Source: Acutalibacteraceae bacterium
Lineage (GTDB): Bacteria > Bacillota > Clostridia > Oscillospirales > Acutalibacteraceae
DNA: 61,232 nt
Reading direction: 5' to 3'
Assembly: GCA_045531145.1 (NCBI GenBank)
Contig: JAZSDM010000007.1
Location: 1 to 61,232 of the forward strand
Positions within the stretch are counted from its first letter, which is position 1. Each line of letters opens with the position of its first letter. Position numbers and translations under genes: made by a program. The notes beneath the pieces are model-generated. The model was given only the letters and a program-made list of their open reading frames with translations. It was not told where the DNA came from and searched no databases. Positions 1-61,232 of this stretch are shown piece after piece.

Positions 1-180
1 CATTTTATAATTAATTTAAAATTTTTACAATATGCTACATATTAAGAATTTTAAAATATCTTTATATATTTATCATCGAATAACTTTTTTTAAAATGATA
101 CCTACATCGTTTCAAAAATTTCTATTCGATGAGTTTTTTTCCTTTTCGAAAAAGAATTTAAAAATACATATAAAAAACAC

Positions 181-209
181 TTGATTTTATGTAATAATTA
201 ATGTATAAT
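181..209 (+). promoter_or_regulatory. sigma-A-type promoter for tRNA-Leu
   Basis: TTGATT (181-186), 17-nt spacer, TG-TATAAT (204-209), about 20 nt upstream of the tRNA 5' end. Confidence 0.5.
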
Positions 210-228
210 AGCAAAGTCGAGTAAATTT

Positions 229-315
229 GCCGGTGTGATGGAATTGGCAGACGTAGTGGACTCAAAATCCACCGCTGGCGACAGCGTGCCGGTTCGAGTC
301 CGGCCACCGGCACCA
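229..315 (+). tRNA. tRNA-Leu (anticodon CAA)
   Basis: 87-nt cloverleaf. Acceptor GCCGGTG/CACCGGC; anticodon stem GTGGA/TCCAC with loop CTCAAAA (CAA). Long variable arm, T-arm CCGGTTCGAGTCCGG, encoded CCA. Confidence 0.93.
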
Positions 316-350
316 AAACTCCCGAACAACTATGTTCGGGAGTTTTTTTA
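316..350. terminator. bidirectional rho-independent terminator
   Basis: AAAACTCCCGAAC-loop-GTTCGGGAGTTTTTTT. A/T runs on both sides, so it can serve the tRNA (+) and rbr (-). Confidence 0.8.
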
Positions 351-401
351 TTTTCCTCTACACCTTTACTTTTGACTTTTCCCTCTTATTTTGTTAAAAA
401 A

Positions 402-1016
402 TTAACAAACTGTATCTTGGTTTTTACAAGTAAACGGTGCTAATTCAAGTCTTATAAAATATCCTTTTTCGTGATGACAAACCGGACAAACTTCCGGAAC
501 GTTCTTACCTTTATATATATTACCGCAATTCAGACACATCCATTCACATTCAACATCTGAAACAAATAATTTATTTGTTTTCAAAAGTTCTGCAAAAAGT
601 TTAAATCGCTCTGAATGTGTTTTTTCAATCTCACCTATTTGCTTAAATGATGAAGCAACAGGCAGGTTCCCTTCCCTTTCAGCTGTTTCGGCAAACGATT
701 TATATACATTATCAAATTCCTCAAACTCATTATGAGCGGCATTTTCAAGTAATTCAATAACAGAATTTGTTACTTCAACAGGATATGTGCCGTCAGCTTC
801 GATATTTTCGCCTGCAACCTCGCTTAAATGCTTCATGAATATATTTGCGTGTGCAAGCTCTTGATTTGCTGTAAAGTTAAAAATCGCCTCAATAACATAT
901 AATCCTTGTTTTTTAGCAATTTCCGCAGCGAAAGTATAGCGGTTTCTTGCCTGACTTTCTCCTGCGAATGCTCTCATTAAGTTTGTTTTCGTTTCACTTT
1001 CTTTAAAATTTATCAT
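402..1016 (-). CDS. rbr: rubrerythrin (diiron domain plus C-terminal rubredoxin-like CxxC...CxxC)
   Basis: MINFKESETKTNLMRAFAGESQARNRY is a typical rubrerythrin N-terminus; C-terminus has CLNCG...CPVCHH. Start moved to the ATG at 1016, preceded by AGGGGTGA. Confidence 0.9.
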   Translation of the reverse strand: MINFKESETKTNLMRAFAGESQARNRYTFAAEIAKKQGLYVIEAIFNFTANQELAHANIFMKHLSEVAGENIEADGTYPVEVTNSVIELLENAAHNEFEEFDNVYKSFAETAEREGNLPVASSFKQIGEIEKTHSERFKLFAELLKTNKLFVSDVECEWMCLNCGNIYKGKNVPEVCPVCHHEKGYFIRLELAPFTCKNQDTVC

Positions 1017-1027
1017 AAAATCACCCC

Positions 1028-1042
1028 TAAATATAATATTTA
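1028..1042 (-). promoter_or_regulatory. candidate Fur/PerR-family operator (7-1-7 palindrome)
   Basis: Perfect palindrome TAAATAT-A-ATATTTA between the likely promoter and the RBS of rubrerythrin. The assignment is inferred from the 7-1-7 architecture only. Confidence 0.3.
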
Positions 1043-1063
1043 GCAATTTTTCCTAATTTATGC

Positions 1064-1092
1064 AAAAAGACGAGGTTTAAACCTCGTCTTTT
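1064..1092 (-). terminator. rho-independent terminator
   Basis: AAGACGAGGT-TTAA-ACCTCGTCTT flanked by A/T runs, directly after the stop at 1093. Confidence 0.75.
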
Positions 1093-1413
1093 CTATTTTC
1101 TATAATAAGTATAATATGCAGTAACATTGTCATATTGACCTGTAACCGTATTATTACCCTCAACGGTGACACCGTCACCGCTTATTAAAAGGTAATATTT
1201 AGAATCGTCGATTTTGCAGTTAAAAACATCTATTTCACCGCAGATAATACGTATATATTCACCAATAACGGCTATTCTGCCACTTTTACCTACAATATCA
1301 TAAGTAACGCTTCCGTCGGTGTGAGTCACACGTTTGGTTACGTATTTAACCTCTCTGCCGTCAAATGTGCGCAAAAGGTCTTGGTTTTTATTTTTACGAC
1401 TAAACAGTCCCAT
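1093..1413 (-). CDS. hypothetical protein (106 aa)
   Basis: Intact ORF in the co-directional gene string, followed by a terminator. No family recognised. Confidence 0.55.
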   Translation of the reverse strand: MGLFSRKNKNQDLLRTFDGREVKYVTKRVTHTDGSVTYDIVGKSGRIAVIGEYIRIICGEIDVFNCKIDDSKYYLLISGDGVTVEGNNTVTGQYDNVTAYYTYYRK

Positions 1414-1430
1414 TACATAACCTCAAATTA

Positions 1431-1961
1431 TTATTCTTTTTCTTGCTTTATATATTGAATTTTCCAATCATCTAAATCTTTAATTGTGATTTTACCGTCT
1501 TTAAGTGCTATTTCGGCTGTTGTTTCCGTACCGTCTTTGAATTTAACAATAATATAATCATTTTTGATGCGTGAATTGAAATAAACATAGTTATCATCCT
1601 CGTAAAAAGGATATAAAGACATATCGGTGGGAATATTTTCTAACAATGTTTTATCAACAATTTCAGAAATATTGTTATCAGGCTCAATATCAGAAACGTC
1701 ATATTCCATAAACCAGTTACCCATTTTTATACCGCGTGCGTTTTTAAAAGGTTCATTCGGGCTTACGCTTGGGTATCTTATAACTTTATAACCGAGTCCG
1801 AAATATGTAACTTTATTACCGTCATCACTTACAATTTTAATTGTGAACTTAGGTTCAACGCTGTTGCGAACACGCGCACTGTCTACATAATCGGTATAGA
1901 GCCAAAAAGCAAAAAGGAATGCAAAAACCAAAGCGATTATTATAATAATTTTCTTTTTCAT
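1431..1961 (-). CDS. hypothetical membrane-anchored protein (176 aa)
   Basis: N-terminal hydrophobic helix KKKIIIIIALVFAFLFAFWLY followed by a soluble domain. No family recognised. Confidence 0.55.
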   Translation of the reverse strand: MKKKIIIIIALVFAFLFAFWLYTDYVDSARVRNSVEPKFTIKIVSDDGNKVTYFGLGYKVIRYPSVSPNEPFKNARGIKMGNWFMEYDVSDIEPDNNISEIVDKTLLENIPTDMSLYPFYEDDNYVYFNSRIKNDYIIVKFKDGTETTAEIALKDGKITIKDLDDWKIQYIKQEKE

Positions 1962-1980
1962 AATGCATTCCTCCTAAAAT

Positions 1981-3201
1981 TTAAACAGTATATTTGTTAA
2001 ATACTTTTTTGCCTTTTTTAAGGATTATTTCATTTTGGAAATCTTCAAGAGTTAACGAATATGACGGGTCTGTGATTTTTTCGTCGTTAATACTTACACC
2101 GCCCTGTTGAACAAGTCTTCTCGCCTCACCGTTTGAAGCCGCAAGACCTGCCTTTACCATCATTGCAAGCACACCGATTTTACCTTCTGTAAAATCATCA
2201 GTGGAAAGTTCGGTTGTAGGCATATTTTCGTGAGAGCCTGCGCCTGCAAAAATTGCTTTTGCGGTGGTTTGTGCCTTCTCTGCTTCTTCTTCACCGTGAA
2301 CAAGTTTTGTAAGTTCGAATGCCAAAATTTCTTTAGCGGTGTTAAGCTGACTGCCTTCCCATTCATCCATTTTATCAATTTCTTCAAGAGGTAAAAATGT
2401 AAGCATTCTGATACATTTTAAAACGTCCGCATCAGAAACGTTACGCCAGTACTGATAAAATTCGTAAGGTGAAGTCTTTTTAGGATCAAGCCAAACAGCG
2501 CCCGAAGCGGTTTTACCCATTTTTTTGCCTTCGGAATTAAGCAGCAAAGTAATTGTCATAGCATAAGCATCTTTACCAAGTTTTTTACGGATAAGCTCGG
2601 TACCGCCAAGCATATTAGACCATTGGTCATCTCCGCCGAACTGCATATTACAGCCGTATTCCTTGTAAAGATGATAAAAGTCGTAACTTTGCATTATCAT
2701 ATAGTTGAATTCAAGGAAAGAAAGACCTTTTTCCATACGTTGCTTGTAGCATTCTGCACGAAGCATATTGTTAACCGAAAACTGTGCGCCAACTTCACGC
2801 AAAACTTCAACATAGTTAAGGTTCAAGAGCCAATCGGCATTATTAACCATCTGTGCCTTGCCTTCGCCAAATTCAATGAAGCGGCTCATTTGCTCTTTAA
2901 AGCAGTCACAGTTGTGCTGAATTTGTTCCGCAGTCATCATAGAACGCATATCAGTTCTGCCTGAAGGGTCGCCTATATGTGCAGTACCGCCGCCTATTAA
3001 AGCAATAGGCTTATTCCCTGCCATTTGAAGTCTTTTCATAAGGCATAAAGCCATAAAGTGACCTACGTGCAAACTGTCAGCAGTGGGGTCAAAACCGATG
3101 TAAAATGTTGCCTTGCCGTTATCAACAAGTTCGCGGATTTCTGCCTCATCAGTAACCTGAGCGATAAGTCCGCGTGCTACGAGTTCGTCATAAATTTTCA
3201 T
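1981..3201 (-). CDS. tyrS: tyrosine--tRNA ligase
   Basis: Class I motifs HVGH (HIGH) and KMGKT (KMSKS), C-terminal S4-like domain. The start overlaps the recN stop (ATGA). Confidence 0.95.
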
Positions 3202-4865
3202 AATAAATTGCTCCTGTCTATTAGTTCCTTAGCGGAATTATATAAATTTTCGGTAAGTTCTGTGCCTGACATAATTCGGGCAATTTCGCTTATCCTTTGT
3301 TCGTAAGAAAGTGAGTTTACTTCCGTAAAGGTTCTGCCTTCACTTGAAGATTTTGATATTTGCAGATGTTCATCTGCAATTGCGGCAATTTGTGCCAAAT
3401 GTGTAACACAAATTACTTGCCTGTTTTTTGATACTTTTTTAAGTTGAGTACCAACTTTTCCTGCGGCAAACCCGCTAATTCCTGTGTCGATTTCATCAAA
3501 AATCATTGTGCCGACAGTGTCCTTATCAAGCAAGACGCTTTTAATACTAAGCATTACCCTTGAAAGTTCACCGCCTGATGCAATTTTTTGAAGCGGTTTT
3601 GGAGTTTCGCCTTGGTTTGCAGAAATCAAAAATTCGCAAACATCACAACCGTTTTTGGTATATCTTCCCTTTTCGATTTTGACAACAAATTTAACATTTG
3701 GCATATTAAGATATTCCAATATAGATGAAACATTTTGTTCAAAATGGTTGGCTGCTTTTTGGCGCGAATTTGTGAGTTTTTCGGCAATACTTACTAACCT
3801 TTCAGTTGAAATATCCAATAAATCAGAAAGTTCCAAAATACGCTTGTCCGAAAATGTGATATTTTCAAGTTCTTTAGTAGCACTATCTAAAAATTCAAGC
3901 ATTTTTTCTTCGCTTGAACCGTATTTTAACATAAGTCTGCTAAGGCAGTCAAGTCTTTGATTAATTTCATCGGGATTAAGGTTAAAATATTCGTCCTGAT
4001 TCAAGAAATTTGAAATATCACTTTTAGCATCTTCAATAAGTGCTAAAGCATCATTAATTTTAATTAAACTTTCAGCCGCAGTCTTATTTTCGATAGAATT
4101 TAACTGTTTAACGACATTTTGCAGTTGTGTAACTGCACCGTCATTATCTTCGCTACCGCTTAAAAGTATATCTGCATTGTTAAAGGCTTTGTATGTTTTT
4201 TCGGCAGAATTTGCAATTTCGAGTTTTTGTTTTAAACTCTCAAATTCGCCGATTTTAATATTAGCAGACTCAAGTTCGTTAATCTGATATTTTAAAAGGT
4301 CAATTTTCCGTTGCTTTTCGTCTTGGTCCATTTCAAGCGACTGAAGTTCTTTTCGCAAAGCATTTAAGGTTTTAAATTCTTTATAATAATCTTCGCGGAT
4401 ATCGGAATTTTCAGCAACAGCATCAATAAACATCAAGTGTTTGTCGGGGTCAAGCAAAGCCTGATTATCGTGCTGACCGTGAATATTAATGAGATTTTTG
4501 CTTATCTCTTTTAAAACACCCGCTGTAAACGGCAGATTATTTATTTTAATATAACCTTTACCTGAAAGACTTAATTTTCGTGAAATAACAATGTTACCGT
4601 CCTGATCGGGTGTGATACCGTAGTCGCTTAAAAGATTTAAAGTGTATGTATCAATTTGACCGAAAACAGCCGAAACTAATGCGCTGGCACTTCCGCTTCG
4701 GATTAAATCTTTCGAAGTGCGCTCACCTAAAACAGCATTAATAGCGTCAATTACAATTGATTTACCCGCACCGGTTTCACCTGTAAGCACATTAAAACCC
4801 GATTTAAATTCAATATCAGACTGTTCAATAACCGCTATATTTTCAATGTGAAGAAATTTTAGCAT
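3198..4865 (-). CDS. recN: DNA repair protein RecN
   Basis: Walker A GETGAGKS, long coiled-coil centre, SGGELSR signature and Walker [10 protein letters not shown]. Confidence 0.95.
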
Positions 4866-4879
4866 TTTATTCCTCTGTG

Positions 4880-5335
4880 TTATAAAATATTATTTAACTG
4901 TTCAACAAGTTGTTTGGAATGTTGTTCGCTTTTGGTGACAACTATTATAGTGTCTTCCCCTGCGAGAGAGCCCAACATCATATCGTGAAACATTTCGTCA
5001 AGTGCCACACATGCGCTTGATGCCATACCCGAATAACAGTTTATTACAACATTATTAAGTGCATAATCTATTGTTTTAACTGCTTTTACAAACATATCGC
5101 GGTAATGCGATTGTGTGTATTTTGAGGCGTTTTGATTTGAAATGTAACGATAATTACCCGAAGAATCGTGACTTTTTACAAGTTTTAATTCTTTAATATC
5201 GCGCGAAACGGTGGACTGTGTAACATCATAACCTAATAAAAGCAGTTCTTTTTGAAGGTCTTCCTGAGTTAAAACGATTTTATCCTTAATTATTTCAAGA
5301 ATTTCCTTTTGGCGTTTATTTTTCAATTCACACAC
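4880..5335 (-). CDS. argR: arginine repressor
   Basis: Winged-helix TQSTVSRDIKEL N-domain and ArgR C-domain (GSLAGEDTIIVV); 151 aa. Confidence 0.9.
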   Translation of the reverse strand: MCELKNKRQKEILEIIKDKIVLTQEDLQKELLLLGYDVTQSTVSRDIKELKLVKSHDSSGNYRYISNQNASKYTQSHYRDMFVKAVKTIDYALNNVVINCYSGMASSACVALDEMFHDMMLGSLAGEDTIIVVTKSEQHSKQLVEQLNNIL

Positions 5336-6173
5336 TCCTTGCGTCCTTAAATTTTATAGAAAGTGTTTTATAAAAAGAACGGTCGTTAAGACGAATAAGT
5401 TTTGCCGAAACATTAGATTTTGAAATATAAATTTCAGTAAAAGGTTTTACGTTTGCTACCTTTCTTCCGTCAACCGTTAAATAAATATCGGTCCTTTTTT
5501 TAGAGTGGGATTTAAGTTTGATTTGTTTATCAGCGCCGAGCAAAATTGGTTTTGCCGAAAGCGCGTGTGAACAAATTGGGGTAATGCACATATTTTCGGT
5601 CAAGGGGTCAATAATAGGTCCGCCTGCTGACATTGAATATGCGGTAGAACCGGTGGGTGTAGTAACAATCAATCCGTCAGCGCGGTAGTGGATAGAATCG
5701 TCACCAACAGTAACATAAGTATCAATAATACGTGAAATAAAACCGCTTGTTATTACGGCATCGTTAAGTGCGGAATATTCGTTGATTTTTTTACCGTTTT
5801 CAAACACTTCGACATTAAGCATCATACGGTTTTCAATAAAATATTCATTGGATTTTAGTTTTGAAAGTAAACCGAGTTCGTTTTGTTCGATATTAGCAAG
5901 ATAACCCATTCTGCCTGCATTGATACCCAAAACAGGTTTATTATCAAGGGCTGCACGCTTAGCATAACGGATGATAGTACCGTCGCCGCCGATAGTTATA
6001 ATCAAATCAGCAATTTTATAAAGTTCATTTTCGGGTGCGTGTTCAAAACTTCCGCCGAAAATTGTGTCCGGAAGATAGGCGGTAATCCCCTCTTTTTTAA
6101 GAAGAGAGCCGAGTTTTTCAACAACTTCAGAAGAACCGCGTTTATCTAAGTTAGGCAATACTGCAACAACCAT
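5328..6173 (-). CDS. nadK: NAD(+) kinase
   Basis: GGDGT motif and TPTGSTAYSMSAGGP segment typical of NAD kinases. Confidence 0.9.
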   Translation of the reverse strand: MVVAVLPNLDKRGSSEVVEKLGSLLKKEGITAYLPDTIFGGSFEHAPENELYKIADLIITIGGDGTIIRYAKRAALDNKPVLGINAGRMGYLANIEQNELGLLSKLKSNEYFIENRMMLNVEVFENGKKINEYSALNDAVITSGFISRIIDTYVTVGDDSIHYRADGLIVTTPTGSTAYSMSAGGPIIDPLTENMCITPICSHALSAKPILLGADKQIKLKSHSKKRTDIYLTVDGRKVANVKPFTEIYISKSNVSAKLIRLNDRSFYKTLSIKFKDARSV

Positions 6174-6174
6174 A

Positions 6175-6984
6175 CTATACCTCCTTAAGTTTAATGTAAG
6201 AATTTTCTACAACTTGGTTTGCACTAACTGTGCATTTATTTTCACCTGTTTCGCTTTTCTGAATGTGACATAAATATTCAATGTTACCTTCAGGACCTTT
6301 AACGGGTGAAAAATCAAGTCCTAATAATGTAAAACTATTTGTAATTATTAAATCAATTATTTTTTCAATAACCGCAATATGAACATTTTTATCCCTTACA
6401 ACACCCTTTTTGCCGACATTTTCTTTACCCGCCTCAAACTGAGGTTTGATAAGGCAAACAGCCTGACCGTCATCTTTAAGTAAATTGCGTAAAACCGGCA
6501 AAATAAGTGACAATGAAATAAAGGAAACATCAACCGAAGCAAAATCAAGTTCTTCGGGAATTTCGGTCTTAGTCACATAACGAAAATTTGTGCGCTCAAG
6601 ATTTACTACACGTTCATCTGTGCGTAATTTCCATGCAAGCTGACCGTAACCAACATCAATCGTGTAAACCTTTTTGGCACCGTTTTGGAGCATACAATCA
6701 GTAAATCCGCCTGTTGAAGCGCCAATATCGGCACAAATTTTACCGTCGAGCGAAAAATCAAAAACATTTACCGCTTTTTCAAGTTTAAGACCGCCGCGAC
6801 TCACATATTTTAAGGTTTCACCGCGCACTTCAATAATATCGTCAGCCTTAACGGTGTTGCCTGCTTTATCGGATTTTTGGTTATTAACAAAAACTATGCC
6901 TGCCATAATAAGTGCTTTTGCTTTTTCACGGCTTTCAGCAAAACCTTGCTCAACCAAAGCAACATCTAATCTGATTTTAGCCAT
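6175..6984 (-). CDS. tlyA: TlyA-family rRNA 2'-O-methyltransferase
   Basis: N-terminal S4 domain plus FtsJ-type SAM-binding DIGASTGGFTD. Confidence 0.88.
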   Translation of the reverse strand: MAKIRLDVALVEQGFAESREKAKALIMAGIVFVNNQKSDKAGNTVKADDIIEVRGETLKYVSRGGLKLEKAVNVFDFSLDGKICADIGASTGGFTDCMLQNGAKKVYTIDVGYGQLAWKLRTDERVVNLERTNFRYVTKTEIPEELDFASVDVSFISLSLILPVLRNLLKDDGQAVCLIKPQFEAGKENVGKKGVVRDKNVHIAVIEKIIDLIITNSFTLLGLDFSPVKGPEGNIEYLCHIQKSETGENKCTVSANQVVENSYIKLKEV

Positions 6985-8806
6985 TAAAACACCTCAACAT
7001 ACTTTCAGTATCTAAACCGTTTGATTTTAGCGCAGAAGCAACTGATGCTGCCGGTACAAATTTATTTTCGACTGCGTGAATATTGTAGTTTCCATTATAT
7101 CCGCAAGAATTAAGTGCGGCTGACAAATGTTCGGCAATACCACCGCTTTTAACAGATTCTTCAAAGAAGTGAATTTCGTCAAAGTCTTTTAAAGTGTCAA
7201 CTAATTCTTGACTCAACGGATAGATTTTATTTAGTTTAATAACATTGATTTCTGGAGAAAAAGCCTTAGCGTCATAAGCATTTGAAAAAAGTCTGCCATA
7301 GGTTATGATGGCTTTTTTACTGTCACCTTTTAATACTGTAAAATCTGATTTATAGTCAATAGATTCGCCAATCGGCTTTTCACATCCGCGCGGATAACGA
7401 ATAGCCGTAATTTTTTTAGCATTTGAAGATTTTTTTATAAGGTATTTAAGTTCGTCATAGTGTGAAGGAGAATAAACTTCGGTATTAGGTATTGAAGTTA
7501 AAAATGAAACATCAAATAAACCTTGGTGTGTTTCCCCGTCTTCACCGACAATTCCTGCTCTGTCAACAAGAAAGCAAACAGGTAAATTATCAATCGCGCA
7601 ATCGTGAATAATTTGGTCATATGCCCTTTGTAAAAATGAAGAATACACCGCAAAATAAGGCTTCATACCGCCTTTTCTAAGTCCTGCGGAAAAAGTGACT
7701 GCGTGTTGTTCTGCAATACCAACATCAAAAAATCTGTTTTTGTAAAGTTGTGCAAAGCGTGACAGTCCTGTGCCAGAAGTCATTGCGGCGGTTATGGCAC
7801 AGATGTTTTGGTCATTTTCTGCTAATTCGCAAAGTGTGTCACCTGCAACATCAGAAAAAGAAACGCTATTACTATTGCCTGCACCCTCTTCAATATCAAA
7901 CGGAGAAACCCCGTGATAATTTTTAGGGCTTGTTTCAGCGTAGGAATAACCTTTACCTTTAGTTGTGATAACATGCACGATAGAAGGACGGTTATAGTTT
8001 TCTGCAATTTTAAAAAGGGATTCCATTGCAGCAACATTATGACCGTCAACAGGTCCTAAATAATTAAATCCAAGAGCAGAAAAAACATTGTTTTTATATA
8101 TTATACTTTTGAAAATTTCTTTAACCGAGTAAAATGCGTTGTTAATATATTTACCAACAAACGGAATGTTAAGCAAAAATCTGTTTAAAGCAAATTTAAA
8201 ATGGTGATAATGCGGTTTGTTACGCATCTTTGTAAGACTGCGTGATAAAGCACCAACATTACGCGAAATTGACATTTTATTATCATTAAGCACAATGATA
8301 AAATTATTTTTACCGCTACCAACATTGTTAAGCGCCTCATAAGCCATACCGCCAGTGAGTGCACCGTCACCGATAACGGCAATAGCAGTACCGTTTTGAC
8401 CTGTAAGCCTTTTTGCTCGGTAGATACCGTATGCCGCAGAGATGGAATTACTGCTGTGTCCTGTAATAAAGGCATCGTGTTCGCTTTCGGTCGGTTTCAT
8501 AAAACCTGAAATACCGCCTTCGGTACGCAAGGTGTGGAAATTTTCAAATCTTCCTGTTAAGAGTTTATGTGTATAAGACTGATGGCCTACATCGAAAATT
8601 ATAGCGTCTTCAGGTGAATTGAAGGTTCTGTGAAGAGCAACTGTCAATTCAACAGAGCCTAAATTAGATGCCAAATGACCGCCGTTTTTTGAAACGGTTT
8701 CAATAATACAACCCCTTAATTCTTCACATAGAGCGGTGGTTTGGCCGATATTCAGTTTTTTAACATCTTCTGGGGAATTAATTTTGCTTAAAATCGGATA
8801 ACTCAC
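6977..8806 (-). CDS. dxs: 1-deoxy-D-xylulose-5-phosphate synthase
   Basis: 609 aa; TPP motif GDGALTGGMAYEALN and transketolase-like middle and C-terminal domains. Confidence 0.95.
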   Translation of the reverse strand: MSYPILSKINSPEDVKKLNIGQTTALCEELRGCIIETVSKNGGHLASNLGSVELTVALHRTFNSPEDAIIFDVGHQSYTHKLLTGRFENFHTLRTEGGISGFMKPTESEHDAFITGHSSNSISAAYGIYRAKRLTGQNGTAIAVIGDGALTGGMAYEALNNVGSGKNNFIIVLNDNKMSISRNVGALSRSLTKMRNKPHYHHFKFALNRFLLNIPFVGKYINNAFYSVKEIFKSIIYKNNVFSALGFNYLGPVDGHNVAAMESLFKIAENYNRPSIVHVITTKGKGYSYAETSPKNYHGVSPFDIEEGAGNSNSVSFSDVAGDTLCELAENDQNICAITAAMTSGTGLSRFAQLYKNRFFDVGIAEQHAVTFSAGLRKGGMKPYFAVYSSFLQRAYDQIIHDCAIDNLPVCFLVDRAGIVGEDGETHQGLFDVSFLTSIPNTEVYSPSHYDELKYLIKKSSNAKKITAIRYPRGCEKPIGESIDYKSDFTVLKGDSKKAIITYGRLFSNAYDAKAFSPEINVIKLNKIYPLSQELVDTLKDFDEIHFFEESVKSGGIAEHLSAALNSCGYNGNYNIHAVENKFVPAASVASALKSNGLDTESMLRCFNG

Positions 8807-8821
8807 CGTTACACGTCCTTC

Positions 8822-9700
8822 TTAATAATTTCGTTTTAATAAGTATTCTGTAAGCGCTTTTAAAACTGTTTTGTCACCTTCAAAATAATCCAAGGCATTT
8901 AATGCGTTATTTGTGATTTCTTTGGCATATTCTTTTGCTTTTTCTACACCAAAAAGGGTTACAAAAGTAGTTTTATTATTTTTTTCATCACTGCCAACAG
9001 GTTTGCCTAAAAGTTTTTCATCAGCGGTGCAGTCAAGAATATCGTCAATGATTTGAAAAGCAACACCTAAATCTCTGGCATAATTATTGGCATTAATCAT
9101 AGATGCTTTATCGGTTTTACCTGCGGCAATTAGACCTAAAGCCGCCGCCGCAATAAGTAGACCTGAGGTTTTACGAGAATACATATCAATAAGTTCTTCA
9201 GCGGTAGGAGTTCTCTTTTCAAACTGTAAATCAAGTACCTGACCGCCTATCATTCCGTGAAGACCTGCATTATGCGATAAATATTCGACCGCCTTAACAA
9301 TTCGCTCACTTGGTAAATCTGCTTTAGCTACAATACTAAAGGCTTCTGTAAGTAAAGTATCCCCCGCAAGAAGTGCTGTATCCTCGCCGAATGCTTTATG
9401 ACATGACGGCTTTCCCCTTCTCATATCATCGTTGTCCATACAGGGTAAATCGTCGTGAATAAGGGAATATGTATGAATCATTTCAAGTGCTATAGCAAAA
9501 TTATACGAATCCTCTGCTTTACCGCCCGCAAGTTTGCAAAATTCAGCAGTTATAACAGGGCGAATTCTTTTACCGCCTAAAAGCAGACTGTATCTTGCAG
9601 CTTTTAAAACCTCGTTATAAGGATATTCTTCAAGCGGAAGAAGTTTATCTATTTCTTGTTCAAAAACTGTTCTGTAACGGTTTAAAAGATTATTAATCAT
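8822..9700 (-). CDS. ispA: (2E,6E)-farnesyl diphosphate synthase / polyprenyl synthetase
   Basis: Aspartate-rich motifs DDLPCMDNDDMRRG and IIDDILD. Confidence 0.9.
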   Translation of the reverse strand: MINNLLNRYRTVFEQEIDKLLPLEEYPYNEVLKAARYSLLLGGKRIRPVITAEFCKLAGGKAEDSYNFAIALEMIHTYSLIHDDLPCMDNDDMRRGKPSCHKAFGEDTALLAGDTLLTEAFSIVAKADLPSERIVKAVEYLSHNAGLHGMIGGQVLDLQFEKRTPTAEELIDMYSRKTSGLLIAAAALGLIAAGKTDKASMINANNYARDLGVAFQIIDDILDCTADEKLLGKPVGSDEKNNKTTFVTLFGVEKAKEYAKEITNNALNALDYFEGDKTVLKALTEYLLKRNY

Positions 9701-9707
9701 AAAACCT

Positions 9708-9905
9708 TTACTCCTTGCTATCGGTTAAAGCGGTTATTTTAATTTCTGCGCTTTCAAGTGTTTTTTTGCATTTGCTTGATAGTTCTATTCCCTTTTCAAA
9801 AAGCTTGATTGCTTCATCTAATGAAACATCGTTTTTTTCTAAAGCAGAAACAATTTTTTCAAGCTCTGCCAAAGATTTTTCAAAGTCAAAAGTATTTTCA
9901 GCCAT
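9708..9905 (-). CDS. xseB: exodeoxyribonuclease VII small subunit
   Basis: 65-aa helical protein (FEKSLAELEKIV...LDEAIKLFEKG), immediately downstream of xseA. Confidence 0.9.
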   Translation of the reverse strand: MAENTFDFEKSLAELEKIVSALEKNDVSLDEAIKLFEKGIELSSKCKKTLESAEIKITALTDSKE

Positions 9906-9906
9906 A

Positions 9907-11130
9907 TTATTCTCCTTTAGAATTAACAGTACAGTTCAGTTTACCGTCGGTCAAAGTTAGGGTTAAGTTATCCCCTTCATTGATGTCCTTTGTGCTTGAA
10001 ATCACCTTACTGTTATGCTCTGCAACAGCAAATCCGCGTGATAAAACTTTTAACGGACTTAATGCATCAAGCTTTGAAATAGTGTTTGAAAGTCTTGTTT
10101 TGTTGTTATTTAAAATATTTTGATAGTTTGAAAGCAAATTATCTGTCAAGTTATCAAGTACTTCGTATCTTGTAGAAACAAGCATATCAATTGTTTTTCT
10201 AAAAATAAGCGAATTTGTAATTTTTTCAAGCCTTACTTTATTCAAGTTGTATTTCGCATAAAGTGAAGTTTTTAAGTTGGATATATAAGAATTAATTTTT
10301 ACATTTATTTCATTAATATCAGGAACTGCAAGCTCAGCTGCGGCAGAAGGTGTTGGTGCGCGCAAATCGGCAACAAAATCGCATATTGTAAAGTCTGTTT
10401 CGTGCCCTACAGCCGAAATTACAGGTATTGGTGATTCATAAATCTTTCGTGCCAAAAGTTCACTGTTAAATGCCCAAAGGTCTTCTATAGAGCCGCCGCC
10501 GCGCCCAATGATTATTGTATCACAGTTGCCGAGAGCATAAACTCTTTCGAGCGCATTTATCATATCCCCTACAGCTTTTTCGCCTTGAACAGCAACAGGA
10601 CAAAGTAAAATTTCGGCTAAGGGCCAACGGCGTGATAAAATATTGATAATATCCTGCACCGCAGCACCTGTATCAGAGGTTATAACTGCAATGCGGTTTG
10701 GGAATTTTGGTATTGCGCGTTTTGATTCGCTATCAAACAGTCCCTCTTTTGAAAGACGTTCTTTAATTTGTTCAAACTGAAGCGCAATATCACCTTTACC
10801 GAACTCATGCATTTCTTGTGCGTAAAATTGGTACTGCCCGTCCTTTTCATACAAGGAAACTTTACCCCTTAAGGTTACCTGTAAACCGTCACACACGGCA
10901 AATTTTACGTACTGTGCAAAACCTTTAAACATAACGCAACGGATGGATGCATCCTTATCTTTTAAAGTAAAATACAGATGACCGCTTGCGTAGTGGTTTT
11001 TAAAGTTGGAAATTTCGCCGGTTACGGTAATATCGTTAAGACGTACATCGCCTTCAATTAAAGATTTAACAAATAAATTAAGCTGACGTACCGTTAATGA
11101 ATTGTTTTGCATATTATAAAGACTTAGCAA
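9907..11130 (-). CDS. xseA: exodeoxyribonuclease VII large subunit
   Basis: OB-fold N-terminus, GRGGGSIEDLWAFN catalytic region, C-terminal coiled coil. The true start may be the second Met (about 11112). Confidence 0.92.
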   Translation of the reverse strand: MLSLYNMQNNSLTVRQLNLFVKSLIEGDVRLNDITVTGEISNFKNHYASGHLYFTLKDKDASIRCVMFKGFAQYVKFAVCDGLQVTLRGKVSLYEKDGQYQFYAQEMHEFGKGDIALQFEQIKERLSKEGLFDSESKRAIPKFPNRIAVITSDTGAAVQDIINILSRRWPLAEILLCPVAVQGEKAVGDMINALERVYALGNCDTIIIGRGGGSIEDLWAFNSELLARKIYESPIPVISAVGHETDFTICDFVADLRAPTPSAAAELAVPDINEINVKINSYISNLKTSLYAKYNLNKVRLEKITNSLIFRKTIDMLVSTRYEVLDNLTDNLLSNYQNILNNNKTRLSNTISKLDALSPLKVLSRGFAVAEHNSKVISSTKDINEGDNLTLTLTDGKLNCTVNSKGE

Positions 11131-11506
11131 CGGTAGACAAAATACCGTTTACAAAAGAAGCATCATCTTTAGTGGCATACTTTTTGCAAAGTTCAACCGC
11201 CTCGTTAATTGAAACCGAAACAGGAATGTCGTCCATAAATTTAATTTCAAAAAGTGCAAGTCTTAAAACAGATAAAGCGGTTTTGGAAATTCTTGAAATA
11301 CTCCAACCTATAGCATTTTCTGAAACTATATTATCAAGTGTTTCAAGGTTATCATAAACACCAGCAAATACAGTTTTTATATAATCGTCAGGTTCTAAAT
11401 CTCTTACTTCGTTTGCAAGTTCAAGTATTTCTTCAACCGATTCAGTGTTGAAAACTTTTTCAAAAATTAATATAAATGCTTCTTCTCTTGCTTGTTTACG
11501 TTTCAT
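11114..11506 (-). CDS. nusB: transcription antitermination factor NusB
   Basis: 130-aa all-helical NusB-family sequence (RKQAREEAF..., SINEAVELCKKY). Confidence 0.9.
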   Translation of the reverse strand: MKRKQAREEAFILIFEKVFNTESVEEILELANEVRDLEPDDYIKTVFAGVYDNLETLDNIVSENAIGWSISRISKTALSVLRLALFEIKFMDDIPVSVSINEAVELCKKYATKDDASFVNGILSTVAKSL

Positions 11507-11589
11507 ACCGCACCTCTAATATATTTATACAGTATTAATTATATATTAAAATATGCATATTTTCAAGCATATTATTGAATTTTATGCAT

Positions 11590-11626
11590 AAAAAAGACAC
11601 CGATTTTTAAAAAATCAGTGTCTTTA
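11590..11626 (-). terminator. rho-independent terminator ending the his operon
   Basis: Minus strand: AAAGACACTGATTTTTT/AAAAATCGGTGTCTTT stem followed by a T run, 12 nt after the hisIE stop. Confidence 0.75.
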
Positions 11627-11637
11627 CGAAAAATTGA

Positions 11638-12288
11638 TTAATTTGTCATTTTTTCTTGCTTTACTTTGTGGTCAATAATGTGTCTTGAAGCGAGTTCATT
11701 GTGGACATCTTCAACGCTTATTCCCATCTCAACCATCAAAACCATAGCGTGATACATTAGGTCTGCGAGTTCATAGATAGTTTCATTTTTATCGTCTGCT
11801 TTTGCGGCGATAATAACTTCAGTAGATTCTTCCCCAACTTTTTTAAGGATTTTATCAATTCCCTTTTCAAAAAGATATGTGGTATATGAACCCTCAGGTT
11901 TTTTAATTTGACGGTCTTTTAGCATATCGTAAAGACTTTGAATACTGAATTCTTGCAAACTTTCACTCTGCCAAATGGTATTTGTAAAGCAAGAATCAGT
12001 TCCCTTGTGGCAAGCGGGACCGTCTTTTTCAACAACAACAACTAATGCGTCATTGTCGCAGTCGGCGGTGATGCTCACAATGTGTTGGTAATTACCGCTA
12101 GTTTCCCCTTTTAGCCAAAGTTCTTTACGGGAACGGCTGTAAAAACAAGTAAGTCCCTTTTCAATAGAAATTTTAAGACTTTCTTTGTTCATATAAGCAA
12201 CGGTTAATACCTTTTTGGTTACCGAATCAACAACAACAGCGGGAATCAAACCGTTTTGGTCAAATTTAAGTTGGTTAATATCTATCAT
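11638..12288 (-). CDS. hisI: bifunctional phosphoribosyl-AMP cyclohydrolase / phosphoribosyl-ATP diphosphatase
   Basis: N-terminal PRA-CH domain ([11 protein letters not shown] zinc site) fused to a C-terminal PRA-PH (MazG-like) domain. Confidence 0.92.
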
Positions 12289-12291
12289 TTA

Positions 12292-13050
12292 TTACAACCT
12301 CACAATAATATCATTACTTTTAAGTGTTTCTTTAAGTTTTGGAATTTCAATTTCACCGAAATGAAAAACCGATGCCGCAAGGGCAGCGTCAATATCGGGA
12401 ATTTGTTTAAATAAATCGGTGAAATGCTCAGTACAACCTGCACCGCCCGAAGCGATAACAGGTACATTTACCGCTTCACAAACAAGTTTTAATAACGGTA
12501 TATCAAACCCTTGTTTTACGCCGTCGGTATCAATTGAATTTACAACAATTTCCCCTGCGCCCGAATTAACACCTTGCTTTATCCATTCAATAGCATCCAT
12601 TCCGGTGTCTTCTCTGCCGCCTTTCGCAAAAACGTGAAATTCACCGTTTACGCGCTTAATGTCAACCGATAAAACAACACATTGGTCACCGTACTTTTGT
12701 GCGGCTTCATATATAAGTTTTGGGTTTCTTATTGCGCCTGAATTTACACTTACTTTATCGGCACCGCATTTTAGCACTCTGTCAAAATCATCAAGTGTGT
12801 TTATACCTCCGCCAACAGTCAGGGGTATAAATATTTCGGATGCAACTTCGGTTAGAATATCGGTAAATAACTGACGCCCCTCAAAAGATGCGGTTATATC
12901 GTAAAAAACGAGTTCGTCTGCACCGCTGTTTGAATAATATCTTGCTAATTCAATAGGCGAAGAAACATCAGAAAGTCCTTTGAAATTTGTTCCTTTAACT
13001 ACCCTGCCGTTTTTAATATCAAGGCAAGGAATTATGCGTTTGGTAATCAT
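12292..13050 (-). CDS. hisF: imidazole glycerol phosphate synthase cyclase subunit
   Basis: MITKRIIPCLD start and a (beta/alpha)8 barrel with an ASGGAG phosphate site. The ATG at 13050 overlaps the hisA stop (ATGA). Confidence 0.93.
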   Translation of the reverse strand: MITKRIIPCLDIKNGRVVKGTNFKGLSDVSSPIELARYYSNSGADELVFYDITASFEGRQLFTDILTEVASEIFIPLTVGGGINTLDDFDRVLKCGADKVSVNSGAIRNPKLIYEAAQKYGDQCVVLSVDIKRVNGEFHVFAKGGREDTGMDAIEWIKQGVNSGAGEIVVNSIDTDGVKQGFDIPLLKLVCEAVNVPVIASGGAGCTEHFTDLFKQIPDIDAALAASVFHFGEIEIPKLKETLKSNDIIVRL

Positions 13051-13760
13051 TTTGCCACCTCCAACGCTTCGCAAAGGTCGATTGCGCCAATATAATACGC
13101 TTTTCCGATAATAGTGCCGTAAATGTCCATTTCGTGAAGTTTCTTTACATCCTCGATAGAAGAAACACCGCCGGAAGCAGTAATGTCCAAACTGTATTTT
13201 TGTGATAATTCGCGGTAAAGTTCTAAATTAGTGCCTTTCATAGCACCGTCTTTAGAAATATCGGTACAAATCACATTTTTAATGCCCAGATTTTGCATTT
13301 TTGAAAGAAAATCATCAAGAGTTAACTGCGATTTTTCTATCCAACCTTTAATTGCAATAAATCCGTCTTTAACGTCCGCACCTACTACGGTTTTCTGTCC
13401 GAATTTTTCGATGCAAGTTTTTAAAAAAGACTCGTCTTCAACTGCTGCTGTTCCTAAAATAATACGAGAAACACCTGCATCAATATATTTTTGTGCAGTT
13501 TCGATTGTGCGGATACCACCGCCGATTTCGACAAAAAGCGATGTTTCATTCACAATTTGACGCACAATGTCAATGTTCGGTGTTGTACCGAATTTAGCAC
13601 CCTCCAAATCAACGATGTGGATATGAGTTGCACCTTTTTGTTCAAAATCTTTTGCAATTTCTATTGGATTATTGCTATAAACGGTCATATTCTGGTAATC
13701 GCCTTTATAAAGACGAACTGCCTTTTTATCAAATAAATCTATGGCAGGAAAAATTATCAT
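13047..13760 (-). CDS. hisA: ProFAR isomerase
   Basis: MIIFPAIDL start, GGGIR and SGGVSS motifs. Confidence 0.93.
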   Translation of the reverse strand: MIIFPAIDLFDKKAVRLYKGDYQNMTVYSNNPIEIAKDFEQKGATHIHIVDLEGAKFGTTPNIDIVRQIVNETSLFVEIGGGIRTIETAQKYIDAGVSRIILGTAAVEDESFLKTCIEKFGQKTVVGADVKDGFIAIKGWIEKSQLTLDDFLSKMQNLGIKNVICTDISKDGAMKGTNLELYRELSQKYSLDITASGGVSSIEDVKKLHEMDIYGTIIGKAYYIGAIDLCEALEVAK

Positions 13761-14377
13761 ATTTTATCCTCCGTTTCGCAAAATGCACGAAGTATATTAA
13801 GTCCAACATTTCCGCTTTTTTCGGGATGGAATTGGCAACCGCAAACATTTCTCATTTCTACCGCCGCGGTAATTTCTTTGCCGTATTCTGCAGTGGCAAT
13901 TACACTTTCTTCGCAGTCATCAGCATAAAAAGAATGAACAAAATAAACACAGTCTTCCTGGTTTATGTACTTAAATAAATTGCTTTTCTTTTTAAAGTGT
14001 AATGCGTTCCAGCCAATATGCGGAATTTTTAGATTAGCAGGTATAGAATTTTCCATTGGTACAACGCTGCCTTTTAAAAGTCCAAGCCCTTGGTGTTCGC
14101 CGTATTCGTAACTTTTTTCAAAAAGAAGCTGCATACCAAGGCAAATACCCATAATCTTTTTGCCGTTTTGGGCGGCATTTTTTATAACAAGGTCAAGCCC
14201 TGAATCTCTTAATTTTTTAGCGGCATCGGCAAAAGCGCCAACACCGGGTAAAATTATCTTATCAGCCGATTCAATCACTTCTTTATCGGAAGTGATTAAA
14301 ATATCAGCACCGATTTTTTTAAATGATGAAGATAAAGAAAATAAATTACCAACACCGTAATCAATTATTGCTATCAT
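13757..14377 (-). CDS. hisH: imidazole glycerol phosphate synthase glutaminase subunit
   Basis: Class I amidotransferase: GICLGMQ nucleophile elbow and HPEKS. Confidence 0.93.
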   Translation of the reverse strand: MIAIIDYGVGNLFSLSSSFKKIGADILITSDKEVIESADKIILPGVGAFADAAKKLRDSGLDLVIKNAAQNGKKIMGICLGMQLLFEKSYEYGEHQGLGLLKGSVVPMENSIPANLKIPHIGWNALHFKKKSNLFKYINQEDCVYFVHSFYADDCEESVIATAEYGKEITAAVEMRNVCGCQFHPEKSGNVGLNILRAFCETEDKI

Positions 14378-14964
14378 TAAATAATACCTTTCGTTGAGGG
14401 AACTTCATTTGCTAATTCGGAGTCAATTTTAACTGCTTTTCTTAAACTTCTGGCAACTGATTTAAAAGAGCCTTCGATTATGTGGTGTGAATTTATGCCG
14501 TCAATCATAACAATATGCAAAGAGATACCTGCTTGTCTTGCGAAAGCATCCCAGAATTCTTTGCAAAGTTCGGTATCAAAATCGCCGACTTTCTCGGTGG
14601 GAATTTCCATATTATAGTAACAGTTTCCCCTGCCGGAAATATCAACCGCAGACAAAATCAGGGCTTCGTCCATTGGAAGAACAATATCGCCGTAACGATT
14701 AATTCCCTTTTTATCGCCCAAAGCATCTGCAAAAGCATTACCTAAACAAATGCCAATATCTTCAGTTGTGTGATGATAGTCAACTTCTGTATCGCCTACG
14801 CATCTAACATCTAAATCAAATCTTGCATGTTTTGCAAATAAAGTTAACATATGGTCTAAAAATCCGCAACCTGTATTAATGTTACTTATGCCCTTGCCGT
14901 CAATATTAAGAGATAATGTTATATCAGTTTCGTTAGTTTTTCTCGCGATTTGTGAGTTTCTCAT
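14377..14964 (-). CDS. hisB: imidazoleglycerol-phosphate dehydratase
   Basis: DYHHTTED and HHIIEG metal motifs. Start set to the ATG at 14964, 8 nt after GAGGAG. Confidence 0.92.
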   Translation of the reverse strand: MRNSQIARKTNETDITLSLNIDGKGISNINTGCGFLDHMLTLFAKHARFDLDVRCVGDTEVDYHHTTEDIGICLGNAFADALGDKKGINRYGDIVLPMDEALILSAVDISGRGNCYYNMEIPTEKVGDFDTELCKEFWDAFARQAGISLHIVMIDGINSHHIIEGSFKSVARSLRKAVKIDSELANEVPSTKGII

Positions 14965-14966
14965 TT

Positions 14967-16028
14967 TTAACACTCCTCTAAGATTTCTTTTAATGTGTTA
15001 ATAAAAGTTTCCATTTGGTCGATTGTACCAACAGTAATACGAATATAATCTTTGATACGATTTTTACCAAAATGTCTTATTAAAATTCCGCGTTTTTTAA
15101 GTTCTAAATATAATTTTTCGCCGTCAATTTTATCAGACTTTGCAAAAATAAAGTTTGCTTTTGACGGCAGTACCGTAAATCCAATACTTTTAAGTTCTGC
15201 TTCGGTCCATTCGCGGTTTTTTATAATGGTTTTGCAGTTGTCCATATAATAATCATTATCATTAAGTGCGGCAACACCTGCAAATTCGGTCAAACGGTTT
15301 ACGTTATATGGATTAGTAGAATATTTAATTGTGTTAAGGTCGGCAATAAGATTTTTATTACCTATACCGAAACCAAGTCTTGCCCCCGCCATTGAACGCG
15401 ATTTTGAAAAGGTTTGTGTCACAAGTAAATTATCGTATTTTTCGATAAGTTTAATTGCGCTTTCACCACCAAAATCAATATACGCTTCGTCAATAATAAC
15501 AACATTATCAGGATTGCTTTTTAAAATATTTTCAATATCTACAAGTGATAAGCAAAGCCCTGTCGGTGCATTTGGATTAGCTATAACGATTGTTTTGTTA
15601 ATACCTATGTAATCACTTACATCAACCGAAAAATCGTCTTTTAAGGGTATTTCTGTGTACGGTATATTATTTAATTGCGCGAAAACGGGATAAAAACCGT
15701 AAGTTATATCAGGAAAAACAATTGGGTTTTGATTATCTGCAAAAGCCATAAAAGCAAAATTAAGTACTTCGTCCGAACCGTTGGTAACAATTATCTGTTC
15801 GGGTGAAACGGAATAAATTTCGGCAAGTTTTTTTCTTAAATTAATGCTTTCGGGGTCTGAATATAACTGTAGCTTTTTGCTTTCTTCCATTAGCGCCACT
15901 TCAACCGACGCAGAAACACCAAAAGGCGATTCATTTGTATTGAGTTTTAAATACTTCATATCCTTTGGTTGTTCACCAGGTGTGTAAGGGGTTAGACAAT
16001 CATATTTTTTTGAAAAAAATTTACTCAT
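14967..16028 (-). CDS. hisC: histidinol-phosphate aminotransferase
   Basis: Class II aminotransferase, 353 aa, PLP-lysine context TFSKSRSMAGARLG. Confidence 0.92.
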   Translation of the reverse strand: MSKFFSKKYDCLTPYTPGEQPKDMKYLKLNTNESPFGVSASVEVALMEESKKLQLYSDPESINLRKKLAEIYSVSPEQIIVTNGSDEVLNFAFMAFADNQNPIVFPDITYGFYPVFAQLNNIPYTEIPLKDDFSVDVSDYIGINKTIVIANPNAPTGLCLSLVDIENILKSNPDNVVIIDEAYIDFGGESAIKLIEKYDNLLVTQTFSKSRSMAGARLGFGIGNKNLIADLNTIKYSTNPYNVNRLTEFAGVAALNDNDYYMDNCKTIIKNREWTEAELKSIGFTVLPSKANFIFAKSDKIDGEKLYLELKKRGILIRHFGKNRIKDYIRITVGTIDQMETFINTLKEILEEC

Positions 16029-17308
16029 TTTTCATCCTCGAAACGTATTACTGCGCTTTTTGCGTGGGCATCAAGACCCTCTTTGTCAGCAAAATATTCA
16101 ATTTTTTCTGCAACCTTTGATAAAGCGTCTTTAGTGTAGTATGTAAACTGTGATTTTTTTACAAAATCGTCAACCGAAAGCGGTGAAGAAAATCTTGCAG
16201 TACCGCTTGTAGGTAATGTGTGGTTAGGACCTGCAAAATAGTCACCTAACGCTTCGGGACAGTATTTACCCATAAAGATTGAACCGGCGTGTTTAATTTT
16301 GTCAAGATAGTCAAAAGGATTATCAACACAAAGTTCCAAGTGTTCGGGGGCGATTTCGTTAGCTATATCAATAGCAAGCATTAAGTTATTTTCTGCAACA
16401 ATAATTTTACCGTTATTATCAATCGAAGCGCGTGCAATTTCACTTCTTGTTAACTGCGGAATTTGTTTTTCAATTTCTTCGCTTACTGCCCTTGCAAACT
16501 CAAAACTGTCAGTTACCAAAACTGCGCTTGCCATTTTGTCGTGCTCGGCTTGAGAAAGAAGGTCAGCCGCGACATATCTTGCATTTGCAGTAGAATCAGC
16601 AACAACAAGAATTTCGCTCGGTCCTGCAATCATATCAATAGAAACCTTACCAAATACCTGTTTTTTGGCTTCTGCAACAAAAGCGTTACCCGGACCTACA
16701 ATTTTATCAACTTTAGGAACACTTTCAGTTCCATAAGCCAAAGCGGCAACTGCTTGCGCGCCGCCAACCTTAAAAATACGGTCAACTCCTGCGATTTTTG
16801 CGGCGGCAAGTATTACGGGATTAACCTTTCCGTTTGCAAGCGGCGGTGTTACCATTACAATTTCACTGCAACCTGCAATTTTTGCGGGAATACTGTCCAT
16901 AAGGACAGTCGATGGATATGCCGCAGTACCGCCCGGTACATAAAGTCCAACCTTTTCAATAGGCATTACCTTTTGACCGATAACAATACCGTTATCTTGG
17001 TTGATTATAAAACTGTTACGCACCTGTTTTTGATGGAAATTACGGATGTTCTCAGCCGCTTCTTTTAGAATTTCAATAAACTTTTTATCAACCGATAAAA
17101 ATGCTTCATCAATTTCTTCTTGCGTAACTTCGAGTGATTTAAGATCTGCTTTATCAAATTTAAGACAGTAATCAAATAAAGCACGATCGCCATTATTTAT
17201 TACGTTTTGAATAATTTCTGTAACAATATCCTCAACATTTGCCGAGATATTATCTCTTGCGAAGATTTCGTCACTTGAAACTTCATTATAATTTAAAATT
17301 TTAATCAT
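16025..17308 (-). CDS. hisD: histidinol dehydrogenase
   Basis: 427 aa; SQAEHD and GDYxAGPNHTLPT motifs. Confidence 0.94.
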   Translation of the reverse strand: MIKILNYNEVSSDEIFARDNISANVEDIVTEIIQNVINNGDRALFDYCLKFDKADLKSLEVTQEEIDEAFLSVDKKFIEILKEAAENIRNFHQKQVRNSFIINQDNGIVIGQKVMPIEKVGLYVPGGTAAYPSTVLMDSIPAKIAGCSEIVMVTPPLANGKVNPVILAAAKIAGVDRIFKVGGAQAVAALAYGTESVPKVDKIVGPGNAFVAEAKKQVFGKVSIDMIAGPSEILVVADSTANARYVAADLLSQAEHDKMASAVLVTDSFEFARAVSEEIEKQIPQLTRSEIARASIDNNGKIIVAENNLMLAIDIANEIAPEHLELCVDNPFDYLDKIKHAGSIFMGKYCPEALGDYFAGPNHTLPTSGTARFSSPLSVDDFVKKSQFTYYTKDALSKVAEKIEYFADKEGLDAHAKSAVIRFEDEK

Positions 17309-17930
17309 TATTTTCTACCTGATTCTTTATGGAATTAACAATATCTTCAATTATTTGACCTTTGAATTTAAAGGAAGATTTGTTTGAAATAAGTCTTGCG
17401 CTTATAGGCAAAAATTTATTAACTACCGAAAGATTATTTTCTTTAAGGGTTGTTCCCGTTTCAACAATATCAACAATAACGTCCGAAAGTGATAAAATCG
17501 GTGCAATTTCTATAGAACCGTTAAGTTTGATAATGTCGATTTCTCTGCCAAGACGTGAGTAATAATCAGCGGCAATTTTAGTGAATTTTGTGGCAACGCG
17601 TAAGGTTTTTTCGCCGTCATCGTGAAAACCGTCAGGCGCTGCAACTGCCATATGGCACTTACCTAAATTAAGGTCTAAAAGTTCATAAACATCTGGTTCA
17701 TATTCAAGTAAAATGTCTTTTCCTGCAACACCTATGTCAGCCGCACCGCGTTCTACATAGATTGCAACATCACTCGGTTTTACCCAAAAATATCTAACCT
17801 GTTTTTCGGGGTTTTCAAAAATAAGTTTACGGCTGTTTTCTTTTATTGAAGGGCATTCGAAACCTGCGGCTTCAAACATTGCATAAACCTTTTCGCCAAG
17901 TCTGCCTTTAGGCAAAGCAATATTAAGCAT
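17301..17930 (-). CDS. hisG: ATP phosphoribosyltransferase, short form
   Basis: 209 aa, lacks the C-terminal regulatory domain. Paired with hisZ immediately upstream. Confidence 0.92.
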   Translation of the reverse strand: MLNIALPKGRLGEKVYAMFEAAGFECPSIKENSRKLIFENPEKQVRYFWVKPSDVAIYVERGAADIGVAGKDILLEYEPDVYELLDLNLGKCHMAVAAPDGFHDDGEKTLRVATKFTKIAADYYSRLGREIDIIKLNGSIEIAPILSLSDVIVDIVETGTTLKENNLSVVNKFLPISARLISNKSSFKFKGQIIEDIVNSIKNQVENND

Positions 17931-19029
17931 TAAACCCTTCCTTTCTTAAATCAATAATTTCCTTGTATCTGAGTTTTTGCGGAATACATTTCTGTGCATT
18001 GACTGTTTTGCCGGATTTGATTATTTTTTCAACAGTTTCTGCTACTAATTTTTTTTCGCAAAAATCATCGTAAATAAGTAAAACTTCAAAATCAAAACCG
18101 CTTTTATCGTTTTTTAACTGCTCAAGTAAATCGAGATAAAGCGCAAAACCGATTGCACCCGATTTTCGTTGCATTTTTTTCATTAGGTTATCATACTGAC
18201 CGCCTGCAAGAATACCGTCACAAATTCCCTCTATAAAACCTTTAAACACAATGCCGTTGTAGTAGTTCATATCGTTTACAACCGAAAAATCAAAAACGAT
18301 TTTTGAACTTAACGGTGATTTTTCAAGCATTTGTGACAGTGTTTTAAGTTCATCTAAAGACTCTTTTGCGATTTTGCCGCAAATATTTTCCAATTCACAA
18401 ATTACTTTATTTCTTTCGCCGTAAATTGAAATAAAACTGCAAAGAATTGAGGTGTAATTTTCTTCGATATTGTATTCAACGCAAAGACGTTTAAGGTCAT
18501 GAGCGTTTTTATCAGCAATCAAACCGATTGCTTTTGTTTTAAAAATTTTATTATCGCATACAGTGTCAAGCACGCTTGCCAACACACCCAAATGCGAAAT
18601 TTCAAGCACAAAATTATCAGAAATAAGCGCAAGGCTTTCTGCAGCCAAACTTACAGTTTCGTAGATATCGTATAAGTCAATATCTCCTATACATTCAAGA
18701 CCTGCCTGCATAATTTCCTTATATCTATGTGTGTTTTCGGATACACGGTAAACATTCTCGTTATAGAAAACCTTTTGCTTTTGTCCATTAATATCTTCGC
18801 AGTTTTTTATAATCGAAAGTGTAACATCAGGCTTTAAGGCTAAAAGTTTGCCGTTAGTGTCATTAAATGTGATAATACGGTCACTAATTAAAAAATCTTT
18901 GTTTCTTATGTAAAACTCGTATTCCTCAAACTTACTCATTTTAAACGGTTTATAACCGTATTTGCTGTAAAGTGAACGTAACGAAAAAATTGCCTTTTCT
19001 TCACTTTTCAGAATATTTACATCAATCAT
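17923..19029 (-). CDS. hisZ: ATP phosphoribosyltransferase regulatory subunit
   Basis: HisRS paralogue without an anticodon-binding domain; 368 aa; overlaps the hisG start. Confidence 0.88.
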   Translation of the reverse strand: MIDVNILKSEEKAIFSLRSLYSKYGYKPFKMSKFEEYEFYIRNKDFLISDRIITFNDTNGKLLALKPDVTLSIIKNCEDINGQKQKVFYNENVYRVSENTHRYKEIMQAGLECIGDIDLYDIYETVSLAAESLALISDNFVLEISHLGVLASVLDTVCDNKIFKTKAIGLIADKNAHDLKRLCVEYNIEENYTSILCSFISIYGERNKVICELENICGKIAKESLDELKTLSQMLEKSPLSSKIVFDFSVVNDMNYYNGIVFKGFIEGICDGILAGGQYDNLMKKMQRKSGAIGFALYLDLLEQLKNDKSGFDFEVLLIYDDFCEKKLVAETVEKIIKSGKTVNAQKCIPQKLRYKEIIDLRKEGFNA

Positions 19030-19322
19030 TTGCTATTTTCCTCATTCAATCTGTCAATTACGGTTTTGTAACCGCCTGTGCCGTATTCACAACATTTACT
19101 TACACGGCTTATTGTAGCGGAGCTGGCTCCGGTTGCAGTTGCAATTTTTGTATAACTTATTCCCTTTTGCAACAACTTTGCAACGGATAATCTTTGTGAA
19201 ATATCAAGAACTTCTTTGATAGTACAAATATCCTCTAAGAAAGCGTAACATTCATCTTCGGTTTTAAGAGAAAGCAAAGCTTTACATAATTCATCTGTAC
19301 TTTGATTATGCCAATTACTCAT
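19026..19322 (-). CDS. TrpR-like YerC/YecD-family DNA-binding protein (candidate his operon regulator)
   Basis: 98 aa; HTH ISYTKIATATGASSATISRV and C-terminal CxxYG motif. Its stop overlaps the hisZ start. Confidence 0.8.
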   Translation of the reverse strand: MSNWHNQSTDELCKALLSLKTEDECYAFLEDICTIKEVLDISQRLSVAKLLQKGISYTKIATATGASSATISRVSKCCEYGTGGYKTVIDRLNEENSK

Positions 19323-19365
19323 ATATAATCTCCTTAAAAATCACTTTACCGTGCTAATGTAATGA

Positions 19366-19394
19366 ATTATACTACTTGAAACTCGGTTTGTCAA
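19366..19394 (-). promoter_or_regulatory. consensus sigma-A promoter of the yerC-like/his operon
   Basis: Minus strand: TTGACA (19389-19394), 17 nt, TATAAT (19366-19371). Confidence 0.65.
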
Positions 19395-19413
19395 CCATTA
19401 TATCAAAGTTTTT

Positions 19414-19444
19414 TATAAAAAAATGCCCCCACATTTGTGAGGGC
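19414..19444 (-). terminator. rho-independent terminator after the P-type ATPase gene
   Basis: Minus strand: GCCCTCAC-AAAT-GTGGGGGC followed by ATTTTTTT. Confidence 0.8.
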
Positions 19445-19453
19445 AAATTCTTT

Positions 19454-22081
19454 TTAATGCTTGTGTTTGATAAGTCCTATTGCTTTTGAAAATTCCATAA
19501 CAACAAACGGGACAAGAATTAAACCTAATGCTACAAAATATAAACCTAACGGTAGCGCAACTAAATTAAATACAATACGTATTGGGGTGAATAAGACAAT
19601 AAGAACAAGCAATAGAGAAGCAAGTGCTGCTAAGTTAAGTTTACTGTTGGTAAAAATACCGATTTTAAGAAGCGAATGTTCGCTACGCATATTGAAAGCC
19701 TGAACAACCTGTGAAAGTGAAAGAACGGTAAATGCCATTGTCTGCCCTGCTTCAATAGTACCGACAACTGTTTTGCCGTAATAGTAAGCAAACAGTGAAA
19801 GTAAAGCAAACATAATGCCTTGCAAAACTATTCTTACACCGAAACCGTGTGCAAAAATACCTTCGTTTTTGGGTTTTGGATTCTTATCCATAACATCTTT
19901 TTCAACCGCTTCCATACCAAGCGCTATCGCAGGTAAAGAGTCGGTTACAAGGTTAATCCACAAAAGTTGCATTGATAAAAGCGGGGTTTCATGCCATAAA
20001 AGCATAGAGGCAAAAACGGTTATAACTTCGCCTATATTAGTACCAAGCAAGAAACCTACAACCTTTTTAATGTTAGCATAAATGCCTCTGCCTTCGCGAA
20101 CAGCGTCAACTATTGTTGCAAAATTATCGTCGGTGAGTGTCATATCAGCAGCACCCTTAGCAACATCGGTACCAGTAATACCCATTGCACAGCCGATATC
20201 CGCGGCTTTGAGAGCGGGTGCATCGTTAACACCGTCACCCGTCATAGAAACTACCTGTCCCCTTCTTTGCCAAGCCTTCACAATGCGGATTTTGTTTTCG
20301 GGTGAAACACGTGCATAAACAGAAATATTTTGAACTTTACTGTCAAGTTCGCTATCGGTCATAGCATCAAGTTCAGCACCTGTTATTGCTAAATCGCCTT
20401 CAAGAAGTATACCTAATTCCTTAGCAATCGCAGAGGCGGTTACAACGTGGTCACCCGTAATCATAATCGGCTTAATTCCTGCTCTTCTGCAAAGTGCAAC
20501 TGCATCTTTAGCTTCCGGACGAGGCGGGTCAATCATACCTACAAGCCCCATAAATGTAAGACCGTTTTCAAGTTCATCGCTTGTAGGAACTTCGGGTATG
20601 GTATCAATAACTTTATAACCAACTGCTAATACGCGTAACGCGTTTTTGCTCATCTCTTCGGTCATTTGTTTTGCAGTTTCAATATTGCCTGCAATACATC
20701 TAGGCGCCATCATATCAAAAGCGCCTTTTACAATAACAACATTTTTGCCGTCAATATTATTAACGGTTGTCATTAATTTTCGGTCAGAATCAAATGGAAT
20801 TTCGGCAAGACGCGGATATTTATCGTTAATATCGTCTTTAGGCATTCCTGCTTTATGTGCCGCTAAAATAATAGCAGTTTCAGTTGGGTCACCGATGTGC
20901 TGTTCTTTGTCACCTTCAAACACAACAGAACCGTCACAACAAAGAGCGGCATACATCAAAAGTTTATTTATACCGTCATCATTTTCGGGTGAAATATCCT
21001 TAATTTCTTCGCCGTCACAGTAAGCCTTAGTTAAGGTCATACGGTTTTGGGTTAAAGTACCTGTCTTATCGGAACAAATGATTGAAGCGCTACCCAAGGT
21101 TTCAACAGCGGGCAAACGGCGGATAAGTGCGTTTTTCTTAACCATACGCTGAACGCCGATTGAAAGCACGATAGTAACAATTGCTGGCAAACCTTCGGGT
21201 ATTGCGGATACCGCTAACGATACAGATGTCATAAATATTTCAAGTGCGGGAATGTTGTTTAAAAGACCGACAACAAATATTACACCACAAGCCGCAATAG
21301 CAACAAAACCAAGATATTTACCAAGTTGTGCAAGTTTTTGTTGCAAAGGTGTTTGAGTTTCTGTTTCGCTGTCCAAAAGGTTTGCGATTTTGCCCATTTC
21401 GGTGTCCATACCTGTGGCAGTAACAACCGCAAGTGCTGTACCGTAGGTAATTGAACAACCCGAAAATACCATATTTGTTCTGTCACCAATCGGTGCATTT
21501 TCCGCAACAACGCAATCTGCATCCTTTTCACTCGGTACAGATTCGCCCGTAAGCGCAGATTCTTCTGATTTTAAACTTACGCTGTGTAAAAGTCTTGCGT
21601 CTGCAGGAACAAAATCACCTGCTTCAAGTTTAATTATGTCACCGGGGACGAGTTCGCCGGCATCGATAATTTTTTCTTCACCGTTTCGGATTACCCTTGC
21701 GTGCGGAGCAGACATATTTTTAAGTGCATCAAGCGCTTTTTCTGCCTTGCTTTCCTGCATAACACCCATAATCGCGTTTAATACAACAATCAAGAGAATC
21801 AGCAACGGTTCAAAAAATTCTTTTGGGTTACCTTCAATACAAGCGATAACAAATGATACAGCCGCCGCAATAAGCAGAATTATAATCATTACATCTTTAA
21901 ATTGTTCTGCAAAGCGTTGTAGATTAGTTTTTTTCTTTTTTTCCTTTAATTTGTTTTCGCCGTATTTTTTTCTTAATTCTTCGATTTTTTCTGAAGAAAG
22001 ACCGTTCTTTTCATCTGTTGAAAGATTCTGCAAGACCGTTTCCTTCGACTCACTGTGAAATAACAATTTTAATTCCTCCAA
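19454..22081 (-). CDS. P-type (type II, Ca2+/Mn2+-class) cation-transporting ATPase
   Basis: 875 aa; TGES, CSDKTGTLT phosphorylation site, MITGDH, GDGVNDAPALK, about 10 TM helices. Confidence 0.93.
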   Translation of the reverse strand: MEELKLLFHSESKETVLQNLSTDEKNGLSSEKIEELRKKYGENKLKEKKKKTNLQRFAEQFKDVMIIILLIAAAVSFVIACIEGNPKEFFEPLLILLIVVLNAIMGVMQESKAEKALDALKNMSAPHARVIRNGEEKIIDAGELVPGDIIKLEAGDFVPADARLLHSVSLKSEESALTGESVPSEKDADCVVAENAPIGDRTNMVFSGCSITYGTALAVVTATGMDTEMGKIANLLDSETETQTPLQQKLAQLGKYLGFVAIAACGVIFVVGLLNNIPALEIFMTSVSLAVSAIPEGLPAIVTIVLSIGVQRMVKKNALIRRLPAVETLGSASIICSDKTGTLTQNRMTLTKAYCDGEEIKDISPENDDGINKLLMYAALCCDGSVVFEGDKEQHIGDPTETAIILAAHKAGMPKDDINDKYPRLAEIPFDSDRKLMTTVNNIDGKNVVIVKGAFDMMAPRCIAGNIETAKQMTEEMSKNALRVLAVGYKVIDTIPEVPTSDELENGLTFMGLVGMIDPPRPEAKDAVALCRRAGIKPIMITGDHVVTASAIAKELGILLEGDLAITGAELDAMTDSELDSKVQNISVYARVSPENKIRIVKAWQRRGQVVSMTGDGVNDAPALKAADIGCAMGITGTDVAKGAADMTLTDDNFATIVDAVREGRGIYANIKKVVGFLLGTNIGEVITVFASMLLWHETPLLSMQLLWINLVTDSLPAIALGMEAVEKDVMDKNPKPKNEGIFAHGFGVRIVLQGIMFALLSLFAYYYGKTVVGTIEAGQTMAFTVLSLSQVVQAFNMRSEHSLLKIGIFTNSKLNLAALASLLLVLIVLFTPIRIVFNLVALPLGLYFVALGLILVPFVVMEFSKAIGLIKHKH

Positions 22082-22083
22082 AT

Positions 22084-22665
22084 TTAGCCTTGTTTCATAT
22101 CATGAACATCGAATTTTAACTGTTTGTCATTTTCAATGTATTCAAGAACTTTTTGAGCATCGGTTTCATAACCGTAAAGTTTTTTACAATTATCCTTAAT
22201 GAATTTTTGACTAATAGAAAAATCTAAAAATTCTTCAAGTTTTGTGTAATAACCGTTTATATCATATATAACAATCGGTTTTGTGTGACGACCGAGTTGT
22301 TTTAGAGTTAAAACTTCAAAAAATTCTTCAAAAGTACCAATTCCGCCTGGTACAATTATAAAAGCATCGGCTAAATCTTCCATTTTTGTTTTTCTTTGCG
22401 CCATTGTTTCGGTATAAATCAGTTGATCGCATTGGTCGTAAATTGCTTCAATGGTTTCATCTCTGAAAAATGAAGGAATAACACCGTAAATTTTACCGTT
22501 TTGTTTTCTGACACCTCTTGCAGCCGCGCCCATAAGACCGTTACCGCCTGCACCGAAAACAAGTTCGTGTCCACTTTTTGCCATTAGTTCGCCTAAGTTT
22601 TCAACTAAATTAATATAATTTTGGTCAATTTCAAAACTTGCAGCACCAAATACACATATTTTCAT
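22084..22665 (-). CDS. LOG-family (TIGR00730) nucleotide phosphoribohydrolase
   Basis: GGNGLMG and PGGIGTFEEFFE motifs; 193 aa. Confidence 0.85.
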   Translation of the reverse strand: MKICVFGAASFEIDQNYINLVENLGELMAKSGHELVFGAGGNGLMGAAARGVRKQNGKIYGVIPSFFRDETIEAIYDQCDQLIYTETMAQRKTKMEDLADAFIIVPGGIGTFEEFFEVLTLKQLGRHTKPIVIYDINGYYTKLEEFLDFSISQKFIKDNCKKLYGYETDAQKVLEYIENDKQLKFDVHDMKQG

Positions 22666-22686
22666 AAAATTTCTCCTAACTAAAAT

Positions 22687-24291
22687 TTATTTATCCCATT
22701 TATCGCAAAGGGAGATTATTTGGTCAGCAAACTTTGCAATATCTTTGTTTGCGCCTTCGCGATATCGGTCAATAATAGATATAAGCCGTCTTCCTGCAGA
22801 ATGTAAACGTTTGAATGCGGAAGATTCTCTAAATTTAGTGTTATTATTTTGCTTAATTATCTTCTTAGTATTACCAATTTCAAGGCAGATACCCGAAATT
22901 AAGTCAAACTCAGCGCCGTTATATGGCGCAGTTGCATGCAAACCTAACTTACTTTCAATAGTTTGGGCAAAAGCATCGCACACTTCATTATTACCGTGAT
23001 TTACAAAAACGGTTTTTGGCTTTTTATCAAAGCCCGCAAGCCAACCGAGTAACATATCGCGGTCAGCATGACCGCTGATGCCGTCAAGTTGTTCAATATT
23101 TGCATTTACTTTAATTTCTTCACCAAATAGTTTGACGGTTGGTGCGCCTTCTAAAATAATGCGGCCAAGTGTACCTACAGATTGGTAACCAACGAATAAA
23201 ACCGTACTGTCATTCCGCCAGAGATTGTGTTTTAAATGGTGGCGGATTCTTCCCGCTTCACACATTCCGCTGGCAGAAAGGATAACTTTAGGTGTTTTAT
23301 CAAGGTTGATTTTAACTGAATCTTCGCTGGTTAAAGAAAGGCGCAAATTTGAAAATTTAATGGGGTTAATGCCTTGCTTTAATAGTTCTAAAGTTTCATC
23401 GTCAAAATAATCGGTTAAATCACTGCTGTAAATTTCGGTAGCTTCTACCGCTAAAGGACTGTCAACATAAACAGGAAAATCACCGTGACCTACAACCAAA
23501 CCTTTTTCCTTGATTATCCGCAACAGATACAAAAGTTCTTGCGTTCTGCCGATTGCAAAAGACGGGATAACAACATTTCCGCCACGGTCAAAAGTTTCTT
23601 TTAAAATTCTTGTAAGCTGACTTACATAATCAGGTCTTTCACCGTGCAAACGGTCACCGTAGGTTGATTCAATTACAACATAATCGGCATTCTTGGGCTG
23701 TTGTGGGTCACGAATAAGCGGACGGTTGTAGTTACCTAAGTCACCTGAAAATACGATTGTTTCTTTGTTTCCGGCTTCGGTAACTTCAATACTGATACTT
23801 GAAGAGCCTAAAAGGTGCCCCGCATCGATAAATTTAATTTTAACACCCTTGCAAATTTCATATTCTTCATTATAGTCACATGCAACAAACTGCTTTAAAG
23901 TTTTCAAAGCGTCTTGGGCGGTGTAAAGCGGTTGGTACATACCGTCACCCGAACGTTTTGCTTTACGGTTGCGCCATTTTGCTTCAAATTCTTGGATATG
24001 TGCAGAATCAAGCAACATAATTTCACACAGTTTTTGTGTTGCTAAAGTGGAATATATATGCCCTTTAAAGCCCTCGGTTGTAAGGGCGGGAATTTTTCCT
24101 GAATGGTCAATATGCGCGTGTGTAAGTAGCACATAATCTATTTGAGACGGTAAAATCGGCAGGGTTTGATTTTCGTAAATATCAGGACCTTGCTCCATTC
24201 CGCAGTCAACCATAATAGTTTTCCCTGCTGCATAAATAACGGTACAAGAGCCTGTAACTTCGTGCGCAGCACCGTAAAAAGCGATTTTCAT
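22687..24291 (-). CDS. MBL-fold beta-CASP hydrolase with RNA-specificity domain (CPSF-like)
   Basis: HAHIDHSG metallo-beta-lactamase motif and a beta-CASP layout. Start set to the ATG at 24291 (MKIAFYGAAHEVTGS), preceded by AGGAG. Confidence 0.85.
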   Translation of the reverse strand: MKIAFYGAAHEVTGSCTVIYAAGKTIMVDCGMEQGPDIYENQTLPILPSQIDYVLLTHAHIDHSGKIPALTTEGFKGHIYSTLATQKLCEIMLLDSAHIQEFEAKWRNRKAKRSGDGMYQPLYTAQDALKTLKQFVACDYNEEYEICKGVKIKFIDAGHLLGSSSISIEVTEAGNKETIVFSGDLGNYNRPLIRDPQQPKNADYVVIESTYGDRLHGERPDYVSQLTRILKETFDRGGNVVIPSFAIGRTQELLYLLRIIKEKGLVVGHGDFPVYVDSPLAVEATEIYSSDLTDYFDDETLELLKQGINPIKFSNLRLSLTSEDSVKINLDKTPKVILSASGMCEAGRIRHHLKHNLWRNDSTVLFVGYQSVGTLGRIILEGAPTVKLFGEEIKVNANIEQLDGISGHADRDMLLGWLAGFDKKPKTVFVNHGNNEVCDAFAQTIESKLGLHATAPYNGAEFDLISGICLEIGNTKKIIKQNNNTKFRESSAFKRLHSAGRRLISIIDRYREGANKDIAKFADQIISLCDKWDK

Positions 24292-24352
24292 ATATAATCT
24301 CCTTTCAATATATATTATATTGATAAAAGCGGTTTTAAAACTTAATATTTGT

Positions 24353-24530
24353 AAAAAAACAGACCCCAAGTATAACTAAAAGCTATACTTGGGGTAAAAA
24401 TACAATATTCAGACACCATGTATAGCAAAGAGTTACACATGAGTCTCGCAATTTAAAACAAGCCAGACTAAATTGTCATGAATGTTGACTTGTTACGTAA
24501 GGTACGCTTGCTACTCCCTCATTACAAATT
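24353..24530 (-). promoter_or_regulatory. yybP-ykoY (Mn2+) riboswitch with intrinsic terminator
   Basis: Minus strand: P1 AUGAG...CUCAU enclosing GGGAGUAGC, helix AACAAGUC/GGCUUGUU, GUCAACAU and GCGAGAC. Then a 12-bp terminator (24363-24395) plus a U run. Resembles the L. lactis yybP aptamer from memory. Confidence 0.7.
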
Positions 24531-24531
24531 T

Positions 24532-24560
24532 ATTTTACCATAAATTGTTATTAAATTCAA
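24532..24560 (-). promoter_or_regulatory. promoter driving the Mn2+ riboswitch leader
   Basis: Minus strand: TTGAAT (24555-24560), 17 nt, TAAAAT (24532-24537), just after the stop of the upstream gene. Confidence 0.5.
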
Positions 24561-24574
24561 GGGTTTTATTAAAA

Positions 24575-25552
24575 TTATTTAACTGTAGCACGTAAAATAT
24601 GTCCGCCGCCGTAAGCAGTAGCAGTTGTAACATACTGCGGAATTATTGCGGGAGTACCGTCACTGTTGCTACCTATAATTTCAAGATAAAAATCACCGTG
24701 CTTGTGACCTGCAAAAACACCCTTTACAACGTCTGCGTTATTAATTATCAATTCGTAAACAATTTTATTAGCATCTGTCCCCTTATTTCCAAGACGCATT
24801 CCGTTATAAAAGTTTTTGGGGTATGAGCTTTTGTCACCAACTAAAAGCGCCATTTCCATTGTGGTCACTTGGTCTTTTGGGTCGCCTGTGTCAATCGGTT
24901 CGTGAAAGAAAATTAAAATCGGATAGCCATTTTCTCTTGCTGATTTAATATCTTTCTTCAAAGGTTCAATCTGGTTTTCGTAAAATGTTCCTTGGCTGTT
25001 GTTCATAACAACACAAATAACCTTTTCTCCTACAAGTTTTGAAACATAGTGAATATCATGTTTCCAGTAGTTTTGTAGAATTTCGAAGCGGGATTTAAGA
25101 GTCGTGGGGTCCACTACAGGACTTTGCATTTTTCTTGTACATTCGTGACCGCCAAGACTTGCTAAAACGTCGGGGTATTTATCCCAAATCTCTTTTGTCA
25201 TTAATTCCATTGCGCCGTAGGTAAGGTAATCAATTGTATCACCGTTTACAATCATTTGGTCACAGTCGGAAATTGCTTCAAGGCACTTTCGCGCTGTAGG
25301 GACAGATTCACCGCCTGCAAGCCAAATACGATGTTCATAAGAAGACATAACAACGGGGTTTGCTTCGTCAAAATCCTGTTGGTTACAGTAATTAAAGTGT
25401 AAATCACTTACCACACCAACGGTGACTTCTTTACCAATTCCTGCATCAATTTCAACATCACGGACATATATGCCATTTTCCGCCTCATAGATGTGGTGGT
25501 TTTTGTCCTCACTGCTACCAACAATGTCTTTTACGAATCCTAAATTTTTCAT
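24575..25552 (-). CDS. metallophosphoesterase (calcineurin-like)
   Basis: VSDLHFNY, NGDTIDY, GGHE and GHKHGD metal-ligand motifs. Confidence 0.85.
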   Translation of the reverse strand: MKNLGFVKDIVGSSEDKNHHIYEAENGIYVRDVEIDAGIGKEVTVGVVSDLHFNYCNQQDFDEANPVVMSSYEHRIWLAGGESVPTARKCLEAISDCDQMIVNGDTIDYLTYGAMELMTKEIWDKYPDVLASLGGHECTRKMQSPVVDPTTLKSRFEILQNYWKHDIHYVSKLVGEKVICVVMNNSQGTFYENQIEPLKKDIKSARENGYPILIFFHEPIDTGDPKDQVTTMEMALLVGDKSSYPKNFYNGMRLGNKGTDANKIVYELIINNADVVKGVFAGHKHGDFYLEIIGSNSDGTPAIIPQYVTTATAYGGGHILRATVK

Positions 25553-25567
25553 AAAATCACCTGATTA

Positions 25568-26896
25568 TTAATTTCTTTCTATAAATACACCGTTTTCATC
25601 AAACGAAACATCTATTGACAGTTCTTGCATAAATTCAAGAATTCTTTTCTTTTCGTCGCCGTCAACAATTTTTGTATAACAGTCTTTCTGAATAGCAGGT
25701 ACAAATTTATAAGTCGGTGTACCGTCGTTGGCTAAATTTATTTCAAGTATTCCTGTATCAATGGTCTTGTCGTTAAAAATAAAGTTTCCGAGATTATACA
25801 CTATAGGTACATTGTTGTAATACTGTATTCCTTGCAGAACGTGTGCGTGTGCGCCGACCACAATATCCGCACCCGCGTCAATATATTTTGCGCCCATCTC
25901 GTATAAACCGTCTTCAATTTTGTGAGAACCCTCTGCACCCCAATGAACATAAACAATATTATAATCACACTGTTGCTCTGCTGTTTTAATCGTTTCGATA
26001 TACTTTGTAGGGTCATAAGTTCGCATTACACCTGATGAATTTTCCGTTGCTTCGGGTGTTTTAATGTTCTTTTCTGCTCTTGTTGCGGCAGAGAAAGCAA
26101 ATTTACGCCCACCAACAATAAAATAATACGGTTTTGCGGCTTCGTGGATGTTCTCACCGCCGCCAATATATGGCAACGATGCATCTTTAAGAGTTTTTAA
26201 AGTGTCTGCAAAAGCATCTGCGCCAAAATCATAAGCGTGATTATTGGCAAGTGACACAATATCCGCGCCTATTTCATCCAAATAACTTACGTGTTCTGGG
26301 TCAGCGCGGAAGGTATACATTTTACCCGAAAGTGCTGCTCCTCTGTTGCTGAAAGTAAATTCATTATTCAAAAGGAAAATATCGGCATCTTTTAATAAAT
26401 CTACAGTTTTTTCGGATAAAATTCCGTATATACCTTTTTGTCGCTCTTTCAATTTTGGCATAATTTTCCAGTTATCAGCCAACGAAATGTCACCAACAAT
26501 GCGTATGGTAACACCGTCTTTTTCGGTTTCAATAACCTTAATATCGTTGCGGTAATTGGGACTGTTAATATCGAGTACACCTGTATACATATCGTTTAGC
26601 ACAATAGCAGTGTTGCCAGTGAGTTTATGCCAATCTTCATTAGAAAAACTTCCGTTTTTTATATTTTGGTTTAAACTGTTAATAACATCTTTTCCAAAGT
26701 TATCAGCAAGCCAATCTAAAAATTCGGATGAAATTAACTTTGCTGAATAATCATCAAAATTATCGGCGTGCGATAATATTTCCAGCTTAGCTTTATCGAT
26801 ATCATCTGGTTTTACTGAAGTGTTTACACTGGTATTTGTCGAACAACCGACAAGTAAAATCAAACAAAAATACAACGATAAAATTTTATGAAACAA
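25568..26896 (-). CDS. CapA-family (PGA_cap) lipoprotein
   Basis: Lipobox LLVGCS; CapA motifs SLANNHAYDFG and VHWGAEG. Confidence 0.85.
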   Translation of the reverse strand: MFHKILSLYFCLILLVGCSTNTSVNTSVKPDDIDKAKLEILSHADNFDDYSAKLISSEFLDWLADNFGKDVINSLNQNIKNGSFSNEDWHKLTGNTAIVLNDMYTGVLDINSPNYRNDIKVIETEKDGVTIRIVGDISLADNWKIMPKLKERQKGIYGILSEKTVDLLKDADIFLLNNEFTFSNRGAALSGKMYTFRADPEHVSYLDEIGADIVSLANNHAYDFGADAFADTLKTLKDASLPYIGGGENIHEAAKPYYFIVGGRKFAFSAATRAEKNIKTPEATENSSGVMRTYDPTKYIETIKTAEQQCDYNIVYVHWGAEGSHKIEDGLYEMGAKYIDAGADIVVGAHAHVLQGIQYYNNVPIVYNLGNFIFNDKTIDTGILEINLANDGTPTYKFVPAIQKDCYTKIVDGDEKKRILEFMQELSIDVSFDENGVFIERN

Positions 26897-26996
26897 AAAA
26901 TCACCTCTGATTTGTTCGGACTAAATACATTTGATTATAACATAAAGCGCTGATTGATTTTAATGAAAAATCACCAGTTGTGTTGTTTCAATCGCA

Positions 26997-27383
26997 TTAT
27001 CGTTTTTTATAAATTAAAAATTTTCGTACTAAAAAATTATAAATGAACACTATTGCAGTGGCGACAATTTTAGAAGACATTTCGTTAAAGTTGAAAAAGT
27101 CTACAGATACCAACATAATAATAAGATTCATTATCAATCCTACGATACTTGCTATATAAATTCCTATAATTTCTTTTAATACGGATTGTCGGTTATCTTT
27201 AAATACCAAACAACGACCTGCAAACCAATTTACAAAGGTAGATAAAACATAAGCGATTATAGTTGCTAAAGTGTAGTGAACAGATAATTTGTCAAGAATA
27301 AAAAATAATACCCATTCAGTAATTGTTGCAATTCCGCCTACAATTAAATACAAGAACAATTCTTTTATATTACTTCTTTTCAT
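26997..27383 (-). CDS. GtrA-family membrane protein
   Basis: 128 aa, 4 TM helices, GGIATITEW N-terminal signature; overlaps the GT2 gene end. Confidence 0.85.
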   Translation of the reverse strand: MKRSNIKELFLYLIVGGIATITEWVLFFILDKLSVHYTLATIIAYVLSTFVNWFAGRCLVFKDNRQSVLKEIIGIYIASIVGLIMNLIIMLVSVDFFNFNEMSSKIVATAIVFIYNFLVRKFLIYKKR

Positions 27384-28329
27384 AATCTTCTGTTCGCTCG
27401 CTAATTATATATCTCGGACGATTTTTGACTTCCATATATATTTTTCCTATATATTCACCAATAATGCCTATACAAATTAGTTGTATTGAAGAAAGTAAAC
27501 AAATTGAAGCAACTATACTTGCCCATCCAGTTGCCGCAAAGCCCAATAACTTAGCTAAAACTGCCCATCCTAAACCGACAATGCTCACTGCGGACATTAT
27601 TATACCGATTGTAGAGATTAATCTAAGCGGTTTAACCGAAAGACTTGTAATTCCATCAATGGATAGTGCTAACATTTTTCTTAATGGATAATGAGATTCC
27701 CCTGCAAATCTCTCTTTTCGTTCATAAAAAACGGAGCTGGATTTAAAGCCAACCAACGGTATCATACCACGTAAAAATAAATTTACTTCTTTAAAATTAG
27801 CAAATTCACTTAAAACCTTGGCGGAAATTAAGCGATAGTCTGCATGGTTAAATACTACTTCTGCTCCCATAGCATTTAAGAATTTATAAAATCCTTCTGC
27901 AGTTGCTCTTTTAAAAAATGTATCTGTTTTGCGGCTACTTCTAACACCGTACACTACTTCTGAACCGGATAAATATTCTTTTACCATTTGCGTCATAACA
28001 GAAATGTCATCCTGACCATCACAGTCGATAGAAATTGTAATGTCACATTTGTCTTTTGATTCCATAAGTCCTGCCAAAACAGCGTTTTGGTGACCTCGAT
28101 TGCGACTTTGTGTGATACCGATATACGACGCATTTTCAGTTGCTAAGTATTTGATTATATCCCATGTGCTGTCTTTACTACCATCATTCACAAACATAAT
28201 TTTACTTTTGTTTGATATTAAATCTTCTGATTGCATAGATTGAAGCTGCTCCAAAAAAAGAGGGGCAGTAATCGGCAACACCTTTTCTTCGTTATAACAC
28301 GGTATAACTATATATAACGTCGGTTTCAT
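27370..28329 (-). CDS. family 2 glycosyltransferase (GtrB/CsbB-like polyprenyl-phosphate glycosyltransferase)
   Basis: VIPCYNEE, NDGSKD and DCDGQDD motifs plus two C-terminal TM helices. Confidence 0.88.
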   Translation of the reverse strand: MKPTLYIVIPCYNEEKVLPITAPLFLEQLQSMQSEDLISNKSKIMFVNDGSKDSTWDIIKYLATENASYIGITQSRNRGHQNAVLAGLMESKDKCDITISIDCDGQDDISVMTQMVKEYLSGSEVVYGVRSSRKTDTFFKRATAEGFYKFLNAMGAEVVFNHADYRLISAKVLSEFANFKEVNLFLRGMIPLVGFKSSSVFYERKERFAGESHYPLRKMLALSIDGITSLSVKPLRLISTIGIIMSAVSIVGLGWAVLAKLLGFAATGWASIVASICLLSSIQLICIGIIGEYIGKIYMEVKNRPRYIISERTEDYEKK

Positions 28330-28570
28330 TTTTTAATTATCCTTTCAATTGAGCTTTTGATATGAGGAATAGAATCGGACACTAATATACATATGTTTTA
28401 AATGCGAAGATGTGTAATTATATCAGCATTTATTTCGACAATTTATTTCTTAAAAACATCTATATTTCCTTTACGGCGTTCTTTAGTTGTATCGAATGAA
28501 GCAGAAATAAAATAGTCAAAATCAGTAATTTAGTATAAATATATCACAATTAATTTAGAAAAGCAAGATT

Positions 28571-28600
28571 AAAGCACCACGATTAGTATCGTGATGCTTT
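28571..28600 (-). terminator. hairpin terminator behind the displaced spoIVB 3' end
   Basis: Minus strand: AGCATCACGATA-CTAA-TCGTGGTGCT immediately after the fragment stop codon (28602). Confidence 0.6.
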
Positions 28601-28601
28601 T

Positions 28602-28756
28602 CTATGATGCTTTATTTAATTGTTCATTTGCAACACTTTGCGCCGTTTCTAACATATTCTCTGCGAAGATGGCGTAGCCTTTTGTCGGGTCATCAACGAG
28701 AACATGGGTTACAGCGCCGATTAATTTACCGTTTTGGATAATCGGGCTGCCTGACA
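28602..28756 (-). pseudogene. spoIVB: displaced 3' fragment of spoIVB (copy 1; encodes ...[50 protein letters not shown])
   Basis: 28673-28756 is an 84-nt run identical to 37604-37687 of the intact gene. No N-terminal 380 codons. The 28602..28871 track ORF is a fusion with unrelated sequence. Confidence 0.85.
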
Positions 28757-28908
28757 CAAGTGTGTCAATATAGGACCAACATGTTTTTTGAAATTTATAC
28801 TTTACTACTCCCCTTAAACGCAAAGAAACCGCGCTAAATCGGCACGATTTCTTTGTATTATAGGGATTCAATTTTTGATTATACGTGTTATATTAGGACC
28901 AACAAATA
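28752..28908. repeat. conserved island-end module, copy 1
   Basis: Core palindrome TGACACA-AG-TGTGTCA. CAATATAGGACCAACA (to 28781). Hairpin CAAAGAAACCG...CGGCACGATTTCTTTG (28821-28855). GTGTTATATTAGGACCAACAAATA (28885-28908). The same blocks and spacing recur at 34409-34566. Confidence 0.8.
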
Positions 28909-28911
28909 ACG

Positions 28912-29745
28912 CTAATTAAATACAGATTTAAGTAAATTCATACTTTCAACAGTTGGTTTTTCAAAAATACAAGCATCTTTTCCAATAGCACAATATTTGT
29001 TTTCCCCCATAGCGTGATATGGCAAAAGTTCCACCTTTTCCGGAGCCCCGCAATTATCTAAAAAATCCTTAATTTTTTGCATTTCTTCTATACTGTCGTT
29101 AACATCGGGGATAATGGGAAAACGAATCCATAATTTCGCCTTTCTTTCAAACAACCTTTTAAGATTGTCTAAAATCAATTCATTACCCACACCCACATAC
29201 TTTTTGTGTTTATCGGTGTCAAAGATTTTAATGTCATAGAGGAACAGATCGGTATAAGGTAGAATTTTTTCAAAACTTTCAAAGGGTATATGTCCTGCAG
29301 TGTCAACTGCGGTATGTATTCCGTTTTCTTTGCATTTTTTAAGGATTTCACAAAGAAAATCTATCTGTAACATACATTCTCCGCCTGAAAATGTGACACC
29401 ACCGCCTGAGTTTTCATAGTAGGCTTTATCTTTGATAATCTCATCAAAGACTTCGTCCACAGTATATTCCTTGCCACAGACTTTACGTGCATCAACAGGG
29501 CAGTAAAAGGTACATTTTCCGCATAAATCACACTTTTCAAAATTATACGGACAAACTTCTTTACATTTTCCGCAACCTTTGCACTTGTCCTTATAAAACA
29601 TCATCTGCGGTTTAAAATCCTGACTTTCGGGGTTGTGACACCAAGCGCATTTTAAATTGCAGCCTTTAAAAAACACAGTTGTTCTAATACCAGGACCGTC
29701 AACAAAGGAATTTCGTTCAATATCAAAAATTACAGCAGTAGACAT
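28912..29745 (-). CDS. glycyl-radical enzyme activating protein (radical SAM)
   Basis: CNLKCAWCHN (CxxxCxxC) plus two ferredoxin-like Cys clusters (CKGCGKCKEVCP, CDLCGKCTFYCP). ATG at 29745 after TAGGAG. Confidence 0.92.
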   Translation of the reverse strand: MSTAVIFDIERNSFVDGPGIRTTVFFKGCNLKCAWCHNPESQDFKPQMMFYKDKCKGCGKCKEVCPYNFEKCDLCGKCTFYCPVDARKVCGKEYTVDEVFDEIIKDKAYYENSGGGVTFSGGECMLQIDFLCEILKKCKENGIHTAVDTAGHIPFESFEKILPYTDLFLYDIKIFDTDKHKKYVGVGNELILDNLKRLFERKAKLWIRFPIIPDVNDSIEEMQKIKDFLDNCGAPEKVELLPYHAMGENKYCAIGKDACIFEKPTVESMNLLKSVFN

Positions 29746-29756
29746 TTTTGCTCCTA

Positions 29757-30899
29757 TCAATAAGTTAAATTATAGTTATACAATTCTTTTAAATCTTTAA
29801 AAATATCTTCAAAATCACTATTATCAATCAGTTCCGCTCTTACAAAACGGTAAAGCATAGAACGTAACCCTTGTGAAGGCGAAGAGAGTAAATGTGTTCC
29901 AAAATAGATGCTGATTTCGTTTTGGGTATCTACAGCAAGATATGCGCCGGCCGCTCCGCCCCAACCAAAATCAATATTCTTCTGGTCGCCTTTTGGGCAG
30001 CGCACACCCAAACCATAGCCATGAGTATCCTTGGTCCAATAGGTTCTTTTTTGATGCTCGCTTAGACGGTCGGTAATCATTAGCTTAAGAGTTTCGGGTT
30101 TTAATAATTTGTGGGTGCGAAGACCTTCCAAAAATTTTATGTAATCGTCAACTGTTGAAATACCGCCTGCTCCACCGCTTGCGTACTCGCTACCGATTTT
30201 ATAATTAACTATAGGCTTGCCAACATTAACTGCTTTACCATTTTCAAATCTATATTGCGGTGCAATAGTTTCAATTTCAGTTTCGGGTAACATAAATGTA
30301 GAATCATTCATCCCTACAACATCAAAAATATTCTTTTTAACATAGGTTTCGAATTTTTCGCCCGATACCACCTCAACAAATGCCGCCAAAACATCGTGGC
30401 AAAGGCTATATTCCCATCTATCGCCAGGTTCAAATAATAACGGTTCTTTTGCTAAATATTTCATCGCCTCTCGAGTAGGACATTTTCCTTCTGTTTGAGT
30501 AATAGCATTTTTCAATTGCGGAGAATAGCAGTTATAGGAAAAACCTGCCGTCATTTCAAATAAGTGTTTTATTAAAATCGGGTTTTCGGCTTTTTTAATA
30601 CCATCGTCTGTATTCACCGTCATTTCTTTAAATTCCGGCATATAATCCGAGAGTTTGTCCTCAAGCGAAAACAATCCCTTTTCCCATAACTGTAAAGCTG
30701 CTGTACAGGTGATAACCTTGGAACAGGAATAAATGTTATATCTTTCTTTGCCGTTAATGGGTATTTTATTCTCTAAATCAGAATATCCGCCCATATATCT
30801 CAGCACACATTTACCGTCTTTGTGCACACAAAGATCAAAGCCAGGCACAACACCCATTTCTAAAAATGAATCACAAAATTTTTTAATATTTTCAAACAT
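29757..30899 (-). CDS. serine hydrolase (beta-lactamase / class C esterase fold)
   Basis: S-x-x-K motif YSCSKV near the N-terminus; about 380 aa. Lies between the GRE and its activase. Confidence 0.8.
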   Translation of the reverse strand: MFENIKKFCDSFLEMGVVPGFDLCVHKDGKCVLRYMGGYSDLENKIPINGKERYNIYSCSKVITCTAALQLWEKGLFSLEDKLSDYMPEFKEMTVNTDDGIKKAENPILIKHLFEMTAGFSYNCYSPQLKNAITQTEGKCPTREAMKYLAKEPLLFEPGDRWEYSLCHDVLAAFVEVVSGEKFETYVKKNIFDVVGMNDSTFMLPETEIETIAPQYRFENGKAVNVGKPIVNYKIGSEYASGGAGGISTVDDYIKFLEGLRTHKLLKPETLKLMITDRLSEHQKRTYWTKDTHGYGLGVRCPKGDQKNIDFGWGGAAGAYLAVDTQNEISIYFGTHLLSSPSQGLRSMLYRFVRAELIDNSDFEDIFKDLKELYNYNLTY

Positions 30900-30999
30900 A
30901 GATATCACCCTAAGTATTTTTATTGCTTTTATAATAACACATTTTTTCAGAAAAACAACTTTTTTCGAATAGGCATTATTTGCATTACCTATCGGACAT

Positions 31000-31125
31000 T
31001 CAAGATTTGCTATTCTGAATCATCATTATCCAAAACAGATTGCACCCTTTGAAAAACACCGTTGTTCTTATCCCCGGTCCGTCAACATAAGAATTTCGTT
31101 CAATATCAAATATCGCAGCTTTCAT
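31000..31125 (-). pseudogene. 5' remnant of a second GRE-activase gene
   Basis: MKAAIFDIERNSYVDGPGIRTTVFFKGCNL parallels MSTAVIFDIERNSFVDGPGIRTTVFFKGCNL of the intact activase. It breaks off just before the CxxxCxxC motif and starts 4 nt after the GRE stop. Confidence 0.8.
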
Positions 31126-31128
31126 CTT

Positions 31129-33252
31129 TTACATCTCTTTTTCTGTTCTTGTAATTATTTCGTCCTGTAAATCTTCATTAAGTAAAACAAAGTAATCAGA
31201 AAAACCGGAAACACGCACTCTTAAATTTTTATATTTTTCAGGAGTAATTTGTGCATTTTTTAAATCTTCTTTCGATACATAGTTCAGTTGATAATGAAGA
31301 CCGCCTAATTTAAAGTATGTTTCAAAAAGCTTTACAAGTTTATCAAAATTATCATCGTCTTTTACAAGCTGCTCGTCAACCAAAACATTGGTAACCGTCG
31401 AACCGCAAAAGCACAGATGCGCATTCAGCTTAGCAACAGAGCTTAAAAGTGATGTAAGACCTTCGCGGTCGCGCCCTTCGTTTTGTCCGATTCCGTAGGA
31501 AATCATATCGCCGTCGTATCTTCCATCAGGCGTTGCCTTGGTTACATCTCCAAACCATTTATGATGCTGATTGTAGCCAATCAAATTTCCGTGGAAAAAT
31601 TTATATCCCATGTCGGATTCTTTGTCTTTCATGTATTGATATACAGATGCGCCGAAAAGATTTCCGCAGTAATTGGATGTTTCATCGTCATTGCCGAAGA
31701 AAGCGCCTGTTTGCGCTATTTCGGCATGGAGCTTTTCATAACCCTGCCAATTAGATTTTAAAGCATCAACAACTGTTTTCATAGAAATCTTTTTTTCATC
31801 AAAAACAAACTGCTTTATAACTGCAAGTGAATCAATAACCGTTGAGAGACCTATAAGGCTAAGTTCAGCAATTGCATTTTTTGCCCCACCTTGCGTGACA
31901 CTTTTGCCACGCTCTATTGAACCTTCAAAAAACATTGTACTAACCAAGTTTACATCTCTTGCACGTACAGCCTGAAATTTATTGTAATATTCTATATCTT
32001 TTTTTAGAACATTATGAAGTTCCCGTTCAAATACTTTGTAAAATTCATCAAAGGTTTTCACATTGCATATTTCTTCTGCACAATTATGAAAAGTGTTTTC
32101 AATACTTTTAGCAATATTGGTTGTACAACCCCCCATGAAAATTCCTCCCGGCAACTGCGGTTCATTACAACCAACCATTGTATATTTGCACGCTAATTCA
32201 TAGGGAAAACCGGCAATTTCCGTAAATGCTTTTATTCTTGGCTCATCATTTACGAAAGCAATTCTTTTGTTGGTGTCTTTTCTTTCACAGTCCATTACAT
32301 ATTTCAGAACTTCTTCGGGCGTTTTCTTTGTCCAGCGAAGGGAAATTTCAGGAATGAATGTGGGAAGCTCCAGCATACTGTCCAGAACAAGCCTTGAAAG
32401 TTCATTGAAACCATCTTCACCATTTTCAAGGTAGCCTCCAATACAGAAATGAGACTCACCACCTCGATAAAAACGGTCTGATTTTATGGATATTCTTGCC
32501 TGAAGCATTAAGAAAAGCTCTTGCAAATATGCTTTTGCATCCTCTTTGGTTAGAGTGCCGTTTGCAATTTCGTTTACGTAAAATGAATACAAATATCTAT
32601 CTATTGTACCTATACTATCAGGAACGAAGGCATAGATAACGTAAACTGTCAGCACCGCTTCATAAAAGCTTTGCGCAGGGTTTGCAGGCACGTTTTTAAG
32701 CGCCTTTGAAAGTTTGACAAGGTTTGCTTTATATTCCGGATTTTCGATCTCTTGGGCTTTTTTTAATGCAGCATCAGAACACTTTTTTGCCCAGCCGATT
32801 ATTGCATCTGCAATAATATCAATCCCGTCTAAAAACTCAAGTTCTTCTTTTTGACTATGTGTTTTTTTAGATTGTGCAATTTCTGCCTTTAAACCGTTAA
32901 TTCCAATTTTAATTACCTTTTCAAAATCGGCAACGCTGTGCTGCCATTCAAATGTGCAAAGCCCGTCTACAGGATTATTATAATATTCTTTGTATATCTT
33001 TCGCCAGTTTTCATGACCGCAACGATTGAATATGTCTCCCATTACGTCACCCTCAAAACGCAGATAGCCTGTCAAAGCCGTTAATTCGCTCACAAAGGGT
33101 TTTTGATTTAAGATATATTCCTTTGCCCTTTTTGCACTCATTATAACAGGCGACAGGAATATATCCTCCCTGTCATATTCCGTTTTGGTATGCTCGATAT
33201 ACATCTGACCTTTCACTGTCATATCAGCTAACTTTTTTATTCTTTCATTCAT
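31129..33252 (-). CDS. glycyl-radical enzyme (PFL-like family), substrate unknown
   Basis: C-terminal glycine-radical motif RVRVSGFSDYF and Cys-loop VGCNEP. 707 aa, shorter than the characterised GREs I recall. Confidence 0.88.
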   Translation of the reverse strand: MNERIKKLADMTVKGQMYIEHTKTEYDREDIFLSPVIMSAKRAKEYILNQKPFVSELTALTGYLRFEGDVMGDIFNRCGHENWRKIYKEYYNNPVDGLCTFEWQHSVADFEKVIKIGINGLKAEIAQSKKTHSQKEELEFLDGIDIIADAIIGWAKKCSDAALKKAQEIENPEYKANLVKLSKALKNVPANPAQSFYEAVLTVYVIYAFVPDSIGTIDRYLYSFYVNEIANGTLTKEDAKAYLQELFLMLQARISIKSDRFYRGGESHFCIGGYLENGEDGFNELSRLVLDSMLELPTFIPEISLRWTKKTPEEVLKYVMDCERKDTNKRIAFVNDEPRIKAFTEIAGFPYELACKYTMVGCNEPQLPGGIFMGGCTTNIAKSIENTFHNCAEEICNVKTFDEFYKVFERELHNVLKKDIEYYNKFQAVRARDVNLVSTMFFEGSIERGKSVTQGGAKNAIAELSLIGLSTVIDSLAVIKQFVFDEKKISMKTVVDALKSNWQGYEKLHAEIAQTGAFFGNDDETSNYCGNLFGASVYQYMKDKESDMGYKFFHGNLIGYNQHHKWFGDVTKATPDGRYDGDMISYGIGQNEGRDREGLTSLLSSVAKLNAHLCFCGSTVTNVLVDEQLVKDDDNFDKLVKLFETYFKLGGLHYQLNYVSKEDLKNAQITPEKYKNLRVRVSGFSDYFVLLNEDLQDEIITRTEKEM

Positions 33253-33415
33253 GTTAATAAACCCCTTCTCACAAAAAGTTTTACATTTGTAGTTTATTCC
33301 AAATACTTATTACAGTAAATAGACAAAATACTTTATTTGCACTTTTCGATACTGTTTAATGGAATTATATATTGCATTATGACCGTTATATGTTAAAATA
33401 TAGGTGGGTGGTACT

Positions 33416-34201
33416 ATGAACAATAAATTTGCAATAACAGACATTAGACGGGTTGTTCTCGTAGGCGAAGATGAATACAAAGAAACTGTAACATCATTTT
33501 CTCATAACAAATGGTGTGCCAATGAGCTGATTTATAATCTTTCAGGGGAATCCACTGTATTTTTTAATGGAAAATCCTTAGAGAATACAAAAGATACGAT
33601 TCGATTTCTTCCTCAAGGTGAAATTTCCGAATATGTTGTTAAAAGAAAAGAACGCGGGGAATGTATAGATATATGTTTTGATTCTGATTCACCTATTGCA
33701 GAAGAGGCTTTTATTTTAAAACTCAGTCAAAGTGAAAAAATCAAAAGTCTTTTTAAAAAGATTTTTTCAGTTTGGGTTGCAAAGGGAGACGGATACTATT
33801 TAGAATGTGTTTCCATTATTTACAAAATATTTGCAGAACTGCAAAAGAAAAATTATATACCTGAAAATCAGATTCTTGCCATAAAACCTGCCATCGATTA
33901 CATAGAAAACCATTTTCTTGAGAAAAAAATTACAGCAGAAGAACTTACCTCCTGCTGTGAAATCAGTTATCCTTATATAAAAAAATTATTCGTTAAAAAG
34001 TTTGGTATGCCACCGATAAAGTATAGCATACAACTTAAAATCAACTATGCCTGCGACCTTTTAAAATCAAATTTGTATACAATTTCACAAATTGCTGAAA
34101 TGTGCGGTTATAATGATATATACTTTTTCAGCCGACAGTTTAAAGAATATATGGGTATCTCCCCCACGGCATTTATTGAAAAATATAAATCCTCAAAATA
34201 G
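33416..34201 (+). CDS. AraC-family transcriptional regulator
   Basis: N-terminal cupin-like domain; C-terminal double HTH (ISQIAEMCGYNDIYFFSRQFKEYMGISPTAF). Divergent from the GRE gene. ATG at 33416. Confidence 0.88.
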   Translation: MNNKFAITDIRRVVLVGEDEYKETVTSFSHNKWCANELIYNLSGESTVFFNGKSLENTKDTIRFLPQGEISEYVVKRKERGECIDICFDSDSPIAEEAFILKLSQSEKIKSLFKKIFSVWVAKGDGYYLECVSIIYKIFAELQKKNYIPENQILAIKPAIDYIENHFLEKKITAEELTSCCEISYPYIKKLFVKKFGMPPIKYSIQLKINYACDLLKSNLYTISQIAEMCGYNDIYFFSRQFKEYMGISPTAFIEKYKSSK

Positions 34202-34204
34202 TAA

Positions 34205-34237
34205 AAGCATCCCGAAAATAATCGGGATGCTTTTTTA
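34205..34237 (+). terminator. rho-independent terminator of the AraC gene
   Basis: AAGCATCCCGA-AAATAA-TCGGGATGCTTTTTT. Confidence 0.8.
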
Positions 34238-34282
34238 TGAAACGTCTTTCAAACGGGACGTCGAGGCGCCGTCCCCTACATT

Positions 34283-34413
34283 ATTCGCAATAGATTGCGC
34301 TGTTTCAAGCATATTCTCTGCGAAAATAGCGTAACCCTTGGTTGGATCATCGACTAATACATGCGTAACGGCTCCAACTAACTTACCATTCTGGAGTAAA
34401 GGGCTACCCGACA
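34283..34413 (-). pseudogene. spoIVB: displaced 3' fragment of spoIVB (copy 2, diverged; ...[42 protein letters not shown])
   Basis: 5 substitutions over 42 aligned residues versus the intact gene, with many silent nucleotide changes. The reading frame then runs into a GC-rich repeat (VGDGASTSR). Confidence 0.8.
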
Positions 34414-34566
34414 CGAGTGTGTCAATATAGGACCAACACAGTTTTTGTAACAACGATTTTCAATTTTTCCTTTAAACGCAAAGAAACCGTACCAATTAGG
34501 CACGATTTCTTTGAATGATAGGAAATTAACTTTTTATGGTATGTGTTATATTAGGAACAACAAATA
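34409..34566. repeat. conserved island-end module, copy 2
   Basis: GACACG-AG-TGTGTC core. CAATATAGGACCAACA. Hairpin CAAAGAAACCG...GGCACGATTTCTTTG (34479-34513). GTGTTATATTAGGAACAACAAATA (34543-34566). Confidence 0.8.
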
Positions 34567-34635
34567 GAGACATTTAAGCGTCTTCCAATATCATGAATTG
34601 CACATTTTATTTTTGTTATTTTAATTCTACTCAAA

Positions 34636-36057
34636 CTATTTGGTTTCGCTTATATTAATCCACATTGCAGGTCTAACGGTTATGCTCTCGTTATCAGGTG
34701 GTAAGGAGTTAGTGCTAATTCCGCCCTTACCTGAGACGATGCTATGATTTGAATTCATATCGGGATTGGTTCTTAACCACCACCATGCATGCTTTCCATC
34801 TCCATAGCTTATGTCCGCACCCATTTTTTTAGCATACTCAGTTGGTTTTACTTTTCGTGATTTACTTGTTGGAAAATATTTTTCAATCTCCTCTTCACTA
34901 AAAACATAAAGAAAATCGTTTGTTGGATTCTTTGTTACTTTAATCGTTTTTACTCCTTGAATTACTGCACCGCTTTTTGTTGTGAACGAAGAACCGTTCC
35001 GTTGATGTGTATAATCATAGTTTTCTACCATAGTTTTTTGAATGTGTTTTTTCTCGAAATCACTAAACGCCTCATTATAGAAAGAATCGTTCAACCAATT
35101 CCTGAGATAGCTTGTTTCCCAAGTGGCGCTCGATTTAAAAGCCGGGGTGTAAGAAAGAACATCTTCATTAGCAAAAGGTATACAATCTAATCCATATTTA
35201 CTAATCAAAAGTGCTTTTTCTTCTGCCTTATCAAGAACTAACCATTCAATATTTTCAGATCCGTTATTGAAATCTCCATCTTGCTCATAAGAACCGAACT
35301 CCACATAATCACCAACATTTGCTTTTTGCATCTTTTGCAGCTTTATTGGCATGTCGATTTCTTTCAATTTATCAGCGCTATCTTTATATTTAGGTATAGC
35401 TTTCAAAAGAATTTCAGCATTAATAAATTCGTTATCATCAGTAGATTCAATTGCTTTTTTATAGAATAATTCTTTGACTTTTCCGTCATATTCAAACCAT
35501 TTGCTATCAGAATATGATTTAGTTGCTTTTTCAATCTTTCCATTAGATAAAAGATTTTGATAATATGAAAATCTTCCCAACGGAATGAAAACGAAATAAG
35601 TCAGTACGAGTAATACAATTAAAGATATACTAGAAATTGAAAATATAATTGCTCTTTTTTTAGATTTAGCTCTCTTTTGATTGATTTTCTCTTCAACTAA
35701 AGAATAATACTTTTTAAGCTGTTGCTTGTAATTATCATCAGCATATTTAACAGCCATTTTAAAATCATCAAATTTAGTGAGTTTCTTATTAACCGAAGTA
35801 AGGCTTACTAAATCAGATAATTTAAGTTTCGCTAATAATCTTCCAATATACGCTCTTGCCTTATTATCATTATTCACAATGGCAAAATCAAATATCTCTT
35901 TAGCTTTTTTCCATTCTTTTAATTCAAGATAAGTATAACCTTTTTCTATATCCGAAATAGGATTCGATTCAGCAATTACCTTTTCGACAATACTTCCACA
36001 AAACGGGCAATATTCACTGTCGTTAGGCACATTGTTATTACACTGCTTGCAAATCAT
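34636..36057 (-). CDS. zinc-ribbon / TPR-like / single-TM protein with DUF6273-like extracellular domain
   Basis: N-terminal CKQC...CPFCG, TM helix AIIFSISSISLIVLLVLTYFVFI, C-terminal IEWLVL...WWWLRT...VRPAMWI signature. Confidence 0.75.
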   Translation of the reverse strand: MICKQCNNNVPNDSEYCPFCGSIVEKVIAESNPISDIEKGYTYLELKEWKKAKEIFDFAIVNNDNKARAYIGRLLAKLKLSDLVSLTSVNKKLTKFDDFKMAVKYADDNYKQQLKKYYSLVEEKINQKRAKSKKRAIIFSISSISLIVLLVLTYFVFIPLGRFSYYQNLLSNGKIEKATKSYSDSKWFEYDGKVKELFYKKAIESTDDNEFINAEILLKAIPKYKDSADKLKEIDMPIKLQKMQKANVGDYVEFGSYEQDGDFNNGSENIEWLVLDKAEEKALLISKYGLDCIPFANEDVLSYTPAFKSSATWETSYLRNWLNDSFYNEAFSDFEKKHIQKTMVENYDYTHQRNGSSFTTKSGAVIQGVKTIKVTKNPTNDFLYVFSEEEIEKYFPTSKSRKVKPTEYAKKMGADISYGDGKHAWWWLRTNPDMNSNHSIVSGKGGISTNSLPPDNESITVRPAMWINISETK

Positions 36058-37289
36058 TTAATATCCTCCTTTATAACCCTTAAACCACACTTGTGACAAA
36101 AATCACTGTCATCTAAAAGTCTTGTTCCACATTTACGGCAGAATAAAACTTTTGGAGAGCTTTTAATTTCAACCTTTTTTTCTATAATGGGTTGTTCATA
36201 GTTTGATTTAATTTCTTTTATTTCTTCGAATTGTGCAATAGGTTCATTTTTTGGTATAGTTTCTTCAATTACATTTACTTTAAATCTGCCGATAAAATTC
36301 TCATTATTTTCAAATTCATTTTCAGTAATTTCAACATCTTTTTTATTGTTTTCTTCTGCAATTAGTTCTTGGTATATTTCATCGGTTGAAATATCGTATT
36401 TCAATCCAATATCATTTTTTGATTTATTTATCAAAATTTTATAATTTGTAATGCTCCATAAAAAAATTGCACTTCCAGGTGCTACTCCTCCTTTAAGAAA
36501 GAACATAACAAAAAATGCGATAATTGCATATATAATAGTTATCTTTTTTGCTTTATTTTTAGGTAACGCCTGTTTTTTGATTTTATATCTATAAATTATT
36601 ATAGGCAAGGAATATACGGATATTGTGATAATCAAACTTAAAATTATATTAAGAAAGTTTATTTGCAAGTTGCCGTCACTGTTTATGTATATAACGTCAT
36701 CACTTGTATCAGCAACATATGGATATTTAACACTATTCATCATTGTTACAAATTCTTGATAATGGTTTTTTTTAGCTAAATCACCAAAATAAAACTGATA
36801 ACAATATCCATTTTCAAAATGTAAAAGCATAGTCATTGTTATATCAGCAGAAATATCGAAGACGGACATTTCTTTATCTACAGATATTTCTAAATATTCT
36901 GTTCCACTATAATGCACTGTATCAATTTCTGCATCAAGATTATCGAAGCCCATCAGTTGTAGTATTTCTTCTTTTGTGAAATTATCCATAAGTTCTGAAT
37001 GATTTATGTCAGAACGAGAATAACCAACCTTATCGCTATCTGGCATTTCTTCCCATACATCAGCATATCCAAACAAAATTGTTCCACCATCTTCATTTTC
37101 AGGTGAATACGCAACTTTAATAAATTCTCTGTCTTCGCTTAAAGGTGTTTCGTTCCAACCTTGCGGAATAGCAAAAGAAATTCCCGTAACTGAATCTTTA
37201 TATGTATTTGAACTTTCAGCACTAACCGAAACAGCAAAAGAAAGCACTATTAGAATAGTAATAAAAAATGTCAATAATCTTTTAAACAT
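36054..37289 (-). CDS. signal-peptide / multi-TM protein with C-terminal zinc ribbon
   Basis: Signal peptide ending VSA-ESS, extracellular domain, TM helices, cytoplasmic tail ending CRKCG...CHKCG. ATG at 37289 after GAGGA. Its stop overlaps the next gene's start (ATGA). Confidence 0.7.
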   Translation of the reverse strand: MFKRLLTFFITILIVLSFAVSVSAESSNTYKDSVTGISFAIPQGWNETPLSEDREFIKVAYSPENEDGGTILFGYADVWEEMPDSDKVGYSRSDINHSELMDNFTKEEILQLMGFDNLDAEIDTVHYSGTEYLEISVDKEMSVFDISADITMTMLLHFENGYCYQFYFGDLAKKNHYQEFVTMMNSVKYPYVADTSDDVIYINSDGNLQINFLNIILSLIITISVYSLPIIIYRYKIKKQALPKNKAKKITIIYAIIAFFVMFFLKGGVAPGSAIFLWSITNYKILINKSKNDIGLKYDISTDEIYQELIAEENNKKDVEITENEFENNENFIGRFKVNVIEETIPKNEPIAQFEEIKEIKSNYEQPIIEKKVEIKSSPKVLFCRKCGTRLLDDSDFCHKCGLRVIKEDIK

Positions 37290-37315
37290 AAAAATCCTCA
37301 CACCCTATTGTTTAT

Positions 37316-37344
37316 ATTATATAACATTTTGACATTTTTTTCAA
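37316..37344 (-). promoter_or_regulatory. sigma-A-type promoter for the island A gene pair
   Basis: Minus strand: TTGAAA (37339-37344), 17 nt, TATAAT (37316-37321). Confidence 0.45.
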
Positions 37345-37383
37345 TTATAAATATAGACACATTTCAAGAACATAAATAAGGCT

Positions 37384-37527
37384 CCCTCTGACGAGGGTGC
37401 TATTGTAGAGGCGGGTTTCCATGACCGCCCGTTTCATATATCATATATTCGGGAGGGCGCAGAGACCCTCCCCTACAATTTAAAAAATTAATCGATGTTT
37501 CGTAGGGGCAGGTTTCTATGCCCGTTT
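37384..37527. repeat. cluster of three GC-rich GTAGGGG-hairpin (REP-like) units
   Basis: TGTAGAGGCGGG-tttccatgac-CGCCCG; GGGAGGG-cgcagagac-CCTCCCCTACA (inverted); CGTAGGGGCAGG-tttctat-GCCCG. Strongly GC-rich in an AT-rich background. A fourth unit lies at about 34252-34282. Confidence 0.7.
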
Positions 37528-37532
37528 ATATT

Positions 37533-38777
37533 TTATGATGCTTCTTTTAATTTTTGTTCAGCAACACTTTGCGCGGTTTCCAGCATATTTTCGGCGAAGA
37601 TGCCGTAGCCTTTTGTCGGGTCATCAACGAGAACATGGGTTACAGCGCCGATTAATTTACCGTTTTGGATAATCGGGCTGCCTGACATACCTTGCACGAT
37701 ACCGCCGGTTAAAGATAAAAGGCGTTCGTCTGTTATTGTTACTAAAATATTTTGCGTTTTGGAATGGTAATTTGCGGTTCGGATTTTAATTTCACAAGAA
37801 TATACTTTAGGCTCGCTGCCGTCAACTGTGGAAATTATTTGCGCTTCACCGTCTTTAATTTCCTGTTTTAAAGCGATTTCGGTTAATTTTTGAAAAGCCA
37901 AATCACCGCTCAGGCGTGAGTAAATACCGATTTCACTGTTTAAACTGATATCACCGAGTGTCTTGTAATTTAGTTTACCCGTTAGTTTACCTGGGCTACC
38001 TACTTCACCTTTTTCAACCGATAAAATCTCTGCCGAAACTATTTGCCCCGAATTGATTTTCAGCAATTCTTCGGTATCACTGTCACACACACCGTGCCCT
38101 AAACCGCATATAACACCGCTTGCAGGGCTGTAAAATGTCAGAATACCTATCCCTGCTGAACTGTCCTTAACCCAGATACCGATTTTATAAGTCCCGGTTT
38201 CTGCCGATTTTACAGCACAAAATGAAAAATGAATTTTTGTACTGTCACGCAAAACTTCAAACTTCATATTTTTACCGTTTGAATTTTCTACAATTTTTAC
38301 TAAGTCTTCGTTTGTATAAACTTTTTGTCCGTCAACCGATACAATATAGTCGCCCGTTTTTATACCCGCAGTTTTTGCAGGGTTTTTGTTACCGCTTTGG
38401 GTAGCAACATCTGTAATTTCTGTCACAAGGACACCTTCGGTGTAAATTTTCATACCAAACGGACTGCCGAGAACTGCTACATGCAATTCGTCAACAACCT
38501 CAACGCTGACCTGTGTAATTGGTATTATACCAAATGCTTTAAGGTCAACAGAAAATTCTTCACCAACGCTTTTTGAGTTGCTTATTTGTGAAAGCTTTGC
38601 ACCGTTATAAACTGCAGTTACGGGCACAAATGACGAAATTTTAAGTGTTTCGCCTTTTTTGATTTTAAAATCGTCACTTAAATTGATATTAAGATAAATT
38701 ACCGCAGAAAATACTGTCATACAAAACAGTGTGAATATTAAAAATAATGTTTTTGTTAATATGCGAGCAAATTTCAA
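37533..38777 (-). CDS. spoIVB: SpoIVB peptidase (S55 family sporulation signalling protease)
   Basis: N-terminal TM, PDZ region, peptidase domain with [20 protein letters not shown]. Likely TTG start at 38777 after GGGAAGTGA; the track ORF extends to 38834. Confidence 0.9.
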   Translation of the reverse strand: MKFARILTKTLFLIFTLFCMTVFSAVIYLNINLSDDFKIKKGETLKISSFVPVTAVYNGAKLSQISNSKSVGEEFSVDLKAFGIIPITQVSVEVVDELHVAVLGSPFGMKIYTEGVLVTEITDVATQSGNKNPAKTAGIKTGDYIVSVDGQKVYTNEDLVKIVENSNGKNMKFEVLRDSTKIHFSFCAVKSAETGTYKIGIWVKDSSAGIGILTFYSPASGVICGLGHGVCDSDTEELLKINSGQIVSAEILSVEKGEVGSPGKLTGKLNYKTLGDISLNSEIGIYSRLSGDLAFQKLTEIALKQEIKDGEAQIISTVDGSEPKVYSCEIKIRTANYHSKTQNILVTITDERLLSLTGGIVQGMSGSPIIQNGKLIGAVTHVLVDDPTKGYGIFAENMLETAQSVAEQKLKEAS

Positions 38778-38835
38778 AAAAATCACTTCCCATCTTATAT
38801 TTTGCACAGAAAATGATTTTTTTATAAAAAACAAA

Positions 38836-38860
38836 AATAACCGCTTTTGGCGGTTATTTT
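38836..38860 (-). terminator. rho-independent terminator between ylmC-like gene and spoIVB
   Basis: Minus strand: AAATAACCGCC-AAAA-GCGGTTATTT followed by TTGTTTTTT. Overlaps the ylmC-like stop codon. Confidence 0.7.
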
Positions 38861-39117
38861 CTTAAATTTTCACAAAAATTTGAATTATTTTTTACAAGTA
38901 CCGTCTCTTCGCCGATAACTTCAATATCAGACCACGGAATAACAATATCCTCGTATTTACCGAAAAGCCCTAAAAATTTAGGTCTGCCGAAAATTATAAT
39001 CGAATCAAGATTGCCTTTTGAAGTATCAATTTCAACATCTGAAACATATCCTAAAATTTCACCGCTTCTAACACAAACTACCTGCTTGTTTCGAAGGTCT
39101 GCAATTCTACAAGTCAC
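38854..39117 (-). CDS. YlmC/YmxH-family PRC-barrel sporulation protein
   Basis: CRIADLRNKQVVCVRSGEILGYVSDVEID matches the YlmC/YmxH pattern. Probable GTG start at 39117 after GGAGTGA. Confidence 0.8.
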   Translation of the reverse strand: MTCRIADLRNKQVVCVRSGEILGYVSDVEIDTSKGNLDSIIIFGRPKFLGLFGKYEDIVIPWSDIEVIGEETVLVKNNSNFCENLRK

Positions 39118-39172
39118 AAAAATCACTCCATAATATGTTATATGGAATTATATGCTGTGAAATTTTAAAAAA

Positions 39173-40030
39173 TCAATCTTCAAAAATTACGTCGGATTCT
39201 TCTTCCTCTTCTTCGGTTTTGCCGTCAACGTTTTCAGTTTTTGCTTTCTTTTTGGTTTCAACTTCCAAACCTAAACTACGGCGTTTTTCAATATCCAAAT
39301 CGGGATGTTCCTTGTAATAAGGGTCAATAATATATTTCTTAATTGACGGGAATGTGCAATACTGAATCAAAAGAGCATTAAAGCCAGGATAGAGCAAAAC
39401 AAAAAGTAAAAGTTCAATTAAAAACGCAAAGAACCAATAATTTTGCACCAAGAAAAGTATTGCAATATTAAGCGCAAAAACCAAAACATTCACGAGAACA
39501 CACAGCAAATTATATTTTAAATTTATAAAGACAAATTTAAAACTGTTTTTATAAGCCTGTTTCAAGGTGAAATCAAAGGTAATAATAAGTGTCCAAAGGA
39601 AAAAGTTCATTATAGAGAATACAAATAAAATTGCAAAAATAATACCTAAGCCAATTGTGGCAAATTTACCTTCGCTATTATTGAAAAACCAAATATCAAA
39701 AAACAAAAAGGCGAAAATAACGGTATTAATTATTCCCGCAATCAGCGACTGTTTGAAGTTTTTCTTAATTGTTTCAAAAAAATCACTAAGCCCGAATGAA
39801 TGCTTGTCCCTTGCGGTATTTCTTGCAACATTGGTTAAACCAACGTTAGCAAGGCCGTTTGTAACAAGCGGAGCGCAAAGTAATATGTAAACAAGATTAA
39901 TGGGCATAAATTTCCAGAAATTTCTGAAAAAAGTTTCAAAAAACACGATAAATGTTTTCTTTTTAGGTCCGTTTTTAGAAATACCGGGACCCTCTTTGTC
40001 ATAATTGAATAAACCGAAAAAGCCAGCCAT
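39173..40030 (-). CDS. YesL-family (DUF624) membrane protein with acidic C-terminal tail
   Basis: MAGFFGLFNYDK...FFRNFWKFMPINLVY N-terminus, 5-6 TM helices, tail TEEEEEESDVIFED. Confidence 0.75.
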   Translation of the reverse strand: MAGFFGLFNYDKEGPGISKNGPKKKTFIVFFETFFRNFWKFMPINLVYILLCAPLVTNGLANVGLTNVARNTARDKHSFGLSDFFETIKKNFKQSLIAGIINTVIFAFLFFDIWFFNNSEGKFATIGLGIIFAILFVFSIMNFFLWTLIITFDFTLKQAYKNSFKFVFINLKYNLLCVLVNVLVFALNIAILFLVQNYWFFAFLIELLLFVLLYPGFNALLIQYCTFPSIKKYIIDPYYKEHPDLDIEKRRSLGLEVETKKKAKTENVDGKTEEEEEESDVIFED

Positions 40031-40051
40031 ATTTTACTCCGTTTCTGAATA

Positions 40052-40774
40052 TTAATTCTTTTTATAGATAAATCTTTCACTTAATGAGAATGAATTATAA
40101 CCCAAAATATATGAAATTCCGCATACTATCGGTACTATTGTAAGAAGTAACAGCACAATTAAAATCTGCCATATCGCAAGTGCACCAAAGGTTGTAGCAT
40201 TACCGGCGATCAAGTAAATAAAGTCATACAAGTAGGTATTAAAAAGTGCGTAAAGCAGTAGTGAAAAAGATTTAGCAGCACCTGATTTTAAGAGAGTTAA
40301 AACAAGTAAAAGCAAAACCGCGGGAACAGATGCAGTAATACCAATAATAAAGCCTTTTGATTTTTGCTCGGTTTGTCCTTTATACTTAACTGCTGTTCTG
40401 TCCTTGTCACCGTATTTCCACATTTCACTGTAGGTTATTGTAACAACCATAATCAAGCAAATGATACCCGCAATGCTTTTTGAAACAACATCAGTAGTTT
40501 TGCTTGGATTTGAACGTATTGAAGGCGTGGTGATGGTATAACCCTTATCTTCATATTCCTGTTTTTTAGTATCTTTACCGTCAGCAAAGTAATGGGTATA
40601 AAGTTCCACCTGTTCGGGATTTTCCTCAGTTGAGCCATATGCGGTATAGCCTATTTCCTCAGTAAAGCCAACCACAGTGATGACATTAAAGGAAATTATT
40701 AAAAAGAATGACATCAAATTTGCAATTAACAATAGATAAAAAATTTTCAAACCTTTTTTCAAAACATCTTTCAT
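40052..40774 (-). CDS. hypothetical polytopic membrane protein
   Basis: Several long hydrophobic helices. Probable start at the internal Met (MKDVLKKGLK); the track ORF extends to 40855. Confidence 0.6.
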   Translation of the reverse strand: MKDVLKKGLKIFYLLLIANLMSFFLIISFNVITVVGFTEEIGYTAYGSTEENPEQVELYTHYFADGKDTKKQEYEDKGYTITTPSIRSNPSKTTDVVSKSIAGIICLIMVVTITYSEMWKYGDKDRTAVKYKGQTEQKSKGFIIGITASVPAVLLLLVLTLLKSGAAKSFSLLLYALFNTYLYDFIYLIAGNATTFGALAIWQILIVLLLLTIVPIVCGISYILGYNSFSLSERFIYKKN

Positions 40775-40870
40775 ATAAACACCTACACAATTAATATGAA
40801 AATTATTATATTCCAAAAATAAAATAAATGCAAGAAAAATAACGAATTCTTGCATTTATTCATAAATAAT

Positions 40871-41143
40871 TTACAAAATTAAAATCGCAGCAAACGTTAA
40901 CAGTGAAAGTATACCTAAACATAAAAGGCAAATGTTCATAATTTTTCTATGTCTGTGAAACTTACGTAACGGTTTTTTATAAAGCGAATCATTGTATTTA
41001 AAAGCAAAATCCGCAGCGGCTCTTTTTAAATGTTTTGCGTTTAAATTGCCGTATTCCGGTGTTACATAAAAAACAATTTTTTCAAAAAAACGGCTGCCTG
41101 TATTATTAACCTCTATTATAGTTTTGCTTACACCTTTTACCAT
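40871..41143 (-). CDS. hypothetical small protein with C-terminal TM anchor
   Basis: 90 aa; basic stretch RKFHRHRK then ICLLCLGILSLLTFAAILIL. Confidence 0.55.
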   Translation of the reverse strand: MVKGVSKTIIEVNNTGSRFFEKIVFYVTPEYGNLNAKHLKRAAADFAFKYNDSLYKKPLRKFHRHRKIMNICLLCLGILSLLTFAAILIL

Positions 41144-41306
41144 AAATTTACCTCGTTTACTATGTTTGGTAATAGTTTTAGCAAATATTAGATTTTTTAT
41201 TCGAGTTTACATAAAAAAGTGGATAACTGGGTGGAAAAGTGGAAAAACTCGCTTAAAATGGGAGAAAGTTATTAACATTCGATAAAATTCGACGTATTAT
41301 GTAAAG

Positions 41307-42005
41307 TTATTCTTCGGTATAACTTCTGCCGTTTAAAAAAGCAATTGTACGTTCAACAGAATCTTTACTTGTACCCCAATCGGCAGATTTTCCGCCGCCT
41401 GAACGATAATCGTACATAGAACAGTATTTTTTTAAATCGTTATGTAATTCGGTAACATAATTGCCTGTTATTCTGCTTAAATTTTGATTAAACTCACCGC
41501 TGTATTTTTTAAGAATCTTCTTCGAAGGTGAATTCATTAATAATTCATAATGGTGCATACAAAACATAGGCTGATTATTAAACATTTCCCTGAATTCTTT
41601 ATCATCTTCATAGCAACGGAAAATTGTTTCAATCATACGTGAAAATCCCCACTCTATTTTTTCACAAATAAAACACGATTCTGATAATTTTCGAGCACTG
41701 TCACCTTTTTTAGCAGGCGGATTAAATAGTTTCTTATCAAAAATCTTTTTATTTATTTCATTAACATGGGATTCAAGCATTAAAGCCAATTGAAGCCTGC
41801 CTCTTGAATTAAACATCATATCATAATGGCGTTCGCAAAAGCCTAAACGGTTGGTTTCAATTCGAATATCGGGTTCCATCATAGCAGCCCCCATAATATA
41901 TTCAACAATTCTTTTTTCAACCGTTTCCCTCATTCTGCAAATGGGGCAACCGTCATTAACCTCAAAAACTTCACTAATTGGTATTGTGCAAATATCCTGT
42001 CTCAT
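41307..42005 (-). CDS. hypothetical Cys/His-rich protein (DUF6062-like)
   Basis: Two repeats of CxxC...C/H pairs (CPICR...CERH; CFICEK...CMHH). The family name is recalled from memory only. Confidence 0.6.
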   Translation of the reverse strand: MRQDICTIPISEVFEVNDGCPICRMRETVEKRIVEYIMGAAMMEPDIRIETNRLGFCERHYDMMFNSRGRLQLALMLESHVNEINKKIFDKKLFNPPAKKGDSARKLSESCFICEKIEWGFSRMIETIFRCYEDDKEFREMFNNQPMFCMHHYELLMNSPSKKILKKYSGEFNQNLSRITGNYVTELHNDLKKYCSMYDYRSGGGKSADWGTSKDSVERTIAFLNGRSYTEE

Positions 42006-42026
42006 AATTTACCTCTTAACTTTTTG

Positions 42027-42055
42027 TTGATATTATACCATAAAATTTGTATAAT
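42027..42055 (+). promoter_or_regulatory. sigma-A-type promoter for ogg
   Basis: TTGATA (42027-42032), 17 nt, TATAAT (42050-42055) preceded by TG. Confidence 0.5.
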
Positions 42056-42076
42056 GCAAATATCGGAGTGATTAAT

Positions 42077-42904
42077 TTGAAGGCAAAATTTATAAATAAT
42101 AATGTTTACATATATGGTATAGAAGAATTTGACCTACCGCATACACTTGACTGCGGTCAGGCTTTCCGATGGGAATGCGACCAAAACGGTGTTTGGAGCG
42201 GTGTTGCTTTTAATAAATTTTTACAGCTTAAAAAATTGGCAGACGGTACGGTTGTGCTTTATAACACAAGTAATGATGACTTTGAAAATATATGGAAAGA
42301 TTACTTTGATTTAGACCGTGATTACAACGAAATTATAACCCAACTAAGTGCAAATGAAACTCTTAAAAAGGCTTGCGAATATTCTTTCGGTATCCGCATT
42401 TTGAACCAAGAACCGTTTGAAACGCTTTGCTCTTTTATTATTTCGCAAAACAACAATATAAAGCGAATCAAAGGTATTATTACGAGGCTTTGCGAAAATT
42501 TTGGCGAGGAGAGAGATGGATATTACACCTTCCCTACCGCCGAAAATTTGGCAAGTTTAACACTTGATGATTTGGCGGTTTTGCGAAGCGGATTTCGGGC
42601 AAAATACTTGCTTGACGCCGCACAAAAGGTTGTTAGCGGTGAAGTGAAATTGTATGGACTTAAAGATATGTCTTTAGATGACGCAAGAAACGAATTAATG
42701 AAAATTAAGGGTGTTGGTCCAAAAGTTGCAGACTGTTGTTTGCTCTTTTCCCACCGTCATACCGAAGCATTTCCAAAAGATGTTTGGATAAAACGCGCTA
42801 TGGATATTTTATTTAACGGTGAACTGCCCGAATGCGCAAAGAAATATGCAGGAATTGCCCAACAGTATATCTTTTTCTACGCAAGAGATACAAAAATTGG
42901 TTGA
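42077..42904 (+). CDS. ogg: 8-oxoguanine DNA glycosylase / AP lyase (HhH-GPD superfamily)
   Basis: HhH-GPD motif IKGVGPKVADCCLLF with catalytic Lys/Asp context. TTG start at 42077, 8 nt after GGAG. Confidence 0.85.
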   Translation: MKAKFINNNVYIYGIEEFDLPHTLDCGQAFRWECDQNGVWSGVAFNKFLQLKKLADGTVVLYNTSNDDFENIWKDYFDLDRDYNEIITQLSANETLKKACEYSFGIRILNQEPFETLCSFIISQNNNIKRIKGIITRLCENFGEERDGYYTFPTAENLASLTLDDLAVLRSGFRAKYLLDAAQKVVSGEVKLYGLKDMSLDDARNELMKIKGVGPKVADCCLLFSHRHTEAFPKDVWIKRAMDILFNGELPECAKKYAGIAQQYIFFYARDTKIG

Positions 42905-42928
42905 CAAACCAAAAATTATATATATAAT
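42901..42928 (+). promoter_or_regulatory. promoter of the THF riboswitch/folT unit
   Basis: TTGACA (42901-42906, overlapping the ogg stop), 16 nt, TATAAT (42923-42928). Confidence 0.55.
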
Positions 42929-42938
42929 TAAAACCAAT

Positions 42939-43090
42939 GCAGAGTAGAATACCGAGCGTTAAGTGCTGTACGGACGGGGAGTTGCTGTACGGACGAAGAT
43001 TTTCGCGGTTCGGTTTTCGCATCCCGCTGCCGTGTAATATCTGGTTATTTGTTTGCCTCCTATTATTCGGAAAAACGGGTAATAGGAGGT
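42939..43090 (+). promoter_or_regulatory. THF (tetrahydrofolate) riboswitch with SD-sequestering / terminator hairpin
   Basis: GCAGAGUAG...CGAGCGUUAAGUGC...GGGGAGUUGC...ACGAAG...GCAUCCCGCUGC matches the THF-I aptamer pattern. Hairpin CCTCCTATTATTC/GGGTAATAGGAGG (43056-43089) covers the AGGAGG of folT. Confidence 0.8.
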
Positions 43091-43097
43091 TTATTTT

Positions 43098-43628
43098 ATG
43101 AGAAAAAACAAATTATTTAAAATTATCTTAACTGCTCTATTGATTGCAATTAATATAATTCTAGAACGCTTTGTTCCAACCTATTCTGTTTGGAATAACA
43201 ACATAAGTTTTGGTTTTGTTGCAGTTGCTTTTGCCGCTTGTTATTTAGGCGTACCTTATGCTGTGGCAGTTGGTGGTTTCGGTGATTTAATTGGTGCGTT
43301 AATTAAACCGTTTGGACCGTATTTTCCGGGTTACACAATTACAAATATGCTTGTTGGACTTTGCCTTGGTATTTTCCTATACAAAAAAGCAACTGTTTTG
43401 AGGATTTCAATTGCAGTTATAATAAATAAAATTGTTTGCTCGTTAGCGCTAAATACCATTTTTATTTCTGTTCTTTATAAAGGCGGAATCACGGCTTTCT
43501 GGGTGGTTTTTGTAAGCCGTATACCTTTTGTTCTGCTTATGACAGTTATTGAAATTTTAGTTATTAGCATTTTATTTACCAAAAAAAGTAAATTTAATCA
43601 TTTGATTATTAAAAATTTACCGAATTAA
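43098..43628 (+). CDS. folT: folate-family ECF transporter S component
   Basis: 176 aa, 5-6 TM helices, FolT-like N-terminus (LTALLIAINIILERF). Directly behind a THF riboswitch. Confidence 0.85.
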   Translation: MRKNKLFKIILTALLIAINIILERFVPTYSVWNNNISFGFVAVAFAACYLGVPYAVAVGGFGDLIGALIKPFGPYFPGYTITNMLVGLCLGIFLYKKATVLRISIAVIINKIVCSLALNTIFISVLYKGGITAFWVVFVSRIPFVLLMTVIEILVISILFTKKSKFNHLIIKNLPN

Positions 43629-43641
43629 AGGAGGCGGCGTT

Positions 43642-43821
43642 ATGTCAAAAGAAAAGAGATTTATAAAAACATATTCGCAAGGTTGCGGAACAAATGAAAT
43701 TTGGGTTGATACAAAAACTGGTGTTAATTATTTTTATCATAATAGCGGTTATTCGGGCGGTCTTACTCCCCTTTTAGATTCTCAAGGAAAACCAATTATA
43801 ACACCAATTACACAAGAATAA
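43642..43821 (+). CDS. small conserved protein (59 aa, DUF6440-like), not in the supplied ORF track
   Basis: AGGAGG 6 nt upstream of the ATG. Translation: MSKEKRFIKTYSQGCGTNEIWVDTKTGVNYFYHNSGYSGGLTPLLDSQGKPIITPITQE. The GGLTPLLD motif is recalled from a Firmicutes small-protein family. Confidence 0.6.
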   Translation: MSKEKRFIKTYSQGCGTNEIWVDTKTGVNYFYHNSGYSGGLTPLLDSQGKPIITPITQE

Positions 43822-43883
43822 TTTACATCCGTTCGCCAAAGCGAACACCTTAACTTTTCACTATTCATTATTCACTATTCACT

Positions 43884-43915
43884 AAAAAAAGTCCCGTTTT
43901 CACGGGACTTTTTTT
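43884..43915. terminator. bidirectional terminator (folT unit / groESL)
   Basis: AAAAAAAGTCCCG-TTTT-CACGGGACTTTTTTT. Confidence 0.85.
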
Positions 43916-43917
43916 CA

Positions 43918-45853
<1,936 letters not shown>

Positions 45854-45887
45854 ATTATATGCCTCCTAAAAAATAATCTTTATAAAT

Positions 45888-45915
45888 ATTTTAAGCAATA
45901 AAAAGTAAAAGTCAA
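45888..45915 (-). promoter_or_regulatory. candidate groESL promoter
   Basis: Minus strand: TTGACT (45910-45915), 16 nt, TAAAAT (45888-45893). Confidence 0.4.
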
Positions 45916-45998
45916 GTTTTTTGGTAACTTTTTAATAATTTATTAAATTTTGTACAAAAAAATTCTTAAATTTTCAAGATAATTTTATACTTGTTTTA

Positions 45999-46027
45999 TT
46001 GACAAAATTTTTACGTTATGTTATAAT
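45999..46027 (+). promoter_or_regulatory. pur operon promoter
   Basis: TTGACA (45999-46004), 17 nt, TGT-TATAAT (46022-46027). Confidence 0.65.
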
Positions 46028-46036
46028 TTCTTTGTT

Positions 46037-46160
46037 CTCTGATGCTGACGGAAAAGTGATAAATTTCACCAAGTGGAGCACCACATGAATCAGGGAATAT
46101 ATTTTGCCGACCGTCTGGGCGCTCTTATTCCACAAGGATTAAGTGCGCCCTTATTTTTTT
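46037..46160 (+). promoter_or_regulatory. ZTP (pfl-motif) riboswitch with intrinsic terminator
   Basis: CUGAUGCUGACGGAA...GUGGAGCACCACAUGAAUCAG...GCCGACCGUCUGGGCG closely parallels the Fusobacterium ulcerans ZTP aptamer. The 3' GGGCGC is shared with the terminator stem (46117-46150) plus a T run. Confidence 0.8.
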
Positions 46161-46172
46161 GGAGGTTTTATT

Positions 46173-46664
46173 ATGAAAAAAATCGGTATTATTATGGGGA
46201 GCGACAGCGATTTACCAACCGTACAAAAAGCGGTTGATACCTTAAAATCCTTTGATGTCCCCTATGAAGTTCACGTTTTTTCTGCCCACAGAACTCCGCT
46301 TGAAGCTAAAGAGTTCAGCGTAAACGCGCGTAAAAACGGTTTTGGCGCAATTATTGCCGCCGCTGGTATGGCTGCACACCTTGCAGGTGCTATTGCTGCG
46401 AATACCACTCTTCCGGTCATCGGAATTCCTATTAAATCCGGTCATTTAAACGGTATTGATGCGTTACTTTCAACAGTACAAATGCCTTCAGGTATACCTG
46501 TTGCTACTGTTGCAATTGACGGCGCTGTCAATGCCGCTTTATTATGCATACAAATTCTCGCTGTAGAAGATACTAATTTAGCAAACCGCCTTGACGCTAA
46601 GCGCAAAGCAGACGCCGAAAAGGTTTTAGAAAAAAACAGTGCTATTGAAGCACAGTTTAATTAA
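46173..46664 (+). CDS. purE: 5-(carboxyamino)imidazole ribonucleotide mutase / AIR carboxylase
   Basis: [13 protein letters not shown] start, SAHRTP and [10 protein letters not shown] motifs. ATG at 46173 after GGAGG. Confidence 0.93.
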
Positions 46665-46678
46665 TGGAGGAAATCATT

Positions 46679-47365
46679 ATGGAAAAGAAACTAATCTACA
46701 CAGGTAAAACAAAGAATGTTTACTCACTTGAAAACGGCAATTGCTTGCTTAAATTCAAAGATGATTGCACCGGTAAAGACGGTGTATTTGATCCGGGTGA
46801 AAACTCTGTAGGTCTTACTATTGAAGGTGTTGGCGACGTAAACCTTCGTATGTCTATTTATTTCTTCGAAAAAATCAATGCCGCAGGAATCAAAACCCAC
46901 TATGTAAGTGCTGATTTGAACGACACTACTATGGAAGTTCTTCCTGCTAAAGTTTTTGGCCACGGTCTTGAAGTTATCTGCCGCTATAAAGCAGTTGGAA
47001 GCTTTATCCGCCGCTATGGTGACTATATTGAAGACGGTGCAGATCTCCCCGCTTATGTTGAAATGACCTTCAAGAACGACGAAAAGGGCGATCCGCTTGT
47101 AATTAAGGATGCTCTTGTAGCACTTGGTGTTATGACCGATAAACAGTATGAAGATATTAAGGTTATGACTCAACAGATTACAAAAATCGTTGCTGATGAC
47201 CTTAAAGATAAAGGCCTTGACCTTTATGATATTAAATTTGAGTTCGGTTACGATCCTGATGGCAATGTTATGCTTATTGACGAGATAGCATCAGGTAATA
47301 TGCGTGTTTATAAGGACGGTAAATACATCGATCCTATGACACTTTCTAAATTGTTTTTCGCTTAA
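46679..47365 (+). CDS. purC: SAICAR synthase
   Basis: [12 protein letters not shown]-terminal motif. ATG at 46679, 7 nt after GGAGG. Confidence 0.92.
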
Positions 47366-47375
47366 GGAGTAAATA

Positions 47376-48800
47376 ATGGGTGGTTTTTTTGGAGTAGTCA
47401 GTAAAAATGACGCTATTTCTGATGTCTTTTTCGGTACTGACTATCACTCACATTTAGGTACGCGTAGAGGCGGTATGGCTGCTTTCGATAAAGAAATCGG
47501 TCTGCAAAGGGATATTCACAATATCCAGAATTCACCTTTCCGTACTAAATTTGAGAAAATATTTGACGAAATGTACGGTAACAGCGCGATCGGTTGTATA
47601 AGTGATTATGATCCTCAGCCGCTTCTTATCCGTTCTAAAATTGGGTCTTATGCCATTTGTTTTATCGGTGCTATAAATAATTCCGAAAAGCTTATTGAAG
47701 AATGTCTTTCGGCAAATGGCAATCATTTTGATGCTATGACTGGCGGCAAGGTTAATTCCATAGAACTTGTTGCAGCCCTAATTAACCAAAAAGATAACTT
47801 TGTGGACGGTATTAAATATGCGCAAAGTGTAATTGATGGCAGTGCTTCAATTTTAATTCTTACAAACAGCGGTTCCTTGATTGCCGCGCGTGACCGTTTT
47901 GGAAGATTGCCGATACAAATCGGAAAGAACGAAAGCGGTTTTTGTGTTGCTTTTGAATCATTTTCATATCAAAAATTAGGTTATGAAGATTATAAGGAAT
48001 TAGGCCCTGGTGAGATTGTTGAAATCACTGCAGATAAATACACTCAGCTTGCAAAACCCGGTAATACTACAAAGATTTGTTCTTTCCTTTGGAGTTATTA
48101 CGGCTATCCAACTTCAACCTATGAAGGTGTTAATGTTGAAATAATGCGTTACCGTAACGGTAAAATTATGGCAGAGCATGACAGAAAAACCGACGTTGCA
48201 AATGATGTTGACTATGTAGGCGGTGTTCCCGATTCAGGTACACCGCATGCAATAGGATATGCTAACGAAAGCCATATTCCCTTTGCGCGTGCATTTATAA
48301 AATACACTCCTACTTGGTCAAGAAGTTTTACACCTCAAAAACAAAATGAACGCAGACATGTTGCAAAAATGAAGCAAATCCCTGTTCATGATCTTATTGT
48401 AGGTAAAAATCTTCTATTTGTTGATGACTCTATTGTTCGCGGAACGCAACTTAAAGAAACTGTGGATTTTCTTTATAATAACGGTGCTAAATCTGTTCAT
48501 ATGCGTTCAGCCTGCCCACCTATTATGTACAGTTGTAAATATTTGAATTTTTCACGCAATACAAGTGACTATGACCTGATTGCACGCAGAATAATTTTAG
48601 AACTCGAGGGTGAAGAAGGCTTTAAGCACATTGCTGAATACAGTGATTCTTCAACCGAAAGAGGTAAAAATTTAAGGAAAACTATTGCCGAAAAATTCAA
48701 TTTTGCTTCACTTGAATTCCAGTCTTTAAAAGGTATTATTGAAGCAATCGGTTTGCCTGAAGAAAATTTATGCACTTATTGCTGGAACGGAAAGGAATAA
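47376..48800 (+). CDS. purF: amidophosphoribosyltransferase-like protein lacking the N-terminal nucleophile Cys
   Basis: PRTase motif LLFVDDSIVRGTQL and Ntn-amidotransferase-like N-domain. But the protein begins MGGFFGV, not MCGI/V. Confidence 0.8.
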   Translation: MGGFFGVVSKNDAISDVFFGTDYHSHLGTRRGGMAAFDKEIGLQRDIHNIQNSPFRTKFEKIFDEMYGNSAIGCISDYDPQPLLIRSKIGSYAICFIGAINNSEKLIEECLSANGNHFDAMTGGKVNSIELVAALINQKDNFVDGIKYAQSVIDGSASILILTNSGSLIAARDRFGRLPIQIGKNESGFCVAFESFSYQKLGYEDYKELGPGEIVEITADKYTQLAKPGNTTKICSFLWSYYGYPTSTYEGVNVEIMRYRNGKIMAEHDRKTDVANDVDYVGGVPDSGTPHAIGYANESHIPFARAFIKYTPTWSRSFTPQKQNERRHVAKMKQIPVHDLIVGKNLLFVDDSIVRGTQLKETVDFLYNNGAKSVHMRSACPPIMYSCKYLNFSRNTSDYDLIARRIILELEGEEGFKHIAEYSDSSTERGKNLRKTIAEKFNFASLEFQSLKGIIEAIGLPEENLCTYCWNGKE

Positions 48801-48804
48801 TAAA

Positions 48805-49845
48805 ATGAACAATTCACAATCAAAATCCTATGCTGATGCAGGCGTTGATATTACCGCAGGCTACAAAGCAGTTGAACTTATGAAAAAACATATCGCCAGA
48901 ACTAAGAATGACGGTTGTCTTGACGATGTTGGCGGCTTTGGCGGTTGCTTCGGTCTTTCGATTAAAGGTATGGAAGAACCTGTTTTAGTAAGCGGTACCG
49001 ACGGTTGCGGTACTAAGGTTAAACTTGCAATACTTATGGACAAGCACAATACAATCGGTATTGACGCGGTTGCAATGTGTGTTAATGATATTATTTGTGT
49101 TGGCGCAAAACCGCTTTTCTTCCTTGATTATATTGCTTGCGGTAAAAATATTCCCGAAAAAATTGCCGAAATAGTAAGCGGTGTTGCAGAAGGCTGTGTA
49201 CAGTCTGGTGCAGCGCTTATCGGCGGTGAAACCGCAGAACACCCAGGTATGATGCCTATAGACGATTACGATCTTGCAGGTTTTGCAGTAGGTGTTGTTG
49301 ATAAAAAGAAAATTCTTGATAATACAACAATGCAAGAAGATGATGTTGTTATAGCTCTTCCCTCTTCAGGTGTTCATTCAAACGGTTTTTCACTTGTTCG
49401 TAAGGTTTTCGACGTTGAAAACTGTGACCTTAATAAAACTTACCAAGAACTTGGTGGTAAATCAATTGGTGAAACATTACTTACACCAACAAGAATTTAT
49501 GTAAAACCTGTTCTTGCGCTTTTGGATAACGTTAAAGTTCGCGCTATTTCTCATATTACAGGCGGCGGATTTTATGAAAATATTCCGAGAAGTATTCCTG
49601 ACGGTTTTGGTGCCGAAATTGTTAAATCAAGCATCCGTGTACTGCCTATTTTTGATTTGCTCCAAAAAACAGGCAATATTCCTGAAAGGGATATGTATAA
49701 TACATATAATATGGGCGTTGGTATGAGCATTGTTGTTGCTAAAGAAGATGCCGACAAGGCATTAGAAATCTTAAAAGCTAACGGTGAAGATGCTTATATC
49801 ATCGGTAAAATCGTTAAATCTGATACTAAAATTACAATTATTTAA
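48805..49845 (+). CDS. purM: AIR synthase (phosphoribosylformylglycinamidine cyclo-ligase)
   Basis: YADAGVDI start region and GTDGCGTKV motif. ATG at 48805, just after the purF stop. Confidence 0.94.
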   Translation: MNNSQSKSYADAGVDITAGYKAVELMKKHIARTKNDGCLDDVGGFGGCFGLSIKGMEEPVLVSGTDGCGTKVKLAILMDKHNTIGIDAVAMCVNDIICVGAKPLFFLDYIACGKNIPEKIAEIVSGVAEGCVQSGAALIGGETAEHPGMMPIDDYDLAGFAVGVVDKKKILDNTTMQEDDVVIALPSSGVHSNGFSLVRKVFDVENCDLNKTYQELGGKSIGETLLTPTRIYVKPVLALLDNVKVRAISHITGGGFYENIPRSIPDGFGAEIVKSSIRVLPIFDLLQKTGNIPERDMYNTYNMGVGMSIVVAKEDADKALEILKANGEDAYIIGKIVKSDTKITII

Positions 49846-49853
49846 GGTGTAAT

Positions 49854-50450
49854 ATGAAAAAAACTAACATAGCCGTTTTAGTTTCGGGCGGCGGAACTAA
49901 TTTACAAGCACTTATTGATGCACAGAAAAGCGGAATTATAAATTCGGGTGAAATCAAACTTGTCATTTCAAACAATCCTGATGCTTTTGCTTTGCAAAGA
50001 GCTGAAAATGCGGGTATTTCTACCTGTGTTTGCAATAAAAAAGAATTAGGTGCTGGTTTTGAAGACAAATTAATTGAGGTTTTGGACCAAAATAATATTG
50101 ACATTATAGTTCTTGCAGGTTTTATGTGTATTCTAAGTGAAAGGTTTACTACATATTTTTCAAACCGAATTATTAATGTACATCCGTCACTTATTCCCTC
50201 TTTTTGCGGCAAAGGTTTTTACGGACTCCACGTTCACGAAGCCGCTTTAGAATACGGTGTTAAGGTTACAGGCGCAACGGTGCATTTTGTAAACGAAATA
50301 CCCGACGGCGGTAAAATCATTATGCAAAAAGCAGTTTATATAAACGATGATGACACCCCCGAAACATTACAAAAACGTGTTATGCAAGAAGCAGAATGGA
50401 AAATTCTTCCCTTAGCAGTTGAAAAAGTTTGTAGAGAGTTTAATAAATAA
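49854..50450 (+). CDS. purN: phosphoribosylglycinamide formyltransferase
   Basis: VLVSGGGTNLQA and NVHPSLIP motifs. Confidence 0.94.
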   Translation: MKKTNIAVLVSGGGTNLQALIDAQKSGIINSGEIKLVISNNPDAFALQRAENAGISTCVCNKKELGAGFEDKLIEVLDQNNIDIIVLAGFMCILSERFTTYFSNRIINVHPSLIPSFCGKGFYGLHVHEAALEYGVKVTGATVHFVNEIPDGGKIIMQKAVYINDDDTPETLQKRVMQEAEWKILPLAVEKVCREFNK

Positions 50451-50463
50451 AGGAGAGCTTTAA

Positions 50464-51180
50464 ATGGAAATTAAGACTATTGAAAACGAACTTAATTCTT
50501 TAGCCTACCACGGCAGAGGTATTATAATCGGTAAAAGCGCTGACGGTAAGAAAGCAATTACCGCATATTTTATTATGGGTAGAAGTGAAAACAGTCGCAA
50601 CCGTATTTTTGTGGAAGACGGCGAAGGAATCAGAACACAGGCTTTTGACGAGTCTAAAATGACCGACCCTCATCTTATTATATATGCCCCTGTAAGAGTT
50701 CTCGGTAATAAAACTATTGTTACAAACGGTGACCAGACTGACACTATCTATCAACTTATGGATAGACAGATGACCTTTGAGCAAGCTCTACGTACCCGCG
50801 AGTTTGAGGATGATGCACCAAATTACACACCGCGTATTTCAGGTATTATCCGCCTTGAAGATAATGATATGAACTTTGCTATGTCTATTTTAAAGTCTGC
50901 TGACGGTGACGGTTCTTCTTGCCAAAGATATACTTATGCTTACTCAAACCCACTTCCTGGCAAAGCTAAGTTTATTCATACATATAAGTGTGACGGTAAT
51001 CCCCTTCCAAGTTTCGAAGGTGAACCTAAAACACTCGAATTACCCGATACAGATATCGACACATTAACTGATATTATATGGACAAACCTTAATGCCGATA
51101 ATAAAGTTTCGCTTTTTGTAAGATATATTGATTTATCCGACGGCAAATATGAAACAAGAATTGTTAATAAGAACAAGTAA
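50464..51180 (+). CDS. purO: IMP cyclohydrolase, PurO-like (archaeal-type)
   Basis: 238 aa; YHGRGIIIGKS...AYFIMGRSENSRNR resembles the PurO family. Precedes an AICARFT-only purH. Confidence 0.75.
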   Translation: MEIKTIENELNSLAYHGRGIIIGKSADGKKAITAYFIMGRSENSRNRIFVEDGEGIRTQAFDESKMTDPHLIIYAPVRVLGNKTIVTNGDQTDTIYQLMDRQMTFEQALRTREFEDDAPNYTPRISGIIRLEDNDMNFAMSILKSADGDGSSCQRYTYAYSNPLPGKAKFIHTYKCDGNPLPSFEGEPKTLELPDTDIDTLTDIIWTNLNADNKVSLFVRYIDLSDGKYETRIVNKNK

Positions 51181-51191
51181 GGAGTAACACA

Positions 51192-52376
51192 ATGAAAGAA
51201 TTTGAACTTAAATACGGTTGTAACCCCAACCAAAAGCCCTCAAAAATATATATGGCTGACGGTAGCGAATTACCTATTGAAATTCTTTGCGGAAGACCTG
51301 GTTATATTAACTTTTTAGATGCTTTTAACTCATGGCAGTTGGTTAAAGAATTAAAAGAAGCGTTGGGACTTCCCGCAGTTACTTCTTTTAAACACGTAAG
51401 CCCTACAAGCGCTGCTGTTGGTACAATTTTGCCCGAAAAACTTAAAAAAGCTTGTTTTGTGGACGATATTGAAGGTCTTGACGACTCTTTGCTTGCTTGC
51501 GCTTATGCCAGAGCACGCGGTACTGACCGTATGTGTTCTTTTGGTGACTGGGTTGCCCTTTCGGACAAGTGTGATGTTACTACTGCACTATTAATCAAGC
51601 GTGAGGTGTCTGACGGTGTTATTGCACCTGATTATGACCCCGAAGCTTTGGAAATTTTAAAATCAAAGAGAAACGGTAACTATAATATAGTTAAAATTGA
51701 CCCGAATTTTGTACCTGCACCGCAGGAAACAAAACAGGTTTACGGTATTACTTTTGAACAAGGCAGAAATAATTTTAAAATTGATGAAGAATTACTCTCT
51801 AACCTTGTTACCGAGAATAAAAATTTACCTGACGACGCTAAAAGAGATTTAATAATTTCTCTTATCACATTAAAATATACACAGTCTAACTCAGTTTGCT
51901 TTGCTGTTGACGGACAAGCTATCGGCGTTGGAGCCGGTCAGCAGTCACGTATACACTGTACCCGTCTTGCAGGCAGTAAGGCAGATACTTGGTTCTTAAG
52001 ACAACACGATAAGGTGTTAAATCTACCTTTCCTCGATAATATTGCCCGTCCAACACGTGATAACGTAATTGACGGTTATATTAATAGAAACGAAGAAGAT
52101 GTCTGCGCTGACGGAAATTGGCAAAAGTACTTCAAAACTCAGCCCTCTCCCCTTACAGATGCCGAAATTAAAGAATATCTTTCTACAATTTCTGGTGTGG
52201 CATTAGGCTCAGATGCTTTCTTCCCGTTTGACGATAATATTGAACGCGCCTACAGAAGCGGTGTTTCTTATATTGCAGAACCCGGTGGCTCCATCCGTGA
52301 TGATGCAGTAATTGATTGTTGTAATAAATACGGCATCGCTATGGCGTTCACAGGTATGAGATTATTCCACCATTAA
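51192..52376 (+). CDS. purH: AICAR formyltransferase (PurH lacking the MGS-like IMP cyclohydrolase domain)
   Basis: 394 aa; homologous to the C-terminal AICARFT domain ([18 protein letters not shown]). Confidence 0.85.
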
Positions 52377-52398
52377 TATAAAATTTAGGAGAAAGCAA

Positions 52399-53637
52399 AT
52401 GAATTTCTTTGAACAGTTAAAAGATTTTGACACTGAAGTTGCTTCAGCTTGCGAAAGCGAACTTAAAAGACAACGCGGTAATATTGAATTAATCGCTTCC
52501 GAAAATATCGTTTCCCCTGCGGTGCTTATAGCGGCAGGCGGTGTACTTACCAACAAATATGCCGAAGGCTACCCCACAAAGCGTTATTATGGCGGTTGTC
52601 AATGTGTTGATGTTGTAGAAGATATAGCAAGAGAACGCGCTAAAAAGTTGTTCGGCTGTAATTTTGCGAATGTTCAACCACATAGCGGTGCTAATGCAAA
52701 CCTTGCAGTATTTTTTGCCTTGCTAAACCCTGGTGACACCGTAATGGGTATGAATTTACAGCAAGGCGGTCATTTATCCCACGGCTCACCGGTTAATATT
52801 TCGGGTAAATATTTTAATATTGTTCCCTACGGTGTTAGCGACGAAACCGAAATGATTGACTACGACGAAATGGAAAAAATCGCAATCGAATGTCAACCAA
52901 AATTAATTGTTGTAGGCGCATCTGCTTATTCAAGAGTTATTGATTTTAAGCGTTCCCGTGAGATTGCTGATAAAGTTGGCGCTTATTTGATGGTTGATAT
53001 GGCACACATTGCAGGTCTTATTGCTGCGGGTGTACATCCGTCACCTGTGCCTTTCGCTCACGTTGTTACTACTACAACTCATAAAACTTTACGTGGTCCA
53101 CGCGGTGGTATGATACTGTCTAACGACGAAGAAATTGCCAAAAAGATTGATAAAGCGGTTTTCCCCGGAACTCAAGGCGGTCCTTTAATGCATATTATTG
53201 CCGCTAAAGCAGTTGCCCTTGGCGAAGCGCTTACCGATGAATATAAAGAATATCAAAAACAGGTTGTTAAAAATGCTGCCGCTTTATCAAAAGCACTTAT
53301 TGAAGAAGGCTTTGAAATTGTATCAGGCGGTACAGACAATCACTTAATGCTTTTAAAACTTGTTAAAGAAGGTATTACAGGTAAAGAACTTGAACACAGA
53401 CTTGACGAAGTTCACATTACCGCTAACAAAAATACTGTCCCAAACGATCCGCAAAGTCCTTTTATTACAAGCGGTCTTCGTTTAGGTACTCCCGCAGTTA
53501 CAACACGCGGCTTCAAAGAAGAAGAAATGAAGAAAATTGCCCACTTCATTCGTTTGGTTGTTGACGATTTTGAAGGCAACAAAGATAGAATTACTAATGA
53601 AGTGACCGAACTTTGCGAAAAATTCCCCATATATTAA
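52399..53637 (+). CDS. glyA: serine hydroxymethyltransferase
   Basis: PLP site [14 protein letters not shown]; 412 aa. Confidence 0.97.
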
Positions 53638-53648
53638 GGAGAAGTTAA

Positions 53649-54914
53649 ATGAAAATTATGGTTGTCGGCGGTGGCGGTCGTGAACATGCCATCATCAAAA
53701 AACTTAAAGAAAATAAAAACATAACCGAAATTTTCGCTTTGCCCGGTAACGGCGGTATGGCTAATGATGCCACACTTGTTGATATTGGCGCTAAAGATAT
53801 TGAAAAACAGGTTGAATTTGCAAAAAATAACAATATTGATTATGCCGTTGTAGCACCTGACGATCCGCTTGTTTTAGGCGCTGTTGATGCCTTAACAAAC
53901 GCTGGTATACCTTGCTTTGGACCAAATAAGGCAGCCGCGATAATTGAAGGCAGTAAGGTTTTTTCAAAAAATCTTATGAAAAAATACAATATTCCAACTG
54001 CCGAATATGAAGTTTTCAGCGATTTGGAAGCCGCACTCAAGTATTTAGATACTGCTCCAATTCCAACAGTTATTAAGGCGGACGGTTTGGCACTTGGTAA
54101 AGGTGTTATAATTGCCGAAACACGTGAAGATGCTAAATCGGCAGTTCGCTCTATGATGGAAGATAAAATCTTCGGCGAAAGCGGTAATAATGTTGTTGTT
54201 GAAGAATTTTTAACGGGTCCCGAAGTTTCTGTTTTATCTTTTACTGACGGTAAAACTGTTGTTCCTATGGTTTCTTCAATGGACCATAAACGCGCTTTGG
54301 ACGGTGATAAAGGTCTTAACACCGGCGGTATGGGTACAATCGCACCTAACCCCTATTATACCGAAGATATTGCTAAAGAATGTATGGAAAAAATCTTTAT
54401 TCCTACAATAAATGCAATGAATAGTGAAAACAGAACCTTTAAAGGTTGCCTTTACTTTGGTCTTATGCTCACTCCAAAAGGACCTAAGGTGATTGAATAC
54501 AACTGCCGTTTCGGTGACCCCGAAACTCAGGTTGTACTCCCCTTACTTGAAAGTGACCTTTTAACTGTAATGCAGGCTACCACAAACGGAACACTTGAAA
54601 AAACACCCGTTAAATTTAAAGACGGTGCCGCCGCTTGTGTTGTTATGGCTTCAAGCGGTTATCCTCAAAAATACGAAAGTGGTTTCCAGCTTACAATTGA
54701 AGAAAGCGTTGCAGATAAGGTTTATGTTGCAGGCGCAAAACTTGAAGATGGAATTTTAAAAACTGCCGGCGGTCGTGTACTTGGTGTTACCGACACTGCC
54801 GATAATTTGAAAGATGCTTTAAATAAAGCTTATCAAAACGTTCAAAAAGTTCATTTTGATAATGCTTTCTACCGCAAAGATATTGGCGCAAAAGCAATGG
54901 AGGTACTAAAATAA
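53649..54914 (+). CDS. purD: phosphoribosylamine--glycine ligase
   Basis: MKIMVVGGGGREHA start and ATP-grasp domain. Confidence 0.96.
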   Translation: MKIMVVGGGGREHAIIKKLKENKNITEIFALPGNGGMANDATLVDIGAKDIEKQVEFAKNNNIDYAVVAPDDPLVLGAVDALTNAGIPCFGPNKAAAIIEGSKVFSKNLMKKYNIPTAEYEVFSDLEAALKYLDTAPIPTVIKADGLALGKGVIIAETREDAKSAVRSMMEDKIFGESGNNVVVEEFLTGPEVSVLSFTDGKTVVPMVSSMDHKRALDGDKGLNTGGMGTIAPNPYYTEDIAKECMEKIFIPTINAMNSENRTFKGCLYFGLMLTPKGPKVIEYNCRFGDPETQVVLPLLESDLLTVMQATTNGTLEKTPVKFKDGAAACVVMASSGYPQKYESGFQLTIEESVADKVYVAGAKLEDGILKTAGGRVLGVTDTADNLKDALNKAYQNVQKVHFDNAFYRKDIGAKAMEVLK

Positions 54915-57900
54915 ATGGTTTACCGTATTTACGTTGAAAAGAAAAAAGAATTAGCAAACGAAGCAAAAGGTGTTTTAAATAATATTAACGGTTTACTTCA
55001 AATCAGTTCTGTTACCGATGTTCGTGTAATAAACCGTTATGATGTAGAAAATATCGAAAAGGATTTGTTTGATTATGCGGTGAATACCGTATTTTCCGAA
55101 CCGCAACTTGATATTGCAACAACCGAAATTGACACAAAAGATGCTACTGTTTTTGCTACAGAATTCCTCCCCGGTCAGTACGACCAACGCGCAGATTCTG
55201 CGGCGCAGTGTATTCAGATTATTTCCCAAAAAGACCGTCCCACAGTTAGAACCGCTAAGGTTTATTGCCTTTACGGTAAAGTAACCGAGGACGAGCTTAA
55301 TGCTATTAAAAAATATGTAATAAACCCAGTTGAATCAAGAGAAGCATCACTCGAACTTCCTAAAACCTTAAAGACAAATTACGATATTCCCACCACTGTT
55401 GAAACGCTTGAAGGCTTTATTGAACTTGACAGAAACGGTCTTGAAGATTTCGTTAAAAATTACGGTCTTGCCATGGATGCTGACGATATTGCATTCTGTC
55501 AGAATTACTTTAAATCTGAAAACCGTAACCCAACTATCACAGAAATTAGAATGATAGATACATATTGGTCTGACCATTGCCGTCATACAACATTCTTAAC
55601 AAACATTGATAATGTTGTTTTTGAAGATGAACTTTTACAGAATACATACAATGAATACTTGCAAGTTCGTAAAAATTTAGGCAGAACAAAGCCGATTTGC
55701 CTTATGGACTTAGCAACAATTGCCGTTAAACAACTTAAAAAAGACGGTAAACTTGAAAAGCTAGATGAATCCGAAGAAATCAATGCTTGTACCGTTAAGA
55801 TTGATGTTGAAATTGAAGGCAAAACAGAAAAATGGTTGCTTCTTTTCAAAAATGAAACCCACAACCACCCAACCGAAATTGAACCGTTCGGCGGCGCGGC
55901 AACCTGTATAGGCGGTGCTATCCGTGACCCGCTTTCAGGACGTAGTTATGTTTACGGTGCAATGCGTGTAACCGGTGCTGCTAACCCACTTAAGAGTGTT
56001 AGCGAAACAATGCAGGGCAAACTTCCCCAACGCAAAATTGTTACTACCGCGGCAGACGGTTATTCTTCCTACGGTAACCAAATCGGTCTTGCTACCGGTA
56101 TTGTTGATGAAATCTACCACGAAGGATACGCTGCAAAGCGTATGGAAATTGGCGCGGTTATAGCGGCTGCACCACAAGAAAATGTTCGCCGCGAAGTTCC
56201 CGAAGATGGCGACGTTGTTGTTCTTTTGGGTGGAAGCACAGGTCGTGACGGTTGCGGCGGTGCTACAGGTTCTTCAAAATCGCATACTTTAGAATCTTTA
56301 GAGTCTTGTGGAGCAGAAGTACAAAAAGGTAACGCACCTGAAGAGCGTAAACTTCAAAGACTTTTCCGTAACCCCGTTGCTACTAAAATGATTAAACGTT
56401 GTAATGACTTTGGCGCAGGCGGTGTTTCGGTTGCTATTGGTGAACTTGCTGACGGTCTCGTTATCGACCTTAACGCAGTTCCTAAGAAATATGACGGTCT
56501 TGACGGTACAGAACTTGCTATCAGTGAATCACAAGAAAGAATGGCAGTTGTAATCGAAAAAGAAAATGTTCAAAAATTCTTGGATTTAGCCGCAAGTGAA
56601 AACCTACAGGCAGTTGTTGTTGCCGAAATTAAGGCAGAACCTCGCCTTATTATGAATTGGAACGGAAAAACAATAGTAAATATCAGCCGCGAATTCTTAA
56701 ATTCAAACGGCGCTGAAAAGCATATTGATGTTGCTCCCGCAAAACCCGTTGTAAACGGAAAAGAAATTAGTGGTACATTTACCGAAAACTATAAAAAGTT
56801 AGCTGATGACCTTAATATCTGCTCTAAACGAGGTCTTTCAGAACAGTTTGACTCAACAATCGGCGCGGGTACCGTTCTTATGCCGTTTGGCGGTAAAAAT
56901 CAATTAACACCTATTCAAGCAATGGTACAAAAAATCAGTGTTGAAAAGAAACACACTAACGATTGCTCGTTAATGTCTTGGGGTTACAACCCGTTCATCA
57001 CTTCGGATAGCCCCTATCACGGCGCATACTTGGCTGTTGTTGAATCGGTTTGTAAGCTTATTGCAACAGGTGCTGATTTTAAAGATGTTTACTTGACTTT
57101 CCAAGAATACTTTGAACGCTTAGGTAAAGACGCTAAACGTTGGGGTAAACCTTTAGCCGCACTTTTAGGTGCATTTAAAGCGCAAATGGAATTCAGCATC
57201 GGTTCTATCGGCGGTAAGGACTCTATGAGTGGTTCTTTCGAGGATTTAGACGTTCCCCCTACCCTTGTTTCATTTGCTGTTACAACCGACAAGGTTGATA
57301 ATATCGTATCGCCCGAATTTAAGGCTGTAGGAAATAAAGTAATTTTACTTTCACCTGAATATGATGAAAAGACAAATTTACCTAAAACCGAATCCTTACT
57401 TAAGTTGTTTGATACTGTAACCGAGCTTATGCGCTCCAAAAAATGCGTTTCTTGTTATACACCCACTATTGGCGGTATTGCAGAAGCGGTTATGAAGATG
57501 TGCTTTGGTAACGGTCTTGGATTTAAGTTCTCTGACACTATGACCGTTAACGATATTTTCGGTTATAATTACGGCTCATTTATCCTTGAAGTTACAGAAG
57601 ATGTTGATGTTAAAAACACAATCGGTGTTGTAACTAATGACGGTAAGATTACTTTAGGTAACGAAGAATTAAACCTTAATGAGCTTCTTAATATTTATGA
57701 AGATAAATTAGAAAGCGTATTCAAATGCAACATTAAAGATTCTAAGTCACCTATGGAAAACTTTAGTTTCGAAGCAACCAATCGAGTTGCTCCCGCTATT
57801 AAGGTTGCAAAACCGAAGGTATTAATTCCCGTATTCCCCGGTACTAACTGTGAATTTGATTCTGCTAAAGTAATGCGTGATGCAGGTGCAGAACCCGAAA

Positions 57901-58607
57901 TATTTGTTATTAACAACCAGTCAAGTGACGGTATTGCAAGAAGTGTTGATACCTTTGCCGAAAAACTCAAAGACAGTCAGATGATATTTATCCCAGGCGG
58001 TTTCTCAGGCGGTGACGAACCTGACGGTAGCGGTAAATTTATTACTGCATTCTTCCGTAACGCCGCTATTAAGGAACAGGTTACTGAACTTCTTGAAAAG
58101 CGTGACGGTCTTATGTGCGGTATTTGTAACGGTTTCCAAGCTCTTATCAAGTTAGGTCTTGTTCCCTACGGTAAAATTATTGATACCGATGAAAACTGCC
58201 CAACCCTTACGTTCAATACAATCGCTCGCCATCAGTCGAGAATTGTAAGAACAAGAATCGCATCAAATAAGTCACCTTGGCTTAGCGGTACAAACGTTGG
58301 CGATATCTATAATGTGCCGATTTCGCACGGTGAAGGTCGTTTCTTGGCTTCTGAAGAACTTATTAAGAAATTAGCCGAAAACGGACAAATTGCTACACAG
58401 TATGTTGATTTGGACGGTAATGCCACTTCGGATGTACACTTTAATCCTAACGATTCTATGTACGCTATTGAAGGTATCACTTCACCTGACGGCCGTGTAT
58501 TCGGTAAAATGGGTCACTCTGAAAGAAAAGGCTACGGTCTTTACAAGAATGTACCTGGCGACTATGACATTAAAATGTTTGAATCTGCAGTAAAATACTT
58601 TAAGTAA
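54915..58607 (+). CDS. purL: phosphoribosylformylglycinamidine synthase, single-chain large form
   Basis: 1230 aa; duplicated AIR-synthase-related core; C-terminal glutaminase ([17 protein letters not shown]). Confidence 0.95.
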
Positions 58608-58618
58608 GGAATGATATT

Positions 58619-60295
58619 ATGGCTTTCTTATCAGATATTGAAATTGCGCAAAACTGTAAAATGAAACCTATTACCGAAATTGCAAAAAAGGCAGGTATTG
58701 AACCTGAATATCTGGAGCAGTACGGCAACTACAAAGCAAAAATTGACCTTTCTTTAATGAAAGACAGCAAAAAAGAAAACGGCAAACTTATTCTTGTGAC
58801 TGCAATTACCCCTACACCTGCCGGTGAGGGTAAAACAACCACAACAATAGGTCTTGCTGACGGTCTTAACAGAATTGGTAAGAATGTATGTGTTGCTTTG
58901 CGTGAACCTTCTTTAGGACCTGTTTTCGGTGTTAAAGGCGGTGCTGCAGGCGGCGGTTATGCACAGGTTGTTCCTATGGAAGACATTAATCTCCACTTTA
59001 CAGGTGACTTCCACGCAATAGGTGCTGCAAACAATTTACTTGCAGCTATGCTTGATAATCATATTCATCAAGGTAATAAATTAGGTATTGACGTTCGTAA
59101 AATCACTTGGAAGCGCTGTGTAGATATGAATGACCGTCAATTACGCTATGTTACTGACGGTCTTGGCGGTAAAGTCAACGGTGTTCCCCGTGAGGATGGT
59201 TTTGATATTACTGTTGCAAGCGAAATTATGGCTGTTCTTTGTTTGGCAAGTGATATTACTGACCTTAAGGAACGTCTTTCAAGAATAATTGTAGGCTACA
59301 CTTACGATGATAAACCTGTTACTTGCGGTCAATTAAATGCACAAGGCGCTATGACTGCACTTTTAAAGGATGCAATTAAGCCTAATTTAGTACAGACTTT
59401 AGAAGGCACACCTGCCCTTGTTCACGGCGGACCGTTTGCTAATATTGCGCACGGATGTAACAGTGTTACTGCTACAAAAATGGCATTAAAACTTGCCGAT
59501 TATGCTATTACAGAGGCAGGTTTTGGAGCTGACTTGGGTGCAGAAAAATTCCTTGATATTAAGTGCCGTATGGCTGGTTTAACACCATCCGCAGTTGTAT
59601 TAGTTGCAACTGTCAGAGCACTTAAAATGCACGGCGGACTTGCTAAGACAGAACTTGCAAACGAAAATATAGAAGCATTGGAAAAAGGTATTCCAAACCT
59701 TTTAAAACACGTATCCAACATTAAGGATGTTTACAAACTCCCTTGTGTTGTTGCGGTTAACCGTTTCCCCACTGATACCGATAATGAAATTGACTTTATT
59801 ATTAAAAAATGCAAAGAATTGGGTGTTAATGTAATACTTTCTGATGTTTGGGCAAAAGGCGGCGAAGGCGGCATAGAACTCGCTCGTGAAGTTGTTCGTC
59901 TTTGCGAAGAAGAAAAAGGCGATTTCACCTATTCTTACGAATTAGATACCACCATTGAAGAAAAAATTGATGCTATAGTTCGTAAAATTTACGGCGGTGA
60001 CGGTGTTATATTTACACCTAATGCTAAAAAGCAAATCGCAGCTTTAGCAGAACTTGGATTTTCAAACTGCCCTGTTTGTATGGCTAAAACACAGTACAGT
60101 TTTTCGGATGATCCATCTAAATTAGGCGCACCTTCAGGCTTTAAAGTTACTGTTAAAAATGTTAAAATTTCAGCAGGTGCAGGATTTATTGTTGTCCTTA
60201 CCGGTGATATTATGACAATGCCTGGTCTCCCTAAAGTTCCCGCTGCAGAACGAATTGATGTTGACGAAAACGGCATTATTTCAGGACTTTTCTAA
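58619..60295 (+). CDS. fhs: formate--tetrahydrofolate ligase
   Basis: 558 aa; P-loop [13 protein letters not shown]. Confidence 0.97.
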
Positions 60296-60299
60296 AATT

Positions 60300-60332
60300 A
60301 AAAGAGGTAAGCAAATCGCTTACCTCTTAATT
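60300..60332. terminator. bidirectional rho-independent terminator
   Basis: AAAAGAGGTAAGC-AAAT-CGCTTACCTCTTAATTTT. Confidence 0.8.
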
Positions 60333-61073
60333 TTATTTTATTAATGCACTAATAAGTTTTTTATTCTTAGCAAAGAATGGTGCGAAATTTTCAAAAGAAC
60401 TTAAGAAATGCTTATTATCAATTAACATTTCTTTGATTGAAGCAGTAACCTTTTCGTTTTTATAAGCGGCGGCTACTAAAACTGCAACTAAGGTATTTAC
60501 AGTATCTTTATCGCCTTTTACATAAACATCTTCCGCAACATCATAAAACTTTTTAATCTGTTTTTTGGTACCTTCTTCAAAAAGACGGATAAGTCGCGGT
60601 ACTAAATGTTCGCCGAAGAAATTTAAATAAAGGAAATTACCGTATATCGCAATATGGTTTTTATATTCTTCCTTAAGGGCGGGAAAAATATCCAACATCT
60701 TTTTAGCAAGTGAAGATATATTCATTGTATCCCCTTTTGCCGCTGTTGGTAAATCAATGATTGCATTAGCAAGTCTTGTGCGTTTAACACCAAATTCCTT
60801 GCGAAGTGATGTAGCAAAATCTATACCAACGCTCGCCGCATCCTTAGCATTCTGACTGTCATCAAATAACCAAGCATTAATTTCGGTAAATTCACCGATA
60901 TTACCGTCAGTAATATCCGCAATAGACAATGTATACATTTGTCGTGCATCATCATATTTAACCGAAATCGCTTTATTTTTATTTGCAAAAATATCGCCCT
61001 GAGGCTTAATAGCTTTTTCTTCAAAGAACGGATTAAGTTCGCTGATTACATTTTCTAAATATCTGTTATCCAA
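60333..61073 (-). CDS. hypothetical protein (246 aa)
   Basis: Intact ORF between a terminator and an AT-rich promoter region. No family recognised. Confidence 0.6.
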   Translation of the reverse strand: MDNRYLENVISELNPFFEEKAIKPQGDIFANKNKAISVKYDDARQMYTLSIADITDGNIGEFTEINAWLFDDSQNAKDAASVGIDFATSLRKEFGVKRTRLANAIIDLPTAAKGDTMNISSLAKKMLDIFPALKEEYKNHIAIYGNFLYLNFFGEHLVPRLIRLFEEGTKKQIKKFYDVAEDVYVKGDKDTVNTLVAVLVAAAYKNEKVTASIKEMLIDNKHFLSSFENFAPFFAKNKKLISALIK

Positions 61074-61192
61074 TTAAAATTCACATCCAAAATTAAATAT
61101 ATAACACATTATACAACATTTAAACCGATTTGTCTATTGTAAAATACAAATTTTTAAAGTATAATAAATTTAATAACTTTGGGAGTTTTATT

Positions 61193-61232
61193 ATGAATCT
61201 TGCGAACATTAAAACTATAGAATCAATCTTAA
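61193..61232 (+). CDS. 5' end of an unidentified gene (runs off the window)
   Basis: GGGAG 8 nt upstream of the ATG. TTGTAA-17-TATAAT promoter at 61137-61165. Only 13 codons are visible. Confidence 0.3.
   Translation, partial: MNLANIKTIESIL

Follow-up and report, generated by a model that had tools for sequence, protein, structure and literature searches.

Recombinase-less cassettes stacked at a probable site-specific integration hotspot inside the sporulation gene spoIVB

Related systems and the spoIVB locus

Several described systems share parts of the organization reported here. The closest are the CIMEs of ICESt1/ICESt3 in Streptococcus thermophilus, which have kept their att sites and lost the integration and transfer genes, and ICESt1/ICESt3 accretion, in which units are stacked at one site and integration regenerates the target, including the 3′ end of the gene; these CIMEs can also be moved in cis by composite excision (work of Pavlovic 2004 and Bellanger 2011, reviewed in PMC5704250). 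Tn4451/Tn4453 and Tn5397 each use a single large serine recombinase (LSR), TnpX and TndX, respectively, with a 2-nt crossover, and each of these proteins is described as carrying out both excision and integration unaided (titles cited in PMC3783163; review PMC5704250). Skin in sigK and SPbeta in spsM are LSR-borne elements residing inside a sporulation gene; the known elements of this type split genes of the mother cell, the cell in which their excision occurs. Expression of spoIVB takes place in the forespore, i.e., in the germ line. Finally, integrons consist of ordered recombinase-less units that have their own recombination sites, with the newest unit at the insertion point.

The DNA analyzed here, referred to as the window, is a 61-kb stretch (61,232 nt) from an Acutalibacteraceae bacterium. 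With a probability of roughly 0.78, judging from sequence comparisons, its spoIVB region is an array built by accretion at a hotspot, inside the gene, for the site-specific integration of LSR elements. Like the ICESt1/ICESt3 CIMEs, its units have att-type flanks and lack integration and transfer genes, and like ICESt1/ICESt3 accretions they are stacked at one site with the gene 3′ end regenerated. However, ICESt1/ICESt3 rely on tyrosine integrases and insert at the fda 3′ end, whereas the enzyme acting here would be an LSR directed at the active-site codon in a sporulation protease gene, and arrays at spoIVB are found in about 40% of species across the whole family. The spoIVB elements share the single LSR and 2-nt crossover with Tn4451 and Tn5397, but the latter have a GA crossover and several target sites, which they disrupt without supplying a replacement gene end, as opposed to the one highly specific site, TG crossover, and 155-nt gene-restoring segment of the spoIVB elements. 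Re-use of a regenerated site requires that one protein perform excision and integration, as in the TnpX and TndX systems. Elements that split spoIVB in the manner of skin and SPbeta do occur in other genomes (loci L021, L175, and L155-L179), whereas spoIVB of the window is uninterrupted. The likeness of the array to integrons is functional only: the window has no adjacent integrase gene, attC hairpin sites, or tyrosine recombinase, and its units are equipped with regulators and terminators of their own. An earlier note on this DNA considered an integration hotspot in spoIVB to be undescribed, and indeed no description was found in the literature searched.

The intact gene and the three copies of its 3′ end

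The spoIVB gene (37533..38786, minus strand; delineated from the open reading frame list, Pfam PF05580, and alignment with 9LNF) starts at 38786 with an orthologue-like GTG codon or at 38777 and has orthologues in 80 species. It is intact, as its product contains a PDZ domain and covers positions 2 to 210 of the 210-position Peptidase_S55 profile in the Pfam scan. The Ser residue adjacent to the breakpoint described below aligns with the S378A position in the crystal structure of B. subtilis SpoIVB (9LNF; PMC12502668), in agreement with its proposed role as the likely catalytic serine.

A repeat search revealed a 157-nt direct repeat in three copies, at 28600-28756, 34257-34413 (68% identical), and 37531-37687 (91%), with start-to-start spacings of 5657 and 3274 nt, and a second, 109-nt repeat (80%) in two copies, at 28811-28919 and 34469-34577. 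The three-copy repeat reflects the presence, downstream of the intact gene, of two 5′-truncated copies of its 3′ end, each corresponding to the last 51 codons. Both these copies and the single breakpoint common to all three had been described in the earlier note, and they stand: in the three-way alignment and in the raw sequence, similarity starts at one base. At this point, spoIVB reads GGT ATG|TCA GGC AGC, and the fragments read ..CTT GTG|TCA GGC and ..CTC GTG|TCG GGT, with only the part from TG onward being in common. In the gene, this TG (37686..37687, minus strand), the putative crossover dinucleotide of the head site, makes up the second and third positions of the Met codon that precedes the catalytic Ser codon TCA (37683-37685). 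The current 3′ end, 51 codons and the stop codon (37533..37685, minus strand), would form the left end of cassette B.

Copy 1 (28602-28754) is followed by a hairpin terminator (28571-28600), the two occupying 28571..28754 on the minus strand according to sequence alignment and a terminator scan; it is the oldest of the copies and presumably the native 3′ end of the gene. Copy 2 (34235..34411, minus strand; terminator, 34204-34233), which had been thought to end at 34283, reaches its own stop codon at 34235, and a GC-rich insertion is present in its tail; on the integration model, this copy would form the left end of cassette A. A TG is located at the junction of each fragment with the P arm (see below), at 28755..28756 for copy 1 and 34412..34413 for copy 2 (both minus strand), making up attR-type sites. 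Over the first 120 nt, copy 1 matches the gene at 114 positions, including an 84-nt identical run (TG plus 82 nt), and copy 2, which is diverged throughout, matches it at 87.

These figures bear on the suggestion that the catalytic Ser and the last ∼50 residues of the current SpoIVB are element-encoded, which can be upheld only in part. Crossover at the TG predicts that the whole 3′ end at the head is derived from the donor, but over its first 82 nt it does not differ from the oldest copy; in the window and at loci L048 and L050, it is the host's other copy that the first ∼80 to 110 nt of the head copy match, so that gene conversion has to be invoked under the TG-crossover model. The present 3′ end of spoIVB is thus a mosaic of exchanged copies, the 84-nt run common to the gene and the oldest copy being the apparent product of post-integration gene conversion among the 3′ copies within one genome. 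Patchy identity between head and displaced copies, similar to that in the window, is seen in many genomes.

Large serine recombinases and the conserved arm in related genomes

The non-spoIVB module that the earlier note had placed upstream of the breakpoint (in the gene sense) in both fragments is indeed present there, is ∼150 nt long, and is absent from spoIVB. It carries two copies of the 20-mer TGTTGGTCCTAWWTWDACAC, which makes 4 in the window (shuffled sequences are expected to contain 0.11, and no shuffle reached 4), and terminates in the 25-nt arm TGTTGGTCCTATATTGACACACTCG, which we take, on the strength of its sequence context, to be the P half-site of TnpX-like LSRs. In the right-end module of cassette B (34414..34564, minus strand), the P arm occupies 34414-34438, a conserved hairpin 34479-34513, and a further P-like repeat 34543-34562. 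In that of cassette A (28757..28906, minus strand), the respective positions are 28757-28781 (with one mismatch, CTTG for CTCG), 28821-28855, and 28885-28904. The 14 nt adjoining the TG are without deviation at 16 of 29 junctions, and a further 10 junctions show a single mismatch (as counted from the junction listing); the flanking DNA of the species carrying these junctions is only ∼73% identical, compared with the near-invariant arm.

That this module is tied to mobile DNA follows from the finding of its terminal arm at the right ends of LSR elements at L149, L153, L154, L239, L097, L115, and L101, with the P arms of the window equal to those of the LSR-bearing elements at L149 and L154. In six complete elements (L064, L149, L153, L154, L238, and L239), an intact spoIVB is followed by a terminator and then by an LSR gene with the PF00239, PF07508, and PF13408 domains, so that the LSR is located directly behind the replacement 3′ end in all six. 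In the four of them with visible right ends, the P arm comes last and is followed by TG and a displaced fragment, the TG-to-TG lengths being 8,994, 11,246, 7,631, and 5,998 bp. At L097, L115, and L101, the LSR gene ends ∼95 nt before the arm, and the spoIVB fragment then follows. The LSR-bearing heads have a common synonymous-site signature, TCKGGGTCKCCAGTS..., which the head copy of the window lacks; should recombination depend on this signature, the cassettes of the window might serve poorly as substrates.

In L021, L175, and the triple-LSR element of L155-L179, spoIVB is interrupted. At the first two loci, the gene is cut at the TG, and beyond the cut lies the arm in inverted orientation, the arm and its inverted partner having 19 to 21 dyad matches of 25 (mean of 7 and maximum of 16 in shuffled sequences). 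Dyad symmetry around a 2-nt center is therefore present, as at LSR sites; in the gene-restoring elements, the second half of the site is the spoIVB 3′ end, with no P-like arm. The TG is the sole sequence that attB and attR have in common with the attL junctions at L021 and L175 and is most likely, by this comparison, the crossover dinucleotide. The closest solved relative of the LSRs of complete elements is TnpX (E = 1e-18), and the recombinase class most likely is that of TnpX-like LSRs rather than tyrosine integrases. An element-borne 3′ end that restores the gene is, after all, typical of tyrosine-integrase elements, and serine-recombinase IMEs are described as target-disrupting (both according to PMC5704250), so one could envision tyrosine-integrase islands that had inserted at the gene 3′ end through a long identity block and later lost the integrase by deletion. 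This history is very improbable, given the LSR genes in six of six complete elements, the dyad-symmetric, LSR-like partner arm around a 2-nt center, and the absence of tyrosine recombinases from the 25 commonest Pfam families of the 76 island proteins; Pfam searches detected no tyrosine integrase in the window either.

The survey of related genomes covered 80 species-level spoIVB loci, 58 of them with at least 3 kb of downstream sequence. One or two displaced fragments were found downstream of an intact spoIVB at 23 of the 80 loci. Of the 58, 20 carry one or two displaced fragments, 4 more carry remnants, and 32 have no scar and appear as empty sites; the hotspot is occupied in about 40% of related gut Clostridia species. 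The coincidence of breakpoints extends to 23 other species, in which the fragments invariably start at the position of residue 364 in the query (414 residues). Empty, single-island, and double-island states, as predicted by the integration model, are all represented among other species; the nearest species (L001) is in the single-island state, with island B only.

Site-specific movement between species is suggested by the LSR-less island of L048 and L050, which shows 92% nucleotide identity compared with 73% in its flanks. The high identity ends exactly at P|TG although the homology continues beyond. Its left boundary does not coincide with the TG but is located within the 3′ end or beyond it, and the left junction is the same in both; the same left junction and the sharp right boundary suggest that the island moved when it was already devoid of the LSR. 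The placement of the left boundary, together with the patchy identity runs that demonstrate homologous exchange acting on the repeats, could also be taken to mean that homologous recombination alone, via Campbell-type single crossovers or double-crossover imports through the conserved spoIVB 3′ end, created these arrays. This is very unlikely, as the fragments of 23 species all start at one nucleotide, every fragment is adjoined by a non-homologous invariant 25-nt arm, this arm adjoins LSR genes and is matched by an inverted partner where the gene is disrupted, and the L048/L050 identity falls at P|TG in spite of homology on the other side.

Cargo and mobility of the cassettes

As the earlier note had stated, neither island of the window encodes a recombinase: the six island genes have no Pfam matches to recombinase or transposase families, tblastn searches with LSR protein queries had no match anywhere in the 61-kb window and revealed no detectable LSR pseudogene remnant in either island, and the 22 kb upstream and the 37 kb downstream of spoIVB are likewise free of recombinase genes. 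Both cassettes are flanked by spoIVB 3′ copies beginning at the TG and keep near-perfect P-TG-fragment sites despite the absence of an LSR. They thus display two features of CIMEs, att-type flanks like those of the autonomous element and missing integration and transfer genes.

The cargo of the 5,657-bp cassette A (28912..34201, mixed strands; Pfam assignments) includes an AraC regulator (33404-34201, plus strand) and, on the minus strand, a glycyl radical enzyme (GRE; 31129-33252), a 41-aa activase remnant (31000-31125), a beta-lactamase-fold protein (hydrolase; 29757-30908), and a radical-SAM activase (28912-29760). Similar fragment-AraC-GRE units are found behind spoIVB or a P site at L237 and L234.

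According to the proposed model, attB is the stretch encoding GGIVQGM|..., with crossover most likely at the TG that ends the Met codon before Ser378, and the integrating elements, whose architecture is seen in other genomes, would be those of a clade of TnpX-like LSRs. The circular form would have, on one side of the TG, the 25-nt P arm that ends a conserved ∼150- to 200-nt right-end module and, on the other side, a copy of the 51 terminal codons of spoIVB plus a terminator; the LSR gene would normally come directly behind, ahead of the cargo. Upon integration, the copy brought by the element would replace the resident 3′ end, leaving the gene whole and displacing the old 3′ end downstream, behind a P arm. 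Since the new junction would be spoIVB-like on both sides and hence a reusable target, elements could stack, with the newest one adjoining the gene, and the 3′ copies would subsequently exchange sequence by gene conversion. Sequential integration at one attB with replacement 3′ ends, as originally suggested, is thus supported, with the LSR and gene conversion as refinements. Two units, cassettes B and A, both without LSR, remain in the window as presumably non-autonomous, CIME-like units, which a cognate LSR in trans or a neighboring element in cis might still mobilize.

How these units came to lack the LSR is a separate question. Both terms used in the earlier note, decayed and CIME-like, find examples in other genomes: in the tandem array of L154, the LSR of the older, displaced unit is truncated and breaks off after 149 aa, and the L048/L050 island has moved between species without an LSR. 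Furthermore, L013 retains the LSR leader sequence but not the LSR, and the 213-nt right end of the L149 element is 91.5% identical to that of the LSR-less island of L041 and 88% identical to that of L043. We slightly favor descent of the window cassettes from LSR-bearing elements that lost the recombinase; their acquisition in an already LSR-less form is a tentative alternative.

A broader version of the latter, likewise tentative, is that the islands never had a recombinase and constitute an integron-like cassette system, in which the spoIVB 3′ end serves as the element half-site, each insertion regenerates the target and leaves a donor site, and any cognate LSR in the cell inserts, excises, and reshuffles LSR-less cassettes. 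The numbers fit such service in trans: there are ∼35 LSR-less islands in 23 species, and an LSR at only one of the 80 loci (L064). The LSR-less islands contain no LSR pseudogene fragments detectable by tblastn, the L048/L050 island moved already LSR-less, units resembling cassette A (AraC-GRE) are LSR-less in three arrays and at different positions, P arms are nearly invariant though non-coding, and TnpX relatives are described as having no need for a directionality factor (PMC3783163 and PMC5704250). However, in contrast to the integron platform, no resident recombinase gene adjoins the array, L154 and L013 indicate that complete elements do lose their LSRs, the nucleotide signature of LSR-bearing heads is missing from most LSR-less ones, and there is no evident mechanism for LSR-free cargo capture. 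In addition, movement would be equally possible in cis, in a composite with an LSR-bearing neighbor, such as the LSR element of L115 that is accreted to another unit.

A point against the integration model is that cassette B (3,274 bp) could simply be a long-standing resident. Between the spoIVB 3′ end and its cargo, it has a spacer with several GC-rich, terminator- or REP-like hairpins (37302..37532, minus strand), and the cargo itself (34636..37301, minus strand) comprises two genes for membrane/zinc-ribbon proteins, of 415 aa with a Zn_Ribbon_1 domain and of 473 aa with a DUF6273 domain (Pfam). The same gene pair is located behind spoIVB in L001, with 65% and 78% amino acid identity. At the nucleotide level, island B is 80% identical to its L001 counterpart and the flanks are 73 to 81% identical, and because the divergence of the island equals that of its flanks, island B may be old and vertically inherited.

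A common breakpoint in spoIVB

The intact spoIVB gene of the window (37533-38786/38777, minus strand), which encodes PDZ domains and a full-length S55 peptidase domain, is followed by two displaced, 5'-truncated copies of its own 3' end. A repeat search of the window detected a direct repeat of 157 nt in three copies, at 28600-28756 (copy 1, the oldest), 34257-34413 (copy 2), and 37531-37687 (the current 3' end of the gene, referred to as the head); identity to the reference is 68% and 91%, and the spacings between copies, 5657 and 3274 nt, correspond to cassette A, located further downstream, and cassette B, which adjoins the gene. A second repeat, present twice, lies just beyond both downstream copies. 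Both the alignment and the raw sequence place the start of similarity between the gene and the two fragments at one common base, with GGT ATG|TCA GGC AGC in the gene and CTT GTG|TCA GGC and CTC GTG|TCG GGT in the fragments. Upstream of this breakpoint, the fragments share a module of ∼150 nt that is missing from spoIVB and includes a 20-mer found 4 times in the window, compared to 0.11 expected occurrences. The Ser codon that follows the breakpoint aligns with the S378A position in the crystal structure of Bacillus subtilis SpoIVB and therefore encodes the catalytic serine.

Exact-sequence look-ups with the SpoIVB and GT2 proteins of the window matched no other contig. The same scar was sought in one genome per species, in a total of 80 spoIVB loci (designated L001 and so on), all from Acutalibacteraceae or allied Oscillospirales MAGs; SpoIVB of the nearest species, L001, is 76% identical to that of the window. 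One or two truncated 3' copies were found downstream of the intact gene in 23 of these loci, and every displaced copy begins at query residue 364 and reads V/L-S-G-S-P. Downstream sequence of 3 kb or more was available for 58 loci, of which 20 carry fragments, 4 carry only remnants of the arm or module, and 32 have no scar. Synteny is retained upstream of spoIVB but the downstream content is not conserved. L001, for example, has cassette B only, followed by a module of the same family and a decayed fragment, and lacks cassette A. L004 (11269-11916) encodes a small serine recombinase of 215 aa, the gene for which begins 20 nt past the spoIVB terminator; no displaced fragment was detected at this locus. 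GC-rich hairpin repeats resembling REP/MITE sequences in this AT-rich genome (37302-37532 and 34250-34280 in the window, 11235-11365 in L048, and 13725-13870 in L050) follow the stop codon of the current spoIVB gene; they are also inserted in frame in the tails of several displaced fragments (copy 2 of the window, L043, L048, and L049).

Serine recombinases adjoining the P arm

The final 25 to 27 nt before the TG dinucleotide at the breakpoint, the inferred crossover site, are nearly invariant across species and come in two variants, TGTTGGTCCTATATTGACACACTCGTG and TGTTGTATCCTGCTTGACACACTCGTG. The inner 14 nt of this P arm are exact in 16 of the 29 junctions listed and carry one mismatch in 10 more. 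The remainder of the module in the window belongs to a single family of 12 copies and holds a second P-like repeat and a 15-bp hairpin (28821-28855 and 34479-34513) that is kept in all 12; its changes are one-sided (G:U to A:U or G:C) and fit pairing on the spoIVB-sense strand only. The hairpin may be an RNA terminator or stabilizer for the cargo operon, and a TATAAT-like box is seen just upstream of it. An Rfam scan of the window reported no family at the module, which also had no match in phage and plasmid collections.

The attP sites of large serine recombinases (LSRs) consist of an arm, a 2-nt center, and an inverted arm. In L021, spoIVB breaks off at this TG and is joined to TGAGTGTGTTATAATAGAAACAACA, and the junction in L175 is similar; both sequences are inverted copies of the arm, with 19 to 21 matches in 25 positions where the best of 10,000 shuffles had 16. 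In the spoIVB 3' end carried by the elements, P-like symmetry is limited to 9 of 25 positions, which is near chance. Although neither the exact 20-mer nor a guessed symmetric attP had matches in viral contigs, scanning these contigs with a 14-mer gave 67 matches, of which three were real (L097, L101, and L115); another match, in L106, is surrounded by a palindrome, with no LSR among the ORFs of that contig. L097 and L115 each have a tandem of three LSR genes, with the third ending ∼95 nt before the arm and a spoIVB fragment, and L101 has a single LSR at the equivalent position. Two other types of ends considered from the sequence, dif/Xer-type sites and IS200/IS605-type hairpins, were dropped once these LSR genes were found adjoining the arm.

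Some LSR elements interrupt spoIVB at this TG and leave the gene broken; they have a symmetric attP and between one and three LSR genes in tandem (L021, 11090-11125; L175, reverse strand, with the end of spoIVB near 4799; L155 to L179, around 13270-13445; L097, 7990-8100; L115, 6540-6700). One triple-LSR element recurs in human-gut metagenomes beside at least four different host 3' fragments. The skin and SPbeta elements target mother-cell genes, but spoIVB is a forespore-expressed gene; its disruption by these relatives, common in human-gut metagenomes, raises the question of how sporulation proceeds in such hosts.

Other elements restore the gene. A tblastn search with the LSR proteins of L097, L101, and L115 identified in L064 an LSR encoded directly behind an intact spoIVB, which in turn had only one distant match in viral contigs. 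Its homologs in L149, L153, L154, L238, and L239 follow spoIVB and its terminator and contain the PF00239, PF07508, and PF13408 domains. These LSRs form four lineages that are mutually only ∼50% identical; among solved structures, the catalytic domain of TnpX is the closest. In the four sufficiently long contigs, the LSR is followed by cargo (such as Fic with a two-component system, an S8 peptidase with BlaI/BlaR, or AbiEii), the P arm, TG, and a displaced fragment, with TG-to-TG lengths of 5,998 to 11,246 bp. Hence, complete gene-restoring, LSR-encoding elements with exactly the ends of the window cassettes do exist.

Exchange, movement, and loss of the recombinase

Within single genomes, the head and the displaced copies share long identical runs flanked by diverged sequence. 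In the window, the head is identical to copy 1 over its first 82 nt; in L048, L049, and L053 the identical block is internal. The first ∼100 nt of the L048 and L050 heads are host-like and the tail goes with the island; in L149 and L064, the element is matched by the ∼27 nt after TG and by the tail, unlike the part in between. Such patchy identity indicates that the copies exchange sequence after integration by gene conversion, which accounts for the 84-nt identical run pointed out in the earlier note. The proposal that the SpoIVB C terminus is element encoded holds in part: given this exchange, the present end is a mosaic, partly but not purely derived from elements.

Unusual synonymous codons (TCK GGG TCK CCA GTS ... 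AAT GGN AAA TTA GTA) are common to the heads of all six LSR-bearing elements. This signature begins TCKGGGTCKCCAGTS and occupies the first 36 nt after TG (L149:9751, L064:11084, L153:9746, L154:242, L238:9695, and L239:9812); the L154 and L239 heads match at all 36 positions, even though their LSRs are 48% identical. One possibility is that the coding sequence here doubles as a constrained half-site. The signature is missing from the head copy in the window, so the present-day activity of the window cassettes is uncertain.

No LSR was found in the window. Units with and without LSRs are linked. The right end of L149 (213 nt) shares 91.5% identity with its counterpart in the LSR-less island of L041 and 88% with that in L043. 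In L013, the terminator and leader found ahead of the LSR in L149 and L064 are retained as far as the ribosome-binding site, where unrelated DNA takes over. L154 (7873-8736) is a tandem array of a complete element, a second 3' copy, and a truncated LSR that ends after 149 residues and is 98.7% identical to the LSR of L153, making both accretion at the regenerated site and recombinase decay directly visible; in L115, too, an LSR element has accreted onto another unit. L048 and L050 share, by horizontal transfer, an LSR-less island with 92% nucleotide identity, compared to 73% in the flanks. The high identity stops exactly at ...ACACACTCGTG|, beyond which each fragment is host specific, and it also drops at TG between L149 and L041. 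Since both copies have the same LSR-less left junction, this island moved while already devoid of the LSR, whether in trans or within a composite. Campbell-type homologous integration was seriously considered as a source of such arrays and was rejected, as the L048/L050 island ends exactly at P|TG. Descent from LSR-bearing elements that lost the recombinase is our favored reading for the window cassettes (probability of about 0.55); their acquisition in an already LSR-less state seems a weaker candidate. Cassette A-like units (fragment, divergent AraC, and glycyl radical enzyme [GRE]) without an LSR form the array head in L237 and are internal, behind another P site, in L234.

Exchange at TG would be catalyzed by the LSR, and the junction made by integration could be used again as a target. 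In work cited by PMC3783163 and in the review PMC5704250, TnpX and TndX are each described as sufficient for both excision and integration, which makes such re-use of sites plausible. By the same scheme, the window cassettes, having probably lost their LSR, may still be mobilizable. A more speculative possibility, which we consider rather doubtful, is that the spoIVB hotspot is an LSR-based counterpart of integrons, where any LSR of the clade present in the cell could insert, excise, and reshuffle recombinase-less cassettes. Each insertion would then rebuild a working target and leave a working donor site, because the right half of the donor site is itself a spoIVB 3' end; the LSR could come from a neighboring unit or from a disruptive ICE/prophage-like element. 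If so, the active-site codon of a forespore sporulation protease would serve as a family-wide platform for gene exchange.

The behavior of these elements is similar to the accretion scheme of tyrosine-integrase elements and their non-autonomous, cis-mobilizable derivatives (CIMEs), and the enzyme is of the same type as in Tn4451/Tn5397. What differs from both is the target, the active-site codon of spoIVB, and the frequency of arrays across the whole family. While serine-recombinase integrative elements are described as disrupting their target genes (PMC5704250), the spoIVB elements carry a 155-nt replacement 3' end that keeps the gene working. Full-text searches of the open literature found no report of spoIVB as a recombinase integration site, which thus appears to be a new and widely used hotspot inside a core sporulation gene of gut Clostridia. 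With its conserved, well-defined 50-bp target and natural stacking, this LSR clade may be of use for serial genomic integration.

Cargo of the islands

The 35 islands in the scarred loci are 1 to 8 kb long and encode AraC regulators (11), sugar and other catabolic enzymes, BspA-type surface proteins, and similar genes, with no recombinase family among their 25 most frequent Pfam families. As the spoIVB arrays carry AraC-regulated catabolic operons, GREs, surface proteins, and defense genes, the site is a real contributor to the flux of accessory genes in Acutalibacteraceae. The six island genes of the window encode two zinc-ribbon/DUF6273 membrane proteins, an AraC regulator, a GRE, a beta-lactamase-fold protein, and a radical-SAM activase, none of them matching a recombinase or transposase family. 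Cassette A looks like a fusion of two cassettes, because a 41-codon N-terminal remnant of a second glycyl-radical activase directly follows the GRE gene (31000-31125 versus 29656-29736) and L237 has two separate GRE cassettes, one with a beta-lactamase-fold gene.

Downstream of copy 1, the genes at 22687-28329 of the window (GT2, GtrA, PGA_cap, and a 560-aa gene) are absent from L001, which has a 733-aa ORF in their place; the region beyond the last fragment is variable as well and may contain older cassettes with decayed sites. Elsewhere, the window contains a THF riboswitch (42938-43031, 83 bits), a ZMP/ZTP riboswitch (46031-46127, 52 bits) that precedes ORFs of the same strand, and a tRNA-Leu(CAA) gene (229-315).

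Follow-up and report, generated by a model that had tools for sequence, protein, structure and literature searches.

Conjugative elements of Streptococcus that have serine-integrase triplets insert inside genes and are associated with 2-8 bp repeats (Ambroset et al. 2016, PMC4701971). In Dehalococcoides, the ssrA islands have a CcrB-like serine recombinase, and those islands without an integration module have been proposed to be cis-mobilizable by accretion (PMC3146451). Serine-recombinase island arrays are already known, from SCCmec and from the Dehalococcoides ssrA islands. The target described here, the sporulation gene spoIVB, is previously unreported in the literature searched, in which no report of spoIVB as an insertion site was found.

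The window, which is the whole 61,232-nucleotide stretch of Acutalibacteraceae DNA that was analysed, contains an intact spoIVB that reads through uninterrupted (translation checked). This gene is upstream of the modules, and the locus is therefore seen as two recombinase-less cassettes. These are two tandem units flanked by att sites, as in cis-mobilizable or SCC-like recombinase-less cassettes. The cassettes and the associated spoIVB sequences are:

37533-38834, minus strand: intact spoIVB, an S55 peptidase with a PDZ domain (Pfam Peptidase_S55, 3e-77)
34414-37685, minus strand: cassette 2, core to core (Pfam and alignment)
37533-37685: spoIVB 3' end in use, at the end of cassette 2, followed by GC-rich hairpin repeats
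36054-37301: Zn-ribbon protein of cassette 2 (Pfam)
34636-36057: DUF6273 protein of cassette 2 (Pfam)
34414-34566: module copy 2, in cassette 2
28757-34411, minus strand: cassette 1, core to core (Pfam and alignment), with fragment 2 and its terminator at one end and module copy 1 (28757-28908) at the other
34235-34411, minus strand: displaced spoIVB 3' fragment 2, from the Ser codon (tblastn, residues 383-425, 86% identity)
33404-34201, plus strand: AraC regulator of cassette 1 (Pfam)
31129-33252: glycyl radical enzyme of cassette 1 (Pfam)
29757-30908: beta-lactamase-fold protein of cassette 1 (Pfam)
28912-29760: radical-SAM activase of cassette 1 (Pfam)
28602-28754, minus strand: displaced spoIVB 3' fragment 1, the outermost of the array (tblastn, residues 383-433, 86% identity)

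In the intact gene, the regenerated attB core is CA at 37686-37687 of the plus strand; on the gene's own strand it reads TG, within the Met codon that precedes the catalytic Ser. The last 51 codons of the gene (37533-37685) would belong to cassette 2. The attB region is conserved across the 35 intact spoIVB genes compared. A comparison of the 5' and 3' parts of 34 intact spoIVB genes, by GC3 and pairwise identity, supports foreign 3' ends weakly, since protein conservation is also higher in the 3' part; the individual cassette pairs described below were decisive in its place. Fragment 2 holds an in-frame GC-rich hairpin repeat (34253-34279), has a terminator at 34203-34234, and would be the gene end brought by cassette 1. 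Fragment 1 has its terminator at 28571-28600; its initial 96 bp are identical to the intact spoIVB and the remainder is diverged in the alignment. The stretch from fragment 1 to the host LOG/ATPase genes contains no other decayed fragments or boxes. The cargo of cassette 2 is common to another locus (L099) at 77% identity, and a related cassette is in the same position in a further one (L141).

Neither cassette has a recombinase, and no homologue of the large serine recombinases (LSRs) is present in the window; transposase and conjugation genes are likewise absent from the cassettes (Pfam). Lacking both the integrase triplet and the conjugation module, the window cassettes are not conjugative elements of the serine-integrase-triplet kind and are presumed to be derivatives or passengers of such elements. 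As there is no recombinase in the window or in most cassettes, the activity proposed for this locus is drawn from its relatives.

The module is present in two copies (28752-28908 and 34409-34566), both of which contain all four blocks: a palindrome, box 1, a hairpin and box 2, the last having the sequence GTGTTATATTAGGA(C/A)CAACA. The features of the two copies are:

28755-28756, minus strand: putative crossover dinucleotide of copy 1, sense-strand TG, with identity to the intact spoIVB stopping at 28756
28757-28781, plus strand: P-type half-site of copy 1, C-AAGT-GTGTCAATATAGGACCAACA, box 1 included (sequence/pattern match)
28821-28855, minus strand: hairpin of copy 1, terminator-like, 3' of the activase gene (folding)
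28885-28904, plus strand: box 2 of copy 1, GTGTTATATTAGGACCAACA, a half-site-like repeat in the same direction as box 1
34412-34413, minus strand: putative crossover dinucleotide of copy 2, sense-strand TG, aligned with attL, attB and attR of other loci
34414-34438, plus strand: P-type half-site of copy 2, C-GAGT-GTGTCAATATAGGACCAACA, box 1 included (sequence/pattern match)
34479-34513, minus strand: hairpin of copy 2, with a 15-bp sense-strand stem (folding)
34543-34562, plus strand: box 2 of copy 2, GTGTTATATTAGGAACAACA

The palindrome of copy 1 has a 7-2-7 structure, TGACACA-AG-TGTGTCA (28752-28767), and its counterpart in copy 2 is GACAC-GAGT-GTGTC (34410-34423). Box 1, with the sequence GTGTCAATATAGGACCAACA at 28762-28781 and 34419-34438, directly adjoins a displaced spoIVB 3' fragment beginning at the catalytic Ser codon (GIVQGM|SGSP). 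The hairpin arms are at 28821-28835 and 28841-28855 in copy 1 and at 34479-34493 and 34499-34513 in copy 2, where the loop sequence is unlike that of copy 1. Box 1 and box 2 are spaced 123 bp apart in copy 1 and 124 bp apart in copy 2. The similarity between the copies extends to the left, through approximately 155 bp of spoIVB 3' coding sequence, where the differences are mostly synonymous, and the terminator. The repeated unit is therefore the terminator, the spoIVB 3' fragment and the module together.

A degenerate box pattern allowing 3 or fewer mismatches has 6 matches in the window, against 0.15 expected, and 4 of the 6 are the boxes themselves. The remaining two, 135 bp apart on the minus strand (13446 and 13581), were tried as the opposite end of an element and rejected as chance matches because they are within hisA and in the wrong orientation. 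The spacer between the boxes was considered as a decayed spoIVB fragment and this was rejected, there being no similarity by eye. A group I or group II intron at the junction was also rejected, the boundaries violating splice-site rules.

The same junction of box 1 to the spoIVB 3' half (B') is found at least 94 times in the fetched loci, mostly in Oscillospirales gut genome bins, bearing out the conserved island-end module proposed in the earlier note. The module is found in at least about 90 other genomes, these being species-level genomes of gut Clostridia, and its boxes and their spacing are conserved. The earlier note had named a lack of relatives, or of conserved boxes and spacing among them, as grounds for dropping its reading, and neither is seen. 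Within the fetched loci, 102 out of 117 spoIVB 3' fragments start exactly at residue 383, and a P box is present 45 nt or less upstream in 83 of the 100 fragments that were testable. Arrays are common: in at least 23 loci the 8-kb segment includes two or more fragments, and one contig (L107, L090, L084) has three cassettes. Genes of sugar and other metabolism make up most of the cassette cargo, along with AraC regulators, the commonest cargo of related cassettes; the 136 cassette ORFs include 16 AraC regulators and 3 LSRs. The 20-mer box is invariant, while the spacers are so diverged that module types i and ii barely align; this points to selection on the box. Box 2 is absent from 57 of the 94 junctions listed and is therefore dispensable for the persistence of the cassettes.

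The module is very probably the arm that the element contributes to an attR-type site, left by mobile elements that integrate by means of LSRs. In this hybrid site, the element's P half is joined to the B' half of spoIVB. The earlier note had suggested an attR-like hybrid, in which a spoIVB half and an element half are joined at the breakpoint and the boxes act like recombinase sites, and on both points the comparison agrees with it, the boxes behaving as recombinase half-sites. We infer that crossover occurs at TG, in the Met codon that precedes the spoIVB catalytic Ser, 4-5 bp to the left of the palindromic core of the earlier note. attB, attL and attR have TG alone in common; TGT is not shared wherever the Ser codon is AGC. 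When attR (…TGTTGGTCCTATATTGACACACTCG-TG) is combined with attL (TG-TGAGTGTGTTATAATAGGACCAACA), the reconstructed attP is a dyad of approximately 52 bp with arms of 25 bp each, identical at 22 of 25 positions, in keeping with an imperfect dyad of about 50 bp. Box 1 and the 5 bases adjoining the core would form the 25-bp P half-site. Box 2 would be a second half-site in the same direction, which, more speculatively, is probably an accessory site for one of three recombinase paralogues.

No match to a free attP junction was found in viral contigs; the box alone had 9 matches there, all due to chance, being other box variants with no spoIVB context. A metagenome scan with the P'-type box found one contig (L129) and no free attP. 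BLAST searches with the module gave weak matches in the phage collection, to the spoIVB coding part only, and none in the plasmid collection.

Recombinases are found beside the module in related loci. LSR genes adjoin the modules of L068, L063, L069, L129, L130-L135, L142 and L143; they are upstream of box 2 in the same orientation, at a distance of 30-60 bp or of two small genes. In L129, L130 and L142 they are tandem triplets with Resolvase, Recombinase and Zn_ribbon_recom domains, and among proteins of solved structure TnpX and SprA come closest. The far end of the element is seen in L036, L041, L075, L139 and L140, where spoIVB is cut after ...GGIVQGM and TGAGT-GTGTTATAATAGGACCAACA follows, with the box inverted. 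The earlier note had seen no inverted box at the opposite ends, which is correct for the window but not for these autonomous elements. One of the five, L139, is from a relative with the upstream gene order of the window and has, past the inverted box, conjugation genes, namely PrgI, NlpC/P60 and a 683-residue gene running off the contig. A related triplet element (L136) has a VirB4/TraG-type ATPase. It is the autonomous element that truly interrupts spoIVB (L036, L139), not the cassettes. A composite of conjugative element and cassettes was not captured in a single contig; contigs break within the 3' fragment, and all of those with recombinase genes stop within approximately 150 bp of the core.

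Comparisons between loci that share a cassette provide evidence for its movement. L010 and L081 have a common cassette of 1817/1818 bp, with identity rising from 60% in the spoIVB 5' part to 93% in the 3' end and 97% over the remaining cassette, then falling to 72.5% in the displaced fragment. These breaks in identity coincide with both cores and, because the cassette is bounded in this way, it has moved site-specifically: the whole unit, core to core, has recently passed between two divergent hosts. One cassette occupies the first place of the array in L086 and the second place in L001, at 98% identity and with a sharp break at the right core. However, the 3' ends are mosaic in L001/L086 and in L039/L044, with the left boundary off the core and the 3' ends more diverged than the cargo. 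Coupled with the 96-bp identity between fragment 1 and the intact gene in the window, this shows that homologous recombination also shapes the arrays.

These same mosaics, the greater divergence of the 3' ends, and a deletion between box 1 and box 2 that resembles short-homology recombination could be explained if the cassettes arose once and have since spread purely by homologous crossover (Campbell-type or double) in the 150-bp repeats, with the boxes now inert relics. This is unlikely. A single homologous crossover would extend the identity of the cassette into the displaced fragment, whereas the L010/L081 cassette is bounded at both of its TG cores and the right boundary in L001/L086 is sharp at the core. 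Nor would inert boxes be expected to include an invariant 20-mer between diverging spacers.

The leading idea of the earlier note was a core with arm sites, an arrangement that points to a tyrosine recombinase; the palindrome would be the crossover core, and boxes 1 and 2 would be arm-type sites. Direct repeats about 120 bp apart beside a junction do resemble arm sites, and restoration of a gene 3' end is typical of tyrosine-integrase islands. However, the palindrome arises only with a Ser codon of TCN (52 of the 94 junctions listed) and is missing with AGC (37 of 94). It is incidental and, because its presence tracks the choice of Ser codon, it is rejected as the core. There is no tyrosine integrase among the 25 commonest of the 115 Pfam families matched in the 136 cassette ORFs, or beside any module, where the serine recombinase genes are found instead. 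Further, attB, attL and attR share 2 bp rather than an overlap of 6-8 bp, and the attP dyad is typical of serine integrases. A tyrosine-integrase att site is thus very improbable.

The hairpin behaves differently from the boxes and depends upon the strand. Its folding energy is -26.6 kcal/mol on the minus strand versus -21.3 on the plus strand in copy 1, and -25.4 versus -17.8 kcal/mol in copy 2 (z -7.6). Across 22 modules, 97.3% of cells are paired on the sense strand versus 84.2% on the plus strand; at the three variable pairs, all 66 cells are standard pairs on the sense strand and 37 of the 66 are mismatched on the plus strand. Full pairing is retained on the sense strand only, through G-U pairs. 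On the plus strand, the RNAalifold consensus was weak and lacked compensatory pairs, the signal coming on the sense strand only. Covariation was not significant against shuffle controls, with the sense strand included, which leaves the strand-specific G-U pairing. The type ii hairpin has a clear U-tract (L129); in type i, which includes the window, the U-tract is partly within the stem and a simple terminator scan made no call. The hairpin thus belongs to the RNA of the sense strand, looks like an intrinsic terminator and is not a recombination structure. It would stop transcription that is leaving the element.

Selection at the RNA level and the location of the module directly 3' of the last cargo gene might suggest that the whole module is purely a transcript feature that plays no part in recombination: a regulatory leader, or else the terminator and 3' UTR of the operon upstream. 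A leader of the activase gene, which the earlier note had allowed for, is argued against by the module being 3' of that gene. More generally, the boxes are at the exact spoIVB breakpoint in at least 94 junctions, behind unrelated cargo, there is an inverted copy at the other end of the autonomous element, and no Rfam family matches the module at gathering thresholds; the chance that it is a transcript feature and nothing more is accordingly very small. The end of a Tn7-like or other DDE transposon, with its transposase binding at several sites, is scarcely credible, even though the terminal sequence starts with TGT, the subterminal repeats are co-directional and the full element has inverted boxes at both ends, given that there is no transposase gene in the window cassettes or beside the module, that there is a single fixed insertion point in one gene, that the cassettes are one-ended and that LSR genes adjoin the module in the autonomous relatives, all in agreement with the earlier note, which had argued against a symmetrical-ended DDE transposon.

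Returning to integration by LSRs, the autonomous form, as seen in relatives, is a conjugative element in which three LSR genes in tandem are followed by box 2, the terminator and box 1, and which has the inverted box (P') at its far end; its insertion truncates spoIVB. Each of the two cassettes in the window is a discrete unit made up, in turn, of TG, a replacement spoIVB 3' end (51 codons) with its terminator, the cargo, then the module and a second TG. When inserted at the core, a unit of this kind would keep spoIVB intact, because the cassette brings a spare gene end, and would regenerate attB. The previous 3' end would be pushed downstream behind a P|B' junction and, with attB regenerated and the old 3' end displaced, arrays could therefore build up. 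Canonical attP x attB recombination by LSRs disrupts the gene, as in L036 and L139, and leaves the spoIVB 3' end on the left side of the cassette unexplained.

The recombinases of the autonomous element would act on the cassettes. In one route, the element would excise together with neighbouring cassettes, using attL and a distal attR, as in accretion and cis-mobilization. In the other, a circular cassette with a P|B' joint would recombine directly with attB, although such a pairing of an attR-type site with attB is not among the known reactions of LSRs. The 150-bp 3' repeats additionally exchange homologously, as the mosaics show. It is possible, though tentative, that spoIVB is an integron-like platform at which the serine recombinases of conjugative elements join a circular, recombinase-less cassette to attB through its P|B' joint. 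If true, attB would be regenerated in each round, and metabolic cassettes would pile up behind an essential sporulation gene in many gut Clostridia.

Expression of spoIVB in B. subtilis takes place in the forespore, the compartment that carries the germ line. An autonomous element that splits this gene might thereby tie its excision, or its retention, to sporulation. Its insertion inactivates a gene required in late sporulation signalling, so that carriage of the conjugative element would be tied to sporulation, and hence to transmission, in gut Clostridia. The integration hot spot is in the catalytic-site codons of a gene that is conserved among spore-forming Firmicutes, and the locus is a natural case of serine integrases mobilizing recombinase-less elements while the target gene stays intact. 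A defined serine-integrase family with short, reconstructable sites (25-bp P arm, TG core) may also interest builders of genome-engineering tools.

SCC elements replace just the last few codons of rlmH. Here, 51 codons including the catalytic Ser are replaced, together with the terminator, and the recombinases are TnpX/SprA-like triplets, not Ccr. Otherwise, SCCmec and pseudo-SCC elements, which use CcrAB/CcrC at rlmH (orfX), are similar to the spoIVB cassettes in being inserted near the 3' end of a conserved gene with the frame kept, and in forming tandem arrays between repeated att sites that include recombinase-less elements (PMC3146451). The Dehalococcoides ssrA islands are likewise tandem, downstream of one gene, and bounded by a 3'-end repeat (McMurdie et al. 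2011, PMC3146451). However, their repeat is 20 bp of the tmRNA gene rather than approximately 155 bp of protein-coding sequence with synonymous divergence, and their integration module is at the attL side, unlike here (PMC3146451).

The autonomous relatives (L129, L130, L142, L139) resemble the Streptococcus triplet elements in having three tandem LSR genes at one extremity, a conjugation module and a disrupted gene. The Streptococcus elements target mutT, traG and hsdM, with spoIVB not listed (PMC4701971), and differ from the present locus in that most copies here have no recombinase and, as cassettes, restore the gene. In skin in sigK, SPbeta in spsM, and gin in gerE, an LSR element interrupts a sporulation gene, as is the case in L036 and L139, but these elements are in mother-cell genes and excise there (PMC5595907, PMC5025042). 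The window does not contain such an intervening element, its spoIVB being uninterrupted and the interruption present only in these two relatives. Integron cassettes share with the spoIVB cassettes the formation of promoter-poor, recombinase-less arrays at one regenerated site beside a fixed platform. The integron depends upon a tyrosine integrase and a folded single-stranded attC, whereas the spoIVB cassettes have double-stranded half-site boxes, a serine enzyme, and a hairpin that appears to be an RNA terminator.

The blocks described in the earlier note, a palindrome, a directly repeated box and a hairpin, were all found in both copies of the island-end module, and their coordinates hold. 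They are listed here with the intact spoIVB gene:

28752-28767, palindrome TGACACA-AG-TGTGTCA, copy 1
28762-28781, box 1, GTGTCAATATAGGACCAACA, copy 1
34419-34438, box 1, copy 2
28821-28855, hairpin, copy 1
34479-34513, hairpin, copy 2, with a loop that differs from that of copy 1
28885-28904, box 2, copy 1, 123 bp from box 1
34543-34562, box 2, copy 2, 124 bp from box 1
37533-38834, minus strand, intact spoIVB, S55 peptidase and PDZ domains

A degenerate box pattern has six sites in the window against 0.15 expected. Four are the boxes, and the remaining two, both within hisA, are chance matches. The copies are also alike leftwards, over about 155 bp of spoIVB 3' coding sequence (minus strand), in which the differences are mostly synonymous, and a terminator. 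Between the hairpin and box 2 there is a conserved ATTATAGG motif (28858-28866 and 34516-34524; module alignment columns 101-108), which may be what remains of a third box or else a hexamer resembling the -10 TATAAT, read on the sense strand, the coding sense of spoIVB.

Read in that sense, the intact spoIVB is followed by genes for a Zn-ribbon protein and a DUF6273 protein, module 2 and spoIVB 3' fragment 2, then by genes for an AraC regulator, a glycyl radical enzyme, a beta-lactamase-fold protein and a radical-SAM activase, module 1, 3' fragment 1 and the host genes. Both displaced fragments begin at the catalytic Ser codon that follows GIVQGM in GIVQGMSGSP, and the window contains no further spoIVB fragments or boxes. 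The units from TG core to TG core, each with its own spoIVB 3' end, cargo and module, are here called cassettes. Neither cassette segment of the window contains a recombinase, and no homologue of the serine recombinase of the autonomous relatives was found anywhere in the window. The cargo of cassette 1 (28912-34201), the glycyl radical enzyme and its radical-SAM activase, the beta-lactamase-fold serine hydrolase and the divergent AraC regulator, looks like a self-contained catabolic module.

Fragment 1 and the 3' end of the intact gene (28661-28756 and 37591-37686) are identical for 96 bp from the core. Beyond this there are about 10 differences in 60 positions, and the terminators are unrelated; in its distal part and terminator, fragment 1 is similar to fragment 2. 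Such a mosaic is suggestive of gene conversion or crossover among the direct repeats. Small GC-rich hairpin repeats, GTAG(A/G)GG...C(C/G)CGT, are confined in this AT-rich window to the surroundings of spoIVB 3' ends (37405-37432 and 37502-37525, plus strand; 34253-34279, minus strand), the last being in frame within fragment 2 and lengthening its C-terminus. The Rfam matches in the window, a THF riboswitch (42938-43031), a ZMP/ZTP riboswitch (46031-46127) and a tRNA gene (229-312), are unrelated to the module.

The earlier note had proposed a search of genomes and metagenomes for the module. A box-pattern scan of species-representative genomes identified at least 119 loci (fetched loci carry L-numbers), and the counts that follow are among the matches listed. 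Most belong to Acutalibacteraceae, Oscillospiraceae, Faecousia, Ruminococcus and some Lachnospirales and come from genome bins of the human and ruminant gut. At least 94 times, a spoIVB 3' fragment in antisense is followed immediately by box 1. A metagenome contig, L129, was obtained with the box type of the opposite element end (P'). The fragment starts exactly at residue 383 in 102 of 117, and a P box, from the element half of the site, is at most 45 nt upstream in 83 of the 100 testable. An intact spoIVB lies upstream, as in the window, in at least 35 loci, and at least 23 have two or more fragments within 8 kb. The longest array found has three successive cassettes after an intact spoIVB (contig JAZKZG010000079.1; L107, L090, L084), each ending in a box and 3' fragment.

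The box 20-mer is invariant in these matches, with drift in the adjoining spoIVB codons. Box and core are separated by 4 nt that vary across the at least 94 junctions (GAGT 60, GTGT 10, GCAC 8, and others). The palindrome does not persist as the conserved feature it had been taken for: it is present only with a TCN Ser codon (52 of 94) and absent with AGC (37 of 94). It is thus a by-product of TG-TCN meeting GTGTC.

In L068, L063 and L069 the module is immediately preceded by the end of a gene for a large serine recombinase of 536 aa, which has the orientation of spoIVB. Three tandem recombinase genes (552, 568 and 536 aa) are present on L129 and in assemblies L130-L133, L142 and L143, every one with Resolvase, Recombinase and Zn-ribbon domains; among proteins of solved structure, TnpX and SprA are nearest to them. 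The triplet is followed, in some after a DUF4160 and DUF2442 gene pair, by box 2, a terminator hairpin, box 1 and the spoIVB fragment. In L142 (9166-9869) and L143 (8003-8706) this DUF4160 and DUF2442/HTH_59 pair separates box 2 from the third recombinase gene. In L069, where the DUF2442/HTH_59 gene was the one looked at, it is at the corresponding place (5569-6057). The pair might be a toxin-antitoxin-like or directionality module.

The opposite junction was found in five of the fetched loci (L036, L041, L075, L139, L140), where spoIVB is cut after GGIVQGM and followed by TGAGT-GTGTTATAATAGGACCAACA, the inverted box. L139 is from a relative of the window organism and shares its upstream order groEL, OGG, DUF6062, DUF624, PRC, spoIVB; past the box are PrgI, NlpC/P60 and a 683-residue gene running off the contig. 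In L139 (10001-20194), and in L140, a conjugative element with DUF5348, NlpC/P60 and PrgI genes truncates spoIVB at 364 aa, so in L139 the gene is truly disrupted. A related triplet element with a VirB4/TraG-type ATPase is present in L136. Its triplet (6642-11611), in which the first gene is broken into two parts, is 67% identical and lies at the end of another conjugative element, which also has an M23 peptidase gene. This element has no box and does not adjoin spoIVB, so the recombinase family has other targets.

Joining the two element ends gives a reconstructed attP, a dyad of about 52 bp. When 35 intact genes were compared, only the TG of the Met codon was common to attB, the spoIVB site, and to the hybrid ends attL and attR. 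Such a pattern is the signature of a serine integrase, and crossover would be at this TG. Insertion inside genes, with repeats of 2-8 bp, is known for conjugative elements that carry serine-integrase triplets (PMC4701971). In the literature searched, no report of spoIVB as an insertion target was found.

The spoIVB 5' parts of the L010 and L081 hosts are 60% identical, yet a 1817/1818-bp unit is common to both. Identity is 93% over 150 bp past the core of the intact gene and 97% through cargo, box 2, hairpin and box 1, and drops to 72.5% right after the second core. The current gene end therefore came with the cassette, displacing the older end. Identity likewise jumps at the core in L039 and L044, from GC-rich hosts. 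One cassette, first in the L086 array and second in L001, is 98% identical between the two, and identity breaks off sharply at the right core. These findings fit insertion at a regenerated attB, with newcomers next to the gene. Not every left boundary coincides with the core, as 3' ends are mosaic in L001/L086 and L039/L044; with fragment 1 of the window, this indicates that the 150-bp repeats recombine by homology as well. Among the window organism and its close relatives the site is found in three states: with a conjugative-element insertion (L139), one cassette (L141) and two cassettes (the window).

Regulators and metabolic enzymes make up most of the cassette cargo. Three of 136 cassette ORFs are serine recombinases; 115 families were matched, and the 25 commonest include no tyrosine integrase. 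In L063 spoIVB is intact and a cassette behind it contains a truncated recombinase gene, which suggests decayed conjugative elements as the origin of the cassettes.

The genomes document the type of site, the recombinases linked to it, both ends of the element, the core-to-core unit and its arrays; the cassettes were probably mobilized by recombinases from a conjugative element. Two routes are both compatible with the data. In the first, the element would integrate at the regenerated attB and then excise with a distal attR, taking neighbouring cassettes to a new host, and would later excise alone. These steps are all canonical reactions. Accretion of this kind has been proposed for Dehalococcoides ssrA islands (PMC3146451). 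In the second, a circular cassette with a joint of P and B', the spoIVB 3' half, would recombine directly with attB. Such a pairing of sites is not known as a canonical reaction of these recombinases. The origin of the gene end on the left side of the first cassette is explained by neither route.

Box 2 is present at 37 of the 94 junctions among the matches listed, 113-154 bp from box 1, with two spacer types. In L129 it has the orientation of box 1 and is identical at 24 of 24 positions to the P' half-site of attL in L036 and L139. It is as well conserved as box 1, the spacers having diverged, which suggests that it is functional in the autonomous element. L039 and L044 have cargo in common, joined to box 2 in L044 and to a lone box 1 in L039; box-1-only cassettes therefore come from deletion between the two boxes. 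As a guess, box 2 is a putative accessory binding site for one of the three recombinase paralogues.

Conservation of the hairpin stem with a differing loop was confirmed in both copies. Among 22 modules of the type seen in the window, 97.3% of cells in the 15-bp stem are paired on the sense strand versus 84.2% on the plus strand. The three variable pairs are standard (G-U, A-U or G-C) in every sequence on the sense strand; on the plus strand 37 of 66 cells are C-A or A-C mismatches. Predicted stabilities are -26.6 and -25.4 kcal/mol for the sense strand versus -21.3 and -17.8 for the plus strand. Such a difference between the strands speaks for a structure formed in RNA, in transcripts that run out of the element. 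Shuffle controls in the suggested covariation check were not significant, so strand-specific pairing is claimed here and covariation is not. With its A-tract, GC-containing top and U-rich 3' side, the hairpin looks like an intrinsic terminator, and the second module type has a clearer one in the corresponding place (L129). In that type box 2 is itself in the loop of a 10-bp inverted repeat, ACAGACGAGTG...CACTCGTCTGT, with a T-run after it (L129, about 13112-13160; L142, 9873-9915; L130, 8838-8880), a second terminator-like hairpin directly after the last gene.

The spoIVB system works like the SCCmec composite islands and the Dehalococcoides ssrA islands, and in its autonomous form it is one of the conjugative elements with serine triplets. 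It differs from these known systems in its target gene, in the replacement of 51 codons including that of the catalytic Ser, and in its two-box end with an internal terminator.
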